Shown here: positions 1 to 64,000 of the stretch, piece after piece
Layout of the letters: every line of letters starts with the position of its first letter
Position numbering within the stretch: position 1 is the first letter of the stretch
DNA from: a virus
Virus record (IMG/VR): IMGVR_UViG_3300035698_012408
DNA length: 64,000 nt
Direction: 5' to 3' (one strand)
Translations under genes and position numbers: made by a program
The notes under the pieces: model-generated
What the model saw: the letters and a program-made list of their open reading frames with translations, nothing else
Databases searched by the model: none
What the model was told of the DNA's origin: nothing

Positions 1-205
1 GATCACAACCCAGGACAGCGTCCCATTCATCCCCGTGCTCCACGAGATAACGAACAAGGACGCCAAGAAACACTGCTTCTACCCCCGCGAAATCCATATT
101 CCCGAAAGGTCCAGCCGTCCTTGCCTGCTCACGGGTCAGTATCTCCGACGGCTTCAATAACCCCTGCGATCGCCTGTCTTCACTACTCACGGCGTCGGCC
201 ATCAT
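1..205 (-). CDS. hypothetical protein, N-terminal part only (gene runs off the window start)
   Basis: Not in the ORF track because it is truncated. ATGATG at 205/202 on the minus strand, with an open frame to position 1 (68 codons, no stop). Preceded by the AGAAAGCAGGAAT leader shared with neighbouring genes. Confidence 0.4.
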   Translation of the reverse strand, partial: MMADAVSSEDRRSQGLLKPSEILTREQARTAGPFGNMDFAGVEAVFLGVLVRYLVEHGDEWDAVLGCD

Positions 206-250
206 ATTCCTGCTTTCTACGTTGTACGAATCCCTGCCACTGTCTCATTC

Positions 251-264
251 GGTTTCTAAGTACC
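251..264 (-). repeat. GGTACTTAGAAACC motif copy (a)
   Basis: Plus strand reads ggtttctaagtacc. Intergenic, 46 nt upstream of the ATG at 205. The 18-nt TTGGTACTTAGAAACCGA is identical to the copy at 7238. Confidence 0.8.
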
Positions 265-268
265 AATT

Positions 269-297
269 ATCATACCCGAGCAGCTGCCCAGGCTCAA
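269..297 (-). promoter_or_regulatory. candidate sigma70-like promoter TTGAGC-N17-TATGAT
   Basis: On the minus strand the -35 is TTGAGC (292-297) and the -10 is TATGAT (269-274) with a 17-nt spacer. Lies in the gap between the stop at 303 and the ATG at 205. The predicted start site falls inside motif copy (a). Confidence 0.3.
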
Positions 298-302
298 TAG
301 CG

Positions 303-1412
303 CTACCGTACCTGCACGCCAGCCCTCCCACGCGGGTCAGCCGGCAGATCTGGACGGACCACCAAAGGTGGTATCCACTTCACCGTGTAACCCTTCTTTG
401 TGTGGTATCCGTGGAAATGCCCGCTCCGCACATGCGAGTGAGACAACTCACGGGTCTGCTCACTGTCAAGATACTTGACTCGCCGCTGTTCTGCAAGCTC
501 CAGTAGCCGCTCACTGCGGCCCACCGTGTAGCCTTTGCCCTCGTTCCGTCGCCTAGTGGCTCGAAGATGCAGCTTCACCATTGTTTCGGCATCTGCACCC
601 TTGAGCTTCTGGATGTCCTTGCTTAGCACGTCCGCCTGCACCAGCCGGTCCTCGCCGGTGATCAGGAACGAGAGCGAAAATATGAGCCGCCACAGTTTAT
701 CCCGAGTGATCGCCCGATCTGCGGCTTGCGCGTCATTGAGACCCGAATGGCGCAACAGCCGTTCATGGGTGTTGATTATCGCCTCTTCAACCGTCTTTCT
801 CTTATCCACTACCAGGATCTCTCCACACGCCTTCATTGGGTCCGCGGTATCATGCTCGTCCCGATAATGTATGTTCAGCTCCAGCAGCTCACCCTGGTGC
901 TCTAGTTCCACGTCGAACATCCGCGACATGGTATCCGTGAACGTCGTAGACCCTGACATTGTGAACGGCGCAAAAGTGTCACAATGCCACGGCTGCGGGT
1001 CCCACACCGCCTCACATCTGTAAATCAACACGCTCGTCACGTAACAGCCCGGGCGGCCCATCGAGATTGCTCCCTTCGGTACCCGCACTTCCCAAGCGTC
1101 GAACGGTGACTTGAAATACTCGCCCGGCACGTCAATACGTGTGCGGCATAGGGAGTCAAGCAAGCTGGAATACACTTTGTAATATGGCCGGCCAAGGTCC
1201 CAGAAACGCTGATTAGACGCCGCCAGCCGTGCCATGCCAGCAGTCTCCGCATCCGGTCTGCTGTGACCTGTCCTGACGTCGTCATCCTTAATGATTCTAT
1301 CAAAGAGTTCGCTAAACATCTGCGTCCGACCCGCCGGGGTCGTCGCTGTCTTCCCGTGCAACATTCCAAGCACTGTCTTATACGCAATAAACTCGTCGCC
1401 TTTTCCGTTCAT
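303..1412 (-). CDS. hypothetical protein
   Basis: ORF 303..1451. The ATG at 1412 is preceded by AGGAG at 8 nt and follows the upstream stop at 1432. No recognisable motif. Confidence 0.7.
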   Translation of the reverse strand: MNGKGDEFIAYKTVLGMLHGKTATTPAGRTQMFSELFDRIIKDDDVRTGHSRPDAETAGMARLAASNQRFWDLGRPYYKVYSSLLDSLCRTRIDVPGEYFKSPFDAWEVRVPKGAISMGRPGCYVTSVLIYRCEAVWDPQPWHCDTFAPFTMSGSTTFTDTMSRMFDVELEHQGELLELNIHYRDEHDTADPMKACGEILVVDKRKTVEEAIINTHERLLRHSGLNDAQAADRAITRDKLWRLIFSLSFLITGEDRLVQADVLSKDIQKLKGADAETMVKLHLRATRRRNEGKGYTVGRSERLLELAEQRRVKYLDSEQTRELSHSHVRSGHFHGYHTKKGYTVKWIPPLVVRPDLPADPRGRAGVQVR

Positions 1413-1431
1413 CTGCTTCTCCTGCTTCTGC

Positions 1432-2211
1432 TTATCTGATGCCCAGGGCACGACTACACCACGCCTTGCCGTAAATGTAGATCAGCCACCGTCGTACGAT
1501 GTCCGCGTCCTTCGCACTCTGAAGATTATACAACCAAGCGTGGCTCGACGCCATATCCCCCGCTCTGTGCTTCTTCCCCAGGAGGTACAGCCTGATTGTC
1601 CGCTCGGCTTGATACTTCACCAGGGCACGCAGATGCTTCGTGTCGTAGGCCCAGGTGGGCTGTTTGAGCTTCCGATGCTCTACGACAGCCAGCAGATGAA
1701 ATGAATACCCCATCATCTCCATCATCTGCTGCATGTCCCCGTAGTTCCCTGCCCCTGTCTCCACATTATGTTGGGCAGAGCTAAGATAGGCCGACCACTC
1801 GTCCAGGACGTAGGCAGGCTCGTTGTTCCAGTCCCTCTGCTGATCGAGCATGTAGAGCTTGTAACTCATGCCCCGGAGGCTCTGTGGCACTGCCGCGGCC
1901 ACGTTGGCGAGCGTTACGGGTTTCGGCTCCAACAAGACGTAGGAGCGGCCCCAACCGCCGTAGCTGGCGTTGTACTGGCTCGTCCCGCTGCCATAGCGGT
2001 TCCGCACCTCGCTGTTCATCTGGTGCGTGGTCTCATGGATGCGGGTGGTTTCCTCCCCAGTACGGTGCGGCTGCTTCGTTCTGGCCATCACGTCAGCATA
2101 GGCTCCCCGTCCCTGGGGAGTTCGGTACTCTGGTACTGTCACCCATTGCGCGGCAGCGGGGGACGCCAGGAGGAAAAACGCAATCAACTTCACGCCTGCA
2201 CGTGAAAACAT
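1432..2211 (-). CDS. secreted protein with HExxH motif (possible zinc metallopeptidase)
   Basis: Signal-peptide-like N-terminus MFSRAGVKLIAFFLLASPAAAQW. IHETTHQMNSE contains HExxH. AAGGA leader. Confidence 0.6.
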   Translation of the reverse strand: MFSRAGVKLIAFFLLASPAAAQWVTVPEYRTPQGRGAYADVMARTKQPHRTGEETTRIHETTHQMNSEVRNRYGSGTSQYNASYGGWGRSYVLLEPKPVTLANVAAAVPQSLRGMSYKLYMLDQQRDWNNEPAYVLDEWSAYLSSAQHNVETGAGNYGDMQQMMEMMGYSFHLLAVVEHRKLKQPTWAYDTKHLRALVKYQAERTIRLYLLGKKHRAGDMASSHAWLYNLQSAKDADIVRRWLIYIYGKAWCSRALGIR

Positions 2212-2242
2212 ATCCTTGTTCCTTAGATAAAGCGGCTTTACC

Positions 2243-2848
2243 TTAGCCTAGATCGATCTCTCGTAACTCCCGTACTGCCGCTAAGTTCTTATAGCAATCT
2301 CCCAACCACGCACTCGCGCCGTCGCAGAAACTCTTGGTATCATCCAGCTTTCGTAATTTGCGCTTAGCGTGGCCGATAGCTGCCTGCGTGTTCGCCGCGT
2401 CGTCAATGACCGCCTGCGTCTCGGCAATCTCCATTCCGACCTTTCCTAAGTCACGCAATACTTGGTTGCGCAGGGCCTTCACCGTATCCAGCTCAGCCGT
2501 CCCGATTCGCGAGAGTAATCCATCGATCTCGGTGTGCAGCTCCGTGATCTCCTGCTCTTGCTCCAGCAGCACCTCGTCGGTCAGGTCACACGTCAGCTCG
2601 TCATGGTTCTCCATCCGCTCCTTCCAGATGCGGGCCTGATAAGCTGCATGGGGGCGACTGTAGCCCTTAACGTCCACGATCGAGTCCTGGAGTGTCATCC
2701 CCTTCGCCACTCGATGTGCGATCTTGATCATCGCGAGGCGGTAACGGCTGCCCGTCGGGAGCTGGGCGGCTGCGGCCACGAGTCGGCGACTCATCTTGGC
2801 CCAGCCGCATCGCTTACACTTGATTTCTTTGTCTGTTAGACTTGTCAT
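2243..2848 (-). CDS. hypothetical protein, N-terminal CxxC, coiled-coil-like centre
   Basis: ORF 2243..2881. The ATG at 2848 sits 1 nt after the upstream stop (2850) with a GAAAGCAGGA leader. Contains KCKRCGW. Confidence 0.65.
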   Translation of the reverse strand: MTSLTDKEIKCKRCGWAKMSRRLVAAAAQLPTGSRYRLAMIKIAHRVAKGMTLQDSIVDVKGYSRPHAAYQARIWKERMENHDELTCDLTDEVLLEQEQEITELHTEIDGLLSRIGTAELDTVKALRNQVLRDLGKVGMEIAETQAVIDDAANTQAAIGHAKRKLRKLDDTKSFCDGASAWLGDCYKNLAAVRELREIDLG

Positions 2849-2849
2849 C

Positions 2850-3158
2850 TTATCCTGCTTTCCGCGATGCTTGCGCTTCACTAATTTTACGTTCTTCCTT
2901 CCAACGCTTGGTTGTCAACCAGTATGACAAACCGAGATGAAAACAATGTCGACTTTCCGCAAGCTCCTTCAGGCCCTCCGCCACTGCCCTTGCGTGCGAC
3001 GAGAGGCTTTCGTCCTTACTCTGTGTCGTGAATTTATCAACATACCATAGGACCTCAGATATATCCTCCAGTGCGTCGTCCGCTAACTCCTTCAGCATAG
3101 CTAATCTCGCCGCATCCTCGGCGTCACGTATTTGTTGCGACTGCTCTTGGCCCATCAC
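2850..3158 (-). CDS. hypothetical protein
   Basis: 102-aa ORF tightly packed between neighbours, with a GAAAGCAG leader. Confidence 0.6.
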   Translation of the reverse strand: MMGQEQSQQIRDAEDAARLAMLKELADDALEDISEVLWYVDKFTTQSKDESLSSHARAVAEGLKELAESRHCFHLGLSYWLTTKRWKEERKISEAQASRKAG

Positions 3159-3175
3159 ACTGCTTTCTGCTTGGG

Positions 3176-3730
3176 TTAGCCCCTGACGCGGCGAGCCACG
3201 TCAAGGTCGTAAGTATTCTGACCTGTTTGATTCGATACCGGGCGTCGCCACGTGTCCGCAGCGTTGCATCGGACCATATCATCTGCGTATACCCAGTCAG
3301 CGTTGTAAACGCGATCGTAACCCGCTGGTGTGTCCGTGTCTACGACCGGCTGCACTATCGGAGGTGGCAACACCGCAGGGCCGGGTGTCGTAAACAGGTC
3401 AGATGCGGCTGCCTGCAACGTAAACCGACTGGTCTGTTGTTGCTGCCGTAACCACTGATCCAGCCATAACAGACACTGCTCCGCCTTCTTCAGCTTGGTA
3501 CGCATTTTAGCTGTCGGACGGTTGTTTAACTGTCGTCGCGCCGTCGTAAGATCGGCGGCCCTGGTGCGCTGCAACTCCTCGAACAAACCATCGCGGAGCT
3601 CTTGGGCCTGTGCGATCGGCACCGGGCTCTGCTGTTGTGTCGGTTGCGTCCTTGGCATCGTGATGCCTGCGGGTATCCCGACACCAACGCCCTGCGGTTG
3701 ATAACCGCCGCCTGGAAGTGTATTATCCAT
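3176..3730 (-). CDS. hypothetical protein
   Basis: 184-aa ORF with leader AGAAAGCAGAGAC directly before the ATG. Confidence 0.65.
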   Translation of the reverse strand: MDNTLPGGGYQPQGVGVGIPAGITMPRTQPTQQQSPVPIAQAQELRDGLFEELQRTRAADLTTARRQLNNRPTAKMRTKLKKAEQCLLWLDQWLRQQQQTSRFTLQAAASDLFTTPGPAVLPPPIVQPVVDTDTPAGYDRVYNADWVYADDMVRCNAADTWRRPVSNQTGQNTYDLDVARRVRG

Positions 3731-3741
3731 GTCTCTGCTTT

Positions 3742-4380
3742 CTAGTCTAAGTCCGGTTCAATAAAGTCACTAGGCAAGCCACCGTGTGTCTCTGCCTGCT
3801 GCTCTGCCGCAATCAGTCGCGGCCGTAACCAGTCCGTGACGTGCGTGAACTTGATAGCTTCACCTGCCGCCCTGTTCTGCTCCGCCCCGGCATCAATCAC
3901 CAGATCTTCCTCCGACCCGTCTGCGGATAAAGCTGTAAACTGTGACGCTGCCGCCGCGAGGTTATCACATGCCACCACGCGCTCCGCCTCCGCCGTGGCA
4001 ATCAACGACCTAAGCAAGCGAGGGTGTTCGTCGCGGATAAGATAGTCCATACGGCGTGTATTTTCGAGATAACTCGACAGCATCTCCCCAAGCACTACGC
4101 ATGAGATGCGAAGGTCATCGTCGACCGCCTGCAACCAGCCACAAGCTCTAGCTCTCAGATGCTCGCTAAAATCGGGTATGTCCGGCATGTTGGCATCGTC
4201 GGCATACGCCTTAACGAGGCCATCCAACAAACTGCCACCAGCCTCCACGAAGACTGCGACGGCGGTGATCTTCTCGCCAAAGTCGAACTCGTCCGGGATC
4301 ACTGAACATGCCTCCCGTAGCCCGTGGCACACCATAGCGTACCGTGGGTCATTGCACCTAGATGGATCGATAGAAGACAT
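3742..4380 (-). CDS. hypothetical protein (acidic)
   Basis: 212-aa ORF with an AGGAG leader. The stop of the upstream gene is at 4384. Confidence 0.65.
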   Translation of the reverse strand: MSSIDPSRCNDPRYAMVCHGLREACSVIPDEFDFGEKITAVAVFVEAGGSLLDGLVKAYADDANMPDIPDFSEHLRARACGWLQAVDDDLRISCVVLGEMLSSYLENTRRMDYLIRDEHPRLLRSLIATAEAERVVACDNLAAAASQFTALSADGSEEDLVIDAGAEQNRAAGEAIKFTHVTDWLRPRLIAAEQQAETHGGLPSDFIEPDLD

Positions 4381-4383
4381 CTG

Positions 4384-4998
4384 CTACTCCTGATTAGTTA
4401 ATAACCTTGCCACCTGGAAATTGCGAATATTCGTTATGCCGCATAGATGTGCCGGTATTTCTCGCCACGCCTCCGTGTCGTCTTTCCGCACCATGTCACT
4501 GGCGTGGAGCATTTGAGGCGACCGGCAAAAGAAACACCCCTCTGGGACATCTTGCTGGGCGCCTGCCGTGTAGTCTGACGTCTGGCCCAATAGGGTACCG
4601 CATCGCGGGCAGCGAGTGTCCGGGTCATTGTAATCCTGAATACCGGTGCGGCCACATTGTAGGCACGTGACACCTGGGGCGGCTTCCTGCGTACGCAGCA
4701 AAAATGCCGTCTCTTCCGGCGTATCGACCCCGAACCACTCCTCGAACAGCCGACATGCGGGCGTGTACGCGCTCACTATCGGGTAGCGTTCATGAATGGC
4801 CCGCGGATCAGCACCCGGAGCGTACCACGGCGGCGCCGCGAGGCACATGCCTATCTCTGGATGCGGCACCTCCTGCGATGAATCACACTCGTGCTCACCG
4901 CTTGTCGGGTGATACGCATTACACTCGCAACACGTCTTACTTAGGAACAATTGACGAGGTACTCGCGATAGCGGTGCCTCAGGGGGTTGGGTGCTCAT
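4384..4998 (-). CDS. cysteine-rich protein with several zinc-ribbon-like CxxC pairs
   Basis: ORF 4384..5145. The internal ATG at 4998 has the AGAAAGCAGAGACA leader and reduces the overlap with 4979..5422 to 20 nt. Motifs CCECN...HECD and CLQCG...CPRCG. Confidence 0.6.
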   Translation of the reverse strand: MSTQPPEAPLSRVPRQLFLSKTCCECNAYHPTSGEHECDSSQEVPHPEIGMCLAAPPWYAPGADPRAIHERYPIVSAYTPACRLFEEWFGVDTPEETAFLLRTQEAAPGVTCLQCGRTGIQDYNDPDTRCPRCGTLLGQTSDYTAGAQQDVPEGCFFCRSPQMLHASDMVRKDDTEAWREIPAHLCGITNIRNFQVARLLTNQE

Positions 4999-5422
4999 TG
5001 TCTCTGCTTTCTGCTGCTGCTTCGACCACGGTGTCCCCACCGGGCCGTTTCGGAAATATGAAGATGTATTTCCAATCCTTGGAAGATCCGGCGAGTCCAT
5101 CGCCGGTTGGATGCGGATCAAAGAAGATGTCTCCATTATACCCAATCACGGTGTGGTTGCAACCGCCACGGGGTGAAGGACCAGAAATAATATGCAAACC
5201 CCAGAGTTCACTGAAGCCATCCAGCTTACCGGGCTTGGCGTCCACCCGTGCCAGATCACGCTCCTCCAGCCACTGATAGAAGTTGATCGGCCACTCGGGC
5301 TCCGATCGCCAGTGTGGGAGCTGGACGATCGGTATCTGGAGCAACGTAGCCACGCATGCCCGCAGACAGTCACCAAACGTGTCACTGGACGAGAGTACCT
5401 GCTGCTGGTAAACGCGTAACAT
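4979..5422 (-). CDS. putative papain-fold (C39-like) cysteine peptidase
   Basis: FGDCLRACVATLL (candidate Cys nucleophile), GGCNHTVIGYNGD (candidate His), IFFDPHP (candidate Asp). Pattern match only. Confidence 0.5.
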   Translation of the reverse strand: MLRVYQQQVLSSSDTFGDCLRACVATLLQIPIVQLPHWRSEPEWPINFYQWLEERDLARVDAKPGKLDGFSELWGLHIISGPSPRGGCNHTVIGYNGDIFFDPHPTGDGLAGSSKDWKYIFIFPKRPGGDTVVEAAAESRDNEHPTP

Positions 5423-6005
5423 CGAGAGCCCTCTGGTGTGCTGTCTGGGGATCGTAAGTCCAAACGTAGCTGGATGGATGCTTCCATCCGTACAACGTCA
5501 GGTCCAATGCCGCCTGCACGCTCCTGCGATTAGCGTCATGCCCCGCCAGCAGCCCCGTTGGGGACAGCAATGGCAACCACGCCCTGATGTCTGCTACTAC
5601 TTCATCGGTTGTGTGCCCTCCATCAATGAAGATGAAGTCAAATAGACCGAGAGGAGCCAGCAACCGTGCTGCCTCCTCACTTGATGTCGGTACGAACTCC
5701 ACGATGCCGGCATCCACCCACTGTGCTAGGTTCCGCTTGGCATGGCGGATGAAGTTGGTATCGCTCACTGCCTCCTTATGTGATGTCAACTGCTCCGTCG
5801 CTGATCCTCGGAAGTGATCCACGGCCCAGATATGCCCTCGGGCAAACTCTGCCATGCACGCGGTACTCTTCCCCTTCCACACTCCGATCTCCACGCAGTT
5901 CACATGCTGCGAGGCCTGCTCTGCTACGAACTGCATAGCTGCTGGGTCGAACCAGCCTTCGATACGTGCAGCCTTGTAAGTTGAGGGGACACGAATGTCA
6001 GCCAT
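5382..6005 (-). CDS. class I SAM-dependent methyltransferase (Methyltransf_24/CmcI-like)
   Basis: VEIGVWKGKSTACMAEF, FIFIDGGH, LLAGHD. The ATG at 6005 is preceded by AAGGTGGA; the track start at 6017 is a GTG. Confidence 0.7.
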   Translation of the reverse strand: MADIRVPSTYKAARIEGWFDPAAMQFVAEQASQHVNCVEIGVWKGKSTACMAEFARGHIWAVDHFRGSATEQLTSHKEAVSDTNFIRHAKRNLAQWVDAGIVEFVPTSSEEAARLLAPLGLFDFIFIDGGHTTDEVVADIRAWLPLLSPTGLLAGHDANRRSVQAALDLTLYGWKHPSSYVWTYDPQTAHQRALDVTRLPAAGTLVQ

Positions 6006-6366
6006 CTGCTGGTCCACCTTCGGAATAGTCAGTTGCCCAGTCGCACTTGTCCAGGTACTCGCAGATCTGTGCCTTCAGCTCCGTGAGTCGTGTCTTCCTG
6101 CGGTTGTCCTTCCCCAACGGTACCACAGTGATAGGCGCGTCATCGGCACCGAGTAAGCGCTTGGCCTGCGGTACCAACTCGGCGGGGTAATCAATAACGG
6201 CCACAACGTCGACCAAAGCAGATGCTGCCTTGATGGCTCGACGGTGGCCGATACCTAACGCACAGGCCTTGTGGCCCCGATCATTGAGAAGTTCTGCTAT
6301 TACTGCCGAGCGTCCTTCGCCCGATGGTCCAATACACAATATCCGCTGCGGCTGCTTTGACATCAT
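5998..6366 (-). CDS. hypothetical small alpha/beta protein with a P-loop-like GPSGEGRS
   Basis: ATGATG at 6366 is preceded by AAGGGAGA and follows the upstream stop at 6375. RILCIGPSGEGRSAV has Arg where the Walker A Lys would be. Confidence 0.55.
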   Translation of the reverse strand: MMSKQPQRILCIGPSGEGRSAVIAELLNDRGHKACALGIGHRRAIKAASALVDVVAVIDYPAELVPQAKRLLGADDAPITVVPLGKDNRRKTRLTELKAQICEYLDKCDWATDYSEGGPADG

Positions 6367-6374
6367 TGTCTCCC

Positions 6375-6857
6375 TTAGCGTAAATGCCGTGGGATGAAAT
6401 GTTCCCACACGATCTCGAACTCACCACCCTGCTTGTCCCACCAATAGGTATTATCGCAGCCGTTGTGGTTGCACTTCCCCTCCTTACCTTCGGTGTAGAG
6501 ATTCAATGGCCATCCGCACGCCGGGCACACTGGTCCGTCATGCTCGTCGCCATCATCATGTCGTATCGCTCCCGACATCGTGTCCTGCATCTTTCCGCCT
6601 GCTTCCGGCGACTGCTCTTCCAGTATGATTAGATCCGGTACCGGACACCCTTCAGGTCCGCATACCGGTGCAACAGGTGTTGCGGGCGTAACGCCCATGC
6701 CCCGCTGTGCCTCGATCGATATGTTATCGATCCGGTCATGCACTGCATCAAGCTCGAACTTCACGAACACGGTCATGAAGATGCCTGCGCAGATGACGAT
6801 AAATATGGTCAGCCAGAGAGCTGCCATGTGTTGCTGCTGTCTCGGGTTACTGGCCAT
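6375..6857 (-). CDS. membrane-anchored protein with C-terminal zinc ribbon
   Basis: The ATG at 6857 is preceded by GGAGGG. Transmembrane segment ALWLTIFIVICAGIFMTVFV. CPACGW...CNHNGC. Confidence 0.6.
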   Translation of the reverse strand: MASNPRQQQHMAALWLTIFIVICAGIFMTVFVKFELDAVHDRIDNISIEAQRGMGVTPATPVAPVCGPEGCPVPDLIILEEQSPEAGGKMQDTMSGAIRHDDGDEHDGPVCPACGWPLNLYTEGKEGKCNHNGCDNTYWWDKQGGEFEIVWEHFIPRHLR

Positions 6858-6928
6858 TGGTGAATCCCTCCACTTGTTTGGCTTCCCATTTAGACTTGTG
6901 TAATCCGATAAACCACCGGTCGCTAACA

Positions 6929-7225
6929 TTAACATGGTGTCCCCTGCTTGTTCTTGTTGGCTGCTCTACGATCCAACAGCTTGTGAATCCAACCGCCCCA
7001 CCTGCCGAAGCAGCACCCGAACCAGTGACCCAGCTCATGTGGTAAGTCGCGGAGCCCTCTGTCCTTCTTCAGGAAGATGGCGTTGTAAAAAGGGCTGTAG
7101 GCGGCAGTGCTCGACGACGTGATCCAGTCAGGGAGCTCTTCGCTCTGATAGATCTTGGGCAGCCGCCACCGTGATCCTTTGTACCACGGCTCGCTGCTCC
7201 AGTCTACAGCGTCGGCATCCCGCAT
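6929..7225 (-). CDS. small HExxH protein (possible minimal metallopeptidase)
   Basis: LPHELGHWFG. Start chosen at ATG 7225 (leader GAGGATAGCAGC); the track ORF extends to 7297. Confidence 0.5.
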   Translation of the reverse strand: MRDADAVDWSSEPWYKGSRWRLPKIYQSEELPDWITSSSTAAYSPFYNAIFLKKDRGLRDLPHELGHWFGCCFGRWGGWIHKLLDRRAANKNKQGTPC

Positions 7226-7237
7226 GCTGCTATCCTC

Positions 7238-7251
7238 GGTTTCTAAGTACC
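7238..7251 (-). repeat. GGTACTTAGAAACC motif copy (b)
   Basis: Plus strand reads ggtttctaagtacc, 13 nt upstream of the ATG at 7225. The 18 nt are identical to copy (a). Confidence 0.8.
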
Positions 7252-7256
7252 AAAAG

Positions 7257-7284
7257 AAAATAACGCGTGCCCGGCCAATCTTAA
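7257..7284 (-). promoter_or_regulatory. candidate promoter TTAAGA-N16-TATTTT
   Basis: Same geometry as 269..297: the -10 ends 4-5 nt before the motif copy. Weak hexamers. Confidence 0.25.
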
Positions 7285-7347
7285 CCCAGGCATGCAACCC
7301 GCAATCGGAGAAATCTTGCCAAGTTGCACGTTACGCGTTATCGTAGT

Positions 7348-10059
7348 CTACGCTCCGCCGGGCTTGCCGATCAGTTTCTCAAGACCCTGATCAGGCTGAG
7401 CCGCACTGAAGCCAGTGAGCGGCGGCTTGTTGGGAGTAGGCGGTGGTGTGGTCATCCCCGGAGGCTTGGGTGTCAGGGCCGCAGCGCTGGCTCCCAGGCC
7501 GCCCGGCTTCGCAGTCGGGGGCATCGGAGGTGTTGCGGTCGAAGGGCCGCCAGGAGGCGGTACGGGCGCCCCTACGGTTGGCTTCGGTGGCGTACCTGTT
7601 GGTGCCGCCCCGGATAACAGATCCATCGCACCACCGAGTGCCGGAGGCTTACCACCGCCGAACATCGGTTGCGGTGTCGCACCACCTTGATAGTGCTGGG
7701 CCATCTGCGACCCGAACGACGGAGATGCCGGAGGAGCTGCTGGACCGGCGGGTGCTCGCGACATGCCCGGAGTCGGGGCGGCTCCAACCGCACCTGCTCC
7801 TGGAGTCGGAGCTCCACGCCTTGCCGCGGCACCGGGTGCCGTTGGCGTGGGTGGTCGATTCGCCTGGAAGGTCGGGGAGACCGGCTCACGCCCTGGGGCC
7901 TGGATCGGTTGAACTTCGTCCGGCAGCCCGGCGATCGGCGACGATTGTCGCACAGGTCCGGCAGGTGCTGGCTTCACTTCATCAGGCAGCGAGGCTATCT
8001 GGGGAGCTGGCTGGCGTTGCGGGCCGACCGGTGCCGGCCTCACTTCGCCGGGCAGCGATGCCATCGGAGCCGCAGGCTTCCGCTGCGGGGCTCCACCCGT
8101 CGTGGAGGGCTGCGTCATGGAAGCTGCCCCGGCCATGCCTGCTGGTGACGGCAGCGGCGTGGCTGAGTTCACCATGCTCCCTGCCTGCCCCAGTGGGCTT
8201 GGCGCCGATGCTGCGTTCGCAATGTTACCTGCCTGCCCCAGCGTGCCAGGGGCCTTCGCCGACGACACGATGTTACCAGCCTGCCCCATCTGACTCGGAG
8301 CCTTCGCAGCGTTCACGATGTTACCAGCCTGCCCCAGCGTGTTAGGAGCCGCCCCACCCAGCAATGCTGCCAGCGGCGGAGCCGGCTGTTGTGCCGCGGG
8401 TGGCTTGACTGGCGCCGGTCCGCCGCTCGACGCGATCGTTGGAGTCGGCCCTGTGATATTCGACGGCTTGGAAGCAGCCCCGGACCCTGGGCTCGTGGTC
8501 CCAGAGCCCGAGCCTGCAACCTGGGAGGGACGCGACCGGCCTCGGCCACCACGGCCTCCGCCTTTCCCTCGTCCCTTACCTCGTCGGGTAGACTTGGCTG
8601 TGGCGGTCGGCGACGGAGCAGCTGGTGATCCGATGCCAGCCGCTGCTGCTCTCGCAGCCGCTGCTGACTGATATGCTCCACCCATCTGATCCGGGGACGG
8701 CTTGTTCCCCACTGTCCACGGTGGTGTGGCGCCATCGTCGTTCAAGATGTCTCGATCGCGTGTGGCTTGATTGCGGGCGTCATGTGCCCTGACCAACGCT
8801 TCGTACTGCGGCGTGCCCGGTTTGGGAGCCGCCAGCTTCTCAAAGAGCTGTGAGGAGCCACACAGCGACTTAGCTGGTGCTTGCGAGCTGTGAGACGTTT
8901 CACAGCCGCTTATCTTCTCACGGAGCTGTGAGGCGTTTAACAGCGTCGAAGCAACGAACACGGTGCTGTCAGAGCTCTCACAGCTTCCTTGGCTCGCTTG
9001 CTTGTCTCGCATCGTGCTCAGGAGCCTCTCGCCGTCTCGGCCAGTGGTCATGCCCAACGATGTCAGCAGACCCATCACGCCCTCGGTCGGCAGAGTTGGG
9101 TGCTGCGAGGCTACGACTTCACGCAGTTCGCTCTCCACAGTCTTGTCCTGTGACCACGAAGCCACCTTGAAACCCTTGGCCACGCCCGTAGCGTGGTTGC
9201 CGTCGATTGTATTATTCACGGGATCGAGCCCTCCGTTAGAGTCAATGGGGTTAGCCGCGATGGCACTGCCAGCACCAGGAAACGACGGAGCTTTCTGGCC
9301 ACCTGCCGGTAGTCCTATCTGCATCGGGCCGAAGCCCGCCATCTGGGGCTTACCACTCGGTGGTTGCAGGAACTGTTGCATTCCTGCCATCGCCTGTGGC
9401 ATAGCAAATGACGACGATTGTGGCGACTGCATATTTGGCGACATTGGAGGCTGCATACCAGGAACTGCCGCTGTCTTGTCGCGGCCCTCCAACTTGGAGC
9501 CGTCGGGGAGCAGGAATGGGAAAAAGTCACGGATGACCCCTGCTGCTTTAAGTCGTGTGCTATCAAGGATTTGCCGCTTATTGGGGCTCGCAGGCACGCT
9601 GGCTAAGTTGCTGTCAGAGCTCTCACAGCCCGTCACAGCAGATAAACCAGGACGTCCCAAGGCACCCAAATCAATAAAACCTGCCTGTTTTGGCACCCTA
9701 TTGGGGTAAACCGTGCCCAAAACACCCCCTGAATCCACTTTACCCCGCGCCGCGTATAACGTACTTAGGTGTCGTGTTTTGGCAAGTTCGCTGTGAGCTT
9801 TCTTCTCTTTCCGCTCCCTGTCGTCCTTTTTATTTGGCAATTTGTCGTGTTTCGTTCTCGCGAAATTGCTCGCGAGATTGCTGGCGCCAGGTGGCTTGAT
9901 TGACGACGCAACAGACTTTACAATGGCTGGCGGGTGGGATGGCTCTGCCTTCTGGTGAGCTCGCACCATGCCAAACAACCGCTGCTGTGGTTTAGACTTT
10001 GCTGGCATCCTAGTACCTTTCATCGTGAACTGGTATGATCGCTGCCTGCTTGTTATCAT
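7348..10059 (-). CDS. 903-aa low-complexity repeat protein with RGG box
   Basis: One long ORF rich in P/A/G/Q. RRGKGRGKGGGRGGRGRSR. Tandem GQAGNIVxxAKAP and ASLPxEVxPAP repeats. Recurring CESSDS/CETSHS motifs. Alternative ATG starts at 10023 and 10008. Confidence 0.75.
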   Translation of the reverse strand: MITSRQRSYQFTMKGTRMPAKSKPQQRLFGMVRAHQKAEPSHPPAIVKSVASSIKPPGASNLASNFARTKHDKLPNKKDDRERKEKKAHSELAKTRHLSTLYAARGKVDSGGVLGTVYPNRVPKQAGFIDLGALGRPGLSAVTGCESSDSNLASVPASPNKRQILDSTRLKAAGVIRDFFPFLLPDGSKLEGRDKTAAVPGMQPPMSPNMQSPQSSSFAMPQAMAGMQQFLQPPSGKPQMAGFGPMQIGLPAGGQKAPSFPGAGSAIAANPIDSNGGLDPVNNTIDGNHATGVAKGFKVASWSQDKTVESELREVVASQHPTLPTEGVMGLLTSLGMTTGRDGERLLSTMRDKQASQGSCESSDSTVFVASTLLNASQLREKISGCETSHSSQAPAKSLCGSSQLFEKLAAPKPGTPQYEALVRAHDARNQATRDRDILNDDGATPPWTVGNKPSPDQMGGAYQSAAAARAAAAGIGSPAAPSPTATAKSTRRGKGRGKGGGRGGRGRSRPSQVAGSGSGTTSPGSGAASKPSNITGPTPTIASSGGPAPVKPPAAQQPAPPLAALLGGAAPNTLGQAGNIVNAAKAPSQMGQAGNIVSSAKAPGTLGQAGNIANAASAPSPLGQAGSMVNSATPLPSPAGMAGAASMTQPSTTGGAPQRKPAAPMASLPGEVRPAPVGPQRQPAPQIASLPDEVKPAPAGPVRQSSPIAGLPDEVQPIQAPGREPVSPTFQANRPPTPTAPGAAARRGAPTPGAGAVGAAPTPGMSRAPAGPAAPPASPSFGSQMAQHYQGGATPQPMFGGGKPPALGGAMDLLSGAAPTGTPPKPTVGAPVPPPGGPSTATPPMPPTAKPGGLGASAAALTPKPPGMTTPPPTPNKPPLTGFSAAQPDQGLEKLIGKPGGA
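7905..8100. repeat. about 63-66 bp coding tandem repeat, 3 units
   Basis: Units begin near 7911, 7974 and 8040 (cacttcNNcNggcagc...). They encode ASLPGEVRPAP / ASLPDEVKPAP / AGLPDEVQPIQ. Confidence 0.7.
8174..8365. repeat. 48-bp coding tandem repeat, 4 units
   Basis: Units start at 8174, 8222, 8270 and 8318 (atgttaccNgcctgcccca...). They encode 16-aa GQAGNIVNAAKAPSxx units. Confidence 0.85.
8847..8984. repeat. array of four 20-nt dyads GCTGT-N10-ACAGC spaced 38-40 bp apart
   Basis: Copies at 8847-8866, 8887-8906 (7-bp perfect arms GCTGTGA/TCACAGC), 8925-8944 and 8965-8984. Confidence 0.8.
9610..9629. repeat. fifth GCTGT-N10-ACAGC dyad
   Basis: gctgtcagagctctcacagc; with the preceding t (9609-9629) a 21-nt match to 8964-8984. 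A further tcacagc follows at 9633-9639. Confidence 0.8.
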
Positions 10060-10109
10060 TAGTGTAGCCTGATGACCGTCACTATTGCAACCCCGTAAGG
10101 AAGAGATTC

Positions 10110-11153
10110 ATGTCAACACACGCAGATCAGCCATTCGCTGATGCTCCCAGTCCCGAAGCGTACGCTATCGCCCCGCCAGAGCCTTTCGCTCAACTCATGC
10201 CAGGACTGATAGTCATGGAGGGGGACATCCGCCTCGGGCTCGACCACCTGGGTGATGGTTGGAATGAAGTCACCCAAGGGTACGTCGGTATCACCGTGCC
10301 TGATGCTCAGGTGGCTTATGCTCGCTTGATCATGCCCGAGAACTTCTCTCGACTCGTCAATGGGACCTTCGTTCATCCCCGTGATCAGCTCTGGCGGAGT
10401 GGTGAGCCTCGCTGGGTGCCGGTACCGGCTGAGTGGATCGCTCGTGGCATGACCGTTGATGGTATCCGGGAGGAACTCGCGGAAGAAGCCCAGCTCTACA
10501 TCTGCCGTCCTGACTTCGATGCTCCTGATCACCGAGTGTTGCCCATTCCGCCCCATCACCGAGCCCTTGCAGCTGCCGAACCGATCCGATATGGCGATAA
10601 AGCCATCCACGCAGGGCTCGATGACTGGCAAACTGTCGCTGTTGGGCTCCGTGGGCAGGAATGTGGTGAACCGTGCGAACCGAACAAGTTCGTCCGCTAC
10701 TGCCGGCCTATCCACCCCCAAGCCCAGAACTGGTATGTTGACCTTCGACCCGATCGAGGTGACGATACCGGCCCCGGATCAGCCGTCACACCCTTCGCAA
10801 CGCTCGAAGGTGGCCAAAATGCGATCGAAAAGGCCTCCCAAGACGCCAATATCACCGTCTATGGCGTGATTTGGGAGGTTCGAGGCACCCCGCTGGTCGC
10901 TTATGACCTCCCTGAGCCTCAAAAACAGGGTTATCAGGCCCCAATACTCGAATGTGACCCTGCTGAAGAGGCCGATCGAGCTCGGCTGAGCGCCCTGGCA
11001 CCCAAAATACCGATCGAACCGACCGGTGCGGCCGAAAAGACCGCTGCTACCCCTAAATTGCAAAAAGAACACATCAAGGCGATGATCCAGAGCCTCGAAC
11101 AAGCACTTCTGGTAGCTCATACCATGCTAGCGGAGATTGAGAGCGGAGAATGA
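10110..11153 (+). CDS. hypothetical protein
   Basis: 347-aa ORF with an AAGGAAGAG leader. One of only two plus-strand genes. Confidence 0.7.
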   Translation: MSTHADQPFADAPSPEAYAIAPPEPFAQLMPGLIVMEGDIRLGLDHLGDGWNEVTQGYVGITVPDAQVAYARLIMPENFSRLVNGTFVHPRDQLWRSGEPRWVPVPAEWIARGMTVDGIREELAEEAQLYICRPDFDAPDHRVLPIPPHHRALAAAEPIRYGDKAIHAGLDDWQTVAVGLRGQECGEPCEPNKFVRYCRPIHPQAQNWYVDLRPDRGDDTGPGSAVTPFATLEGGQNAIEKASQDANITVYGVIWEVRGTPLVAYDLPEPQKQGYQAPILECDPAEEADRARLSALAPKIPIEPTGAAEKTAATPKLQKEHIKAMIQSLEQALLVAHTMLAEIESGE

Positions 11154-11563
11154 CCATGCGTGACCGAATTATCGACCTAGATGGTGCCGATGACAAGCCT
11201 ACGCGGGCTGAGCGGAGCTACACCGTCTATTGCGAGTGCGAAAACTGCGGAGAGCTCGAATATATCGAGATCGAACGCGGTATTCTCATCACCAACGCCG
11301 TCTGCCCCTTCTGTGACTGCATGTCGCTCATCCGAGCGGCTGAACCGGGCAGTCTCGAAGAGTTCGAGGACCTCGAAGACGACCCATTGGACACCGGGGT
11401 GGACTTTCAGACGATTGTGGACTCCCTGGAGCTCCAAAAAGCGAGGGAATCACAAGAAGGCATGCCTCACATGCCGATCAGCCCGTTCGATCGCTCGGTA
11501 GCTGAGTTGGCACGGCAGGTACGTGAGGAACAACGACACGGGAGCAGGCAAGACGCTGGCTGA
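11150..11563 (+). CDS. zinc-ribbon protein with acidic C-terminal half
   Basis: ATGA overlap with the upstream gene. CECENCG...CPFCDC. Confidence 0.7.
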   Translation: MTMRDRIIDLDGADDKPTRAERSYTVYCECENCGELEYIEIERGILITNAVCPFCDCMSLIRAAEPGSLEEFEDLEDDPLDTGVDFQTIVDSLELQKARESQEGMPHMPISPFDRSVAELARQVREEQRHGSRQDAG

Positions 11564-11573
11564 GACGCCAAGC

Positions 11574-11587
11574 GGTACTTAGAAACC
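11574..11587 (+). repeat. GGTACTTAGAAACC motif copy (c)
   Basis: Merges into the terminator stem. The 18-nt gcggtacttagaaaccac is identical to the copy at 51862. Confidence 0.8.
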
Positions 11588-11627
11588 ACCTGGATCGGAC
11601 TTTCCGGCCCAGGTGGTTCTTTTTTTA
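11584..11627 (+). terminator. rho-independent terminator at a convergent gene junction
   Basis: Stem aaccacctgg (11584-11593) pairs with ccaggtggtt (11609-11618), followed by cttttttt. Confidence 0.75.
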
Positions 11628-11631
11628 GCTA

Positions 11632-13176
11632 TTAGTCAGCTGGGTCGCGAGGAGGTCCGTCCGATTCCCAACCACTCTCTCGCGGAGTCCTGGGCACGTC
11701 CATGTAAGCACGCGGATCGAGCGTTTCACCAGCTGTCGGGCGGCCTATCGCGGGATGTGAGACGACTTCTCCCCAATTCTCCCTACGATTGGACCTACAC
11801 ACGCCGTGGACATCCACATAAGTATCAGGCTCTTGTACAGGTCTTACCGCCGCCCCGCCTACCTCGAACGTGTCAGATCGCACATACTCTGATCCGGCAT
11901 CGGCCATGAGCAGCGACGGGTCGTCAGGGTCCCGGGGTCGCCCGGATCGCGTTGGCCGGTTGCCGTTCTGATCCACGGGATGTTCTTCATCCCGATCGGC
12001 AGCCGCCAACACCGACGGATCGATCCCGCCGGGTCGTTGTGTGACCAGCAACGCCGGATCGACGCCATTTGCTGCCGCATCACGTGCTTCCAGCTGTTGA
12101 GCACGACGCCTCCGGTGCCCCTCCAGTCGATTGTCTTCTGGGGTGCCGCAACCAGGAGGTGGTGTCTCGCCAATGGCCATGCCCGGAGATGGCGTGGGCC
12201 GCATCCTGACCTGCTCGTCGTGCATCCGCTGCATTTCCTCTTCGAGATCCAAGCCGAGTGACGCCGCCCGGCTGCTAGAAGACATGCCAGGAACGTCCAT
12301 CATTAGTGCAGAAGCGCTGTTGGCCGCGGAGAGTGAGGAGGACGAAGAGGCGGAAGAAGACGATGATTCGGCGGTCGGAGGATTAAGCGAAATCATGGCC
12401 AACGCCGCACTTATGTTGAAATTATAGGCATGTGCAACACTCGCGACAGCATCCGTGCCCATTGCCCGGTAGACCGCCCGGGCCGTCCGCACCAGCTGCC
12501 GAGCTTCGCCGCCGTCAACGTGGCCGCGGTCCTCAATGCTATTTGCGAGCCGCTGCGCCATGTCGTACGCCGCGATGGCGGCCGCTAGGTCTTCGCAGAG
12601 TGAGTCAGCCCACTCATCCTCTTCATTGGGTACCGGCGCCGGGGCGTCTGGATCATGCAGGGAGACCCCTGACGAGCGTATATCGAAGATGCCCTGTTGA
12701 TGCAACGCCTCGTCGGCCTCAACAACCGCAGGTATGGTGGGAGCGGTGCTAGGTTGTGTTCCAGGCTCGTCGAGGTCAATCACACGCTCCTGCCGACCCG
12801 TGTCAGCCACCACAGCGTGAGATAGCCGTATCTCGTCCATCCACAGATGATACCCCTCGAATTCCAGCTCGGTCAAGAGGAGACTAGGGTATGTGTCAGG
12901 CCGCTGCCCGTGAAGCCGTGTGAATATCCCAGAAGCTGCTATGTAGGCCAGTCTCGCCGAGTCCTCTTCGTAGAAGTCACAAAGCGTGACGGTTTGTGCC
13001 CTCCTTAACATTATCGGGTCCGTGGGCTGCGGACCTGATGGTTGCGATCGCGCCACCAGCGACCACGGCGGCGTCCTTGCATCGTCCGTCTGCTTCACGT
13101 GCTCGACCAACTGGATGCTCGTCAGATTGTCATAACTGACAGTGCTGTCCCGCCTGACCACAATGAATGGGTTCAT
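11632..13176 (-). CDS. hypothetical protein (acidic, with a poly-Ser run)
   Basis: 514-aa ORF with a GGAG leader. Contains SSSSASSSSS. No catalytic motif seen. Confidence 0.7.
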   Translation of the reverse strand: MNPFIVVRRDSTVSYDNLTSIQLVEHVKQTDDARTPPWSLVARSQPSGPQPTDPIMLRRAQTVTLCDFYEEDSARLAYIAASGIFTRLHGQRPDTYPSLLLTELEFEGYHLWMDEIRLSHAVVADTGRQERVIDLDEPGTQPSTAPTIPAVVEADEALHQQGIFDIRSSGVSLHDPDAPAPVPNEEDEWADSLCEDLAAAIAAYDMAQRLANSIEDRGHVDGGEARQLVRTARAVYRAMGTDAVASVAHAYNFNISAALAMISLNPPTAESSSSSASSSSSLSAANSASALMMDVPGMSSSSRAASLGLDLEEEMQRMHDEQVRMRPTPSPGMAIGETPPPGCGTPEDNRLEGHRRRRAQQLEARDAAANGVDPALLVTQRPGGIDPSVLAAADRDEEHPVDQNGNRPTRSGRPRDPDDPSLLMADAGSEYVRSDTFEVGGAAVRPVQEPDTYVDVHGVCRSNRRENWGEVVSHPAIGRPTAGETLDPRAYMDVPRTPRESGWESDGPPRDPAD

Positions 13177-13177
13177 G

Positions 13178-13828
13178 TTAGAACTCCGTCTTGATAACTC
13201 GCCTGAACCTCTTGTTCTTGTTGCAGGCCGCTCGAACGTCCAGCAGCACCTGCTTCAGAGGCTGATTTCCATCCACGACCGGATAACCTAAGTTCTCAGC
13301 AGCCTCCAGGTAGGCCTCGCGAAGCCGCGTCCGCCACTCAAGGTCTCGAACCTCGAATCGATCGAGCGGCATCCCGCCACGCCCATCTGTATTACGCTTG
13401 CGGTGGATTCCCGTCTCCGGGTCGACGTCCAACACGATGTAGACGTCGGGATTGACGCCAACGAGCCTGTCGTGCAGCCACCGAATGAGGCTTTTGTCCG
13501 CGTACTCAAGCATACCCTGGTACACATAAGTTGACAAGACCCAGCGGTCTGCGACCACGTCACCACCGTCATGCAGATGCGCGATGATCCCTGGGGTAAG
13601 CGAGTGACGTGCTGTCGTGTAGAGCAGAACCTGCTCTGTCGGTGTAAGATCAAGGTCTTGATCTAAGATAATCGGCCGTAGCCGTTTTCCGAGCTCTGAT
13701 GTCCCGGGGTCATGTACCAGTTCGACACGAGGCCGCTGGTAAGCTGTCAGACGACGCTTGAGCGCCTCTGCCACAGTTGTTTTGCCGCATCCGTCGATTC
13801 CTTCCACACAAATAAACAAACCACGCAT
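13178..13828 (-). CDS. tmk: thymidylate kinase
   Basis: FICVEGIDGCGKTT P-loop, a DRW..S.YVYQG-type block, typical length. GGAGGA leader. Confidence 0.9.
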   Translation of the reverse strand: MRGLFICVEGIDGCGKTTVAEALKRRLTAYQRPRVELVHDPGTSELGKRLRPIILDQDLDLTPTEQVLLYTTARHSLTPGIIAHLHDGGDVVADRWVLSTYVYQGMLEYADKSLIRWLHDRLVGVNPDVYIVLDVDPETGIHRKRNTDGRGGMPLDRFEVRDLEWRTRLREAYLEAAENLGYPVVDGNQPLKQVLLDVRAACNKNKRFRRVIKTEF

Positions 13829-13865
13829 TGGATCGATCCTCCATTTCCAATCCCCCCTTGACTAA

Positions 13866-13915
13866 TCAAACAAAAAGCAATCGGCTGACACCAATCCCTT
13901 GGCAGTCAGCCGATT
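13866..13915 (-). terminator. rho-independent terminator
   Basis: Perfect 11-bp stem aatcggctgac (13879-13889) / gtcagccgatt (13905-13915), then GCTTTTTGTTTG on the minus strand. Two further small hairpins lie upstream (13939-13955, an 8-bp palindrome, and about 13959-13974). Confidence 0.65.
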
Positions 13916-13989
13916 ACGCCACTCATTGGCAAAGAGCCGGTAGCATCATGCTACCTTCGTCAGTCCCTTGACGGAGTCCTCCCAGCCAG

Positions 13990-14448
13990 TCAGGCCGGCA
14001 GTGTCGATGGAGGCTGCGTGGCAGGGTCATCCCCAGCACACTCAGGCGCCTCCGATTTATCACTCTCCTCCACAGCACACGGCTGCGAAGCGTCGCAATG
14101 ATCACATTCATCATCGCACGTGTCGAGTGGCGGGTCTTCCGTACCTTCTTCCGCCTTGTCGCAGCTGCACGCCGTCTCGGGCAGCGAGTTAATCGCATCA
14201 GCTGCGGCGGGTGTCGCAACCTCGGCCGGTGGTGCTGGGGAGCTCAGAGGGGGTGCCGGGTTTTCCGCCATCGCTTCTACCCGGAGAATTGCCCGGTGCT
14301 CCTGCCCGTCCGCGTCCCGCACTGTCAGTTTGATGTGATCACCACAACCTGAGGCCGCTACGATATGCGAGCCATCAGGTTGACTGACCCCGGCGATGAT
14401 ACCCTCCGCAATTGATAAATTGGTGAGGGCGATAAACAATCCTTGCAT
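13990..14448 (-). CDS. hypothetical protein with a Cys/Asp-rich acidic C-terminus
   Basis: ATG at 14448 in a TAATG junction with the upstream stop. CSCD...CDDECDHCD. Confidence 0.6.
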   Translation of the reverse strand: MQGLFIALTNLSIAEGIIAGVSQPDGSHIVAASGCGDHIKLTVRDADGQEHRAILRVEAMAENPAPPLSSPAPPAEVATPAAADAINSLPETACSCDKAEEGTEDPPLDTCDDECDHCDASQPCAVEESDKSEAPECAGDDPATQPPSTLPA

Positions 14449-14945
14449 TAACCTACTCCTTGTGTACAAATAACCTTGGCCACGTCGTGAAAATAGATGA
14501 GCGCCTTGGCACCGTCACTGAGCGTGAGGTACACTCCCTGCTCTTCATGGGGCTGGCCGGGGCCTTGATAGATGCCGTCCCAATGATTGTTGGCACGATC
14601 CGTCGTGCGGTAACGTAATCCCACTACCATGTTAGATATTGAGATAATCCGCTGGTCATGCGGAGGTGAGTCGTCGCCGCGAACTCGGAAAGAAATGAGT
14701 TCGCCGGCGTCGAACATCGCTTCGATGAGCGGTTCGCCCTTGTCTAAAAGGCCGTTTACCAAACCGAGCGAACCAACCGCAAAGTCTACTGATGGGTTGT
14801 CTACGATGGGTACCACGATAATGGTCTCGTGCTGAGCCAGCTGCTCATTGCACCCATGCCTCGCCTCGATAAGCCGCTGCATCGCTTGCCAGTCACGACG
14901 CACTGCGTCATTTAGTATCTCCACAACTTTCGATGCTTTGACCAT
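14448..14945 (-). CDS. hypothetical protein
   Basis: 165-aa ORF in a coupled operon. Confidence 0.65.
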   Translation of the reverse strand: MVKASKVVEILNDAVRRDWQAMQRLIEARHGCNEQLAQHETIIVVPIVDNPSVDFAVGSLGLVNGLLDKGEPLIEAMFDAGELISFRVRGDDSPPHDQRIISISNMVVGLRYRTTDRANNHWDGIYQGPGQPHEEQGVYLTLSDGAKALIYFHDVAKVICTQGVG

Positions 14946-15276
14946 CGGGCGTATCCCCCTGCTTGCTGGCGTGTGTATCCCTGGCTGCTTCAGCCCTGTG
15001 ATGAACGGCTGCTCTTCGTGACGCCGCTTCCGTTGTGGCCTGGGTGTAGAGTTCCTCAGTCCCTAAGGTCTGAAGATGTTCGGCGATGGCCTTCGATTGC
15101 TTGTTTAAGATAGCAATCGTCGCCGGTCCTTCTTCGGAGACAGAAATGATGTTGTCTTTGTCGACCTCTTGAGGCTCGATCATAAGACTTGCTACGGTAC
15201 CATCCGAGTACATGACACGTGCCAGAAGACTGACCGTGGCCACTTTAGGTTTGGTATTTACTGCTGATTCAGCCAT
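14908..15276 (-). CDS. hypothetical protein
   Basis: 122-aa ORF with a GGAGAGGA leader. 38-nt overlap with the next gene. Confidence 0.55.
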   Translation of the reverse strand: MAESAVNTKPKVATVSLLARVMYSDGTVASLMIEPQEVDKDNIISVSEEGPATIAILNKQSKAIAEHLQTLGTEELYTQATTEAASRRAAVHHRAEAARDTHASKQGDTPDGQSIESCGDTK

Positions 15277-15321
15277 TCATTCCTCTCCGTTTGATACTTA
15301 GATATTACATGCAGCAGGTGT

Positions 15322-16443
15322 CTACGTCAATAGTTCTTCGGCAGCTTTCTGTAATTCCTCCGCTAAAACTGCTCGAACCGTCGTAAAATCCCTGACGCCG
15401 GTGCCATAGGTCGTCATACCGGCGATGAAACGATCGAGGACAAACGCCACGTCACCGCCGTAGCTATTCATCAGCTCCCGTGTGGCCAGCGTGAACTCAT
15501 ATTGGGCGCTATGCTGCGATTGCTCCACTGAACTGGCAGCTGCCCGCTGTAATGCTCTTGCCGACTCTTCGTTGATACCGTGCAACGCTGTCAGTGCGGC
15601 CATGCCATTATCCGAGGTGGCATCCACAGGGCGTCCCAACCGTGGAACCTCCGGTGACACCTCCGGTGACAGCCCCAACGCCTCCAGCAGCGATCGGGAT
15701 GATGCAGCTTGACCCGCCTGGGCGTCATTTATCAGACTCCTAACCTCTGCGGCTGCTTCTGCCTGTCGCTCGGTGTCTGGTGACGCCTGTAAAGCGCCAA
15801 CCCAATTGTCCGCAAAGTTGAGGGCTGCGTCTGACCCGGGGATGTTTGAACGCCGCAAGAGCTCAAACACCCGACCGTGGGAGTTGGGTGGTGCGAAGTT
15901 GCGAGCCTCTCTCGCCCTTGCCGCCTGCCGCACAGTCTTCGCTGCCGCATTTAGAGATGGTTCATGGCCACGCAGCACCTGAACGATAACATCCTGCGCC
16001 ACCTCGTGATCCTGCAACCCTGCCACCAACTCCGCTGCCTCTTCATACCTCGCTTCACGGCGTTCCGTCTCCAACCGGTGTGTTACCACCGCACGTTCCG
16101 CGGCCTCCCGCTCACGCACTATGTTATTGGCTACACGCTCCTCTTCTCGCTGTCTCGCCAAGGTCACGTACGCTTCCACCGTCTCCACAACGTGCAGCAT
16201 CGTGGGCGGGTTGCCGCGTCTCGGCATTATATGCCCTTGAAGACGAAACTCTTCAATATTGGCAATGGCGTCAGCTAGTCGCGCACCAATATATTCGTTG
16301 GCCATGTGGTCATCGTTAATATCGGCCCACGGCAGCTCCGCCAAAAATGCCTCGGCCTGAGCCTCCGACGTTACGTCTGAAAGCTCAACCCGAAACATGA
16401 TTTGACGCTCTGCGCGGTCATTATCATCACTGTTGTGGCTCAT
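15322..16443 (-). CDS. hypothetical protein (alpha-helical, Ala/Glu-rich)
   Basis: 373-aa ORF. Confidence 0.7.
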   Translation of the reverse strand: MSHNSDDNDRAERQIMFRVELSDVTSEAQAEAFLAELPWADINDDHMANEYIGARLADAIANIEEFRLQGHIMPRRGNPPTMLHVVETVEAYVTLARQREEERVANNIVREREAAERAVVTHRLETERREARYEEAAELVAGLQDHEVAQDVIVQVLRGHEPSLNAAAKTVRQAARAREARNFAPPNSHGRVFELLRRSNIPGSDAALNFADNWVGALQASPDTERQAEAAAEVRSLINDAQAGQAASSRSLLEALGLSPEVSPEVPRLGRPVDATSDNGMAALTALHGINEESARALQRAAASSVEQSQHSAQYEFTLATRELMNSYGGDVAFVLDRFIAGMTTYGTGVRDFTTVRAVLAEELQKAAEELLT

Positions 16444-16807
16444 TCATCCCCCAGGTTGGAGTCGCCACCGTGCTGCCCTTGCCGCCGCGTGGTCGCTTGT
16501 CTGGCGTAACCGCCATACTGCCGTCGTTGCCGCCCACGCCCGACATGCCCGTGTCAACGTCACAGAACGTCAACGCCGTCCCATCCTGGAACCGCAGGCC
16601 GAGGTTACTGCCGAGGAAATCCAACGCGATCGGCGCGTTCTCGGTAAACAGCTCACGAGCCTTCGCGATGAAGTCGCTAGCCATCAGGATCTGCCCTGGC
16701 TTCTCTTCAGCCAGCTTCTTCATGACAAAATCAAACACGTCGCTGTACACGCCTTCCGTCGCCGGTGCGTTGATAGGGATGCCAGCGTCTGTGGGGTCAA
16801 TACTCAT
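16427..16807 (-). CDS. hypothetical protein
   Basis: The ATG at 16807 is preceded by AAGGAGG. The track start at 16822 is a TTG. Confidence 0.65.
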   Translation of the reverse strand: MSIDPTDAGIPINAPATEGVYSDVFDFVMKKLAEEKPGQILMASDFIAKARELFTENAPIALDFLGSNLGLRFQDGTALTFCDVDTGMSGVGGNDGSMAVTPDKRPRGGKGSTVATPTWGMNEPQQ

Positions 16808-17153
16808 CAGAACCTCCTTCAATTACAATGGGTCGCAAAACTTTATGGTACTCGAAACCGTCCAGCTCCTGCTGGATAACGGCATGCACCACATCAATGT
16901 CTGCGTTCGTGCTGCGATCCTTCACGTTCAAGCGAAAGACGCCGGGTGAGTCACAGACCACGGAAACCTCTTCCACGTATTTCCCTACATTATGCGTCAT
17001 GTCCACGCTACGCACTGCACGAATGATGGCCCGTGCCATCTCCGTAATTGCCCTGGTAGCTACGACGTCACGCCCTGCTGCAATATTATTCATCGCATGC
17101 GCTGTGTCTTCGTCAGATGGCCCATCTACTTCTGGATCATACTCTTCGCTCAT
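16797..17153 (-). CDS. hypothetical protein
   Basis: 118-aa ORF with a 4-nt overlap with the upstream gene. Confidence 0.65.
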   Translation of the reverse strand: MSEEYDPEVDGPSDEDTAHAMNNIAAGRDVVATRAITEMARAIIRAVRSVDMTHNVGKYVEEVSVVCDSPGVFRLNVKDRSTNADIDVVHAVIQQELDGFEYHKVLRPIVIEGGSDEY

Positions 17154-18202
17154 TTTTCCACCTCAATATCATCTAACTGAATAACGCGATGCTCACGCTC
17201 CACCGGCAATTTGCTGTCTCGTATACTTATCTCGCCATGTGGCTCGGGATCGAAGAACAGCTCCGCCCCGTTATGCACTACCAACCATCTAATCAGCATG
17301 GTGCCAGGGTCCATGCTCTGCACCAACACGAGCTGATCAGAAATCGGGTAACGCATGCGAACGCTGTATCGTTTATCCGTCACACTGGCAGCTTGTGCGA
17401 AGTTCATCGTGAAGTCGAACTCGCCCAGCGACACTGGCTCATCGTGCAGCCGCATGACAGCAGTGTGTAACGCCTGTAGCACGCATTGGAGCCCAAAATC
17501 GTGTGTCTGCATATTCTGCTGCTGCGCGAACAACACCGTTGACGTAAATGCCGCCTTGGTACTGCTTGGCAACCGCATCCCGTGCGTCTCATGCCCTCTC
17601 GCGAAGTTGGCGGTATTGCCTGACCAATGTCTTGGGATATTACTACGCAACTGGGACGGGTCCATGCCGGTCATGCCGGTAGGTCCGTACCCGGAAGGTC
17701 CGTACCCGGAAGCACCCATAGGGCGATCGTAACCTGAACCACCAGCAGCCGCACCCGGGGAATCAGTACCAGACGAACTATCTCCATGCTCAAATGACCA
17801 GTCCTCAGCATCGGAGTCAAGGTGGTGTGGTCTAGCCTCTTCCGCAGCAGGCACACCGACAGGCCCAGGCTCGCCTACCTCGCCGGTCGGACAGCCTTCA
17901 GGTCCCGAGGGCTCACCCGCTGCCCTGTCGCGTAACGCGTCCACCGTTGCACTCACCGCGTCGTTGATTTCCGTCATTTGTGACTCCACACCTGTCATCC
18001 TATCCGCTAACTCATCCGACCTCTGATGCCGCTGCCGCTGCTCCTCTCGTAAATTATCTACCTCTCGCGATCGCGTCTCTATATCTGCCAAATCTGCCAA
18101 CGCCGCATGACTACGCCGTCGCTGTATGCGTATCCGCAACCAGTGATACACGATGAATGCACCGATTACCCATAGACACAGTAAAAATGACGTCAAACTC
18201 AC
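17150..18202 (-). CDS. membrane-anchored coiled-coil protein
   Basis: GTG start with a GGGAGAA leader. Transmembrane segment FLLCLWVIGAFIVYHWL, then a charged helix, a Gly/Tyr-rich linker and a C-terminal globular part. Confidence 0.7.
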   Translation of the reverse strand: MSLTSFLLCLWVIGAFIVYHWLRIRIQRRRSHAALADLADIETRSREVDNLREEQRQRHQRSDELADRMTGVESQMTEINDAVSATVDALRDRAAGEPSGPEGCPTGEVGEPGPVGVPAAEEARPHHLDSDAEDWSFEHGDSSSGTDSPGAAAGGSGYDRPMGASGYGPSGYGPTGMTGMDPSQLRSNIPRHWSGNTANFARGHETHGMRLPSSTKAAFTSTVLFAQQQNMQTHDFGLQCVLQALHTAVMRLHDEPVSLGEFDFTMNFAQAASVTDKRYSVRMRYPISDQLVLVQSMDPGTMLIRWLVVHNGAELFFDPEPHGEISIRDSKLPVEREHRVIQLDDIEVEK

Positions 18203-18220
18203 TACATTCTCCCGCTACAC

Positions 18221-18258
18221 GAAAAAAGGCGGCCGGGCGCTAAGCCTCAGCCGCCTTT
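18221..18258 (-). terminator. rho-independent terminator after the tubulin-like gene
   Basis: Stem aaggcggc (18226-18233) / gccgcctt (18250-18257), followed on the minus strand by TTTTTTC. Confidence 0.7.
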
Positions 18259-18291
18259 CCCTGGCGTCCGATTCATGTTTGATTATCTGAA

Positions 18292-19455
18292 TTATACACC
18301 AAGGAAGTCTGCGACGCTATCCCGGGTCTCCCCGGCTTTCACCGCAAGCTCCTGAAGACGTTCCAACGGCATCGGCAAGTTCCCCACCATTGCGAGAATC
18401 TTGATGCCGTCGCCCCCGCTGGCCGGGTAGACGCCTGGGAACACTGCGGAATCGGCCGGAGTAAGGATACGATTCATCATCTCGGTGCCGTGGTCCAGCA
18501 CGCCAACCGTGATAGGCTCCGGCCCGGACCAAGCTGCGCCACTCACGACGTAGATGAGCCCGGCGACGTTGCCCTGGGTGAGATCGATCGTAGCCAACAC
18601 ATTCCGGCGAAGCTGATCACGGATGGGCGTACTGACGTCGCTCGGCTCCGCCCACTTCGTGATATTGCAAGCTGCAAAGGCCACAATTCCACTGTCCATG
18701 ATCTTGCTGAAATCGGCCGGATCGAATGTCGTACCACCCACATCCTCGCTCTCCGTGCCGGCGAGCCGGTTGAAGGTATGGAGGATCTGAGCCGTACTCT
18801 GGTTAGATGCCGGTTTCTCTTGTGGTACTGGCACCTTGGCACCATAGAGCGTTTTGAACTTCTCGTTGTCGATGAAGATCACAGGGCTCACCTTGAGCTT
18901 GTTCAGCACCTTCGCCGAGTGGAGAATGTTCTTTGCGCTACGCTGGCCTTCGGAGTCCTTTGGCATGGCCATGATGACACCAACACGCGGAGGTCGCTTC
19001 TTCTCCTGCATGTAGCGCTTGGCTACCTGGACCACCTTAGCGAACGCCCCGGCACCCGTACCGCCCGCCCCAGAGAGGCAGACAAACACGTAATCCGGGT
19101 CCTCGCCCCAGCAGCGCTGGAAGAGATCATAGAGATCCTCGTCCTTATCCGCTACCAGTCGAGCCGCCGTGTGCGGATCTTTACCTGCACCCCGCGCCTG
19201 CCCCACATCGAGCTTGGCGGTGTCCGGGAACGTCTTCAGCTCGGCCAAGTCGGCAATCGCCGTGTTGACCGCACAGACTCGGGTGTACCCGATTTCCTGA
19301 AACGTCTTGGCTATCCGCCCGCCAGCTTGTCCGACACCCACAAACGCGAATTTGTAAGCTACCGGATGATCAAACTTGTCGGCGATAGTCATCCCCGTAG
19401 GGCTCTCAGGAACCTCTGGTAGGTCCCCAATGTTGAGATGGATGTCATCACTCAT
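18292..19455 (-). CDS. tubulin/FtsZ-superfamily GTPase
   Basis: FVGVGQAGGRIA (T1), LSGAGGTGAGA (T4 signature), IFIDNEKF, TTFDPADFSKIM (T7-like loop), C-terminal DSVADFLGV. Confidence 0.85.
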   Translation of the reverse strand: MSDDIHLNIGDLPEVPESPTGMTIADKFDHPVAYKFAFVGVGQAGGRIAKTFQEIGYTRVCAVNTAIADLAELKTFPDTAKLDVGQARGAGKDPHTAARLVADKDEDLYDLFQRCWGEDPDYVFVCLSGAGGTGAGAFAKVVQVAKRYMQEKKRPPRVGVIMAMPKDSEGQRSAKNILHSAKVLNKLKVSPVIFIDNEKFKTLYGAKVPVPQEKPASNQSTAQILHTFNRLAGTESEDVGGTTFDPADFSKIMDSGIVAFAACNITKWAEPSDVSTPIRDQLRRNVLATIDLTQGNVAGLIYVVSGAAWSGPEPITVGVLDHGTEMMNRILTPADSAVFPGVYPASGGDGIKILAMVGNLPMPLERLQELAVKAGETRDSVADFLGV

Positions 19456-19475
19456 AATATCACTGGACTCCCTGG

Positions 19476-20018
19476 TTACTCCGGGACCGATGCGATCTGG
19501 GTAAGGTCAAACCCGTCGTCCTCGGCACCAGCATTTTCATCCTGAACGTCGTCGGCTGCCATCTTGTTGAGCTCTACGACGACCTCATTGTACAGAGGCA
19601 GATTCGCCGATTGCAGCTCGACCAGAGCTGTATTGTAATCATCCGCACCCATTGATGCAAGGCTTTCCGCCGTGACGCGAGCCTGCGAAGGCCTCTCCGA
19701 GATGGTGGAATCGCCGAGTTGTAGCTCGGCAGTGCCGGCCTGCGCCGGCGCGGGGTCCTGCGTGGCAGGTCTCGCGACGGTTGCCGCAACCTCGGCCGTC
19801 ACGACCGGATCGATGACAATCGCCGGCTCCGGCAACGGCTCCGGTGTCGGTGACGGTGGAGCAACCACAGCCGCCGCAACAGGCTCCTTGGGAAAATGAT
19901 TCGCGACAGGCAACGCCCTGGGTTTCGCACCCGCGACGCCGACTGGCGTGAAATTCTTCTGTGAAGACGGTGGCGGCTCTCTGTCCCGCAGTCGCTTACG
20001 GTACTTGATTTGACTCAT
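19476..20018 (-). CDS. hypothetical Pro/Ala-rich protein with an acidic C-terminus
   Basis: 180-aa ORF immediately upstream of the tubulin-like gene. Confidence 0.6.
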   Translation of the reverse strand: MSQIKYRKRLRDREPPPSSQKNFTPVGVAGAKPRALPVANHFPKEPVAAAVVAPPSPTPEPLPEPAIVIDPVVTAEVAATVARPATQDPAPAQAGTAELQLGDSTISERPSQARVTAESLASMGADDYNTALVELQSANLPLYNEVVVELNKMAADDVQDENAGAEDDGFDLTQIASVPE

Positions 20019-20032
20019 CGCTAAATCTCCTT

Positions 20033-21085
20033 TTAAGCAAATATCCGTCGAATATTAGACCCAAAGGTCTCACGACGGAGGTGAAGGCCCTTCGACACGC
20101 TTTGCTGCAACGAATACAGCCGCTCCGTGTCTAAGGCGTCATTCCGAAATACATCATCCATGAGAGCATAATCAGGAGCAGCACAAGGCAACCCTATATT
20201 ATTCTTCTCTTCGGACGTGTCAACCAGAATCCCGTGAACACCGTTCACAAACATCTCGGACATCGGCTGACAGTTAAATGTCACAACAGGTGTCCCCATT
20301 GTCACCGATAACAGCCCTACCATACAAGTGCTTTCCCAGTGTGTTGGCCAGAAAGTTACATCATGCTGACGGAAGAGCAGCGGCCGGGACGCTGGATGCA
20401 CCCCCTTATATAATGAAAGTCGACCCGGGAATTGCTTCTTCAATTGCTTCAGTAAGCGCTTCCCAGGCGACGCAATTGTTGACGAATTATAAACCACGCT
20501 GAGCGAGGCTTTCGGACATCCCTCTAAGGCTCGTCCGGCCACTTCCAGGGCTGTCAATTCTACACGCCTCGCCACGCCGTCGTATATCGGCATGAGTATC
20601 TTTGGTGCGGTCGGCTGGTAGTCCTGCGGCTTCTTGCAGATTGGCAAACCCACGTCCCAAGGAACCACAACCACGTTATCCAGTTTCCATTGATAGCCGA
20701 GAAACTGTGCCGCCGCCATCGTTGGCGCGATCACCATGTCAGCTGCCTGTAAGGCTGCCCGGTCAGCTACCCGCGACTCCATGCTCAGCTCATGCCACAG
20801 CACAAAAATACATGTGCGACGCTGCTGTTTCTTCGCATACTTGACTTGCTGCGGGTGCGGGATACTCGTCCACAAGACGATGTCGCACTGTTGCAGCCAC
20901 TTCGTAAATTTAAGGTCACGGCTTCGCCGAACCTGTGCATCCCACTTGTTCGACACGCGACGCGGTGTGTCAGTCATTGTTAATATCGACACGTCATGCC
21001 CATGTGCGACAGCCGAATCCGCAATGCGTAATCCTGCATAAGTCGCTTCATGAAAACAGTAACGGGTACAGATGCCTAGATTCAC
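20033..21085 (-). CDS. GT-B fold glycosyltransferase (GT4-like)
   Basis: N-terminal LGICTRY...AHGHDVSILT. C-terminal PTHWESTCMVGLLSVTMGTPVVTF...VNGVHGILV resembles the E-x7-E block. Confidence 0.65.
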   Translation of the reverse strand: MNLGICTRYCFHEATYAGLRIADSAVAHGHDVSILTMTDTPRRVSNKWDAQVRRSRDLKFTKWLQQCDIVLWTSIPHPQQVKYAKKQQRRTCIFVLWHELSMESRVADRAALQAADMVIAPTMAAAQFLGYQWKLDNVVVVPWDVGLPICKKPQDYQPTAPKILMPIYDGVARRVELTALEVAGRALEGCPKASLSVVYNSSTIASPGKRLLKQLKKQFPGRLSLYKGVHPASRPLLFRQHDVTFWPTHWESTCMVGLLSVTMGTPVVTFNCQPMSEMFVNGVHGILVDTSEEKNNIGLPCAAPDYALMDDVFRNDALDTERLYSLQQSVSKGLHLRRETFGSNIRRIFA

Positions 21086-21088
21086 AGC

Positions 21089-21925
21089 TCAACCCTTGAA
21101 AGCCTTCACACTATCTGCCATAGCGTACGGGGGATTGACATAAAAACCAATGCGACCCTTGGAGCCCCGATGCCACGTGCGTCGAGGACGTACCAATGAA
21201 ACCACACCAAAATGCTGACACACAAACGGCACCAATAACCCTGCCCAGAGTCCGTTCCGCGATGCTGCTTTCTTCAATTGATCATCAAACTTCTGTTTTG
21301 TATTATGCTTGCGCCTGAAGAAATTATCAAGCGTAGTAAACCCTTCCCGTGTTACGTACAAACACTGCGCGGTGATCCCGCCCTCGCGCACACGCTGCTT
21401 ATCGCAGTTCTTTATTTTCTTGTTCAGATGCAGTCCCGAGAGGATTGCCAGCGGTTTAGCGAATAATAACTCATCCGCCGCCACCTGCGTCAAGCGTTCG
21501 TACCAATCCTCTTTGAATATCACATCATCTTGTAGCAAGATGACCCCAGGAGCATCAGGATATTTGTCGAACATGCGACAGACAGCTTGGCAGGACGCAT
21601 TGACCACGCCAGCCGGCTTCTTCCCTAGCCGCACGACACCGACACGTCCACGCAATCCTACAGGTGGCTTCGCACTTTTGTTGATTACGTCAAGCCCCAA
21701 CTTCTTCCACATGGCATGTTGTGGCCACTTGTGTTCCGACCCTGTCCCTCGGGCGGTAGTGTAGTACGTTCGGGCCTCCGTGGTGTCGCTGGCATCATCA
21801 AACACAGTCAGCGGCACAGCTTCAGGAAGCCGTGTCGCCGACAATGATCGTAAGGTCACGTCAAGGTAATGAATACGGTTACGTGATATGATGCCAATCG
21901 GCACCAGTTTACCAACTTCTGCCAA
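21089..21925 (-). CDS. GT-A fold glycosyltransferase (GT2-like)
   Basis: TTG start with an AGGAG leader. VPIGIISRNRIHYLDVTLRSL, LTVFDDASDTTEA, LLQDDVIF (DxD-like). Confidence 0.6.
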   Translation of the reverse strand: MAEVGKLVPIGIISRNRIHYLDVTLRSLSATRLPEAVPLTVFDDASDTTEARTYYTTARGTGSEHKWPQHAMWKKLGLDVINKSAKPPVGLRGRVGVVRLGKKPAGVVNASCQAVCRMFDKYPDAPGVILLQDDVIFKEDWYERLTQVAADELLFAKPLAILSGLHLNKKIKNCDKQRVREGGITAQCLYVTREGFTTLDNFFRRKHNTKQKFDDQLKKAASRNGLWAGLLVPFVCQHFGVVSLVRPRRTWHRGSKGRIGFYVNPPYAMADSVKAFKG

Positions 21926-21935
21926 TTCTCTGCTC

Positions 21936-24053
21936 CTAGTTTAAGTCGATAAACCTGCTCTGCTTACCGAATTCCCGTTGAATGTCCGCTTCCTTCCTTC
22001 CGTGATACCACGCCATGAGCTGCTGCTCCGCGGAGGAGACGTCTCTTGGCGTGTTCTCCTCCAGCACTCGCAACACGGGATTGTCGACCGCCGCGGCCTG
22101 CTTCCCATACTGCTGCTGCAACACCATCTCTCGCCCTTGCAGTGACGCGTCTCGTTTGATCTCGTCCATCTGGGACTTGACCAACGCATGAATCGTCGGA
22201 TCTTCCTGCTTGAGCTGAATGAGGAAGGAATCCTTCTGTGACTCTGGCATGGCTATGGCCTGCTGGGCCAACGTGGACGCCGTGGTATTCATCTCCTCGA
22301 CAGACTGTGGCTTGTTAGGCAGCAATGGCTGCCCGGCCATGAACGCATACACGGCACCCTGCGGGCCTTGCGGCTGACCCATAGCGCCCATCGGCGGAGC
22401 AGGCTGCCCACCCGGGGCAGGTGCGGCTGGAGCGCCACCGCCCGGCATCGCGCCGGGCATTCCCTGCATGGCTGGCATCTGCCCACCCGCGGCTGCCGGA
22501 TCTCCACCAGGAGGTGGTTGAGGCAGTGCCATCTCATCCATGACGGCTGACTGCTCCATCTCTTCCTGCATATCCTGCGTGGCCTCGGCCGTGATCCGTT
22601 CTTCTTCCAGCTTGCGTCGCTCTTCTTCGGCGTACTCGATGCCGACGCTGGCGAGCCCGGTGGTTCGACTGACCTGTCCACCCATCATGAGCTGGAGCTT
22701 GGCCATCTGACGATTCAAGTCGTCCGCATGGGTGACCCGCTGCAATCGAGCGTTCACAGGTTCCCACGACATGACTTGACTGATCTTATCAACGAGCTTG
22801 TTGAGGAAGCGATTCAGATTATGTACGAGGTGACTCCAGTTGGCCTCAAACAGCCGCAGCGCGGCTGGAGCCGACTGAACGCTCAATGAGCCCTTGTAGA
22901 GCTCCACAGGGATACCGATGGACGTCAGCAGCGTATCCATGCCCAATTCCAGCAAGTCCTTCGGAGCGAGCTGTGTAGCGTCACCACCGAGGGCCTGATA
23001 ATCGATCGGGAACGGCAAGATGTTCCAGCGAGCTGGATCTCGTCGCCGCTGCTTGAGCATGTTATTCACACGCCCTGTGAACGACCCGAGATTGATGCTT
23101 AGGACTGGGTCATTGACCTCGCCACCCTGGCCTGGGCGTGGCTGCGGAGTGATCACGCGGAACGGGATCACGTAATCCAAGGCGATCGCTTCATTGTAGC
23201 GATGAAGCACCTGGACGTACCACGCCTGTCGGAAGTTGGCCAGCACACGCGAAATACCCCAGCCGCGATTTCTCACGCCGGCCAAGGCTTGTTCTTTCAT
23301 GTGGTAGACAACGTCGTTGTCAAACAGCAAGGCCTGATTATTCTGCACGGCCTCGACGATCTCCCAACTGGCCCGCTCCAGATGGAACAGATGACCCTTG
23401 CGCACCAGATTCTGGTAATCCTCGGGGATTCGCCAGATGAACGACGCGTCGTCCGTGTGCGGGTCCCACAGCACGTCTATCTCGTGTGGGTTCCATCGTT
23501 TGATCTTGATCTGGCCATTCTCGCCAGATCGACGATCGATATGCTCCCAGGCCCCTGTGTAATCACACTCGGGACATTTCGCGTTGAACTGATACCCAGT
23601 CCACGAGAAATTGAACATGTCCGTGTTGTAAACTCGCTTCAGCGGTAACTCCAGCCCGCAGTCGGGGCAGGCAAGATACCTGCGGAATGGGACCAGCAGA
23701 CTGGTGAAGCTGTTACCGTATACCAGATAGTCCAGAGCGACGGTGGCCAGCACGTCCTTGATACCCAGGGTATCGTTGAGGAAATCCTCGTACTTCTTCT
23801 TCTCCTCGCGGCCGATCCGTTCATCTCCGTCACCCGCTGACACGATCTCAATGTCGGTCAGGAAGTATGAGATGATCCGAGCAAGCGCAGAACGATATGG
23901 CCCATTGGCCATAGCGATATACTCACACCAGCGTAATGCGTCCCTGATAGTCGTGGGCATGGCCGTGGAGGCCACATCACAAAACGGGTCAGGAAAACGA
24001 TCGTCAGCGTGCGTATTACTCCCTTGTGTGGGAGAACTAAATAGGTTGGCCAT
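21936..24053 (-). CDS. large protein, possible portal/connector (function uncertain)
   Basis: 705-aa ORF with an AGGAG leader. Size and a C-terminal helical plus low-complexity tail are loosely reminiscent of podovirus portals. Has an internal zinc ribbon CPDCG...CPECDY. No decisive motif. Confidence 0.45.
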   Translation of the reverse strand: MANLFSSPTQGSNTHADDRFPDPFCDVASTAMPTTIRDALRWCEYIAMANGPYRSALARIISYFLTDIEIVSAGDGDERIGREEKKKYEDFLNDTLGIKDVLATVALDYLVYGNSFTSLLVPFRRYLACPDCGLELPLKRVYNTDMFNFSWTGYQFNAKCPECDYTGAWEHIDRRSGENGQIKIKRWNPHEIDVLWDPHTDDASFIWRIPEDYQNLVRKGHLFHLERASWEIVEAVQNNQALLFDNDVVYHMKEQALAGVRNRGWGISRVLANFRQAWYVQVLHRYNEAIALDYVIPFRVITPQPRPGQGGEVNDPVLSINLGSFTGRVNNMLKQRRRDPARWNILPFPIDYQALGGDATQLAPKDLLELGMDTLLTSIGIPVELYKGSLSVQSAPAALRLFEANWSHLVHNLNRFLNKLVDKISQVMSWEPVNARLQRVTHADDLNRQMAKLQLMMGGQVSRTTGLASVGIEYAEEERRKLEEERITAEATQDMQEEMEQSAVMDEMALPQPPPGGDPAAAGGQMPAMQGMPGAMPGGGAPAAPAPGGQPAPPMGAMGQPQGPQGAVYAFMAGQPLLPNKPQSVEEMNTTASTLAQQAIAMPESQKDSFLIQLKQEDPTIHALVKSQMDEIKRDASLQGREMVLQQQYGKQAAAVDNPVLRVLEENTPRDVSSAEQQLMAWYHGRKEADIQREFGKQSRFIDLN

Positions 24054-24075
24054 CCCTAGCTCCTGGATATATTTT

Positions 24076-24089
24076 GGTACTTAGGAACC
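24076..24089 (+). repeat. GGTACTTAGGAACC motif copy (d)
   Basis: Spans the stop codon of 24081..24257, 23 nt upstream of the ATG at 24053. Confidence 0.8.
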
Positions 24090-24257
24090 AGATGGGTCGA
24101 CGCGTCCCGCCACTTGATCCGCCAAGCGATGTGTCACGTCGTCATCCAGATTCTGGGTCTGTGAAGCTGCGGTAGCCTGCTTTTCTCCTGGTCGTTGGAC
24201 ATTCCGATCTTCGACATCGGGTGTCTGACCCGGCTCTACAACGGCTCGCTTTTCCAT
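24081..24257 (-). CDS. small hypothetical protein (58 aa)
   Basis: ORF 24081..24323. The ATG at 24257 is preceded by AAGGAGGG and follows the upstream stop at 24278. Confidence 0.55.
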   Translation of the reverse strand: MEKRAVVEPGQTPDVEDRNVQRPGEKQATAASQTQNLDDDVTHRLADQVAGRVDPSGS

Positions 24258-24277
24258 CGGCGTACCCTCCTTCTGGG

Positions 24278-25405
24278 TTACTCTGGCGGCAGCGCACCGG
24301 TTTCCGTGATCATCAGAGTACAATGCTCCAAATGACCAACGGCGTACTGCACACCCGTTGTTTGTACCCGATAAACCTCCTCCGTACCAGTGACATTCAT
24401 GGCCAACGGTGGAGGATTATCACTTTCGGCCACCGGCGGGAACCACCGAGGCCCCTGGTATCGATTGTCGTAAACGAGAATGATAAATCCAGGCTGCACG
24501 ATCACGTCATGGTAATACGCCCTGTTCGTGCCATACCCTTCCATCTCGAAGACGACCTCGATCGTCGGCTGCGCCGGCCCTGCCTGAGCGCGAGAACCAG
24601 CTGGGGCTTCGTCACGCAGATCGATTGCCCTGAGCTCACGAGTGGGTTCGGGTGCTGGCGGCTGCTGGTTAAAGGCTGCCAGAGGAGCTACACGGCGCTG
24701 CGGGGCTGCGTGGGCCGCGGTTTGAAGCGTTGGAGCAGGAATCTCCTGCTGTACCGCAGGTTGCGGTGCAAACTGTTGTACAGCCACAGGTTGCTGTGCC
24801 TGCGGCGGCATCGGTTGAACGGGTTGTGCAACATACGGCTGCACGGGCTGCTGTGATTGATGGTGCATAACCGGTTGCTGTGCAACAGGTTGAGCCATCT
24901 CAAGCGGCTGCTCTTGCAACGCCGGGCCTGCCCCCGCGACAGTTGCGGCGATACCGTGCATGGTTGCCGCCCCTCGCAGTCGCAACGTCTCGATGCTCGT
25001 CGGTTCCGGTGTGACGTCGCGGGCCATAGCGATCCCAGCGGCCACAGTCTGCTGATTGATGTCGCCAAGCCGGACGCGTGAGCTCTGCCCGGCAATATGC
25101 GGATCAATCACGACCTCGATGTCGCTGGTTACGTGTGGGGACGTGCCCTGAGGGATGCCTCCCATCGTGGAACGTGGGATAATGGTACCATTCAACCCTG
25201 CGGGTCCGGGTCGCATTACGCCTGTCACAGGCGTGCCAGCAGCCGTACGCTCACCCGCGGCTGGGCGGTACCCATATTGCGTCTCAGGCGTAACAGGTCG
25301 GCCGGTGTCACGCTGGGGTAGAGGCTGTGCATCTCCATAGCCTCCGGTCTCTCCGTCGAAAAACGGGTCCAGCTGCACAATCCTATTGCGTTCTGTCATT
25401 ATCAT
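24278..25405 (-). CDS. hypothetical protein with a central Q/P-rich tract
   Basis: 375-aa ORF, first gene after a terminator-like hairpin. Confidence 0.7.
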   Translation of the reverse strand: MIMTERNRIVQLDPFFDGETGGYGDAQPLPQRDTGRPVTPETQYGYRPAAGERTAAGTPVTGVMRPGPAGLNGTIIPRSTMGGIPQGTSPHVTSDIEVVIDPHIAGQSSRVRLGDINQQTVAAGIAMARDVTPEPTSIETLRLRGAATMHGIAATVAGAGPALQEQPLEMAQPVAQQPVMHHQSQQPVQPYVAQPVQPMPPQAQQPVAVQQFAPQPAVQQEIPAPTLQTAAHAAPQRRVAPLAAFNQQPPAPEPTRELRAIDLRDEAPAGSRAQAGPAQPTIEVVFEMEGYGTNRAYYHDVIVQPGFIILVYDNRYQGPRWFPPVAESDNPPPLAMNVTGTEEVYRVQTTGVQYAVGHLEHCTLMITETGALPPE

Positions 25406-25435
25406 ACCTTTCTGCGATTACACTGCTTATCTGCT

Positions 25436-25468
25436 CTGACGGGTAACAACTATAGCTTACCCCGTCAG
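25436..25468. promoter_or_regulatory. inverted repeat upstream of 24278..25405
   Basis: ctgacgggtaa (25436-25446) / ttaccccgtcag (25457-25468): 11-bp arms with one bulge. No U-tract, so it is not a terminator. Confidence 0.35.
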
Positions 25469-25499
25469 CCACGAAAGGGCAACAGGGCTTCCAATAGCT

Positions 25500-25544
25500 A
25501 AAAAAAAGTCTACGACCGACCCGGGGTCACCCCCGAGCCGATCG
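25500..25544 (-). terminator. possible rho-independent terminator
   Basis: 14-bp GC-rich stem (25513-25526 / 25531-25544, including 3 G-U pairs). A T8 run on the minus strand is separated from the stem by 5 nt. Confidence 0.4.
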
Positions 25545-25552
25545 CACACGTA

Positions 25553-25876
25553 TCATTCCCATGAATCGGGAGCTAGTCCTGGGACCACTCCAGCATCCAC
25601 AAGTGTCAATCTCGGAACGCGGAAAAACAACACACCAACGCTGTCAAGCCCGTGTGAAAAATTACACAGTGCATCGGCCTGGGCTGGTTGAACCAGCACA
25701 AACCCACGGGCGTGGGCCTCGGCATGCGTATCGAAGTCCTCGACAACACAGGCTACCAGTGCCATTCGGCGACCGGGCCATCGCGGTAACACCCGCGGTT
25801 TGCCATCATACCGTGCGAGCCACGACTCTACCGGCTCGGCGCCGGTATTGAGTTCGTAGTTAGACGGTGACTTCAT
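25553..25876 (-). CDS. hypothetical protein (107 aa)
   Basis: Only the C-terminal part of track ORF 25553..26293. The ATG at 25876 is preceded by AGAGGAGAAG and overlaps the upstream stop by 17 nt. Confidence 0.55.
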   Translation of the reverse strand: MKSPSNYELNTGAEPVESWLARYDGKPRVLPRWPGRRMALVACVVEDFDTHAEAHARGFVLVQPAQADALCNFSHGLDSVGVLFFRVPRLTLVDAGVVPGLAPDSWE

Positions 25877-27218
25877 CTCGCTTCTCCTCTTTCTGTTCCT
25901 GCTGCTTGGTCTGCGGCTGGTGGGCCCAACCACTGGACGCCGGCCAGAAATTGGCTGACACCCGCTCACGTTCGAGCGTGTGGCTATCGAACCGCAGGGC
26001 GTCCTCCAGGTCGAGCCGCGTGTCGCGATAGAGCACCTGCAAGCGGTGCATCTTACTCGCGAACAAGGGTTTCCCGGGGCTGCGAGCAGCCGCCAAGAGA
26101 TCCTCATCCGTGCAAAGCGGAGAGAGTGCCGGCTTGGTCGTCTCAATATGGTGACGCACCAGCGCGACGGACTCTTTGTCCGACAGGACCGCAAGGAAGC
26201 GTGACGGGGCCTGAAGCGGCTTGTCATGCTCCACGATCGCCAAGTCAATGGCTGCATCGTCGAAGATCGCGGACGCCGGCCCGAGGGCCTCACGCACAGC
26301 GATCACCAACGCCAAGAGGCGATCATCTTCGCCAGCTCGTTCGAGCTCTTCCCGCAGGTCAAACCCAGCGGCTGCCGCACAAGCGGCGGCAGGGTTCGGG
26401 AACTCGAAGCCCGACATATCCCTGACGGGATTGTGGACCTCTTGCCCCTGAAGATGCCGATGGTCCTCCAGAACCTTCACGGCGCGTGCCACGGACGCGG
26501 GGTCCGCCACGTACCGATGATCGATCGCCCACAGGTTTGTGGGATTCTCCTCCGACTGCGGGGGGAGCCAAAGCTCCGGCCACTCAGTCTGAGCGAGCAT
26601 GTTGAGCGTATCCCCGTGCATCTGTCGCATCTCTTTGGGCGACTTGCCCATGTGAAGGCGGATGCGTTCAACGATCGCCGGGGTCACCTCTGCGTCGATA
26701 CTCGACATGTCCTGATAACACAGGAGGAAATGCGGGAGCTCCGGCACGACGCCGAGCTTCCAATTCTGCTCCGCCGCGCGGACGCGGGCAGCGTCCATGT
26801 CGAGGGCCAACGACACCCAGTCCCCGTTGGGGCGGTCGCCGGCCTTCACGCCATCCGTCGCGTAACGCGGATCGAGGATTCGACCACGAGCGCCAGGATG
26901 CGGGCCTCGGTGAAAATCATGCGACATCCTGACACAAGCGTAATCAACGCTCGCGCTGTGGACATCCAGTTGGGCTGTGATGCAACCCAGCTCAATAGCC
27001 TCGCGGCCGTCGTTCTCCCAGGACACCTGGATCTGGGCACTTGCCGTGCCGATAGGGACGACCGATCGTCCCTTCAGGTTCCACGTGATTCCCCACACGG
27101 GGAACAGACGCTTCGCCCGATGATACGGGCGTTTCGTGATCCGGGAGAAGTGGCGCTTGGCCAGGGGGTTGCTGGTCCTTGCGGACTTGCGAGTACGGGT
27201 GTTCGTGTTCTTCGACAT
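25860..27218 (-). CDS. hypothetical protein with a basic N-terminus
   Basis: 452-aa ORF. No recognisable motif. Confidence 0.7.
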   Translation of the reverse strand: MSKNTNTRTRKSARTSNPLAKRHFSRITKRPYHRAKRLFPVWGITWNLKGRSVVPIGTASAQIQVSWENDGREAIELGCITAQLDVHSASVDYACVRMSHDFHRGPHPGARGRILDPRYATDGVKAGDRPNGDWVSLALDMDAARVRAAEQNWKLGVVPELPHFLLCYQDMSSIDAEVTPAIVERIRLHMGKSPKEMRQMHGDTLNMLAQTEWPELWLPPQSEENPTNLWAIDHRYVADPASVARAVKVLEDHRHLQGQEVHNPVRDMSGFEFPNPAAACAAAAGFDLREELERAGEDDRLLALVIAVREALGPASAIFDDAAIDLAIVEHDKPLQAPSRFLAVLSDKESVALVRHHIETTKPALSPLCTDEDLLAAARSPGKPLFASKMHRLQVLYRDTRLDLEDALRFDSHTLERERVSANFWPASSGWAHQPQTKQQEQKEEKRDEVTV

Positions 27219-27248
27219 CGTTCGGTCTCCTATGAGAAGCCATATTCA

Positions 27249-27458
27249 TTACGATACCGGGACAAGTTTGCGTAGATCTTCAGCCCTGGTGGACTCGACC
27301 TCCTCGATCGCCCCAAGCTGGTCCCACTCAGCTTGAGAGATAGTTAATTGCCTGCCCGGCTTTCCCTTCTCCCGACTGTAAAGAGTCAGGAGGAGTCCAC
27401 CGGGTACCCGTCGCATGCGCTTGACGGGCTTGCCTTCGTAGAATCGTGTTTTAGGCAT
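27249..27458 (-). CDS. small hypothetical basic protein
   Basis: ORF 27249..27521 (GTG start). Internal ATG at 27458. The start is uncertain. Confidence 0.45.
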   Translation of the reverse strand: MPKTRFYEGKPVKRMRRVPGGLLLTLYSREKGKPGRQLTISQAEWDQLGAIEEVESTRAEDLRKLVPVS

Positions 27459-27599
27459 CAGTTCGCTTTCATGGTACGGTCCTCCATAAAGTAGAATAAG
27501 CGAAAATTCGCACGGGGCCACGGCCTAAATGTGGTAACCCAAAACGTAAGTACAAGTCTTCATGTTATATGACGTGTAATACGCCTGGATTTAGCACCT

Positions 27600-28439
27600 T
27601 TAGTCATCGAACATCGGCGTGTCGCCGGTGCTGACTATCGCAGGTGGCCCCGGCACATTTTCACCATCGACAGCGTCACCGCCGTCGGCCGTCTCGTCTG
27701 ATTCGTCGGTCTCTTCGTCGTCGAAGTCTTCTTCCAGCGGATCTGTCGGTGCCACGTTCTTATCCAGTGACGGACCGACCCAGCCGAATTCTTCATCGTC
27801 GAGCGAGTCACCTTCGGGTATCTCGAATAACGGCAATGCACCCAATGGAGTACGAAGGAATCTATTTGGTCCTCTAGTAACAATCAATCGCTGCCCGAGG
27901 AACGGGAACAAGTGACACGACGTACCAAGCAGCTCCCGCACTACGGTGATCAGCTCGGTCACACACTCGAACGCTTCCACACGCGGCCAGTCATCCTCGG
28001 GAATGACGACGAGATGATACATCTGGTCCGTCTGCCGCTGCTGGTTCAACAGTGCCGCCAACAACGTCTGTGCCGCTGGTGGTATCAACGCATCGCCCGG
28101 ACTTGGCGCGCGGGGCGGCGGAGTCACGGCCGCAACAGGTTGCTCCCCTGCTTCGACTACCGGTGCCGTCTTAGGTCGAACCCGAGGCTTCGGTTTCGGC
28201 GGCATCGACGGCGGGGGTGGCGGCGTCCTCTTCTGCTGTGGAGACTGGGACTGCCCGTCGTCCTTCTTCTTCCTCGGACCCCCGCCCGTCAGTGGCGCTC
28301 CCACCATTGCCCCAGGCTCCGGCTTGGACGGTGCCGGAACCCGCGGTGGCATTACCGGGGTCGACACCTTCGCCGGTGCAGTCGGCGTGGGGGATTGGAC
28401 CGTTTCGGAGGGCGGCGTCTGTTTGTTGTTGTCCGGCAT
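27600..28439 (-). CDS. hypothetical protein, Pro-rich N-terminal half, acidic C-terminus
   Basis: ATG with GGAG 9 nt upstream, and an in-frame TAA 9 codons upstream of that ATG. Confidence 0.65.
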   Translation of the reverse strand: MPDNNKQTPPSETVQSPTPTAPAKVSTPVMPPRVPAPSKPEPGAMVGAPLTGGGPRKKKDDGQSQSPQQKRTPPPPPSMPPKPKPRVRPKTAPVVEAGEQPVAAVTPPPRAPSPGDALIPPAAQTLLAALLNQQRQTDQMYHLVVIPEDDWPRVEAFECVTELITVVRELLGTSCHLFPFLGQRLIVTRGPNRFLRTPLGALPLFEIPEGDSLDDEEFGWVGPSLDKNVAPTDPLEEDFDDEETDESDETADGGDAVDGENVPGPPAIVSTGDTPMFDD

Positions 28440-28710
28440 TCTGTGGCTCCACGTAAAGTACGGTTAGCCCAAGTGTCACGCACTTGAGCTGGTACGGGTC
28501 TTCTTTACTCCCATGCCATGCTGTGTGCATACCCAGCTGGCCAGGGTGAATAATAAGATAACCTGTCTTGTTTACCCACTCGTTGACCTGGGCATCCAAG
28601 GACAGGCTTTCTTCCTTAGTCTCCTCGCGGGAGACCTCAACGAACACACTGGGTGACTCGCGTCTATACCAGCGGTTCTCTGCAAACGTCTTAGTCCGAC
28701 GCAGTTGCAT
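28171..28710 (-). CDS. hypothetical protein; the 3' 269 nt overlap the next gene out of frame
   Basis: The first 90 aa or so look globular. The remainder reads as the alternate frame of the Pro-rich region. Confidence 0.45.
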   Translation of the reverse strand: MQLRRTKTFAENRWYRRESPSVFVEVSREETKEESLSLDAQVNEWVNKTGYLIIHPGQLGMHTAWHGSKEDPYQLKCVTLGLTVLYVEPQNAGQQQTDAALRNGPIPHADCTGEGVDPGNATAGSGTVQAGAWGNGGSATDGRGSEEEEGRRAVPVSTAEEDAATPAVDAAETEASGST

Positions 28711-29056
28711 CTACGGCCTCCTTTTGTGGTTGTTGGTTAGCTCGTCGCGACTGCTGCCCTCGCTTACCAGCGGTTGATCGCCCCTGTCGCTTCTTGGCGA
28801 ACTCCCCGGCTGGCATGTCGAAGTCAAACTGTACCGGTGCTCCATCCCGTCGCTGCACTGTGAACTCGCCGGTGTTAGCATTGAATAGCACCACGGCCTT
28901 ACTCTCCGCCCCGCCAGCGCCGGTGGCTGTCAGATAAGCAGCCTTGACAATATGCTGCCCCCGTAACGTGACGGGCGTAGCATCAATAGCCCTGACCTGC
29001 ATCTGCACATCCACGACTTCCAGTTCTTGCGGCGGTTCAATCTTGAATTTCATCAC
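28691..29056 (-). CDS. hypothetical protein with a basic tail
   Basis: 121-aa ORF. Confidence 0.6.
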   Translation of the reverse strand: MMKFKIEPPQELEVVDVQMQVRAIDATPVTLRGQHIVKAAYLTATGAGGAESKAVVLFNANTGEFTVQRRDGAPVQFDFDMPAGEFAKKRQGRSTAGKRGQQSRRANQQPQKEAVDATASD

Positions 29057-29057
29057 G

Positions 29058-29786
29058 TCAATCCTTCTTCGGTAACAGCTGCTCTGGCGACGGTGGTGGT
29101 CCTATCACGGACGCACCCTCTAGCACCATATCAGCCTTTGGGTCCTCATGAACAAGGGTTGGTAACCCTGGGTAAACCATCGGCCGGATGTACGAGAACG
29201 CTCGTGTGCTCGACACCCCGAACACCGTCAGTGGTACAGTGGGGATCTGCTCAATTACCGCCATCCGTTTGATCGCAGGAACATCCAGCATCTGCATCTC
29301 ATAAAAGTTGACCCTGCCGTAGAAATTGGTAGCCCGCTCCATGACAGCTATGCCAGCCACCGTGTTGCGAAGCAGATCCCACCGCTCTCGCACTATCCCA
29401 CATAATCGATGATCCCAGTTCACGGGTCGACCAGCACACAGGCCGATACCCAACCCCGCGAAAAATGGATCTACATAATCCAATACAAAAGGCAGCTCCG
29501 CCGGATTGTCCGACGGATGCAGCCTATTGAACTCTTCAAGCGGGTCACGGTCGAACCGCCCCGCCGTGCAAATGACAGCAGTGGTAAAGAACTCAAATTC
29601 CTGGGCCATCTCTGCAAGCGTATAAACCTTGCGGACTTGTGTGCCATCGCCGTCTCCAGGCCTGCCGGCATCATGTTGCTCCACCCCTTTGACAGGAAGA
29701 CCTTTACGGCCCATCTGCTCCAGGTTGAACTCCGCCATAAGGTCTTCGTTCACGACGATCTTAGGTTTTTGTGGCTCTTCGGACAT
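29058..29786 (-). CDS. hypothetical protein
   Basis: ORF 29058..30056. The ATG at 29786 follows the upstream stop at 29803. Confidence 0.65.
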   Translation of the reverse strand: MSEEPQKPKIVVNEDLMAEFNLEQMGRKGLPVKGVEQHDAGRPGDGDGTQVRKVYTLAEMAQEFEFFTTAVICTAGRFDRDPLEEFNRLHPSDNPAELPFVLDYVDPFFAGLGIGLCAGRPVNWDHRLCGIVRERWDLLRNTVAGIAVMERATNFYGRVNFYEMQMLDVPAIKRMAVIEQIPTVPLTVFGVSSTRAFSYIRPMVYPGLPTLVHEDPKADMVLEGASVIGPPPSPEQLLPKKD

Positions 29787-29802
29787 TACTGCTAATCCTT
29801 TG

Positions 29803-30489
29803 CTACACTGGGAACAAGTTGGCGGCCAATGCGATATGCCGGGCCAAGTCAGCCTGAAGCCGTGGGTCGGTATCGATGTTGGCATCTTGCGGCAACTCAA
29901 TACCGAGGAACTGAGCCAATCCGTCGAACGGGATGTCATTCCGATTCTCGGATGGGATGGCCGCGTCGTACGGATCACACCACGGAGCGGGCGCGAAGGG
30001 TCTATGATACCACAACCCGACCGGAATAGCCGATGTGGGCAGCCCTTCACCCGCACAATACCGCAGCGCGTCCATAGCCATCACGCGCAACCGGTCACGA
30101 ATACGCAGCCCGAACAGGCGGACCTGCACGTCATGATCCGCCGAGTTGCCGGAATAAAAGCCGCCATCGTCGAGCAGTTCAGCGATCTGTCGCATCGCAT
30201 TCCAAGCGACTTCGCCTTCCGGCGTACCGAACCCGGCAGCCAACGAGAATACCTCGTCGCCAGCCTCATCCAGCACGACACAGCTCGATACCGTGCCGGC
30301 AACCGGGAGGAAGTGCGCTGTCTCTTCGCGCTTAGCTTCCTTCTCCGCCACTTCCTTCTCCACGCTCTCCGGCTTCTTGCTCCGTGTCGCCACACACGGG
30401 GCGAAGAACTGTTCCCAGTTCGTCCGGCGTCCCAGCGTCACTCCCAGGAAGTACCTGGGCGTCTTCTTCAGTTGGTTTATCTGTGTCAT
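29803..30489 (-). CDS. hypothetical protein
   Basis: 228-aa ORF. VVLDEAGDE and a C-terminal ADLARHIA are only a weak hint of a nuclease, so no function is called. Confidence 0.55.
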   Translation of the reverse strand: MTQINQLKKTPRYFLGVTLGRRTNWEQFFAPCVATRSKKPESVEKEVAEKEAKREETAHFLPVAGTVSSCVVLDEAGDEVFSLAAGFGTPEGEVAWNAMRQIAELLDDGGFYSGNSADHDVQVRLFGLRIRDRLRVMAMDALRYCAGEGLPTSAIPVGLWYHRPFAPAPWCDPYDAAIPSENRNDIPFDGLAQFLGIELPQDANIDTDPRLQADLARHIALAANLFPV

Positions 30490-30856
30490 CCTTCTCTACC
30501 TCTTTTTGCATTTGGACAAAAATGTCGATGATGGGGACAACAGTATCCAGCACTTGCAACTGGAGCTCTGCCGGTGTCCCCGGTTCCGCCACCGCCATCT
30601 CCTGAGCACTCATGCCAAGGGTCTGGAGAACAAGCTCGGGACTTTGGATGTCCCAACCCTGCTCCATCTCCTGGGACAGCGCACCCCGGACAAGGAGGAA
30701 TAGCCGCCGCGCGATGATGTCGACCATCACGAGCTTCGGTATGATGGGGCTCTCGGCCATGAGGATTCGGGCATCTTCAGCCGCATCCTCTAACTTCTTC
30801 TTCGAGAGATCCTCAAGATTGGCCCCGACGATCGGGGACGGTGTATTTTCTGACAT
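30332..30856 (-). CDS. hypothetical acidic protein
   Basis: 174-aa ORF. 158-nt out-of-frame overlap with the next gene. Confidence 0.5.
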   Translation of the reverse strand: MSENTPSPIVGANLEDLSKKKLEDAAEDARILMAESPIIPKLVMVDIIARRLFLLVRGALSQEMEQGWDIQSPELVLQTLGMSAQEMAVAEPGTPAELQLQVLDTVVPIIDIFVQMQKEVEKDDTDKPTEEDAQVLPGSDAGTPDELGTVLRPVCGDTEQEAGERGEGSGGEGS

Positions 30857-30896
30857 GACAATTATCCTTACTAAAATCGTACATGAAAATCAACGA

Positions 30897-31136
30897 TCAG
30901 GCAATACTCAATGCTATCGATGGCCTAATCACGGTATGCGGAAACTTCTTAGCGAACGCCTCACGCGCGGCGACTTCTTTAATCGCCCCAGCTTCGGTCT
31001 TATGGTACGTCCGTAGGAACGAACCACCATACGCCTCCCACTGCTGAATGTCAATATATTCGGGCCACTCATGGCCACTGATCGGGTTTTTGTGCCATTT
31101 CGTCTTATGCGACTGACAATAGCCAATACCGGCCAT
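30897..31136 (-). CDS. small hypothetical protein
   Basis: 79-aa ORF beginning 2 nt after the upstream stop. Confidence 0.55.
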   Translation of the reverse strand: MAGIGYCQSHKTKWHKNPISGHEWPEYIDIQQWEAYGGSFLRTYHKTEAGAIKEVAAREAFAKKFPHTVIRPSIALSIA

Positions 31137-31137
31137 A

Positions 31138-31815
31138 CTAATCTCCCAGAACTCGTTTCCAGCTTGCGTCGTAGAAATGGAAGCCGTGGGCCTCCGGGTA
31201 CTCGGTCATCAGGGTCTCAATTGACTTACCCTGCAACCGCTCACGCTCTTCGTAGGTCACCGGCGACATTGCCTCGCGTGGCAACATCCGTAAAAACTCA
31301 AAATTACCGCAGACCCATTCATCGTAAATAAGGGTATATGCCATCCAGTCACGCACCACCGGCGTAAATATCATTGGCCCGCCCCGCAGATGGGGCATAC
31401 CATTCGCAGTGCTCTCCCACGTGCTCGCGAGCTTCGCCATCATGGCACCCACCACAGGGTGCTCCGGTACTGATGCGATAAAACTGGTAGCCACGAAATC
31501 CTCTGTCTCGAAAGCCACCACCATCGCGGCGTCACACAGCAGCGACTCAATGTTGCGAACACACAGATGATCCGTATCCAGATACACACCACCATACGTG
31601 GACAGCAACTCGAACCGCATTATATCAGCTTTTTCTGACGGCGTCCTCGCTACGTCGTACAAGCGTTGCAGCCGCAACGGTGGGCGATTATTCTCCGTCC
31701 ACAGCCGCGACTCCCACCCAGGGTGAAGCGACAACGTCATGTCACGCCACTCTTGGAACTGCGCTGGGAAGGGGTCATCACCAAGCCAAATATGGTGAAA
31801 TATTTTCGGAATCAT
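31138..31815 (-). CDS. GT32-like glycosyltransferase (DXD sugar-transferase family)
   Basis: IPKIFHHIWLGD and ADIMRFELLSTYGGVYLDTD. The ATG at 31815 directly follows the upstream stop at 31817. Confidence 0.75.
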   Translation of the reverse strand: MIPKIFHHIWLGDDPFPAQFQEWRDMTLSLHPGWESRLWTENNRPPLRLQRLYDVARTPSEKADIMRFELLSTYGGVYLDTDHLCVRNIESLLCDAAMVVAFETEDFVATSFIASVPEHPVVGAMMAKLASTWESTANGMPHLRGGPMIFTPVVRDWMAYTLIYDEWVCGNFEFLRMLPREAMSPVTYEERERLQGKSIETLMTEYPEAHGFHFYDASWKRVLGD

Positions 31816-31816
31816 A

Positions 31817-32653
31817 CTAACCACCTTGTGGTAAGGGTCCGTCGAGCGGATCGCCCAGCTTCGCCGCGTCAATACGGCGACGAGCTGCGACCGCGAACTT
31901 TTCAGATAACTCAAAACCAATATACTGCCGGTCGAGCTTCTTCGCTACCGCCAGCGTCGTACCAGATCCGGCCATCGGGTCCAGCACCACGTCACCGGGA
32001 TTGGAGCAAGCACGAATGACACGCCCGACCAGCTGCTCCGGCATCTGATTCGGTGCTCCTTCAATCCGATGCTTGAACGTCCCGCAGATCCTCGGAATGT
32101 GCCAAGTGTCGGCGAACTCCGGGAACGCATCAGCGTCCAGCTCCTGCGGACGAAGTACCCACGTGTCGTCAGGTAGCCGCCCGTCAGGGTTGGCCCGCTT
32201 ATCCTTGTAATGCAATGCTCGCGCACTCGGGACACGGATAGCGTCGTGATTGAACACGAAGCTCTTCGGGTCCTTCACGAAGTAGAGCAGGTGAGCGTGA
32301 GACCGCGTGAACTTCTTCTTGCAGTTGACGCCGAAGGTGTAGTACCAGATGATCCAGCTTCGCATGTGAAAGCCGTGATGTCGGCAAGCTATCTTCATCT
32401 CTGCCGCCCACTCGTCACCGATGGCCATCCAGAAAGAACCGTCGACGGTCAGACAATCGTAAAGCGCGCTGAGCCAGTCGTCCGACCAGTGGGAATAATC
32501 CTGCGGTGACATCGCGTCATCGTACTCGCCCTGATAATCAAAGCCGATATTATACGGCGGATCACAGAAAGCCAGATGCACGCTATGTGCGGGCATGTCC
32601 CGCATGTACTTCACACAATCGCCCGTGTAAACCTTGTTACCAAAAGTCGCCAT
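31817..32653 (-). CDS. DNA methyltransferase, N6-adenine or N4-cytosine (beta class, DPPY)
   Basis: FCDPPYN near the N-terminus and VLDPMAGSGTT near the C-terminus. TAATG junction at 32653. Confidence 0.9.
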   Translation of the reverse strand: MATFGNKVYTGDCVKYMRDMPAHSVHLAFCDPPYNIGFDYQGEYDDAMSPQDYSHWSDDWLSALYDCLTVDGSFWMAIGDEWAAEMKIACRHHGFHMRSWIIWYYTFGVNCKKKFTRSHAHLLYFVKDPKSFVFNHDAIRVPSARALHYKDKRANPDGRLPDDTWVLRPQELDADAFPEFADTWHIPRICGTFKHRIEGAPNQMPEQLVGRVIRACSNPGDVVLDPMAGSGTTLAVAKKLDRQYIGFELSEKFAVAARRRIDAAKLGDPLDGPLPQGG

Positions 32654-33318
32654 TACTGCATCCCTTCCGAATAGTTTTGAACGCACATGGCACACAGGAA
32701 CATCGAGTCGGCGATATTATCGTCACCCGTGTCGTCCTCCAGCCGCAAAGTAGTCCCGAACTGCTCATTGCAGGCTTCGAGCATCTCCCCTTTGTTCGCG
32801 TTACCGCGACCCGTTGCGTATTTCTTGAGTGTACCAATTGGTACCGACTGACACGGGATACCCCGCTCTTCAGCCCACACTACAAGCGTAGCCTGCAACG
32901 AATGGACGACCTGCGCCCCGGACACTGCCCGAGCCACCATCGCCGTCAGGTTTGTTTTCTTCATGCCGGGGGCTGACCCCTGCGGCGTGTACTTGACCTC
33001 TTCATAGCAGATCACGTCTGGCTCGGTCACCTCCAGGAAGTGCTTCAACCGGATAAGCCGGATCGACTGCGTATCCCAGTTCCCGATGCTCAGATTCCAC
33101 TGCCCGCCCACCAGCACACCAGACGTCACCGGTTGCCCTGGCATGACATCACAAAACGTGACGCCGCAGTTGCTCGCCAGATCCAGCCCGAGAAAACGCT
33201 TATGTCTCGGCGGTATGATCGGCAGTCGCTTCGCATAGACCCTTGGGTCCTTGATCAGCGCCAGCTTCCCCTTGGGCAGCTCCCCCACTTCCGCTTTGAC
33301 TGCTTTCTTTTTTGCCAT
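32653..33318 (-). CDS. RuvC-like Holliday junction resolvase
   Basis: FLGLDLASNCG, ICYEEV, GDDNIADSMFL. GGAGGGAAG leader. Confidence 0.65.
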   Translation of the reverse strand: MAKKKAVKAEVGELPKGKLALIKDPRVYAKRLPIIPPRHKRFLGLDLASNCGVTFCDVMPGQPVTSGVLVGGQWNLSIGNWDTQSIRLIRLKHFLEVTEPDVICYEEVKYTPQGSAPGMKKTNLTAMVARAVSGAQVVHSLQATLVVWAEERGIPCQSVPIGTLKKYATGRGNANKGEMLEACNEQFGTTLRLEDDTGDDNIADSMFLCAMCVQNYSEGMQ

Positions 33319-33532
33319 CAGCTGTCACTTCCCTCCAATAATCCGCACACTCTTCACATGAATGATCGCGGGGGCACGGGTCGCCCTGGTAATTGTAATA
33401 ACAATGCGAACTGCAAAATGTGTCAGACGGGTAGCTACTCCCTTTATCAAACAACTGGTCGCAGTTCGCGCAGTGAAAACTATTGTCTCCCCCGCGTGTG
33501 TCCAGCATCGGTCGCTGAAAGACTGTTACCAC
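33200..33532 (-). CDS. small zinc-finger protein (FCS-like)
   Basis: HCANCDQLF...DTFCSSHC. The 3' 119 nt overlap the RuvC-like gene out of frame. Confidence 0.45.
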   Translation of the reverse strand: MVTVFQRPMLDTRGGDNSFHCANCDQLFDKGSSYPSDTFCSSHCYYNYQGDPCPRDHSCEECADYWREVTADGKKESSQSGSGGAAQGEAGADQGPKGLCEATADHTAET

Positions 33533-34274
33533 GCGTAGCCTCCGTAAGTTCCTGGAACGTCTGCAAGAGGTGATGAATAAGCACGCAGTCGAAACAGGCC
33601 GTGTGCATCAAGCGCATATCTAAATTGTAGCGTTCGGCAAGGCGGTACTTAGGAGCGCAGTGGCGTTCCATGTTCCACTTCACCCCGCGACATTGCGCGT
33701 TGTTGACTCGCCGCATCCACTCGTCCAGCGTGTCTTCTGGATACGGTGGTCTGCCAGCCTGTATGGCCTTCTCAAGCAATCCGGTATCGAATATCGAGTT
33801 AAGCCGCCACGGCAACAGATAACCCTGAAGGAACCGCTTCGTATGCCCGTCCAGCATCCGTCGATCAAATCGCCAAAAACCATGACCGACCAATAGGCCG
33901 CCCTTGATAATGTGATCATAGATCATCGTAATATACTGATGCAGACCTTCCACCGGTGGCATCCCTTCTTTGCAGAGCCTGCCCCACGGATAGTAAAACG
34001 GTCGACCTTCCTTGTTGTAAATATCCGCAAGCCGGATAAGCTGCGACTTTATATACCCGTGATCGGCATGTGGGTATTGAGACCAGTCAAGCAGCAGGCT
34101 ACCCTGCTGCTTGACTTTACTGTTCTCAACCAACGCCCATCCGAGATCCACCACGAAATCCTTGTTGTGAGAGAACCCACAGGTCTCCGTGTCAAGCACC
34201 AAGTAGTCTGTCGGGAAATCAAAATGCTCCCCGAAGATTGCAAGGGTCTCATGCTCTTCTGGTGTAAATAACAT
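33480..34274 (-). CDS. DEDDh 3'-5' exonuclease (DnaQ/RNase T-like)
   Basis: LVLDTETCGF (Exo I), GHGFWRFDRRML (Exo II), HTACFDCVL (Exo III, H-x4-D). Confidence 0.85.
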   Translation of the reverse strand: MLFTPEEHETLAIFGEHFDFPTDYLVLDTETCGFSHNKDFVVDLGWALVENSKVKQQGSLLLDWSQYPHADHGYIKSQLIRLADIYNKEGRPFYYPWGRLCKEGMPPVEGLHQYITMIYDHIIKGGLLVGHGFWRFDRRMLDGHTKRFLQGYLLPWRLNSIFDTGLLEKAIQAGRPPYPEDTLDEWMRRVNNAQCRGVKWNMERHCAPKYRLAERYNLDMRLMHTACFDCVLIHHLLQTFQELTEATRGNSLSATDAGHTRGRQ

Positions 34275-34277
34275 TGG

Positions 34278-35030
34278 TTACGCCAATTTACTGTTGAAGA
34301 TGATCTTCCACGCGGTCACGGCCGCATCCCGCACACGGCGGAAAAACCCATGATGCGTGAAAGATTGAATTAACGTATAAAGGGGCAACATGATCTCGAT
34401 CCTGTCGTGCATCCCACGTAGATCCGTAGACGCCTCCTGCTGCAATTGCCGAAGCTGCTCATGCGCTTGAACCAAGGCCCGGTCGGCCTCCTCGTGCATC
34501 GCAGCAGCCCAGTCGGCATTCAGCTGCGCAGGGGGCGTGTCCTCTTCCTCTTCCGCCGGATGCCCGGATAGTTGCTTGGCCAGTCTGCGACCAGCTGCCA
34601 CCATCTCAGCCATGTCGGGGGCTGCCGGTGACATGTGCCCATACATCGTGACGTCACGAAGGGCGACAAAGAAGCCACCCATCACCACCTCGCCAAGACG
34701 CTCGAAGATCATGATGCGGACAGGATGTGGTAAATCCAGGAACCCAGACTTCGCAAATGCGTCCTCTGGGCAGTCAACCTCGCGATCACGGACAAACAGG
34801 CGATTGGCCTCGAACAGCGCAGTGACGCCCTTTGCGAGGTCCTCGTCAGTAACACCTTCCGCGGTCAGCCAGTCCTTGAAATAATCAGACCAGTTGACCA
34901 TGTCCAAACCGTGAAACACCTCACGAAGCATCGGTAAGTAGATATAAGCTATATCGCGCTGGGGCGCGTAGGGCATACCTCCTGGATCGCTTTTAGGGCG
35001 ATACTGATGAATGGTTCTATGGGTCGTCAT
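34278..35030 (-). CDS. hypothetical protein
   Basis: ORF 34278..35141. The ATG at 35030 is preceded by GGAGGA and follows the stop at 35032. Confidence 0.65.
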   Translation of the reverse strand: MTTHRTIHQYRPKSDPGGMPYAPQRDIAYIYLPMLREVFHGLDMVNWSDYFKDWLTAEGVTDEDLAKGVTALFEANRLFVRDREVDCPEDAFAKSGFLDLPHPVRIMIFERLGEVVMGGFFVALRDVTMYGHMSPAAPDMAEMVAAGRRLAKQLSGHPAEEEEDTPPAQLNADWAAAMHEEADRALVQAHEQLRQLQQEASTDLRGMHDRIEIMLPLYTLIQSFTHHGFFRRVRDAAVTAWKIIFNSKLA

Positions 35031-35031
35031 A

Positions 35032-36420
35032 TTATTCCTCCGGGAAACCCAACATCTTGAAAGCGACAGCCTGAATGCCTGGAATCGGCCGCAGACTGTC
35101 AACATCGATCGGGATAGCCAAATCCGCCACGAAGAACTCACGATCTCGCAGCATAAATCTTAACGCTGCCTGCCGATCCACCGTTCTGGAATTTAGCACA
35201 TTGTTCGCGTCTGTTGCGTGCATGCCGGTATAGACAAATTCGTCACTGGCGATGTCGTGCTGGATCGCCAATATATGCCGCGTGGCATACAGCGAATCCA
35301 TCGAACAGTAACGAGCGATCATAGGCATACGTGCAGCCACGAAATCATCCATCGTGACCAACGGCTTGTCCGTGGACCCGAAGGCCCCAACGTCACGATG
35401 CGTCACATGATCGAAGTTATCCACGATCGGGCAATCCGCGATGGCGTACTTCTGATACACCACCTGCACGATCTTGGCACCAACTTTAACGACCACCGGC
35501 TTATGACTGTGATTGACCAGTCGGACAAACCACTCGCCGCGATAGTCGTCATCGATCACGCCAGCCAAGCGATGAACCTGCTTGATCGCACCCAGGCCGC
35601 CGCGGTCCCACAACAAGCCAACATACCCCTCGGGGATAGCCTGCTTGATGCCGGTGCGAAACAAGAACGAGTCACCGGGCTTAATGGTGATCATCCCGTT
35701 CGCCCCTAGCAAGTCCCACCCTGCCAGCGTCTCGTCGTCCCAGTCGCCATCATACAGGTTGGTGCAACCGCCCACGCAGCAGATGTCGTGACCTGCCGCT
35801 CCATCGCTTCCACGCACGGGTACCTGACCGTTCGGGTGCGTCAGCACCGTCGGTACGGTAATGTTGTAAGCTGCACTCATGCTTCCTGGTTGCTGCTCCA
35901 TCGGAGTCACGGCCAGTATCTGCCGCTCCTCGTCAGTCGCATCGTCATAGGCCGCAAGTGCCGCGTCCCACCGTTCCAATACGGCAGGCGGCTGCGTGGC
36001 CCGGTTAGCTTCAGTGACATAGATCCCTGTCTCCAGGTACGCCCACACGATATTCTCGTCCACACCAACACGCAGCATCGCTTGCGCTGTCTGCTGCCGG
36101 CCTGCTGGTGCTGCCGCCGCTTCGGTTGCCGCAGTGACCTCCGAGATCGTGGCACCTGCTACGTAAGGACGCTCCCTCGGACGCAGGTTTGCCGGGCGGT
36201 GGTGCGTCCTGGGCTTGGTCTTGCTCAGACAGCACTTCTTGAACTTCACGCCGCTACCACATGGACATGGGTCATTACGTCCAACACGGCTGTGTCTGCG
36301 AGCCTGTGATCCGATAACCTGCCCTGGCGGCAGTCGGGGGCCGGGGTTACCGGCCATTGCCGCCATCGTCGCCATTCTCATGACGTCGCGGCTGGTTCCT
36401 GGAGGGTTACGGGGGTCCAT
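35032..36420 (-). CDS. dut: dUTPase with an N-terminal SEC-C motif region and a C-terminal extension
   Basis: NDPCPCGSGVKFKKCC. dUTPase motifs GAAGHDI, GLLWDRGGLG, GVIDDDYRGEW, KIVQVV, GAFGSTDK. About 100 further residues follow. Confidence 0.85.
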   Translation of the reverse strand: MDPRNPPGTSRDVMRMATMAAMAGNPGPRLPPGQVIGSQARRHSRVGRNDPCPCGSGVKFKKCCLSKTKPRTHHRPANLRPRERPYVAGATISEVTAATEAAAAPAGRQQTAQAMLRVGVDENIVWAYLETGIYVTEANRATQPPAVLERWDAALAAYDDATDEERQILAVTPMEQQPGSMSAAYNITVPTVLTHPNGQVPVRGSDGAAGHDICCVGGCTNLYDGDWDDETLAGWDLLGANGMITIKPGDSFLFRTGIKQAIPEGYVGLLWDRGGLGAIKQVHRLAGVIDDDYRGEWFVRLVNHSHKPVVVKVGAKIVQVVYQKYAIADCPIVDNFDHVTHRDVGAFGSTDKPLVTMDDFVAARMPMIARYCSMDSLYATRHILAIQHDIASDEFVYTGMHATDANNVLNSRTVDRQAALRFMLRDREFFVADLAIPIDVDSLRPIPGIQAVAFKMLGFPEE

Positions 36421-37073
36421 GATATTTTCTTCTCCAAAAGGGTTTCAGCGAAATGGTGAAGTGAGCCGTACAACTGCGTATCAGACTCCAGCCCTGTGTC
36501 TTCGGGACTAATGGCCGCGAGCTGCATGCCCAACGACCGCCCGAACTCCAAGTTGTCAACCGTGTCAACGTGCCAGCTGTCTTTCATCTGCACGTTATAG
36601 ACCGGTTGGATCTCTTTGTACCACAAGCCCAGCTTCGGTTTCCGGCACTCGCAGCCAGCCTCCGGCTTGTGGAAGCAGACAGCTGACCATCCGGGGAAAG
36701 TCAACGGCCCAGCGACATCTGACCTACCATTATAAAAGTGATGCCAGAAATAACTCTCTCGCACCTTGGCCATCAATTCGTAATAGGCATCCTTCGTGAA
36801 CAAGCCACGACCGACGCCTGACTGGTTCGTGGCAATCACCACGACGTAACCTGCCCGTTGCAGCTCGTAAAGAGCCTCGGGCACACCGGGAAGCCATTCC
36901 CATTTATCGAATGACCCAACCTCGCCTCTGTCAGCGGTGTTGATCACTCCGTCGCGAGCCATCACGATAAGGCGTACGTAGGTATCAGGATCAAGTAGCT
37001 GGTTCCGCGTGCGGATCGAGCTGAATGACCCTTTCCCTCCCGTGGCCTGTTTTCTTCGCTTCTTGTTTCGCAT
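36378..37073 (-). CDS. HAD-superfamily GmhB/histidinol-phosphatase-like protein; nucleophile Asp replaced by Ala
   Basis: LIVMARDGVIN (compare FLDRDGxIN), VVIATNQSGVGRG, CFHKPEAGCECRKPKLG, VDTVDN. Confidence 0.7.
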   Translation of the reverse strand: MRNKKRRKQATGGKGSFSSIRTRNQLLDPDTYVRLIVMARDGVINTADRGEVGSFDKWEWLPGVPEALYELQRAGYVVVIATNQSGVGRGLFTKDAYYELMAKVRESYFWHHFYNGRSDVAGPLTFPGWSAVCFHKPEAGCECRKPKLGLWYKEIQPVYNVQMKDSWHVDTVDNLEFGRSLGMQLAAISPEDTGLESDTQLYGSLHHFAETLLEKKISWTPVTLQEPAATS

Positions 37074-37575
37074 AACGCTCCATCAATGTGTTTGCAATCT
37101 GAGATAGATCAAATTTCGTAAGAACCGGTGGTTCTAGTTGTTCGCTCGTATGCTTCGGGTACGCATTATATATCACAGAGCTGGCGTCCACGCCTAGCGT
37201 GTCACACGTCGTGCGGCCGCCATGCTTTTCGTCTGGTGGCTCGTACCCTTCAGGCATCTCCACCCATTCGCCGCCGTCAATCAGCTCTTCTAGGCCCTGT
37301 AATTCATCATGACTTAACGACTCACCATCTTCGTAACAATCATCCCACGACGCATAGTAACGTGGCGCGTAGTGAAAGTAAGTCACGCGATGGAATGAGG
37401 CTTCTTCAATAACCGCAAATGCTTCGGTAAGGCCAATCAGCTTCAGGAGCCACAACGTGTATTCTAACGTCATCGGTATGACAGTGTACGTGAAACCATC
37501 CAAATCACCTGACCCGCTCGTGTAGCCCACAATGTGCATCACTGGCTGGTCAGTTTTCTTCTTGTCCTCCGTCAT
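36991..37575 (-). CDS. hypothetical acidic protein
   Basis: 194-aa ORF. Confidence 0.6.
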   Translation of the reverse strand: MTEDKKKTDQPVMHIVGYTSGSGDLDGFTYTVIPMTLEYTLWLLKLIGLTEAFAVIEEASFHRVTYFHYAPRYYASWDDCYEDGESLSHDELQGLEELIDGGEWVEMPEGYEPPDEKHGGRTTCDTLGVDASSVIYNAYPKHTSEQLEPPVLTKFDLSQIANTLMERYAKQEAKKTGHGRERVIQLDPHAEPAT

Positions 37576-38160
37576 TTAATCACCTTCGTCGCATTCCTCC
37601 CTGTTGACGTACTCCACTCGAAACGTGCCCAGTTCGTTCGGTTCGTCGACCATCGACGCCCGCAACATGTCTGCGACCATATCACTGAGCCCGCGGCGTC
37701 TGGCGTTCGCCTCCATCTCTGGAGCCGATGACATTTCGACCGACCACCATATCGCCACGTCGTGGATGCCCCAGAACGAGAGCGGTACACGGGTGAAGCC
37801 TCCGATAAAGCGGAAGCCCATCTCCGTGATAGCCCACATCCCAGAACGATTTAACGGATTATTCGGATTCTCAGAAAACTGCCGAATGAATCCATAGTGC
37901 CTCAGCACGTTAAGCATCTTGTTGTAAGCCTGCCCGTCAGGTGCGAAGTCGCGGCAATGCACCTCGACCCCGACACCAGCAGCGGCCAGTCGTCGCAAGA
38001 TGGCAAAATGCCCGCTGACCAGCTTGTATCGCTTGACGCGATTATGAGCATGGCACACCGGACATACGCAGCCATCGCCACCCACCCGCTCACTCTCCAC
38101 AAAAGCGCAGAGCGTCGGGTAAGTGGTTTCATCAGTCGGAATCATGCGGGATGCTGGCAT
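37576..38160 (-). CDS. hypothetical protein with CxCPVC...H motif
   Basis: ORF 37576..38217. The ATG at 38160 is 1 nt after the thyX stop. Confidence 0.6.
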   Translation of the reverse strand: MPASRMIPTDETTYPTLCAFVESERVGGDGCVCPVCHAHNRVKRYKLVSGHFAILRRLAAAGVGVEVHCRDFAPDGQAYNKMLNVLRHYGFIRQFSENPNNPLNRSGMWAITEMGFRFIGGFTRVPLSFWGIHDVAIWWSVEMSSAPEMEANARRRGLSDMVADMLRASMVDEPNELGTFRVEYVNREECDEGD

Positions 38161-38161
38161 G

Positions 38162-39103
38162 TTACACTTTCTGGTACTTAGGAACCCAGAAGCCGTTCTC
38201 GTCTTCCTCGAAGTCACCGAAGATCATTGGCTCTTTCTCGGCCATGATCTTGATAACGCGAGAGAAGACGTGCAGGATCTCTTCCTCGGCCGACTCTGAA
38301 GTTCGCATGGCGATGACGTGACGTAACGCACGGAGGTTGCCGGTCCAGACGCCGCCAGTGGCGACACCCATCGGGACGATACGCCGCATCATGGACGTGA
38401 TCTGCTTCTTCCCGTGGAACTTCGAGTCCGGGGCAAGCTCTGCGGCCCAGAGGTCCATCAACAACGTATAATTTGCTTCAGTCTGCGCAAACGCTCGACT
38501 AAAGATCTCCCGTGAAAGCTGTTTTCGCTGGTCAAGTGTCAGCGACTCGACAGCGGGCGGCGAGTGAAATACAGAATCGGCCTCCGCATCCGCCTCACTC
38601 ATACCTTTACGTGCCAGCCCGAACTGTGAGGAAACACAGGTCACCTCTTCGCTAGTGTAGACGTCCTCGCCCTTCAGCGAGTCCGGCACCCAGTACGGGA
38701 TGTCGTCGAAGCGGATGTACCGCATGGAACCCTCGGAGATCGCCCAGCCGGCCCGGTGGCGGTTCATCTCGCCCGTGAAGACACGGGAGACGTTCTCGAA
38801 GCTGAACGTGTAGACGGCATGCTCCAGGACCGACCCGTGACCGCTGGCCAGGATGTTGTCCAGGTACGCAAGGTAATCCTTACGCACACGCGTAATGTTG
38901 GGGTTCAGTTTGGAATTCACCTCGAAAGCCTTGTAGCATCGCTTGGCCGCTAAGGCGATCAGCAATGCAGGGTTGGTCACTGCCCCGTCTTCGGGCATGT
39001 TGTGATCTTCGACTCCGATGAAGTCAAGCCACTTCTTCACTTCGTCCTTGTCTACTTCGCTTCTGGCGATGTTGAATACGCCAATTTCTACTGGTCCCGG
39101 CAT
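38162..39103 (-). CDS. thyX: flavin-dependent thymidylate synthase
   Basis: SGHGSVLEH and NRHRAGWAISEGSMRY (the RHR...S.RY ThyX signature). Start at ATG 39103 after the stop at 39115. Confidence 0.85.
   Translation of the reverse strand: MPGPVEIGVFNIARSEVDKDEVKKWLDFIGVEDHNMPEDGAVTNPALLIALAAKRCYKAFEVNSKLNPNITRVRKDYLAYLDNILASGHGSVLEHAVYTFSFENVSRVFTGEMNRHRAGWAISEGSMRYIRFDDIPYWVPDSLKGEDVYTSEEVTCVSSQFGLARKGMSEADAEADSVFHSPPAVESLTLDQRKQLSREIFSRAFAQTEANYTLLMDLWAAELAPDSKFHGKKQITSMMRRIVPMGVATGGVWTGNLRALRHVIAMRTSESAEEEILHVFSRVIKIMAEKEPMIFGDFEEDENGFWVPKYQKV
38173..38186 (+). repeat. GGTACTTAGGAACC motif copy (e)
   Basis: Inside the last codons of thyX (WVPKYQ), 13 nt upstream of the ATG at 38160. Confidence 0.8.
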
Positions 39104-39114
39104 TGTTTCCTCTG

Positions 39115-39717
39115 CTATCTCCGATTCCTCTGGCGGCAGTACCGCTCTTGCCAGCAGGCCCGCGCATCGGACCACCGGCGGAATCGACGTTTGAGTTTAT
39201 CCATTTCCTTAACATCATCACCCGAGTAACCGCCCCAGATGTCGAACCACGCGTATGAGAAATGACTACCCTTGGGTATCTCCCACTCGTGTATGTCTGA
39301 CTGGATGATCTCCAATCTCGGGTCAATCAGGTGCGGGCTGACGAGCTTAATCACGTCGGGTGAGATCTCCACGACCGTAACACGCTCAACAGCCTTTTCC
39401 ATCAGCACCCCGCGAGCCACGACCCCAAGGCCTAGACCCGCGATAAGCACATGCCCACCTTCTTTACTGCAATGCCGTATCGGGGCACTGTTCGTCTCGA
39501 TCTCTTCAGCCGTGTCAGACATGATGATCTCTTTGCCGTACATCAGCCGCGTGTAGTTGCCGGCCGGTACGAAACCAAAGCCCTTCATGGCAGCCCGTAG
39601 CTTCGTCCTATCCGACTCCTCCTCCGATACCGAAAACTTCTCGATCGTCCAATCGCCCGACTTCCCCTCAGGGATATGCGGGACTTGATACTTCAACCAC
39701 CAAGGGTCGCTGCTCAA
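39115..39717 (-). CDS. class I methyltransferase-fold protein, spermidine-synthase-like
   Basis: VLIAGLGLGVVARGVL, VTVVEISPDVI, DPRLEIIQSDI, FDIW. GLGLG stands where spermidine synthases have GGGDGG. Confidence 0.5.
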   Translation of the reverse strand: MSSDPWWLKYQVPHIPEGKSGDWTIEKFSVSEEESDRTKLRAAMKGFGFVPAGNYTRLMYGKEIIMSDTAEEIETNSAPIRHCSKEGGHVLIAGLGLGVVARGVLMEKAVERVTVVEISPDVIKLVSPHLIDPRLEIIQSDIHEWEIPKGSHFSYAWFDIWGGYSGDDVKEMDKLKRRFRRWSDARACWQERYCRQRNRR

Positions 39718-40571
39718 GTTTCTCTCCTTAATCGCTGTCGCTGCGCACAGGCTATGCAGGCCGTCGTTGGCTCTTCCGGGTCAAACAAGACCTCGGACTC
39801 TCCGCAGACGAGGCATGGCCCCTTCTCGTAAGTATGCTGGTGTGTTGCCGCACGGCAGGCCGCAACGCCGACAGCGCACTTGTGGCATTCATGCAACCAC
39901 CCATGCGGGCAATACTCGCCAACGCGTAGTCGCAAACGTAACACGTGCTTGCGATTCCACGCAATCATTGAAGTCGAGCATTTCACCTCATGAAACTCAG
40001 GAGATCCGTGGCTCTTAGCCGCCTCAATGCGACCATAGAACCGCAAGCCTAGTAATTGCATCGCGTGGCTGAAGGGGAACTTCCCATACGATCTGGAAAA
40101 TCCCACCTGTCTCGCCACGAACCTTATCACGTTAGGCCGCCAGAACACCCGTACCTTCAAAGGGCAAGATGACCCAGCCAACACGCGTATCGTGAACTCA
40201 GTTCCCGTCTTATGGTATTTGTTCTTCGTGAACACGCCACGAAGTACCTCAAGCGGCACCCACTCGTCACGCTGTTGTGACGCCCAAGGGAGCACCGAAT
40301 GACCAGCACGCAATCTCGCTATGTTACCCGATAGCCGCCAAGCCAATCTGTAGGCCTCGACATCGCTTAACGGATAACCCGCGAGGTACCGTACCGATTC
40401 GTACACTGCGTCATATCCAGCACCACTCGGCAAGCGCCGCTGAAGTGCTCGTGCTAACGCATCTACACGTGGTCCCTCCAGCGTCTCGCCGACAAACTGA
40501 TCAAGCACGGTGCTCATTAAAACCTCGCGACGCCTGAACACGTCTGACAGGTTATACCGTGTATTTGCCAT
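39714..40571 (-). CDS. hypothetical protein with a Cys/His-rich C-terminus
   Basis: 285-aa ORF. CPHGWLHECHKC...CLVCG...CIAC. Confidence 0.65.
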   Translation of the reverse strand: MANTRYNLSDVFRRREVLMSTVLDQFVGETLEGPRVDALARALQRRLPSGAGYDAVYESVRYLAGYPLSDVEAYRLAWRLSGNIARLRAGHSVLPWASQQRDEWVPLEVLRGVFTKNKYHKTGTEFTIRVLAGSSCPLKVRVFWRPNVIRFVARQVGFSRSYGKFPFSHAMQLLGLRFYGRIEAAKSHGSPEFHEVKCSTSMIAWNRKHVLRLRLRVGEYCPHGWLHECHKCAVGVAACRAATHQHTYEKGPCLVCGESEVLFDPEEPTTACIACAQRQRLRRET

Positions 40572-40717
40572 CAGCGTGTCTTCAACCCCAGGGGTCCAGC
40601 GTGCAGTGAGACGGCGTTATCCTTCTTGGGTTTTACCACCGCCGTTTTCTTCTTTGCAGCCTTCTTCTTGGCCGTCTTCTTGACCGCCTTCTTCTTTGCT
40701 GCCTTCTTTTTGGCCAT
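40571..40717 (-). CDS. 48-aa lysine-rich (histone H1-tail-like) protein, not in the ORF track
   Basis: My own translation: MAKKKAAKKKAVKKTAKKKAAKKKTAVVKPKKDNAVSLHAGPLGLKTR. The ATG at 40717 is preceded by GGAGGAGG with a 6-nt spacer. The stop forms TGATG with the next gene's ATG at 40571. Confidence 0.55.
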   Translation of the reverse strand: MAKKKAAKKKAVKKTAKKKAAKKKTAVVKPKKDNAVSLHAGPLGLKTR

Positions 40718-40820
40718 CAACAGCCTCCTCCGCAATACGAAATTCACCAGCGCCGCACGCCGAGCAGTAGCCTAAGACATTCCGCTCGACGTCGCACCGG
40801 TTACAAAGATAAATACTCAT
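40617..40820 (-). CDS. small zinc-ribbon protein
   Basis: CNRCD...CSACG. Its Glu/Gly/Lys tail is the alternate frame of the lysine-rich ORF. Confidence 0.5.
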   Translation of the reverse strand: MSIYLCNRCDVERNVLGYCSACGAGEFRIAEEAVDGQKEGSKEEGGQEDGQEEGCKEENGGGKTQEG

Positions 40821-40834
40821 TACGTCCCTGCCAT

Positions 40835-41248
40835 TTACGGAATCGGTGTGGTGGTCACAGGCTGCGACGGCGGCGGACTCACGGGCGGCTGCGGCGCAGC
40901 AGGAGGCACGGCCGGCAACCCGTCCACTGCTGCCAGCGCCTGATTACAGTGCTCTGCCGCGATGCCTGCGGTTGCGTGAATCTCGTGCCACGTACACGCG
41001 ATCTGCTGTCCGAGAAAGTTCACACCCTGTGATACCCGCTCCAGCAATTGTGCTTCCTCGAACATCGGAACCGGGATAGTCGTGCCGTCCTCGAACAGCA
41101 TCTGAAATCCGATGCCGCTGACATCCACGTCCTGCCCAGACGTCAACTGCTCGTGCAGCGCGCGGGCGTGTTCGTACGCTGTGGACTGCTTCGCCGCAGT
41201 CTCCAACAGTGCCACGATCTTGAATCGACAATCATTCAATTGGCTCAT
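40835..41248 (-). CDS. hypothetical protein
   Basis: The ATG at 41248 is preceded by AGGAG and follows the stop at 41266. Confidence 0.6.
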   Translation of the reverse strand: MSQLNDCRFKIVALLETAAKQSTAYEHARALHEQLTSGQDVDVSGIGFQMLFEDGTTIPVPMFEEAQLLERVSQGVNFLGQQIACTWHEIHATAGIAAEHCNQALAAVDGLPAVPPAAPQPPVSPPPSQPVTTTPIP

Positions 41249-41265
41249 TTGTCTGATACTCCTTG

Positions 41266-41700
41266 TTATTGTTTCCGTAATAAAACAGCGAAACCGACGT
41301 AATACTGCCACAGCCGTTCTTGCTGCGCTTCGTCAAATACATCATTGACGGGATAACCTGTTGCAATGTGCAACCGCTCAACGCGGCGATCCAAGCTACC
41401 GAAACACCCGCACGCCAGCTGGAGCATAAAGCCCAGGGCTAGGTCAGGTTGACACGGCAACAGATACGGGACCAGCGGCACAAACACCCGCGAGTCCCGT
41501 TTGGATATTCGCCAGTCAGGCGGCTCCGTAAATGAAATAGCCCCGTGCGGCACGTACCAATCCTCCCCCGCCTTCCGTTCGACGGTGTCGTACGGTACGA
41601 ACGCTAGACCGGGGCTCGTCTTACGCGAGTGGTGAAATAGTTCGCTCGCAGCTAGATCTACTCTGTTATAGGTAAGTTCCATCAGCTCACAATTCAACAA
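41266..41700 (-). CDS. hypothetical protein
   Basis: 144-aa ORF. Confidence 0.6.
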   Translation of the reverse strand: MLNCELMELTYNRVDLAASELFHHSRKTSPGLAFVPYDTVERKAGEDWYVPHGAISFTEPPDWRISKRDSRVFVPLVPYLLPCQPDLALGFMLQLACGCFGSLDRRVERLHIATGYPVNDVFDEAQQERLWQYYVGFAVLLRKQ

Positions 41701-42502
41701 TGCGTCGCGGCGGCATTACCGGCGGCGACTGGATAATAGCTGGCGTGCCAGTAGCTTCATGCAACGTGGCCGCTACGCCCGGATCAAAATCAGCGCCGCA
41801 CGGGGGCTGATCAAATCCACGGCGCGTGGCTGCCCCTTCTCGCCCTAGTGTGTCCGCGTTGACCCGCACACCTGTCTTGAAATTGCAGACCCTCGCGTCC
41901 TGCTGTCGCATCATCTCACCAAGCATGGTATCTCCACCTCGGTGATCCAGTGCCTTCCACGGATAACTCCAGCGATACAACCACTCGGTGCGGATGGTCC
42001 ACCAGCCGCCTGTGATAAACTTGATACGACCAAGGTTGACCGGCTGGCCGTTATACCACGGCTGGGCTTGCACCCACTCACGCTGCTGCCCCTGCCAGTC
42101 GATCGTGTAGACCGAGCCGAGCATGTCCGCGTTGACCATAGACTGCTCCACAAGGTGCAGCCAATAGTCCTTACCCGGTGCGCTGAGCTCATAACCGGTC
42201 AGGTACGAGTCATCATCAAACCACATGAAATACGGCGTCTCGACCGGCTTGATACCGTGGACCATCTGCCGCATCATCGGATACTTATGGATGTTCTCGC
42301 TGGATTCCCAGATGCAGTCATCCGGCACCCACGATTTCACCCAATCGGCTACGTCATCAGATACCTGATTGAGCCCTACCCGAAGATTCAAATGATCCTT
42401 GTCGACCGTGCTAGCAATCGACGTCAGGCACCGCTCCGCAAGTCTGGGGTTATCACCGTAAAGCAGCACCCCGATAGTGAATTTGTCCTGCATAGAAGGC
42501 AC
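41687..42502 (-). CDS. GT-A fold glycosyltransferase (GT2-like)
   Basis: FTIGVLLYGDNPRLAERCLTSI and MWFDDDSY (DxD). Confidence 0.55.
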   Translation of the reverse strand: MPSMQDKFTIGVLLYGDNPRLAERCLTSIASTVDKDHLNLRVGLNQVSDDVADWVKSWVPDDCIWESSENIHKYPMMRQMVHGIKPVETPYFMWFDDDSYLTGYELSAPGKDYWLHLVEQSMVNADMLGSVYTIDWQGQQREWVQAQPWYNGQPVNLGRIKFITGGWWTIRTEWLYRWSYPWKALDHRGGDTMLGEMMRQQDARVCNFKTGVRVNADTLGREGAATRRGFDQPPCGADFDPGVAATLHEATGTPAIIQSPPVMPPRRIVEL

Positions 42503-42504
42503 TC

Positions 42505-42996
42505 CTATTCTTCTTCGATCTGGTACACCTCAAGTACACGAACAGGCTCAGCAAGCTGATCAAATACCAGCTCCAACGCTGGATTGCTTACTTGCCCACC
42601 CAGAATCTGCCGCACGTGCATCAAGAAGGCGTCACGAGCACGCGGCGTCTTGAACACCATGCGAACAGACGGCAGCGCTGTGGGCTGCCCAACTATCTCC
42701 GCAGGTACCGTAGTCATGTTCCACTCGCCCTTCTGCAAGTACAGAACATGCGACAACACGCCGCCAGCAGAGTAACACAGAAATTCCGTGTTCTCCGTAA
42801 CCACTGGGCTGCGCCCGAAAAAATGCGGGATACCCGCCGGTACGGCCGCCATTGCTTGCACTTCCTCCAACGGTATGCGATGCAACGGGGCCCAGTGGTC
42901 TTTACTGCGGTCGTTCTGGTCATCACCCACCTTAGCCTCTAAAACGGCTACGGTGGGTTCAATGACAACGGGGTAATCTACTAATGTAAATACCAA
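42505..42996 (-). CDS. hypothetical protein
   Basis: 163-aa ORF. Confidence 0.6.
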   Translation of the reverse strand: MVFTLVDYPVVIEPTVAVLEAKVGDDQNDRSKDHWAPLHRIPLEEVQAMAAVPAGIPHFFGRSPVVTENTEFLCYSAGGVLSHVLYLQKGEWNMTTVPAEIVGQPTALPSVRMVFKTPRARDAFLMHVRQILGGQVSNPALELVFDQLAEPVRVLEVYQIEEE

Positions 42997-43021
42997 TTGA
43001 CTGTTTCCTAAAATAAGCTAC

Positions 43022-43972
43022 TTATGTAGAAACCGCAGCTGCCTTGCCGCGACGTTTCTTCGAGCTTGGTTTTTTACTATCCAGGTCGATCTGACGTGGC
43101 TCTTTACTGCCCTTCTCCGCCTGGGTTTCTTCTGCGGCCTGCCGCTGTTGCAGCACGGCATTACCGTGCTCAATCACGCGATCAAGCATATCGCCGTTTG
43201 CTGTTGTAGCTTCGCCGATCAGGAACATCAGCGTGCGGACCTCGGCAAGGTCGTCTATCAGGTCCTGATCCAGATCATCCGGTGGAGTGTTCAGCACATT
43301 CGTGAAGATATTGTTGGTATCTTCCTCTTCGCCGTCACCATTCCAGATCGAATCATTCTTACGATTCCACTGCTGGCTCAGCGTGAGCATCTGCCGCACC
43401 TGCGCTGCCAGCGTCTTCGGAATCGCGTGCTTCCGGCCGTGTCCAACCGCTCGCTCCTCCCGCTTCTTGATCGCGTCATGCAACGCACCGGGGTCCCACA
43501 TTTTATCGGTGGCCTCCCGTGCGTATTTCTCCCGCTCCTCCTGCGATGCCAGCGTGAGAAGATAGGACACATGCCCCCAGTGAAGCTGATAACCTGTGGC
43601 ATCATTCTTCATGCTGATCAGTATCTCCAACGCCTCCTCGTCGTACATCTTGGCGAAGGCTGCGGACTTCCGTAACGTGCGGGCCTGCGTAGATAACGCT
43701 TGTTCGATCAACCGCAGTCCCGGCAGTCCGTTGTGTCCGAGATACTTTGTCGCGTCGCCATCGATCTCTTTACAGATCTTCCCAATCTTGTAGTAGTAAC
43801 GCAGATTCTCCGCACGTAGATCGTTGACCTGCTTCTCGATCTGATTGAACTTCCGCTTCAACGGTTGATTCATCTGCTCGATTGCGGATTCACGTTGCTC
43901 GATCATCTTCGATGGCGTCACATCCATCGCTTTTTTGCGTTTCTGCTTCGCGTTCGGTGATTGCCGTCCCAT
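43022..43972 (-). CDS. hypothetical protein, basic termini, helical
   Basis: 316-aa ORF. Confidence 0.65.
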   Translation of the reverse strand: MGRQSPNAKQKRKKAMDVTPSKMIEQRESAIEQMNQPLKRKFNQIEKQVNDLRAENLRYYYKIGKICKEIDGDATKYLGHNGLPGLRLIEQALSTQARTLRKSAAFAKMYDEEALEILISMKNDATGYQLHWGHVSYLLTLASQEEREKYAREATDKMWDPGALHDAIKKREERAVGHGRKHAIPKTLAAQVRQMLTLSQQWNRKNDSIWNGDGEEEDTNNIFTNVLNTPPDDLDQDLIDDLAEVRTLMFLIGEATTANGDMLDRVIEHGNAVLQQRQAAEETQAEKGSKEPRQIDLDSKKPSSKKRRGKAAAVST

Positions 43973-43986
43973 ATCTAAAATTCTCC

Positions 43987-45156
43987 TTAAATGAGGAAAC
44001 GACCTATCAACATGTCAAACGCTGCCTGCTCAATCTTCTCGCGACGGGATAAATCCACCCCGCGAGCTAGCCGCAACGTCGGCACAAATAGATCTAGTAA
44101 CGTACGACTGGCCAACAGTCGTCCCGGATGTTGTAATGGACTACGCAAGCCACTATCGTTTCCGATAGCCAGCCCCTCCTCGACAATCTCTTTTGCCAAG
44201 TTATGCGGTATGCCCACGTGACTTACTGAATGAATCAGTTTACTAACGGCAGCCTTCCTGACCGAATTCCTCATCCCTGTTGTAAATCCAAGACTCGTGG
44301 TATCGAGCTTCTTTACGCCGCTAAGGATGTCCGCCTCCGGTATATCGTTGTCCGCTACCGTGGTGAACATCTTCCCAAGACGACTAAGAAAATCTTTACC
44401 AGTGTGTGTAACCCTGCCGCCAAAACGCTTATATGGTCCAAGGCATATACCCTTGGGTGTGAATATCGACAACGTCCCGCGAACTGACGTTCCTGTGGCT
44501 TCGCCGTTCGTAAAATAATACCCGTAGGACATTGGCCACCGCTCGCCACCGACACTAGGGTTGAACATCGGCGCGCGGTTACGAAACCACACGGCAAAAC
44601 GCCGCCCCAATAACTGAGCAGCGTACATTTCAACATCCGGCCGATAAGACTGCAACGTACCAACCGCATCATTGTACAACGTCATGTTTTCCAGATACTG
44701 ATGCTTCTGCCCCACGAGCCCTTCTATCGTATTCTCTTCCTCATTACGGATCATACGATGATAACGGAACAACGGGAAACGTAAATCAACCAACTTATTC
44801 CATAAGTCGATCGCAAGACGCCCATCCACCAGATCCTGCCGCTCGTCGGGGAGCGGCAAGGACCCAGAGATTTCAGGCAAAAGTTTACTTAATCCAGGTG
44901 CGATAATCTGTGCCGTCTGCGCGAAAGCAGAAGAAGTGAACCGGTACCTACCACCCACCTTGCCGTCATCATCCAGCTGAAACTCACGCTCCGTGTGTAC
45001 CGGATGCACAGTGGTGGCTAGGTCAAGATCGCGCAGCGTGTCTATCAACAGCTCACGATCGCCACGACCAAATGTCGTAGCAGCGTGCCGCACAAATAAT
45101 GACCTGCTGCAACCAGCTCTTACTGTTAGTGGGGTTGACACAACTCTACTGCCCAA
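43987..45156 (-). CDS. hypothetical protein (faint DUF932-like look, unverified)
   Basis: 389-aa ORF with a TTG start. YYFTNGEATGTSVRGTLSIFTPKGICLG is only a loose resemblance. Confidence 0.55.
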   Translation of the reverse strand: MGSRVVSTPLTVRAGCSRSLFVRHAATTFGRGDRELLIDTLRDLDLATTVHPVHTEREFQLDDDGKVGGRYRFTSSAFAQTAQIIAPGLSKLLPEISGSLPLPDERQDLVDGRLAIDLWNKLVDLRFPLFRYHRMIRNEEENTIEGLVGQKHQYLENMTLYNDAVGTLQSYRPDVEMYAAQLLGRRFAVWFRNRAPMFNPSVGGERWPMSYGYYFTNGEATGTSVRGTLSIFTPKGICLGPYKRFGGRVTHTGKDFLSRLGKMFTTVADNDIPEADILSGVKKLDTTSLGFTTGMRNSVRKAAVSKLIHSVSHVGIPHNLAKEIVEEGLAIGNDSGLRSPLQHPGRLLASRTLLDLFVPTLRLARGVDLSRREKIEQAAFDMLIGRFLI

Positions 45157-45734
45157 TCTGCTCCAACCGTGTCCATGTAACTGCGTAACGACTCGATCAC
45201 GTAGACAACCTGCGGGCTGCCGTACGGACGGATCAGCCGCGTCTCCGCATGCTGCCGCCGTTCTGGATCAACCACCATCATTCCCTGAATAGGCTGATTA
45301 TGTAATACCATCGAAGCGCTTTGATCCGCTCCGGGGGCATTGAACACAAGGGCACAGCGATCGGCGTGGATGTCCCAATCCTCGGCCGCTGCCACCTTCT
45401 TATACTCGCGAAACCACGGGAGCTTCGCAAAACCTGCACCAAACAATGCAGTCCATCCAATCTTCGAGCCCGACGTGAACGCGAGCTTCGATGAAGCCAT
45501 CTGTGCAGGGAACGCTGGCACGTTCGCACGCAGCCACGCAAAATCCAATGCGTTGCTGCCAGACATGTGCTCAGCCTGCTTCTTTTCCACACCCACGCGA
45601 ATTTCCACGCCAGCATATCGCAAAAGCTGCTTGACAATTCGCTCCTCAAAACGGGCTTGTCTAGTAGCCTCGGTCGCCTCTTGGACCAATGGGTTATCAC
45701 GCATATTATTAAAAAGATTGTCGACGCCACTCAT
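45126..45734 (-). CDS. hypothetical protein
   Basis: 202-aa ORF. Confidence 0.6.
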   Translation of the reverse strand: MSGVDNLFNNMRDNPLVQEATEATRQARFEERIVKQLLRYAGVEIRVGVEKKQAEHMSGSNALDFAWLRANVPAFPAQMASSKLAFTSGSKIGWTALFGAGFAKLPWFREYKKVAAAEDWDIHADRCALVFNAPGADQSASMVLHNQPIQGMMVVDPERRQHAETRLIRPYGSPQVVYVIESLRSYMDTVGADWAVELCQPH

Positions 45735-45748
45735 GTACAGCGTACTCC

Positions 45749-47167
45749 TTATTCGTCAACATCGAGACCGTCAGCTTGTCCAGCAGCAACCGCCCGCTCT
45801 TCGCTGGTCGGTCCCACTTCTTCCTCACTGGCCTCAGGCGACGTTTCATCGCGCTCCATTGCAATTTCTGGTAACACTTCCACGTCCTTATACAGATCCG
45901 CCGCAGCAACTGCTGCCTCTTCCTTCGCGGTCTCCATTAGGTCCCGATAATCTACACCGGGTTGGAATGGTCGACGACACGTGATGCCGAGCACCTGATA
46001 CATCTGTGAAAGCAGGTCAGGCCGCTTCTCGATCGCCGCCCCGAGTATTCGATACGGCTGCGGATCACTTTCCGGGATACCGAGCGTCCGTGACCAACCC
46101 AGCCGCCGGCTTCTGGACACGTTGACATCACAAATATCCATAAGACGCTTGTAAATCGTCTTCTTACCCTTAGCGTTCTCGAAACTGATCAAGAGGTCCA
46201 CAGTGGACGTATCCCAATCCCACGCCGTCTGCTGCTTGATAGTACCAGTTCCATCATCGGCGTACCACCACAACATTTCAGCCGTAATTGATTTACGACT
46301 CGGCCCGAGGCTATTCTTCTTACAGATAAGCCTGAGACGCAACCCGCCGTACTCCAGCAGGTCAATGTCGCACTGGGCTGCTCGTCGCATCTCGATCTCG
46401 AACGACTCCATGAACTTCACAGCTTTACCACCAGGGATACTCGCCGTTGGTAGTCCTCGCTGATCAGTGCCGGGCTTCAAGTGGTTCGTCCCGACCACCG
46501 AGAAAGGATACCGCTTGATCCGATCAGGCATCGTCCGCATGTAGCGAGCGATCAAATTCGCAGCCAATGCGTACCCCCGACTAGCGTGCCCTGACGCCTG
46601 CACGGCTTCAATCTCCGCTAACGGCGCGGTAGCCATCAACGAATCGATACCGAAAATGACCGGAATCGTACGACCCGGCCCAGCTGGGTCATCCTGTTGC
46701 TTGATTGCCATATCGACAAACGAAGTGAGCACATCTTGCCATTGTTCGAGATAATGGGTCGGAGCTACGATCAACCGTGACAACCACGAGGGGTTCCACT
46801 GAAGGATAGACTGACGAAGTTCAGGACTGTCCTTGTTCTCGTTCTCTGCCAAGACGGCCCCGCCGCCGTATACGGCATGCCAACGGAACATCTCATAAAG
46901 CAACGCAGACTTGGCTGAACCCTCTTCACCAGTGATTTGAGTAATCCGCGAAAGCGGAAAAGTAGTCGATTGAAATAGGTAACGCAGGCAGAGTGCCGGT
47001 AATGGCAGTCCCACCAACATTGCCTCGGCTTCGCTACCGATGCTGATGTCCAGCCCTAAGTCATGCTGGGCCTTATCTTGCATCGCAGAGAATAAACCGT
47101 CGAGATTCGCATCTCGCTGTTCGCCGGTCCACATTTGCTGTGTCCGGCTGCTACGTCGCTTAGCCAT
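45749..47167 (-). CDS. RecA-fold ATPase (RecA/UvsX/Sak4-like recombinase candidate)
   Basis: ITQITGEEGSAKSALLYEM (Walker A-like) and PVIFGIDSLMA (Walker B-like). Acidic C-terminal tail. ATG at 47167; the track start at 47185 is a TTG. Confidence 0.6.
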   Translation of the reverse strand: MAKRRSSRTQQMWTGEQRDANLDGLFSAMQDKAQHDLGLDISIGSEAEAMLVGLPLPALCLRYLFQSTTFPLSRITQITGEEGSAKSALLYEMFRWHAVYGGGAVLAENENKDSPELRQSILQWNPSWLSRLIVAPTHYLEQWQDVLTSFVDMAIKQQDDPAGPGRTIPVIFGIDSLMATAPLAEIEAVQASGHASRGYALAANLIARYMRTMPDRIKRYPFSVVGTNHLKPGTDQRGLPTASIPGGKAVKFMESFEIEMRRAAQCDIDLLEYGGLRLRLICKKNSLGPSRKSITAEMLWWYADDGTGTIKQQTAWDWDTSTVDLLISFENAKGKKTIYKRLMDICDVNVSRSRRLGWSRTLGIPESDPQPYRILGAAIEKRPDLLSQMYQVLGITCRRPFQPGVDYRDLMETAKEEAAVAAADLYKDVEVLPEIAMERDETSPEASEEEVGPTSEERAVAAGQADGLDVDE

Positions 47168-47195
47168 GTAACTTCTTTCCGCCAAGAAGGTGATG

Positions 47196-47243
47196 CGTCA
47201 AAACGCAAGGTAAAACGAGCCCGACCACAAGGGCCGGGCTCGT
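47196..47243 (-). terminator. possible terminator or attenuator between two replication genes
   Basis: 9-bp stem acgagcccg (47215-47223) / cgggctcgt (47235-47243), then TTTTACCTTGCGTTTTG on the minus strand. Confidence 0.45.
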
Positions 47244-47274
47244 CATTCATTCTAAACCAATAACCGCCCGACGT

Positions 47275-48993
47275 CTACTGCTGGGGTGGCGGCGGCGTCA
47301 CGCCAGCGGCGGACTGTGCCGACTGAAGCGCCAACTGCGCCCTGGTCATCTGCTGACCAGTGACAGGAGCTCCGGGTGGTTGAGCGAACCCACCTGCTGG
47401 CGGGGTCGGCACTTGCGGAGCCTGCTGGGCCGGTGGGGCCTGCTGGGGCACCTGTTGCATCGGCGGAGCCTGCTGAGGCACCTGTTGCATCGGCGGAGCC
47501 TGCTGAGGCACCTGCTGGGGCACCTGTTGCATCGGCGGAGCCTGCTGCGGCACCTGTTGCATCGGCGGCTGCGCCGGAGGAGCCTGCGGCGCGAGCTGCG
47601 CCTGAGCTGCACCAGCTGCCGGGTTCTGCGATGCCATCCAACTACCCGCAGCCGGAGGAGGTCCACCGGTCGGGCCTTCAGCCGGAGCAGCAGGCGGTGC
47701 TGCTTGCGGCAACGGCTGCGGCGGTGGGGCTTGCTGCGTCACAGGCATCGTTGCCCCGGCCGGCGCCGGGAAACCACCCTGGAAAGCATCAGCTGTGGGC
47801 GCTTGGGCCGGCGGCTGCTGCTGTTGCGGCGGCGGACCGACCGGCATTCCGGCACCCTGCTGCCCTTCAGCAGCCGGAGCGCCTCCAACTCCCCAACCAG
47901 CATCAGGCGGAGCCACAACCGTCTGAGCGACGGCACGGTTCCGAATACTGTCGGGAATCCACTCGGGACGATCCCGGAACGCATACATCACGGCATCAGC
48001 CGGGAACTTGTCCGCGATCAGGTGAGCCTGCTCTTCGACGGTCGGGAACCACAGGACCTCGTCCCACGGCTTGACCTTCTGAGCGATCACTTCCTCGTAC
48101 TCTTGCAGCCTCGCCGGCATGCCGTTGAACGTCGGGTCCAGGTAGCACCCGTAACCGATCGGCTCTTGCTGACCTGCGCCGCCACCACCCTGGTTGCCGA
48201 AACTGCCGCCCTGCGCCTGCTGGTTCCACCCAGCCGCACTGGCTTGATTCCGTTGTCGCGGGTCACCATCGGCCAGCTTATAGAACGTGACGAAACGACC
48301 GTTGTCAAGAGCGAGCGGGTCGCCATTGACCATCTGATGCTCCCAATCGCCCTCGGGAGCGTTGGAGCCTTCGACCACCTTATCGAGCTCGCCAATGAAC
48401 GCATTGCCGGCCGAAGACGACAACTCCATCATGACCAGCCGGTCCTCGGGACCAAAACCCTTCGGTGGGGCGTAGATCTGCGCCTTGTGCTGCATGATCG
48501 CACACTGCACCAAGTAGATCTCGGAAGGTCGCGGAAGCTGAGCACCACGGCCGCGGCCGCCACGGAGCAAGCCGGCCCAGCCACGCTGGTCCTGCTTATT
48601 CTGCACTGCTCGGTCGATCGCGTTGAAGAGCACCCACGGCGGGAGCATCTGCGGATCTTCCATCGTCGGGTCGCTCGGGTCAGCCATGATGAACGTCACG
48701 CCGGGGTCGCCGAAATTACGGACAGCCGGGTACATTCGCATGAAATCGCCGAAATCGCGAGGATCGGACGAAAAGCGGTACGGGTCCCACGTCTGCCCGG
48801 ACGCGGGGTCCAGACTCAACTGTGGGAAGATTCGGATCGTGGTAACACCGTCACCGTATGTCGGATTCCAATGATCCGCCATATTGTTCTTGATGACGTG
48901 CTTACCTTGTCGCTGACCTGTCGTGGTGTTGCCGTGGTCAGCGAAACTGTAGCGGCGATTGCCGCGTTGCCTGAGAGACGGGTCTCGTGCCAT
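47275..48993 (-). CDS. hypothetical protein with a long P/Q-rich C-terminal tail; an ssDNA-binding role is guessed from position only
   Basis: The ATG at 48993 is preceded by AGGAG. A globular part of about 350 aa is followed by about 220 aa of low complexity. Lies between the polymerase and the RecA-like gene. Confidence 0.6.
   Translation of the reverse strand: MARDPSLRQRGNRRYSFADHGNTTTGQRQGKHVIKNNMADHWNPTYGDGVTTIRIFPQLSLDPASGQTWDPYRFSSDPRDFGDFMRMYPAVRNFGDPGVTFIMADPSDPTMEDPQMLPPWVLFNAIDRAVQNKQDQRGWAGLLRGGRGRGAQLPRPSEIYLVQCAIMQHKAQIYAPPKGFGPEDRLVMMELSSSAGNAFIGELDKVVEGSNAPEGDWEHQMVNGDPLALDNGRFVTFYKLADGDPRQRNQASAAGWNQQAQGGSFGNQGGGGAGQQEPIGYGCYLDPTFNGMPARLQEYEEVIAQKVKPWDEVLWFPTVEEQAHLIADKFPADAVMYAFRDRPEWIPDSIRNRAVAQTVVAPPDAGWGVGGAPAAEGQQGAGMPVGPPPQQQQPPAQAPTADAFQGGFPAPAGATMPVTQQAPPPQPLPQAAPPAAPAEGPTGGPPPAAGSWMASQNPAAGAAQAQLAPQAPPAQPPMQQVPQQAPPMQQVPQQVPQQAPPMQQVPQQAPPMQQVPQQAPPAQQAPQVPTPPAGGFAQPPGAPVTGQQMTRAQLALQSAQSAAGVTPPPPQQ
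47449..47575. repeat. 30-bp coding tandem repeat, about 4 units
   Basis: cacctgttgcatcggcggagcctgctgaggc repeated. Encodes PPMQQVPQQA units. Confidence 0.8.
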
Positions 48994-49102
48994 TATCAAA
49001 ACTCCTCTACTAGAACATTTGCGGGCCTGCGGGGGGCTTCCCCATGACGGCCCAGTGGGTAGCATCTACGAGGTCCTTCCTCTTGCGATGCTTGATTCGT
49101 AT

Positions 49103-49132
49103 ATTCTACCATCCCGCCCTGGATGGCACCAA
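49103..49132 (-). promoter_or_regulatory. candidate promoter with an extended -10 (TGGTAGAAT)
   Basis: Minus strand reads TTGGTG-N18-TAGAAT with TG at -15/-14, in the 167-nt gap upstream of 47275..48993. Confidence 0.3.
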
Positions 49133-49160
49133 CCCTATCGTTGGATTTTGTAAGATTCAG

Positions 49161-49427
49161 CTAAATTGCGTGATCGTGCTGCAAACACTCCAGCGCGGTA
49201 TCAAAATTCAACCCCGGGCGATCGTCCATCATCGCTGTGGCACTCTCCGCAATAGGTGCGGTGTCCAAAAATCGCACAGCCGCACCCGTAAGACGTTTTG
49301 CTGCTTCCCCGCGAGATATGTCATACAATTCCGCAAACTTAACAATCTGCACGCCGAGCAACGGCCCTGGACGAAACTGAATGGTCTCCAGCGGTGAAAT
49401 TTCACTCGCTTTCTTCCTTTTTGGCAT
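49161..49427 (-). CDS. small hypothetical protein (possible ribbon-helix-helix, unverified)
   Basis: 88-aa ORF just downstream of the polymerase gene. Confidence 0.5.
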   Translation of the reverse strand: MPKRKKASEISPLETIQFRPGPLLGVQIVKFAELYDISRGEAAKRLTGAAVRFLDTAPIAESATAMMDDRPGLNFDTALECLQHDHAI

Positions 49428-49447
49428 ATTATCTGCCTTTCAATCTA

Positions 49448-52400
49448 TTATGCTGAAATTGCGGCGTAAACTTCTTCCGGCATGCCTTCACGTTCGGCCT
49501 GCGCAGACGAGATACCTTCTCCCCAGTTAATCTGGATGTCCTGGTCGATCCCAAAGAAATAAGGTTCCTTCACCGGCATCGGCGTGTTGTCTAGGTATCT
49601 TGGCCATATCGGCACACGATTAACCATAGTTTCACGAATAACGCTAGGTCGAGTGATTTCACCCGTCGCATTCGTCTTGTCGATGGCGAACGGGATAACC
49701 TGCTCGAACGGAACCTCGAACAACAGGGCATCATGAATCTGGAGCAGCATGCGGAAGGGTACCTCAGGGCTCGCGATACGGAACTGCTGCACATTGTAGA
49801 TTGCCTGCCACACCGCGTCAGCCACGGTGTTCTGAATCGGGAAGTTCTGAGCCTGTCGCTGCTGCTCAGCAATTACGCTACGCTCCTTGCTTGTGATGAA
49901 ACGACGAAACCTCCCAAACGCGCCGACCATCCACTGTTCGTTCTGAGACCTGTGCCGGCACGCTTCCAGAAACGCACCAACGCTAGGATACTGCTCGAAG
50001 TAGAACGCGATCATCTGCTCACACTCAGCCACCGATACGTCAACACCTTCTTCACGGCATTGTCGTGCGATAGCCTCGGCACTCCGACCATACGGGATAC
50101 CAAAATTCACGTTCTTAGCTGCAACACGTAATGGCGAATGCCCACTCTCCTTCAACCCGCGTTTCGTCGCCGGGCAGTCGAGTTGGAATGTTCGGACAGC
50201 CGTATTGCTGTGAATATCATGATGATCAGGATGATTCTCCGGCAACGTGTTACGCCGGACATGTTCAATCATGTTCCGATCGTTCGCGAGCCATGCGATG
50301 GCCGCAAGCTCCGCACCAGTGTAATCCGCTTCGATCAATACGTGACCGGGTGATGCCCGGAATATCGTACGTACCGGCGCCTTATATAAAGGCTGCGGGA
50401 AGATCCGGCGATAATCGCCGTGAGCTTCCATCTCTCCAGTCTCCTTGTTCTTACGGCGATAGCCGAGAATTCGGGAGTAGTCGCCTTCTCGCCTCTTGGA
50501 GATGTTCTGCAACGGGGGTCTGGCACTTGAGCCTCGGCCCGTCTCTTTGTTCTGCGAGATATGCGTGTGAACACGACCATCCGTCATTACGCATGCTGCA
50601 AGACCTTTACCGTAAACACGGTTTCCGTCGTCATCTTGCACGTAGGCCGTAGCATCCTCAGTCATCAAGGGCGGGCGCAATGACATCTTGAGAACTTGAG
50701 TGATAAACTTCAAATCCCGCAGCTGCATCGCCAACGGGTGGTGGTGGCCAAGTATGCCCAGCACCTCTTTATCCGTCGACGGACTATACTGGTGTGTTTC
50801 GCCTCTTGCTACCAGATCATGCCACAAGCGTGGCCGCTTCCCTGTCGATTTAATTGGGGTCAGCCCAAGGGATAGCGCGTCAGGTGGTCGAATCGCAATA
50901 CACTGCCCTGTCGCCTTGTCGCGTTTGAATGCGTACTCGTCCCCAAACAGGAACGCCACACATTGCTTCGGGCTTTCGGGATTGAAAGTCGGCCAATTGA
51001 TCTGCTGCCGAAAATCTTCGAGCAACCGCACACGGCCGTCCATAAATATCGACGTTAGTTCGTCGACACGTTCACGGTCAAGCATGATGCCCGTCATTTC
51101 CATTTCCAGCACGCCAAGACTAGCCAAGTGATTGCGCCAATACGGCTCCCAACTACTGTTGTCGTACCAATCACTGTCCAGCAAGCCCCCATCGTCGAGA
51201 TGGGCCATAGCTATACGCCGCGTGACGTCTGCGTCATACTGCGCATAATTCTCACCCCATTCGGGATCGCGCGACCCTGGGTGCAGCACCCATTCGGGCA
51301 GGAATCCGAAACCTTCAAGGTCCTCCTTCTTTAGACTGTGCTGTTTACAATACCCTTCGATCGCCTTCTTCAAGCCGGCATCATAGACCGGCGCTTGTGT
51401 CAGTCGCACCGTCATATCAGTCAGTCGGTAGCTCGCCGTCTCATTGACCGCGTGGTACATCAGCCCGGTATCGAACCCGCCCTGCGCCCGACACAGCTCC
51501 ACCGCTGGAGCCGCTTCATAGGACTTACGGACGTCGATACCCTCGTGTATCAGCCACGGAAGGTCAGCACGAAAGAAGTGACCGCCTACCCTCGGGCGAT
51601 ACTCGGTCGCTGGATCTGGTTGCAGCAAACGGTTAAGTTCGCTGACGGCGTGACCGATCGATGGTTTGAACGCGTCAGAGCCGCCCTGGTGCCGCAGCAC
51701 GACGCAGATGCCCTCCCCGTGGGAAGAACTAAACTGCACCGTCCGCAGGTACGCACCGGGCTCTCCTGGGTTCTCTCCATGCCATTCCGCATCTACCGCT
51801 ATTATCCGCCGTTTAGGGTCAGGATCAGCGATAATCTCATCCACGATGTTCTGCAACTCGCGGTACTTAGAAACCACTCGGTGGTCAATAAATGTCTCGC
51901 GTCCACCGATTTCCGCACCGTTCACCAGACTGAGAAACAGCGCAACCTGGGCTAGGAGCTCGGGATAGAGCTCCGTACGCCTGTGAACGGCTGCCGGATG
52001 CGTGGCCGCCATCACCTTGCACGTGTGATACTGCGGGTCCTCCCCACGCTCAAACGTCGGGAAAGTGTATTCCTCCACACGCCCTACCATAGCATTTACG
52101 CCATAGTTCGTGCCGAGAAGCCACTTAGACGCGTCCGAGCCGAGACACAGGATGTAGTCAGGGCGTACCAGCCGTAACTCCTGCTGCAATAGGATTTCGC
52201 AATCCTTCTTGTGTGCAATCGGCAGGCCGTCAGCCTGCACGTCCAGCGTCATGAACTTGACCAAATTGGTGCAATACCAGTCGAAGCTCTCTGTCTGCGG
52301 GACGCCCAGCTCTGTTAGGACATCAAAGAAGATCTGTGCCGCGGGCGACACAAGGTTCTGCTGGTGCTCTACCTCGTCACGTAGCGGATTCTTTCCGATA

Positions 52401-52789
52401 ATCATGACCTTCGCTGGTCGCGGCCCGCCATTCATGTTCTGGGTCTGATCACCGATAAGGTGCCCCGGGACGAAGCTGGCGTGGGTAGGTACGCCGCGAA
52501 CATTGACCGGCATCATAAACTGTTCGTCATACAATGCCCGTCTGTAAAGGTAGTGCAGATTAGGCCCGTGCGATTCTACGGTTTTGACACTGCCGAGCTT
52601 TCCGTACTCCGGCATCGGGTCACCCATCGCACAAGCCATCCGCACGAAATCCTCTCCCGGCAAAGGCATGCCTGGAGCGTCAAGCGGATAGAACGGAAAC
52701 TGCTCGTCCACGTCAGGTGGCAGTACCGCGTTCGGATCACGGAGAATCTGAAACAGATCACCCGCGTGTGTGTTTAACCCGTTGTCCAT
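49448..52789 (-). CDS. polA: family A DNA polymerase with 3'-5' exonuclease and an N-terminal UDG-like domain
   Basis: IIAVDAEWHGE (Exo I), LIEADYTGAELAAIA (motif A), RVAAKNVNFGIPYGRS (motif B), LLQIHDALLFEV (motif C). N-terminal VMIIGKNPLRDEVEHQQNLVSPAAQIF ... WYCTNLVKF ... HPAAVHR aligns with family 4 UDG blocks. Confidence 0.92.
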   Translation of the reverse strand: MDNGLNTHAGDLFQILRDPNAVLPPDVDEQFPFYPLDAPGMPLPGEDFVRMACAMGDPMPEYGKLGSVKTVESHGPNLHYLYRRALYDEQFMMPVNVRGVPTHASFVPGHLIGDQTQNMNGGPRPAKVMIIGKNPLRDEVEHQQNLVSPAAQIFFDVLTELGVPQTESFDWYCTNLVKFMTLDVQADGLPIAHKKDCEILLQQELRLVRPDYILCLGSDASKWLLGTNYGVNAMVGRVEEYTFPTFERGEDPQYHTCKVMAATHPAAVHRRTELYPELLAQVALFLSLVNGAEIGGRETFIDHRVVSKYRELQNIVDEIIADPDPKRRIIAVDAEWHGENPGEPGAYLRTVQFSSSHGEGICVVLRHQGGSDAFKPSIGHAVSELNRLLQPDPATEYRPRVGGHFFRADLPWLIHEGIDVRKSYEAAPAVELCRAQGGFDTGLMYHAVNETASYRLTDMTVRLTQAPVYDAGLKKAIEGYCKQHSLKKEDLEGFGFLPEWVLHPGSRDPEWGENYAQYDADVTRRIAMAHLDDGGLLDSDWYDNSSWEPYWRNHLASLGVLEMEMTGIMLDRERVDELTSIFMDGRVRLLEDFRQQINWPTFNPESPKQCVAFLFGDEYAFKRDKATGQCIAIRPPDALSLGLTPIKSTGKRPRLWHDLVARGETHQYSPSTDKEVLGILGHHHPLAMQLRDLKFITQVLKMSLRPPLMTEDATAYVQDDDGNRVYGKGLAACVMTDGRVHTHISQNKETGRGSSARPPLQNISKRREGDYSRILGYRRKNKETGEMEAHGDYRRIFPQPLYKAPVRTIFRASPGHVLIEADYTGAELAAIAWLANDRNMIEHVRRNTLPENHPDHHDIHSNTAVRTFQLDCPATKRGLKESGHSPLRVAAKNVNFGIPYGRSAEAIARQCREEGVDVSVAECEQMIAFYFEQYPSVGAFLEACRHRSQNEQWMVGAFGRFRRFITSKERSVIAEQQRQAQNFPIQNTVADAVWQAIYNVQQFRIASPEVPFRMLLQIHDALLFEVPFEQVIPFAIDKTNATGEITRPSVIRETMVNRVPIWPRYLDNTPMPVKEPYFFGIDQDIQINWGEGISSAQAEREGMPEEVYAAISA
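51862..51875 (+). repeat. GGTACTTAGAAACC motif copy (f)
   Basis: Inside the polymerase gene (codons VVSKYR). The 18 nt are identical to copy (c). Confidence 0.8.
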
Positions 52790-52790
52790 A

Positions 52791-53846
52791 TTAACCGTCC
52801 CAGGGATTTTCTGTCATTATGGAATCTTCCGCATCGCAAGCATCCATAGCTTCACGGATGTTAGTGAGTACGTTCGTCTCGGTGTCGAAGTCGTCCAAGT
52901 AGTCAAGGACGTCCTGACGCCGCAGGTCGAATCGAGTCTGGGCATCCGGCCCGAGGTACTCTTCGATAGCCGTCGTGCATAACGCGCGAGCTAATGGCGG
53001 CTGCGTAACGAGAACATTCGCCTCACACTTGCGGGCACCAAAATCGCGGATGTACGTCTGCACGTACTCCGTCTCGTGGTGTCGGTGCGCTGGGCTGGAC
53101 AAGTCCTGCCCACCACCGGTGATCAGATTATCGATCCACGTAAACCCGTGCTCCTGAATGAACTCGTGATTCAAGCCGAAGCGTCGAATTGTCAAATTCG
53201 TAGGATCGTAACCGTCAGTACCATCCGCCCACTGCACGCCTTGGAGGTCGCGCAGGTTCTTACGGAGGAAGTTACTGATCTGTAGGCCGGCAGGGTCATG
53301 ATCACCGCAGTACAGCAAGACGCATTGCATCCCGCGGGCTTCGGCTTCCTTGAACCTGCGAGAATACTCCGCCCGCTGTAGCATACTCGACCAACCCTTA
53401 GAGTTAGCGATCGGGATATGGTACGTCTCGCACACGGGTGAGAACAACGTCACGAGGTCAATCTTCTCCACGACCATCTGAACGTAGACTTCCTCAGTCT
53501 TCCACCAGTCGACCGCGTACAGATCACCGGAGCGTCGAGCATGGTCAAGCCACACCTTCAGATCTGCAACAGGTGTACCAGTAGCTGGCGTCTCCACGCC
53601 AGAGAATTCACGGGACGCTTCCTCGGCCACGAAATCGATAGCCAGCATCCCGGAGCGGCGGCAACGATTGACCCACGTCTCGACCTTGTCGAACTGGTCC
53701 TTGTTGATCGCGCCGCTTTGCTCAAGTAGATAACACCAACCTCGGGAAGATACCCGGAAGCCGATCTGCTCAGACATCTCAGTGAGCAGCCCAGAAAAGT
53801 CCTGCAACCGCTGCTGCGTCATCGTCTGCGTAAAATCAAACGCCAT
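52791..53846 (-). CDS. Topo VI-A/Spo11-like protein (winged-helix Tyr plus Toprim)
   Basis: SSRGWCYLLE (candidate CAP tyrosine), VQMVVEKIDL (Toprim Glu), LLYCGDHDPAGLQI (DxDPxG). Confidence 0.55.
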   Translation of the reverse strand: MAFDFTQTMTQQRLQDFSGLLTEMSEQIGFRVSSRGWCYLLEQSGAINKDQFDKVETWVNRCRRSGMLAIDFVAEEASREFSGVETPATGTPVADLKVWLDHARRSGDLYAVDWWKTEEVYVQMVVEKIDLVTLFSPVCETYHIPIANSKGWSSMLQRAEYSRRFKEAEARGMQCVLLYCGDHDPAGLQISNFLRKNLRDLQGVQWADGTDGYDPTNLTIRRFGLNHEFIQEHGFTWIDNLITGGGQDLSSPAHRHHETEYVQTYIRDFGARKCEANVLVTQPPLARALCTTAIEEYLGPDAQTRFDLRRQDVLDYLDDFDTETNVLTNIREAMDACDAEDSIMTENPWDG

Positions 53847-53868
53847 CGTAATCTCCTGCTCCCCACAG

Positions 53869-54963
53869 TTAGCAAAGTGGAAGGGTTATTCCACAATCCC
53901 TCGCCCGACCGTGGATGATGTTAAGTAACGTCGTGCCGTCATAGTCGCCAGGATCGTAACCCGGCGGCAATTCCACTGGCACGATCGGATTGGTTCCCAT
54001 GTTGGCCAAGTCGTTCAACGCCGCTCTACTCTCTTCAACTGCCTCGGGATCGAGCAACAGCACAATTGGCTTGTGCTCCCACGTCGCCACCAGCATGTTG
54101 ATCTGATACTGTGTAATATGCTTTCCGAGCAACGCTATGGCCGTATCACCGACAGAGTGAACGTCAGTAGCGCCTTCGGTCACGACCACGTAAGGCTTAT
54201 CCTTGGCGTTGTCGTAATTATAAAGCATGAACCGCTTACGCATGCCCGGCAGTCCGTAATACTTTGGAGTCACGTGCCAGTTGGCTTCGCCGATGTATCG
54301 ACCCTGCCATCCGACCAGTTTACCGTGCATGAAGACCGGGAATATGATGCGATCCTGCGCCGTGGCCCAGCGTGAGTTAGACACCACCCGGCAATAGCAC
54401 ACCCGATAATGATCCAACACCGCCAGCGAATTCCGCCGGTCGTTGACCATGTACTGGTAAGCCTTGTGCGACGGGGGTAATGACGTAACCGGTGGGCAGT
54501 CGCCCGGCATCTCTACGATGTCCAGCGTCGGATCAACTGACACGCCCTCTCGGACGGCCATATCCGTTGCTTGGTCACGATGATGCTTGTTACGAAAACC
54601 CAGTATAGAATCACAAAACGTCTTCCACTTCACTTGATCAGACAAACAATCTTCGTTGTAGCAGCAGACGAGGAATCGCATGGAACGGCCGTTAGCGTCA
54701 GGCTGGCCAAACATGTGATTCACCCACAGCCGCTGGCGGGTATCGTTGCAAAATGGGCAGTTCACGCGATAATACTCGCCTGAGTGAACGACGAAAGTGT
54801 GATACTGTCCTCGCGAAGGATCAAACTGCGAAGAGCACACCATCGCCTCACCCTGATTTGCAACTACGATACCTCCTGGCATGTACTTATTCAACAGCCC
54901 ATAAAGGGTTGGACAAAGCGCTTGGCTTTGAGAACTCGCGGCAAATACCGGGTCAGTGCTCAT
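53869..54963 (-). CDS. DNA primase (zinc finger plus Toprim, T7 gp4-primase/DnaG-like)
   Basis: CPFCNDTRQRLW...CCYNEDC and VVVTEGATDVHSVGD. Confidence 0.75.
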   Translation of the reverse strand: MSTDPVFAASSQSQALCPTLYGLLNKYMPGGIVVANQGEAMVCSSQFDPSRGQYHTFVVHSGEYYRVNCPFCNDTRQRLWVNHMFGQPDANGRSMRFLVCCYNEDCLSDQVKWKTFCDSILGFRNKHHRDQATDMAVREGVSVDPTLDIVEMPGDCPPVTSLPPSHKAYQYMVNDRRNSLAVLDHYRVCYCRVVSNSRWATAQDRIIFPVFMHGKLVGWQGRYIGEANWHVTPKYYGLPGMRKRFMLYNYDNAKDKPYVVVTEGATDVHSVGDTAIALLGKHITQYQINMLVATWEHKPIVLLLDPEAVEESRAALNDLANMGTNPIVPVELPPGYDPGDYDGTTLLNIIHGRARDCGITLPLC

Positions 54964-56633
54964 GTGTCATACCTTGATCCTGCTGCCGGGTGTGCTAAAC
55001 CTGCCGGCCCTGCTTGCGACTGCCTATTTTCCACGACACCGACACCGCCGACCTCGCGAACTTCGTCAGCAGTAAGGAAACGACCTCCGGTCTCGTCGAC
55101 CGAGTATCTAGCCGTAACATCGTTCATCGTCGCAAACTGGTCGTCGATACGTAGCGTAACCGGTGGTAGCGCCTCATTCGCACGAAATCGCACCTTTGAG
55201 GGATTCAACCGCCGGCAACCCGTGAGCGGGTCGGGTGTGCCAAGACATAGGCACACGGCTAGATTATTTGCAAAGTCCTTGGACTCGCCAGCATCCGTGT
55301 GGTGCATCAGTTTATGCGGGCGAACCTTACCGGCGTCGCCGCGTAGCTGATGCAGTAACCAAGCAGTGCATTTGAATCGTTCCGCGATCTTCTGTCTCGA
55401 ATCGTCGGCAAATCGCTTCAACGCCCACCTGTAGTTAGACTCGTTCATGCCGTTGGCCTGCATGAAACGCTCACAAAGAATACCCGCGTAGTCAATGTAG
55501 ACAGACCTGATAGGCTGCTTCCGCTGTTCGCTCACGCGAGCAACTACAGATACCAGTTCGTCGACACCGCCGCTGCCGCAATTGGGGAAATCCTCTGAAC
55601 CAGATAGATCGACGATCTCCATGCTTCCGCCAAGCCACTCTCGACCCATCTCGTAACGATCACGTTCCGATAGGATCAATTCCTGGCCAGATTGCATCAC
55701 GCGTTCATACTCCGCGATGTTATCTTGCGTGGTCAACTGACTCCAGTCACTCATGCACTCCAGCTTGGTGCGGGGGATTTGTAAAGCGGCTGACCAGATG
55801 CGCGGCCGGACCTTGCGAGCTGACTCTTCTGCGGTCACGAATATCACGACGCCTCGCTCACGACCGCTGGCCTCTGCGTCATTCCATTCCTGCTTGGCAG
55901 ACATCACTGCCATGCCAATACCAAGCGTCGTCTTACCGCCGCCGGTCGGGCCTAGCAGCCCATTAGCGTCACCAACGCGGTCACCGCCCAGCAGATTGTC
56001 CAAGAAACTGACACCCGTGAGTCTAAACTCGTGGGGTACAAGCAGTTCCGTGCCAATCTCTGGCATTACCGGCAACACTGGGAGTTCGTTAATTGAGCTG
56101 GCACGATCAACTTGTACGTTCATCTGTGTCAGGAACTCACCAATATCGCTAGGGATACCAGCGGGCTGATTCACCACGCGCCGAAGTGGCGCTACAATCG
56201 TTCGTTCGTAAACAAAGCGTTGGAGCACCTGCCGACCGAGAGAGATGTTTCCATCATTCATCTCAGCAGATGGTTCCGCCACGCTGTCCAACATCCCGCC
56301 ATCGCCAAAAATAGCTCTCTGCTGCTCTGGGCCGAGCACCAAGTTCGGGTTACCACGCATTTGTTCGTGATACGAGAACTTCAAATTCTCCGGCGTAACC
56401 TGCCCGTGATGCAAAATCACGTCACATATAGCCAGATAAAGAATGCGAAGAGGCTCTTCATTAGGAAGAAAATGATGCGATCCGATTAAACGAGACGCAT
56501 CATCAAAAAGTTGGCGATCCGCGGCCAAGCATATCATCAACCACTCTACCGCTTGCGGTTCGAGTGGAAGCTGTGTTGGCTGCGGGCGTTGAGCTGTAAG
56601 CGCAGGGTCAAGGGATTCTCCTTGGAGCGACAT
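54960..56633 (-). CDS. DnaB-like replicative helicase
   Basis: GLLGPTGGGKTTLG (Walker A), SVYIDYAG (Walker B), RecA-like C-terminal domain, helical N-terminal domain. ATGA-type overlap with the primase gene. Confidence 0.85.
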   Translation of the reverse strand: MSLQGESLDPALTAQRPQPTQLPLEPQAVEWLMICLAADRQLFDDASRLIGSHHFLPNEEPLRILYLAICDVILHHGQVTPENLKFSYHEQMRGNPNLVLGPEQQRAIFGDGGMLDSVAEPSAEMNDGNISLGRQVLQRFVYERTIVAPLRRVVNQPAGIPSDIGEFLTQMNVQVDRASSINELPVLPVMPEIGTELLVPHEFRLTGVSFLDNLLGGDRVGDANGLLGPTGGGKTTLGIGMAVMSAKQEWNDAEASGRERGVVIFVTAEESARKVRPRIWSAALQIPRTKLECMSDWSQLTTQDNIAEYERVMQSGQELILSERDRYEMGREWLGGSMEIVDLSGSEDFPNCGSGGVDELVSVVARVSEQRKQPIRSVYIDYAGILCERFMQANGMNESNYRWALKRFADDSRQKIAERFKCTAWLLHQLRGDAGKVRPHKLMHHTDAGESKDFANNLAVCLCLGTPDPLTGCRRLNPSKVRFRANEALPPVTLRIDDQFATMNDVTARYSVDETGGRFLTADEVREVGGVGVVENRQSQAGPAGLAHPAAGSRYDT

Positions 56634-56662
56634 AGCGCAAGTCCTTTCCGTACATCACCTGA

Positions 56663-57391
56663 TCATGCACATCCCAATAGTGACCGTAATTTTCTAGCCT
56701 CGGTATGAAGAGTCGCCGGCACGACGTCTCCCCATTCCGCATCGTAGAGATCACACTGGAACACATACTGTAACAAAGCTGCGTCATGAAAGGAAGCCGA
56801 ATCTTCGACAAGTCCTTCCCGCAGCGACACTATGTAACGGTACAACGCGGATGCCGAAACACCGCGATCCCGTAACGCGTACTGATAAGCTGCCTGTCGT
56901 GACAGCTTCAACACTACTATCATAGGCTGGACACCATTGCGTATTGCATTCATGTCCGAGCACAATTGACGTCGCACAGCCGCTACGGCGTGCAATTTAT
57001 ATTCTTCCCACCGCTCTACCGCTGCATTGCTCATCAGATAGTTTGGTGCAGGCGCTTTCGCCCCTGGTATTCTATTACCGTGAAACTGTGCGCGAATGAA
57101 TTCCATAGGATCGGCCTTCATCGCCAGCAAAAACTGAGCCACCTTAGCCCACACTGACCGATGCTTCACGCCAAACTTATCTTCCCCGCCGTCCCAGGAC
57201 GCCATGTGCTTCTTCCCGTAACTATAGTTACCCGTGGCGTCTCGATGACACAACACATAGACTACCCGCACACGTTTTGCCATTCTTTCAAGCAACGCAT
57301 CTTCCGGCGGAGGAGGTAAATCCTCAACACATTCTACCGCTGGCGGGATCGGGGTATCCGGCCAGAGGTTAATTTCACGATGTTCACGCAT
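56663..57391 (-). CDS. hypothetical protein
   Basis: 242-aa ORF. Confidence 0.65.
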   Translation of the reverse strand: MREHREINLWPDTPIPPAVECVEDLPPPPEDALLERMAKRVRVVYVLCHRDATGNYSYGKKHMASWDGGEDKFGVKHRSVWAKVAQFLLAMKADPMEFIRAQFHGNRIPGAKAPAPNYLMSNAAVERWEEYKLHAVAAVRRQLCSDMNAIRNGVQPMIVVLKLSRQAAYQYALRDRGVSASALYRYIVSLREGLVEDSASFHDAALLQYVFQCDLYDAEWGDVVPATLHTEARKLRSLLGCA

Positions 57392-58889
57392 TGCTTATTT
57401 GCCTCTTCCCGGATAAGCCCTCCTGGGTCCAGCCGAGGTTCTTGTAATGCCGTTTACGCGTATCCGATTTGCGTTTCAACGCAGTATCAAACGCGTCATA
57501 ACAATCCATCAGCAGTCCGCACTCCTTACCCTCGCAAATACGGCTGACGCGTCCAGGTGCCTGCGTATCAAGAATCTCCGATTCCCTGGCATCTACACGA
57601 TACAACACCTCAAGCTGCGCGAAGTCCACACCCGTGGCCCATACGTCCGTGGCTATGACCTTCTTCAGCGTTCCGGCCTCAAACCCTTGCCGCAGGTGCT
57701 CTCGCCTATCTGCATCAGTGGGAATGAAGGTATTTGGTAGCATACCGTTTTTCCGGTAGCGAGCCAAGTCCTCTGGGTCAATACTACCATAACAAAGGTC
57801 GAATTCTGGCAACATATTCCACAGATGAATCGCATGATCCACTGTAGCACAAAGGATTAACACCTGTGTATTCGGATCTCCAAAATTTTCCCGAACATCG
57901 TTGGCGACTGTCTGATTCCTGAATTCGTTTCTCCACACACCCCACCGCATGCGGGGTACGCCACTTTTCCCGCTCGCGGGATTATGCTGCCCGCGAATCG
58001 GCAACCACCGCACGTGGATCGGGACAACCAGCCCCAACGCCACCGCTTCATCGTACGGAAGATGGAATATCTCGCGACCGAACAGCATCTCAAGCTGCGC
58101 GTGCGCTCCATCCATCCGGCCTTCAGGCGTAGCGGTAAATGCGAAATTCCTGGAGAATCTGTAAGCCCTGCCGAGTTCGTTCGCGGCTGCCCCTGTCATC
58201 AGCATGTGGGCCTCGTCTGCCAGCAAAATGTCGCAGTCGCCATCGGACCGGTGCAAGCTGCCGGCGGTAAAGACCGTAACACGGTCACCAATGAACGACT
58301 TGCCACCACCAACCTGTCCAACATTCGGAATAGTTCGAGACAACTGCCGCACGATACGTGCAGCCACGTCTTTTGGCCTTACCACGATATGTATCTTGGC
58401 TCGCGGGTACGCGTGGGCAATCGCCGCAAACATGTACGTTTTACCGAAACCGGTAGCGGCATTGATCAGCCCCAGTTCATTCTGCGCTATCAACTGAAGA
58501 CACTCTTCTTGCCGTGCCCGAAATTCAATATGCCTGCCAGCTGCTACCATGTCGAGTTCGTAACAGTCAGGTCGCGCCCGTGCCGGGCTCAGATCTAGGT
58601 ATTGCAGTACGTAACCGTGCTGCTGGAGCCGATGGGTTATCGAGGTGAGAAAACCGAAACCCGTCGTCAGCCGCCCTTCCTCGATCCCATACATATTGCG
58701 AGTCTCAATATCGATCGACCGAGCCTGTCCGTCCGGTCCATATCGTTGATGTCCCTGCAATATTGTCTTGTGATCGTAAGTAAGTAACGGCCGAAGCAAC
58801 TCTACAACTCGCATATCCAGCGGGCTGTGTCCGTCCGGGCTGATGTCAATCAGCGAGCCAGACCGTCGTACGAGTAAAGTTTGTGACAT
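57384..58889 (-). CDS. SF2 DEAH-box helicase
   Basis: AATGFGKTY (motif I), LLADEAHML (II), FTATP (III), TQAPGRVSR (VI). Confidence 0.85.
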   Translation of the reverse strand: MSQTLLVRRSGSLIDISPDGHSPLDMRVVELLRPLLTYDHKTILQGHQRYGPDGQARSIDIETRNMYGIEEGRLTTGFGFLTSITHRLQQHGYVLQYLDLSPARARPDCYELDMVAAGRHIEFRARQEECLQLIAQNELGLINAATGFGKTYMFAAIAHAYPRAKIHIVVRPKDVAARIVRQLSRTIPNVGQVGGGKSFIGDRVTVFTAGSLHRSDGDCDILLADEAHMLMTGAAANELGRAYRFSRNFAFTATPEGRMDGAHAQLEMLFGREIFHLPYDEAVALGLVVPIHVRWLPIRGQHNPASGKSGVPRMRWGVWRNEFRNQTVANDVRENFGDPNTQVLILCATVDHAIHLWNMLPEFDLCYGSIDPEDLARYRKNGMLPNTFIPTDADRREHLRQGFEAGTLKKVIATDVWATGVDFAQLEVLYRVDARESEILDTQAPGRVSRICEGKECGLLMDCYDAFDTALKRKSDTRKRHYKNLGWTQEGLSGKRQISNA

Positions 58890-58904
58890 ATCATCCCTTC
58901 GTAA

Positions 58905-59414
58905 TTACCAAGCCCGACCCTTTGGTTTAAGGCTTCTAACCGCTGGTCTAACCGACACCACCTCGAACGTCCCGTAGGTCTCCCGATCGTCCTGGAACGG
59001 TGAGATACCCTTGTAGGTACCAACCACCGAGAGCAGTTCAATGAAAGCATCCACGGACAATCCGTAAGGCAGCACGGCATTGACCCCTATCGTGTCGCCA
59101 GGACGAAATGCCTCGTGTAAGGCATATCGCTCACGGCCATTTTTGTCGTCGTTGGCTGCGACGACCACGCGACGCCACTTCCCAGTGCGTCCATCAATAA
59201 TTGGGTCCCATGCGATCTCCTGCACCAGTTGCTGATACCGATTGACCACCTTAGCGGCATAACGTAACCGCCGTCGCCACCACGACACCAAGAACATAAC
59301 ACGCCCGTTGTTGTCCCGCGGCATCCTGTAGATCACATTATTCCGTACTGTCTGCTGTCTAGCAAAACCCAAGCATTCGCGATTGAAACGAAGTCGGGCA
59401 GTAACCTCCTGCAT
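58905..59414 (-). CDS. hypothetical protein
   Basis: 169-aa ORF. Confidence 0.6.
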   Translation of the reverse strand: MQEVTARLRFNRECLGFARQQTVRNNVIYRMPRDNNGRVMFLVSWWRRRLRYAAKVVNRYQQLVQEIAWDPIIDGRTGKWRRVVVAANDDKNGRERYALHEAFRPGDTIGVNAVLPYGLSVDAFIELLSVVGTYKGISPFQDDRETYGTFEVVSVRPAVRSLKPKGRAW

Positions 59415-59454
59415 GGTATCCCTTCCGCACTGAACGGTTAAAAGCTACACGTGG

Positions 59455-60381
59455 TCAAGCGACTGCCCGGGCCTGTGCGTGCTTCTTGTACGCCGGAATC
59501 TCTGACCCCTTCAATAGGTTCTCCGGTAAAAACATGTCCCACTTCGCAGACGTGGCAGCCACAATTTGCTGCAACCACGTCCTGCCAAGGTAGGATATAA
59601 AAGCATGCGACGCCCGTAGGTCCCCCTGCCAGCCTCCGCCGGCATGCTGCCAGCGTCGCCACAGAAAATTACTTGGTCGCTCCATATCGCTGTCTGACGG
59701 ACGCCCTGCGCCCTGCCAGCAGCTACGAACTGTGTTACATAGCGTGTCCCGGTCAGTTACGACCGTGCCACGTGACACCCGTTGCATCGTCGACGGCGTC
59801 AGGCCTAAGGCCATTCGCAGTTTAGACAACCGCTCCGGGTGTTGCTGATCAACGTACCAGCGAGGGTCAAGGATGTAGGCGAGTAAACAAGCCACACGAT
59901 CACGATCGATTGTCGGAATAAATGACAAATCATGCCACGCTGGGTGTATTGCCAGCACCTCCCGCACGTGATCATCTACTTTCCCTGTCTTATGTAGGAT
60001 AGCGGCCATTGAGTAGGATGGATAGTCCACCGCGGTAACGCGGTGCCACCCACCCAAACTTGGTGGCAGTAAACACTGTCTCATGCGATAAAGCGCTACC
60101 TCCGGTTGATCCCGCTCCTGCTCCGTCTCACACACCAGTGGGCTGGCCACTTCAAGTATGCCATCTTTCCTCAATGCGCAATAACGCGGATACAGTGCCG
60201 CAATCAACGGAGCATTATTTCGAGTACCCAGCATGCGAATGCGGATACCCTGCCTTGCGTCCAGTCGGCCTACAAAATCCCTCTCTGCTGCCCGCGGCGT
60301 GTCCATGCCGTCGGCATACCACACAGCCCCATGAGGATCTGTGTGAAGTTTCAAAGTCGTAATTTCTGTCATCGTACTCAC
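59455..60381 (-). CDS. hypothetical protein
   Basis: 308-aa ORF, 4-nt overlap with the Rad50-like gene. Confidence 0.65.
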   Translation of the reverse strand: MSTMTEITTLKLHTDPHGAVWYADGMDTPRAAERDFVGRLDARQGIRIRMLGTRNNAPLIAALYPRYCALRKDGILEVASPLVCETEQERDQPEVALYRMRQCLLPPSLGGWHRVTAVDYPSYSMAAILHKTGKVDDHVREVLAIHPAWHDLSFIPTIDRDRVACLLAYILDPRWYVDQQHPERLSKLRMALGLTPSTMQRVSRGTVVTDRDTLCNTVRSCWQGAGRPSDSDMERPSNFLWRRWQHAGGGWQGDLRASHAFISYLGRTWLQQIVAATSAKWDMFLPENLLKGSEIPAYKKHAQARAVA

Positions 60382-62510
60382 AGTTGAATCACCGAATCAA
60401 ATAAGGGTGCTAGGTCCCGTTCATGCGTGACAATAATGCACTGTAGGCCGCGGGTGGCTGAGAATGTTCTCAACTGCCCTAATACTGGCTCGAACCCACG
60501 GATGTGGTGTTCGTCGAGGTACGCTGTCGGCTCATCAAGGTAAAGCGCACCTACATTATCCGCGAACATCCGGTTCAACGCCATACGGAAAGACAACGCC
60601 AATACGACTTTTTGTCCTTCCGACAGCCTTTCAGCCGGTTGTACCGTACCGCTCTCGAATGATGCCGTGAACGAGAGTCCCTCGTCCGCAGCCACCCGAT
60701 ATGGCGTACCAAACATCTCCAAATACTCATTCATGCCCACCTGGAGACGTTGCAGATTACGTTGTGCCACAAATCGCGGAGCCCCGTCTTTGCCGACGAT
60801 CTCCCGCATGCTCGCAGCATGATCAACCCAGCCCCTGAGCATTTCGGCCTCTTCAGCTACCTCCGTAGCCCTGGCCAATTCACCCTGGATACGGGTAATC
60901 GTGGCCTCTGCGGCCCCAATACTGGTTTCCGCGTCCTGCCGAGTGCGAACCGTTCGCTCCCACCCTGCCTTGTTCTCGATCGCCTGCGCGACCTGCTCCG
61001 TCGTGTACGGTACCAACTTCACCAGCTGGTCATTGTACCCTGTGAGCTGCTGCTCCATCTGCTGGTACCGTCCCTGCAATCTTGCAAGTTCCCGATCATG
61101 CTCCCCGAGACTTGCCTCGGCGGCCTTAACGCTATCCAGCATAGCCGAATGTTGCGAGATGGTGGATTCCAGGACTTTCTCGTCCAATTCCTCCACCGGC
61201 TCGTCCGGGAGTGACCTGAGCGTCTCCATCGCCTGGGTCTTTCTCGCCTCGATCTGCTGGATCGCGTTATTATATACGCCCACAGCGTCATTATACATAA
61301 AACTATGGCTAAGTCGATTCGACAACGTGTCCGAATTCGCCCTGAGCGTCGGAAGTCGCCTGATCGCTTCTTCCCGTTGTCCCTGCAACGCGGCAGCGGC
61401 CGTACCGCAAGTGGGGCATTTAGCCGCGTCAGCGTCAAGCGCGTCGACAAATATGGTCAACGCACTTATCTCACCACTGAGGTTCTCCTTTTGACGCTGA
61501 GCTGCCTCCACCCCTTCGGCGTCCAGATAGTCTGCCCGGGGCGTCGGCACATCCACGGCTGCTGCCGCATCTGCTGCTTCTTCGATAATCGCAGTCTGGG
61601 CTTGTCTCGCCTTCTGGTTGCGTCTCGCCGCACCCATCCTGCTCAGCGTAAGTGACGCTGCGTGAGAGTCTGCTGCTCCACTGTCACGAATAGTCCGAAC
61701 AGTTACAAGAGACGCCGCCGTACCTTCCCGTGACCGCCGCTGATAATCAATATCGGCGGCGGTACCGGCCATCGTCGTCGCCAAGGTATCCCGCTGGGTT
61801 TCGATCTGTACGCGACGATTATGCGTCGTAATGACATCGTTGTTCGCGTCAATCTGTCCCAGGCAGTGCTGAAGCTCGGGCCAGTCAACAAGCGATGCCT
61901 GCGCTGCCGCCAACTTCAGCGTTTGTCCTTCCAGCTCCTGCGTGAGTTCGTCAATATCGACACCCACGGACGGGATCTGCACGTCCTTCAGCTGCGTACC
62001 GATCGCCGAATGTACGACGCCGGCCTTCTCCGTGTGGAAGAGCTTCTGGAATTGTGCAGCCCGTTGGGCCGGCTTCTTGTCGAGGAACCCAAAAATATCA
62101 CTCTGGGCCACAACCACGATGTCGTTGATGATGTCGGTAGACACGCCGAGGATCTGCTCGATCATCGCCGTAACTTCCTTGTCACCTTCGATCGTCACAC
62201 CATTCTGAATTTGTAACGTCGCCACCGGGCGAGACGGTCGCAGGTTTCGCTGCACTGTAGCGCGCACGCCGGCATGGCTGAACACGAGCTTCACATAGGA
62301 GCTCTGTGACGGCTCCGCTCGATCGTAAATATTCGCAGACTTGTTGCCTGCGTTTGGATTGTCTCCGGTAAGCGCGAAACGTATTGCCCCAAGACAATTA
62401 CTCTTCCCGCTGCCATTCTGTCCGAGTATTGCCGTGAGGCCGTCCCGTAATGGCAAATCCCGCCACGCGTGCTGGCAGAAATTCAGCATCGTTAGATGTT
62501 CACACTTCAT
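60378..62510 (-). CDS. Rad50/SbcC-like SMC-family ATPase
   Basis: ILGQNGSGKSN (Walker A), coiled coil with a CPTCG zinc hook, LSEGQKVVLALSF (signature), ALYLDEPTAYLD (Walker B), IIVTHE. Confidence 0.88.
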   Translation of the reverse strand: MKCEHLTMLNFCQHAWRDLPLRDGLTAILGQNGSGKSNCLGAIRFALTGDNPNAGNKSANIYDRAEPSQSSYVKLVFSHAGVRATVQRNLRPSRPVATLQIQNGVTIEGDKEVTAMIEQILGVSTDIINDIVVVAQSDIFGFLDKKPAQRAAQFQKLFHTEKAGVVHSAIGTQLKDVQIPSVGVDIDELTQELEGQTLKLAAAQASLVDWPELQHCLGQIDANNDVITTHNRRVQIETQRDTLATTMAGTAADIDYQRRSREGTAASLVTVRTIRDSGAADSHAASLTLSRMGAARRNQKARQAQTAIIEEAADAAAAVDVPTPRADYLDAEGVEAAQRQKENLSGEISALTIFVDALDADAAKCPTCGTAAAALQGQREEAIRRLPTLRANSDTLSNRLSHSFMYNDAVGVYNNAIQQIEARKTQAMETLRSLPDEPVEELDEKVLESTISQHSAMLDSVKAAEASLGEHDRELARLQGRYQQMEQQLTGYNDQLVKLVPYTTEQVAQAIENKAGWERTVRTRQDAETSIGAAEATITRIQGELARATEVAEEAEMLRGWVDHAASMREIVGKDGAPRFVAQRNLQRLQVGMNEYLEMFGTPYRVAADEGLSFTASFESGTVQPAERLSEGQKVVLALSFRMALNRMFADNVGALYLDEPTAYLDEHHIRGFEPVLGQLRTFSATRGLQCIIVTHERDLAPLFDSVIQL

Positions 62511-63462
62511 TCTTACCTTCCCTCAATTCGACAACTCGGTGTTCTCGGGTCTTCGCCTCCACGATCGGAGGATTGTAATTCGTCAATGCCCATTGATTAT
62601 AATGCCGCTTAATTGCCTGAAGCGGATCAATCCGAAACCTATGGTAATCCGGCACAGCGACAGCTACGAGCTGCGGCAACGGATACTTCCAATCCACGCG
62701 ACACTGCGTGACCGGATTCTCAACAGCCGCCCCGCAGAAGTGACAAGCACGAAGCCCAACACCGCCGCCACAATAGGCACAGTTTATAGCCAGTGTTGCC
62801 TGCGCCCCACCCAGCCACTCTGCCATGCCTGCGAGATTACTAGACAACCCGATAATCGCTCGCTCCATCGTCTCAACAAATGGGTGATTAGTGTCTGGGC
62901 GTTCTGGGTCATAATCGTCAGATATTAGCTTCTGATCCAGGCCCGCCATGACAGAGCATATCTTACGAAAACCACCAACGGTAGTACGGTGATCCGGCTC
63001 CACGATTCGGAACTCCACAGTCTGCCGCGAGCTGTCCCACGCCAGTCGACTGCCCCACTCCACTTCCGCGTAATTTGCAACACGTTCACGATAATCAAAT
63101 AACGGCTCCCGGTCGGAACCGACACGTATGTGCTCCCGCGCTGGGCCGTCATCACCGATCCCGGCTACATACGACTCTTTCCGCCGGTTGGCGTAATGAT
63201 AGAACAACCTGCGAAGATTGCCGGGGCCGCCGGATCGAAGCCGGAAAACATGCTCTGCACCCCGTACAGCGATAGGCGGCGAGATGAACGGAATACCACC
63301 CACGGTATCCTCCGCCGACTGTTTCCATAATTCCTGCACCTCACTACCCGCAAGATGCGGACACAGACACGACAGATCAAGCGGTCCTCGAAGCGTCGAG
63401 GCACCTTTATCTATTGCGTCCCGCAATTTTGTTGCGTAAGTCTGAAAGTTAGGTGGCATCAT
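62500..63462 (-). CDS. hypothetical protein with a Cys cluster
   Basis: 320-aa ORF. NCAYCGGGVGLRACHFCG. No calcineurin-type phosphoesterase motifs. Confidence 0.65.
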   Translation of the reverse strand: MMPPNFQTYATKLRDAIDKGASTLRGPLDLSCLCPHLAGSEVQELWKQSAEDTVGGIPFISPPIAVRGAEHVFRLRSGGPGNLRRLFYHYANRRKESYVAGIGDDGPAREHIRVGSDREPLFDYRERVANYAEVEWGSRLAWDSSRQTVEFRIVEPDHRTTVGGFRKICSVMAGLDQKLISDDYDPERPDTNHPFVETMERAIIGLSSNLAGMAEWLGGAQATLAINCAYCGGGVGLRACHFCGAAVENPVTQCRVDWKYPLPQLVAVAVPDYHRFRIDPLQAIKRHYNQWALTNYNPPIVEAKTREHRVVELREGKNEV

Positions 63463-63917
63463 TGCAGCCCCGTGGGGTTGTGATCGCTAAGATGTAACGT
63501 GATCCAATCGTACACTACCTGTGTGACCTCAAACTCTACCCGCTGATCCACAGCAGACGGTCGCACGGTGAAGGCCTTCTTGCCGTTTGTCAGTTCTACC
63601 ATCAACGCATTCGCTGCCAGTAGATCACTTAACATGAACGACACTGTCAGCTCTTCTGGTTCCTTTGCCGCGGATGCGGTAACTTCCCATTTACCGTACA
63701 TCCCAAGCCATCCGTCATCCAGCGTGCGGTCAAGCACCCGTTTGTAATCATCAGGTAACGCGTCCAATGGTCTCGAACGCGTGTTCGCCACTACGTACAA
63801 CTGGTCAGCATTGTCGTTAATGCTGGCCGCCGCTACCTCCAGCGGAATATCCGCGTAAATACCGGCAAATGCCCCATTGGTCCACGTCGTGACAATCCGT
63901 GGCCCATCCCGGTACAT
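63459..63917 (-). CDS. hypothetical protein
   Basis: ATG at 63917 in a TGATG junction with the upstream gene. The track start at 63920 is a TTG. Confidence 0.6.
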   Translation of the reverse strand: MYRDGPRIVTTWTNGAFAGIYADIPLEVAAASINDNADQLYVVANTRSRPLDALPDDYKRVLDRTLDDGWLGMYGKWEVTASAAKEPEELTVSFMLSDLLAANALMVELTNGKKAFTVRPSAVDQRVEFEVTQVVYDWITLHLSDHNPTGLQ

Positions 63918-64000
63918 CAAAATCTGATCGTCGCACGTATGCGTGTCATACGACGCGAGGTTTCGTAACGTGAACAGCTGCGGATCAACGACTTGATGCG
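63917..64000 (-). CDS. hypothetical protein, C-terminal 27 codons only (gene starts beyond the window end)
   Basis: Open frame from 64000 down to the TGA at 63919-63917. Coupled to the next gene. Confidence 0.4.
   Translation of the reverse strand, partial: RIKSLIRSCSRYETSRRMTRIRATIRF

Follow-up and report, generated by a model that had tools for sequence, protein, structure and literature searches.

From sequence and structure model, the last gene of a portal-containing operon in an uncultured jumbo phage of ~215 kb is confirmed to encode a tubulin/FtsZ-superfamily GTPase with a complete nucleotide pocket, a T7 activation loop and two domains. In our best reading this protein, here called the window tubulin after the 64-kb stretch of DNA (the window) that we inspected, adds a third lineage to the cytoskeletal tubulins of phages, with a TubZ-like fold and probably a role in late virion production. 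Judged by sequence comparison, the family to which it belongs is apparently a large and so far phage-restricted lineage, distinct from both PhuZ and classical TubZ. The most informative feature of its context is a recurrent linkage of the tubulin gene to portal and terminase genes, which was overlooked in a first, sequence-only reading of this DNA.

The motif set of a polymerising tubulin-fold GTPase that the sequence-only reading had described is present in full, with every quoted motif in its place: FVGVGQAGGRIA at residues 38-49 (T1), LSGAGGTGAGA at residues 127-137 (the T4 signature), IFIDNEKF at residues 193-200, TTFDPADFSKIM at residues 242-253 (the T7 loop) and DSVADFLGV at the C-terminal end. 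The reading frame is preceded by a Shine-Dalgarno-like GGGAG 12 nt before the ATG, and 20 nt lie between it and the stop of the upstream gene. The superfamily placement likewise holds in the profile search that had been called for, in which Pfam Tubulin (PF00091) matches the window protein with 44.4 bits over a gathering cutoff of 33 and stands above cutoff in all 42 family members examined. Aligning these 42 sequences, whose identity falls as low as 32%, leaves G40, G42 and G45, N64 and T65, G89, G131-G134 and G136, D196 and N197, and D245 invariant, with A90, G91, K92 and D248 conserved in at least 90%; together these cover the GTP-binding loops T1, T3, T4 and T6 as well as T7. Computationally, the product is shown to be a predicted functional, self-activating GTPase in which D245 and D248 are the acids of the T7 “synergy” loop. 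On sequence and model together, the two domains, the two C-terminal helices, the pocket and T7 would equip the protein to polymerise head to tail into a cytomotive filament.

An AlphaFold (AF2) model of the window tubulin (pLDDT 89.7, pTM 0.88) adopts a two-domain tubulin fold of canonical topology (S1-S6/H1-H7/T7/H8/S7-S10), with the core helix H7, a C-terminal activation domain and extra C-terminal helices. The GTP-binding and T7 activation domains, for which structure prediction and a fold search had been suggested, are both contained in it. Foldseek returns more than 1000 PDB matches at E <= 0.001, of which the best 50 are all TubZ, CetZ or FtsZ; TubZ-Bt (2xka) and RepX (4ei7) lead (E ~1e-21, TMq 0.72-0.75), followed by CetZ (TMq 0.66-0.70) and then FtsZ (TMq 0.62-0.67). 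Profile comparison with the PDB places RepX (113 bits) ahead of CetZ 3zid (95.5 bits) and CetZ 4b45 (87.7 bits). The earlier assignment to the superfamily and its observation of a GQAGG T1 therefore stand, whereas its emphasis on a tubulin/CetZ style does not, the nearest solved structures by both profile and fold being TubZ/RepX, with CetZ second. Nor does GQAGG serve as a CetZ/tubulin marker: GQAG is also found in the T1 of pBMB171 TubZ (GFGQAGTRMV), so the motif does not discriminate against TubZ.

Scored with an HMM of the family, the references fall well apart from its members: the RepX-like protein reaches 125 bits, TubZ 95, a haloarchaeal homolog 81, c-st TubZ 68, E. coli FtsZ 47 and phiKZ PhuZ (gp39) 12.4, whereas all 260 of the 260 retrieved members score at least 234. 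With references at 125 bits or less and members at 234 or more, these sequence scores suggest that the family lies outside any described TubZ clade, at a distance from TubZ, CetZ, FtsZ and PhuZ that equals the distance of those families from one another. TubZ and RepX are the type III partition GTPases of the Bacillus plasmids pBtoxis and pXO1 and of Clostridium phage c-st. Besides being the best PDB class by profile and fold, they resemble the window tubulin in a T7 loop with two acidic residues and in extra C-terminal helices. They differ from it in that identity is only 19-22%, in that the references score under half of what the weakest family member retrieved attains, and in that the window tubulin sits not at a replication or partition locus but in an operon with the portal gene, in a jumbo phage that looks lytic. 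The Pfam domain TubZ-like_C (PF22453) is found in 10 of the 42 family members, mainly remote ones, and has no match in the window tubulin at E <= 1.

Comparison with the other branches of the superfamily yields a more distant kinship. CetZ proteins, to which CetZ-like proteins of archaea and Chloroflexota are related, are archaeal cell-shape tubulin/FtsZ homologs; their T1 core, GVGQAGG[KR], is identical to that of the window tubulin and the DN[DE] block is common to both. Identity, however, is ~21%, CetZ is archaeal and cellular whereas the window tubulin is viral, and the C-terminal domain of its relatives matches TubZ-like_C and shows no CetZ-specific feature. Membership of the archaeal CetZ clade was rejected on the low score of the haloarchaeal homolog, the weak identity of cellular relatives (<=30%) and the viral context. 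An eukaryotic-type tubulin or BtubAB was likewise rejected, as Tubulin_C is found in 0 of the 42 family members and no tubulin or Btub chain is among the best 60 PDB profile matches. PhuZ is the tubulin of the nucleus-forming Chimalliviridae, exemplified by phiKZ gp39 and 201phi2-1 gp59, and shares with the window tubulin the superfamily fold and a jumbo-phage origin. It differs in its score of 12 bits on the family HMM, in its absence from the best 60 PDB profile matches, in the TM of 0.49-0.54 that BFVD models of PhuZ reach against the window tubulin, and in an acidic tail that the core clade lacks, in agreement with the earlier impression that the motif pattern is not PhuZ-like. A tblastn of the very divergent phiKZ chimallin and of phiKZ gp50 and gp55 against the window (64 of ~215 kb) gave only chance-level matches, and no multisubunit RNAP is found among the window genes scanned. 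The replication genes in the window, those of PolA-UDG, DnaB and UvsX, are a further difference from the PhuZ phages.

The family is widespread in metagenomes. Relatives are found on at least 499 IMG/VR contigs, many of them 190-235 kb long, and in 394 clusters at 50% identity (E <= 1e-30). In 50,697 deposited phage genomes, tblastn found no match to the window tubulin or to pBMB171 TubZ, and the remote member P0107 matched only a 6.7 kb fecal fragment. A pattern-limited scan of 185,579 species-representative genomes revealed no core-family member; the single window protein had no match there, and the core-clade alignment retrieved only archaeal, Chloroflexota and Planctomycetota proteins of at most 30% identity, matches that give no clue to the host. 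In a neighbour-joining (NJ) tree built with Kimura distances from 89 sequences over 368 columns (100 bootstraps), support is confined to the clade of the window tubulin (94% for 24 taxa, 100% for 12); deep nodes have less than 50% support, and we therefore placed the family by HMM scores and fold ranks instead of by the tree. The TubZ, RepX and PhuZ references join on long branches among remote family members; given this placement of TubZ, itself of low support, the family could on sequence be part of a broad TubZ-like radiation.

The tubulin gene closes an operon that runs from a gene for a protein of 375 aa through a small ORF, the portal gene, two glycosyltransferase genes and a gene for a disordered 180-aa protein, the last five cistrons, from portal to tubulin, being separated by gaps of 3-20 nt (Table 1).

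Table 1. Features of the tubulin operon and its borders, in the order of transcription
Feature	Position	Strand	Remarks
Strong intrinsic terminator, end of preceding unit	25511..25546	-	16-bp stem with 10 GC pairs, then T-run
375-aa protein, first gene of the operon	24278..25405	-	Cluster found in 16 loci; relative position upstream of portal conserved
Small ORF, 58 aa, between first gene and portal	24081..24257	-	Position conserved; window coordinates derived from L015
Portal protein, 705 aa	21936..24053	-	tblastn
Probable GT-A (family 2-like) glycosyltransferase	21089..21925	-	Positional counterpart in L001 carries Pfam Glycos_transf_2
GT-B (group 1) glycosyltransferase	20033..21085	-	Pfam and PHROG glycosyltransferase; found in 17 loci
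180-aa lineage-specific protein directly upstream of tubulin	19476..20018	-	Candidate adaptor, unproven
Tubulin/FtsZ-superfamily GTPase, 387 aa	18292..19455	-	ATG start; final gene of the operon
Intrinsic terminator, end of the operon	18222..18255	-	GC-rich hairpin 18228-18255, then U6 18222-18227
350-aa protein with N-terminal hydrophobic segment and charged helical region	17150..18202	-	From translation; doubtful partner

The claim that the tubulin is the last gene of a unit with a portal and two glycosyltransferases is well founded. The portal gene is recognised by tblastn matches to the portal annotated in Salmonella phage Arash (E = 1e-56) and to Vibrio phages D69, D181 and D148 (~2e-65), and its family (A5) recurs in 21 loci. 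Two Pfam models recognise the GT-B enzyme with scores that pass their cutoffs (Glyco_trans_1_4, 34.1 bits; Glycos_transf_1, 31.0 bits), while the probable GT-A enzyme is called through its counterpart in locus L001, the window copy having no profile match of its own. The product of the first gene has no match in Pfam, PHROG or NCBIfam, and in the gene calls of L015, L001, L002 and L007 the small ORF has 58, 59, 58 and 53 aa at the equivalent position. The “clear terminator” noted behind the tubulin gene was also found, in a stretch of 106 nt that folds at -37.7 kcal/mol (z = -3.0); a simple scan had overlooked it because its stem has a bulge. At the other end, the terminator of the preceding unit sets the upstream limit of the operon. 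A scan for sigma-70 promoters gave 7 matches where 5.1 would be expected, which is no more than background, and the operon leader shares 8-mers with the region 2882-3175 that form no alignable motif, with 0 matches to a spaced pattern.

Among 62 informative IMG/VR loci, 36 have a portal gene upstream of the tubulin gene and on its strand, a count that may be inflated by many near-duplicates of a few phage lineages; the 658-aa neighbour was called a portal from several weak signals (E = 0.002-0.009). In 19 loci the portal gene directly abuts the tubulin gene (gap -14 to +32 nt) and is itself preceded by TerL. Apart from the tubulin, no protein in these 19 loci has kept a recognisable similarity to the proteins of the window, so that portal adjacency persists where the flanking genes have passed beyond detection by phmmer. 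In L078, from the TerL-portal-tubulin subclade, a PHROG scan of the genes 3' of the tubulin gave no informative matches. With 26 of the 62 loci devoid of portal linkage, the association is frequent, not universal, and its cause could be a gene order passed on by descent instead of a shared function.

The two flanking ORFans had been put forward as adaptor or anchor partners, and for this role both now appear to be weak candidates, their descriptions having proved accurate. Translation of the upstream gene gives a Pro-rich protein with an acidic tail, predicted to be mostly disordered: a basic N-terminus (MSQIKYRKRL) and a Pro-rich disordered middle lead to a C-terminal helical hairpin and a DGFDL tail. 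Its homolog search returned only itself, and its orthology is argued from position and short motifs, the N-terminal motif and tail being common to positional counterparts in L001, L002, L007 and L018. Its position is conserved in the closest relatives only and it evolves very fast. A single-sequence AF2 model of low confidence (pLDDT 58.9) has helices at residues 125-164 and no winged-helix fold, and no DNA-binding match was found in Pfam, PHROG or NCBIfam. The downstream gene product does have a hydrophobic segment at its N-terminus and, behind it, a charged, heptad-like stretch, which the sequence-only reading took for a transmembrane segment and a coiled coil. It has no family match in Pfam, PHROG or NCBIfam, its gene lies beyond the terminator and thus in a separate transcription unit, and of the relatives only the nearest, L002, has a counterpart that can be recognised (33% identity). 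The C-terminal tail of the tubulin, by comparison, is conserved throughout the core clade as D-x-[VI]-A-x-x-L-G-[VIL]-COOH; remoter subfamilies with portal linkage have a completely different tail, and some remote members have basic, TubZ-like ones.

The position of the tubulin gene as last cistron of an operon with the portal, together with the recurrent order TerL, portal, tubulin, leads us to propose a late cytoskeleton for virion production. We lean, with some reserve, towards a phage cytoskeleton whose GTP-driven filaments, built from a distinct tubulin lineage, organise virion production. The tubulin would be transcribed together with the portal as the final cistron of the head-module operon and expressed late, in a large host cell, the late timing being an assumption drawn from co-transcription with the portal. 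Its filaments may position or transport procapsids, replicating or packaging phage DNA, or both, such that packaging would be spatially coordinated. This proposed role is modelled on PhuZ and would be analogous to its trafficking of capsids and centring of DNA, here without a chimallin nucleus. The conserved core-clade tail is a probable docking peptide for cargo or an adaptor, and the protein of 180 aa from the gene directly upstream, predicted to be disordered, suggests itself first as the partner, if as an unproven candidate. More tentatively, and as a conjecture that we would not yet favour, the family as a whole might constitute a third, widespread and uncultured phage tubulin lineage coupled to portal and terminase, forming a nucleus-independent cytoskeleton that positions procapsids and packaging sites, in which lineage-specific tails and fast-evolving disordered adaptors recognise the cargo.

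Kinship with TubZ and RepX in sequence and fold raises the alternative of TubZRC-type (type III) segregation, with the upstream protein as a TubR-like centromere-binding adaptor and the tubulin partitioning a pseudolysogenic or plasmid-prophage genome, as in c-st and the Bacillus plasmids. The presence of TubZ-like_C and of basic tails in some family members is in keeping with it, as is the small gene directly upstream, which recalls tubR in pBMB171, a Lysinibacillus plasmid and c-st. We nevertheless consider it unlikely. The upstream protein, at 180 aa, Pro-rich and predicted to be disordered with a hairpin, contrasts with a winged helix of ~100 aa and is not conserved across the family; as the sequence-only reading had held for TubR-like and shell-like partners alike, none is detectable in the window. 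The glycosyltransferase gene is only 14 nt away from the upstream gene, and no iterated centromere repeats precede the latter: between 16 and 26 kb there are no tubC-like direct-repeat arrays, the sole tandem repeat (17676-17712) being coding sequence inside the downstream ORF, and a whole-window TRF search found only coding repeats and chance pairs. No integrase, ParAB or repressor is found among the 40 ORFs scanned, nor any lysogeny gene, in the 64-kb window of the ~215-kb genome. The tubulin gene belongs to an operon with the portal gene, 19 loci show the two in translational coupling and have no small gene upstream, and the core-clade tail (…LGV) is hydrophobic, whereas that of TubZ is basic.

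The same tail invites comparison with FtsZ, with which the window tubulin shares the superfamily fold, the GGTG of the T4 signature, an NxDxxD-like T7 loop and, behind a helix, a short C-terminal peptide that is conserved. A host-directed FtsZ mimic could use the tail (…ADFLGV) to bind FtsA, ZipA or SepF, or could co-polymerise, so as to block or re-purpose division or to borrow a membrane anchor. The conserved helix and hydrophobic tail of the core clade and the significant fold matches to FtsZ structures speak for such a mimic, the helix and tail presumably resembling the conserved C-terminal peptide (CTP) of FtsZ. FtsZ identity was itself rejected, as TIGR00065 gives 35.8 bits against an equivalog cutoff of 295.2 and FtsZ_C is found in 0 of the 42 members, and the window tubulin has GQAGG in T1 where FtsZ has GGGGxN. 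The distance from FtsZ makes a mimic quite improbable, as do the wholly different tail of the remoter portal-linked subfamilies and the pLDDT of 81-92 of the last helix in the AF2 model, which hints that it may pack on the body and not be a free peptide. Very doubtful, finally, is a head-associated or packaged protein, located within the capsid or at its portal vertex, for example one that is ejected or that chaperones assembly. The 19 loci with translational coupling to the portal and a neighbourhood of head-module genes would agree with it, but the 26 loci that are not near head genes would not. The strictly conserved T7 acids and the predicted longitudinal-interface architecture argue instead for a polymerisation-activated GTPase, and a tubulin-fold virion protein is unmentioned in the literature searched, though the search was not made for this specifically. 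A late cytoskeleton remains the reading that we prefer.

What is currently understood of phage cytoskeletons comes from PhuZ and TubZ: in Chimalliviridae, PhuZ is responsible for positioning the nucleus and for capsid traffic, while TubZ serves to partition the c-st prophage. Lineages beyond these two are mentioned neither in a 2021 comparative-genomics paper nor in a 2026 jumbo-phage review, and the present family is not described in the literature that we searched. If our reading is correct, a third phage tubulin lineage is abundant in metagenomes and repeatedly wired to the portal gene. Hardly anything else in these phage genomes is as well conserved as the tubulin, and its abundance, conservation and portal linkage suggest that tubulin-organised virion assembly may be much commoner in large phages than one would expect from the nucleus-forming paradigm. 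The lineage offers a testable hypothesis, that of portal- or capsid-linked cargo, as well as new filament architectures for structural work, and the sampling that it adds between TubZ, CetZ and FtsZ could help to resolve the origin of the TubZ/CetZ branch.

A further observation in favour of the identity of the protein concerns the T4 signature, which in some family members is interrupted by inteins at exactly this place; essential active-site motifs are the typical sites of intein insertion.

Our computational analysis finds in the window a GTPase of tubulin fold that is intact and conserved, has a T7 activation loop and is predicted to be co-transcribed with a portal gene. The reading frame is genuine: a GGGAG ribosome-binding element lies 12 nt 5' of its ATG, which stands 20 nt from the stop of the upstream gene; the product scores 44.4 bits against the Pfam Tubulin/FtsZ GTPase domain (curated threshold 33), and all the motifs quoted in the earlier sequence-only reading were found where that reading had placed them. 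Across a 42-sequence alignment of the family, the T1 residues G40, G42 and G45, T3 residues G89, A90, G91 and K92, T4 signature residues G131, G132, T133, G134 and G136, the acidic T7 residues D245 and D248, and N64/T65 and D196/N197 are either invariant or conserved to 90% or more. The T7 loop completes the active site of the next protofilament subunit, and its conservation is as expected for a self-activating polymer, not a degenerate fold. The AlphaFold2 model built from the family alignment is confident (pLDDT 89.7, pTM 0.88), with its elements in canonical order: S1-S6 and H1-H6, core helix H7 (residues 210-233), T7 loop and H8, then the activation domain (S7-S10) and a pair of C-terminal helices. 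The GTPase and T7 domains are thus both present in the predicted fold, and with the Pfam match in hand neither outcome that the sequence-only reading named as refuting its claim was obtained.

In several relatives (the tubulin-family proteins P0148, P0172, P0197 and P0247, of about 800-830 aa) the T4 signature itself is interrupted by an intein, which breaks their HMM match at about profile position 132. With a slash marking the junction, the N-splice boundary reads GAGGG/C… in all four, and the C-splice boundary …VHN/SGSG or …HN/TGSG is seen in P0148 and P0247 only; essential active-site motifs are a typical location for inteins. An antisense frame at 18490-19422 (+), of 310 aa and wholly within the tubulin gene, has counterparts that cluster across loci, and is most likely a by-product of GC-rich codon usage and no gene.

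Three independent rankings agree on where the protein belongs. Against PDB sequences, the family HMM scores RepX at 113 bits, CetZ 3zid at 95.5, M. jannaschii FtsZ at 89, CetZ2 at 88, c-st TubZ at 69 and TubZ-Bt at 59, with PhuZ and the eukaryotic and bacterial tubulins absent from the best 60 matches. Against references from annotated records, the order is RepX-like (125 bits), pBMB171 TubZ (95), a haloarchaeal tubulin/FtsZ protein (81), c-st TubZ (68), E. coli FtsZ (47) and phiKZ PhuZ (12). Foldseek likewise puts TubZ-Bt and RepX at the top of the PDB (E about 1e-21, TMq 0.72-0.75), followed by CetZ (0.66-0.70) and FtsZ (0.58-0.67). In phmmer searches of PDB sequences with the window protein itself, pXO1-type plasmid RepX/TubZ matches at 4e-11, CetZ at 3e-9 to 6e-7 and FtsZ at about 1e-5. 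Pfam finds Tubulin in 42/42 family members and TubZ-like_C in 10/42, with FtsZ_C and Tubulin_C in 0/42 each. From profile, fold and domain results the protein is therefore TubZ-like in fold and C-terminal domain. PhuZ, FtsZ and eukaryote-type tubulin identities are definitely out, given the PhuZ score, the 35.8 bits of the window protein on the NCBIfam FtsZ equivalog (cutoff 295) and the lack of Tubulin_C. The sequence-only reading was right that the protein is not PhuZ-like, as the poor fit of BFVD PhuZ models (TM about 0.5) also indicates; BFVD's closest model, at TMq 0.81 and 24% identity, is an 'FtsZ', unannotated, from an uncultured Caudovirales phage. Its description of GQAGG as CetZ or tubulin style stands insofar as CetZ has GVGQAGGK, but pBMB171 TubZ itself has GFGQAGTRMV, so the motif is no argument against TubZ affinity.

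On the family HMM, none of the 260 retrieved family proteins falls below 234 bits, roughly double the score of the top reference, and identity between the family and every reference (18-22%) spans the same range as that between references; by these sequence measures, the family falls outside any described TubZ clade. Because deep nodes of a neighbour-joining tree have support under 50%, we claim no topology relative to the references. A search of 5.8 billion proteins with the window tubulin gave 113 clusters, down to 27% identity, and when 1.84 billion representatives (50%-identity clusters) were searched exhaustively with the HMM, 394 clusters matched at E ≤ 1e-30 and 2669 at E ≤ 1e-10. The first of these searches, which is word-indexed, returned a best match of 83% and missed the protein's own 100% match, although the contig (ENA ERZ27316532 k141_715151, tubulin gene called) is present in the collection; this indexing or sensitivity gap calls for caution with 'no hit' results.

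At least 499 IMG/VR contigs encode a relative, many of them UViGs of 190-235 kb; contigs of close relatives measure 205-229 kb, and the window's source contig 215,361 bp. No family member was found by tblastn in 50,697 deposited phage genomes, and no core-family member by a pattern scan of 185,579 species (one genome each), which retrieved only archaeal, Chloroflexota and Planctomycetota proteins of 30% identity or less sharing the T1 motif. The sole near full-length relative among species-representative genomes lies at 4975-5985 of a 52-kb contig binned with a Planctomycetota (Phycisphaeraceae) MAG, with 28% identity over residues 36-370; the contig may be phage DNA placed in the wrong bin, or it may give a weak clue to the host. 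Phage-encoded tubulins are already known as a class and are not categorically new here. In the literature searched, surveys of phage tubulins know PhuZ and TubZ only: a 2021 comparative genomics paper describes 'two distinct representatives', and a 2026 review names the same two; other literature that we found discusses PhuZ alone or the unrelated CetZ-like GTPase of phage G, and a 2023 FtsZ/tubulin phylogeny left phages unsampled. The lineage described here is large, uncultured, apparently phage-restricted and distinct from PhuZ and described TubZ.

The tubulin gene closes a seven-cistron unit enclosed by two terminators (see table), with intergenic gaps of 3-20 nt from portal to tubulin and a gene order shared by relatives whose tubulin identity goes as low as 46%. 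The terminator proposed to follow the gene is borne out, a simple scan having overlooked its hairpin because the stem is bulged.

Features of the tubulin operon in the window
Feature	Coordinates	Strand	Remark
Upstream terminator	25511-25546	-	strong
Cistron 1, 375-aa protein of unknown function	24278-25405	-	
Cistron 2, 58-aa ORF	between 375-aa gene and portal	-	
Cistron 3, portal	21936-24053	-	relatives among deposited phages
Cistron 4, probable GT-A	21089-21925	-	
Cistron 5, GT-B glycosyltransferase	20033-21085	-	
Cistron 6, 180-aa protein	19476-20018	-	
Cistron 7, tubulin	18292-19455	-	387 aa, ATG start
Terminator after tubulin	hairpin 18228-18255, six U 18222-18227	-	GC-rich stem

We called ORFs in 93 tubulin-bearing loci, clustered the neighbours and scored portals that share the tubulin's strand and lie no more than 5 kb upstream of it. 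Of 62 non-redundant loci whose upstream sequence extends for 5 kb or more, 36 have such a portal, a count that near-identical phages may inflate. It is of the window type in 15, with intervening genes spanning 1.5-4.1 kb, and in 21 it belongs to another family, of about 658 aa, which adjoins the tubulin start in 19 of them (gaps of -14 to +32 nt). The latter is probably a portal, from signals that are each weak singly: a collinear profile-profile alignment with the window portal family (353 columns, E = 0.0035), a PHROG portal match (0.002), a best PDB match to SPβ prophage protein YonE (0.0085; 12 chains in the entry) and a place after the large terminase gene, itself clearly identified (PHROG terminase large subunit, 4e-26; Pfam Terminase_6N). 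Here nothing but the tubulin, at about 210 bits, still shows similarity to a protein of the 64-kb window; its conservation thus far exceeds that of the surrounding genome, and portal adjacency is nonetheless kept. The other 26 loci differ in context: for instance, 13 carry an unrelated 178-aa protein upstream of tubulin, and an overlapping group of 12 has GTP cyclohydrolase I farther upstream, so the link is frequent and not universal.

We suggest that the protein is very probably a polymerising tubulin of a distinct phage lineage; a specific late role in virion production is advanced more tentatively. As a whole, we lean towards a model in which, late in infection, it would polymerise with GTP into filaments that organise virion production, positioning or transporting procapsids and/or DNA under packaging, with the C-terminal tail as a docking site for cargo or adaptor. 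The proposed function resembles that of PhuZ but, unlike in PhuZ systems, with no chimallin nucleus. TubZ affinity and a small gene directly upstream would also suit TubZRC-like partition of a plasmid-like prophage; we consider this unlikely, as the tubulin is coupled to a portal and no wHTH, iterons (by repeat searches of the tubulin region and window) or lysogeny genes were detected in the window, where integrase, ParAB, repressor, chimallin and multisubunit RNAP were likewise not seen. The sequence-only reading had reported no TubR-like or nucleus-shell-like partner, and none is recognisable in the 64 kb, neither TubR/tubC as for TubZ nor chimallin as for PhuZ. The upstream 180-aa protein does not resemble TubR in size, composition or predicted fold (single-sequence AF2 model of low confidence, pLDDT 58.9; residues 1-115 unstructured, helical hairpin at 125-164).

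The tail bears both on the docking proposed above and on an alternative slightly less probable than partition, a host-directed FtsZ mimic acting through a CTP-like tail. Throughout the core clade the protein ends in D-x-[VI]-A-x-x-L-G-[VIL]-COOH, in place of which remote subfamilies have basic or acidic tails; FtsZ, TubZ and PhuZ each rely on the C-terminal tail for partner choice, and clade-specific tails are consistent with such a function here. Least probable is a head-associated role without filaments. For the favoured virion-organising filaments, an adaptor may be supplied, we conjecture, by the fast-evolving 180-aa protein. A database search with it returned only itself, and positional counterparts share a basic MSxIxHRKRL N-terminus, a helical segment and an acidic DG[FY]DL tail. 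At one locus (L019, 6542-6916) the small upstream ORF is mostly (VDEP)n repeat, which illustrates weak constraint on this position. The other flanking ORF once proposed as adaptor or anchor, the downstream 350-aa membrane protein, lies beyond the operon and is recognisable in the nearest relative only. Genomic wiring, in a head module beside the portal, sets the family apart from PhuZ and described TubZ. The function we infer is directly testable and should interest the bacterial and phage cytoskeleton and jumbo-phage cell-biology fields.

The source is a tailed jumbo phage. The window encodes a PolA-UDG fusion, DnaB-like helicase, UvsX-like recombinase, SbcC, primase, topoisomerase, thymidylate synthase and DNA methyltransferases; most other proteins have no PHROG or Pfam match, and even the closest portals among deposited phages (Vibrio phages D69/D181/D148, Salmonella phage Arash) share only 27-30% identity with that of the window, which points to a deep, uncultured jumbo-phage lineage. 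Behind the Arash portal comes a 1525-aa gene (10968-15545) that is annotated 'DNA-directed RNA polymerase subunit beta', with no glycosyltransferases or tubulin there; the region downstream of the portal therefore varies among portal relatives. In the 1113-aa family A polymerase (49448-52789, -; Pfam DNA_pol_A, 166.7 bits), a domain of the uracil-DNA glycosylase superfamily (Pfam UDG, 54.7 bits) is fused to the N-terminus. Methyltransferase genes at 5382-6017 (-) and 31817-32695 (-), matching PHROG DNA methyltransferase at 6e-16 and 1e-58, presumably serve anti-restriction self-methylation. A dUTPase/dCTP-deaminase-like protein (35032-36420, -) has an N-terminal SEC-C metal-binding motif, and a different SEC-C protein lies directly downstream of tubulin in one relative (L001, 9116-9721). 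Tandem repeats occur in two long frames: a 596-aa ORF (47275-49065, -) between the UvsX-like recombinase and the polymerase, with no Pfam, PHROG or NCBIfam match, has 30/42/72-nt units at 47424-47591 coding for a repetitive peptide, and a 903-aa ORF (7348-10059, -), of which only the N-terminal ~100 aa match several PHROGs of unknown function, has 48- and 66-nt units at 7964-8350 and 8861-8945. The gap 40572-40834, apparently intergenic, contains the window's sole non-coding array, an imperfect 12/15/27-nt repeat (TTCTTCTTTGCGCC-like, about 4.7 copies) at 40647-40712, distant from tubulin.
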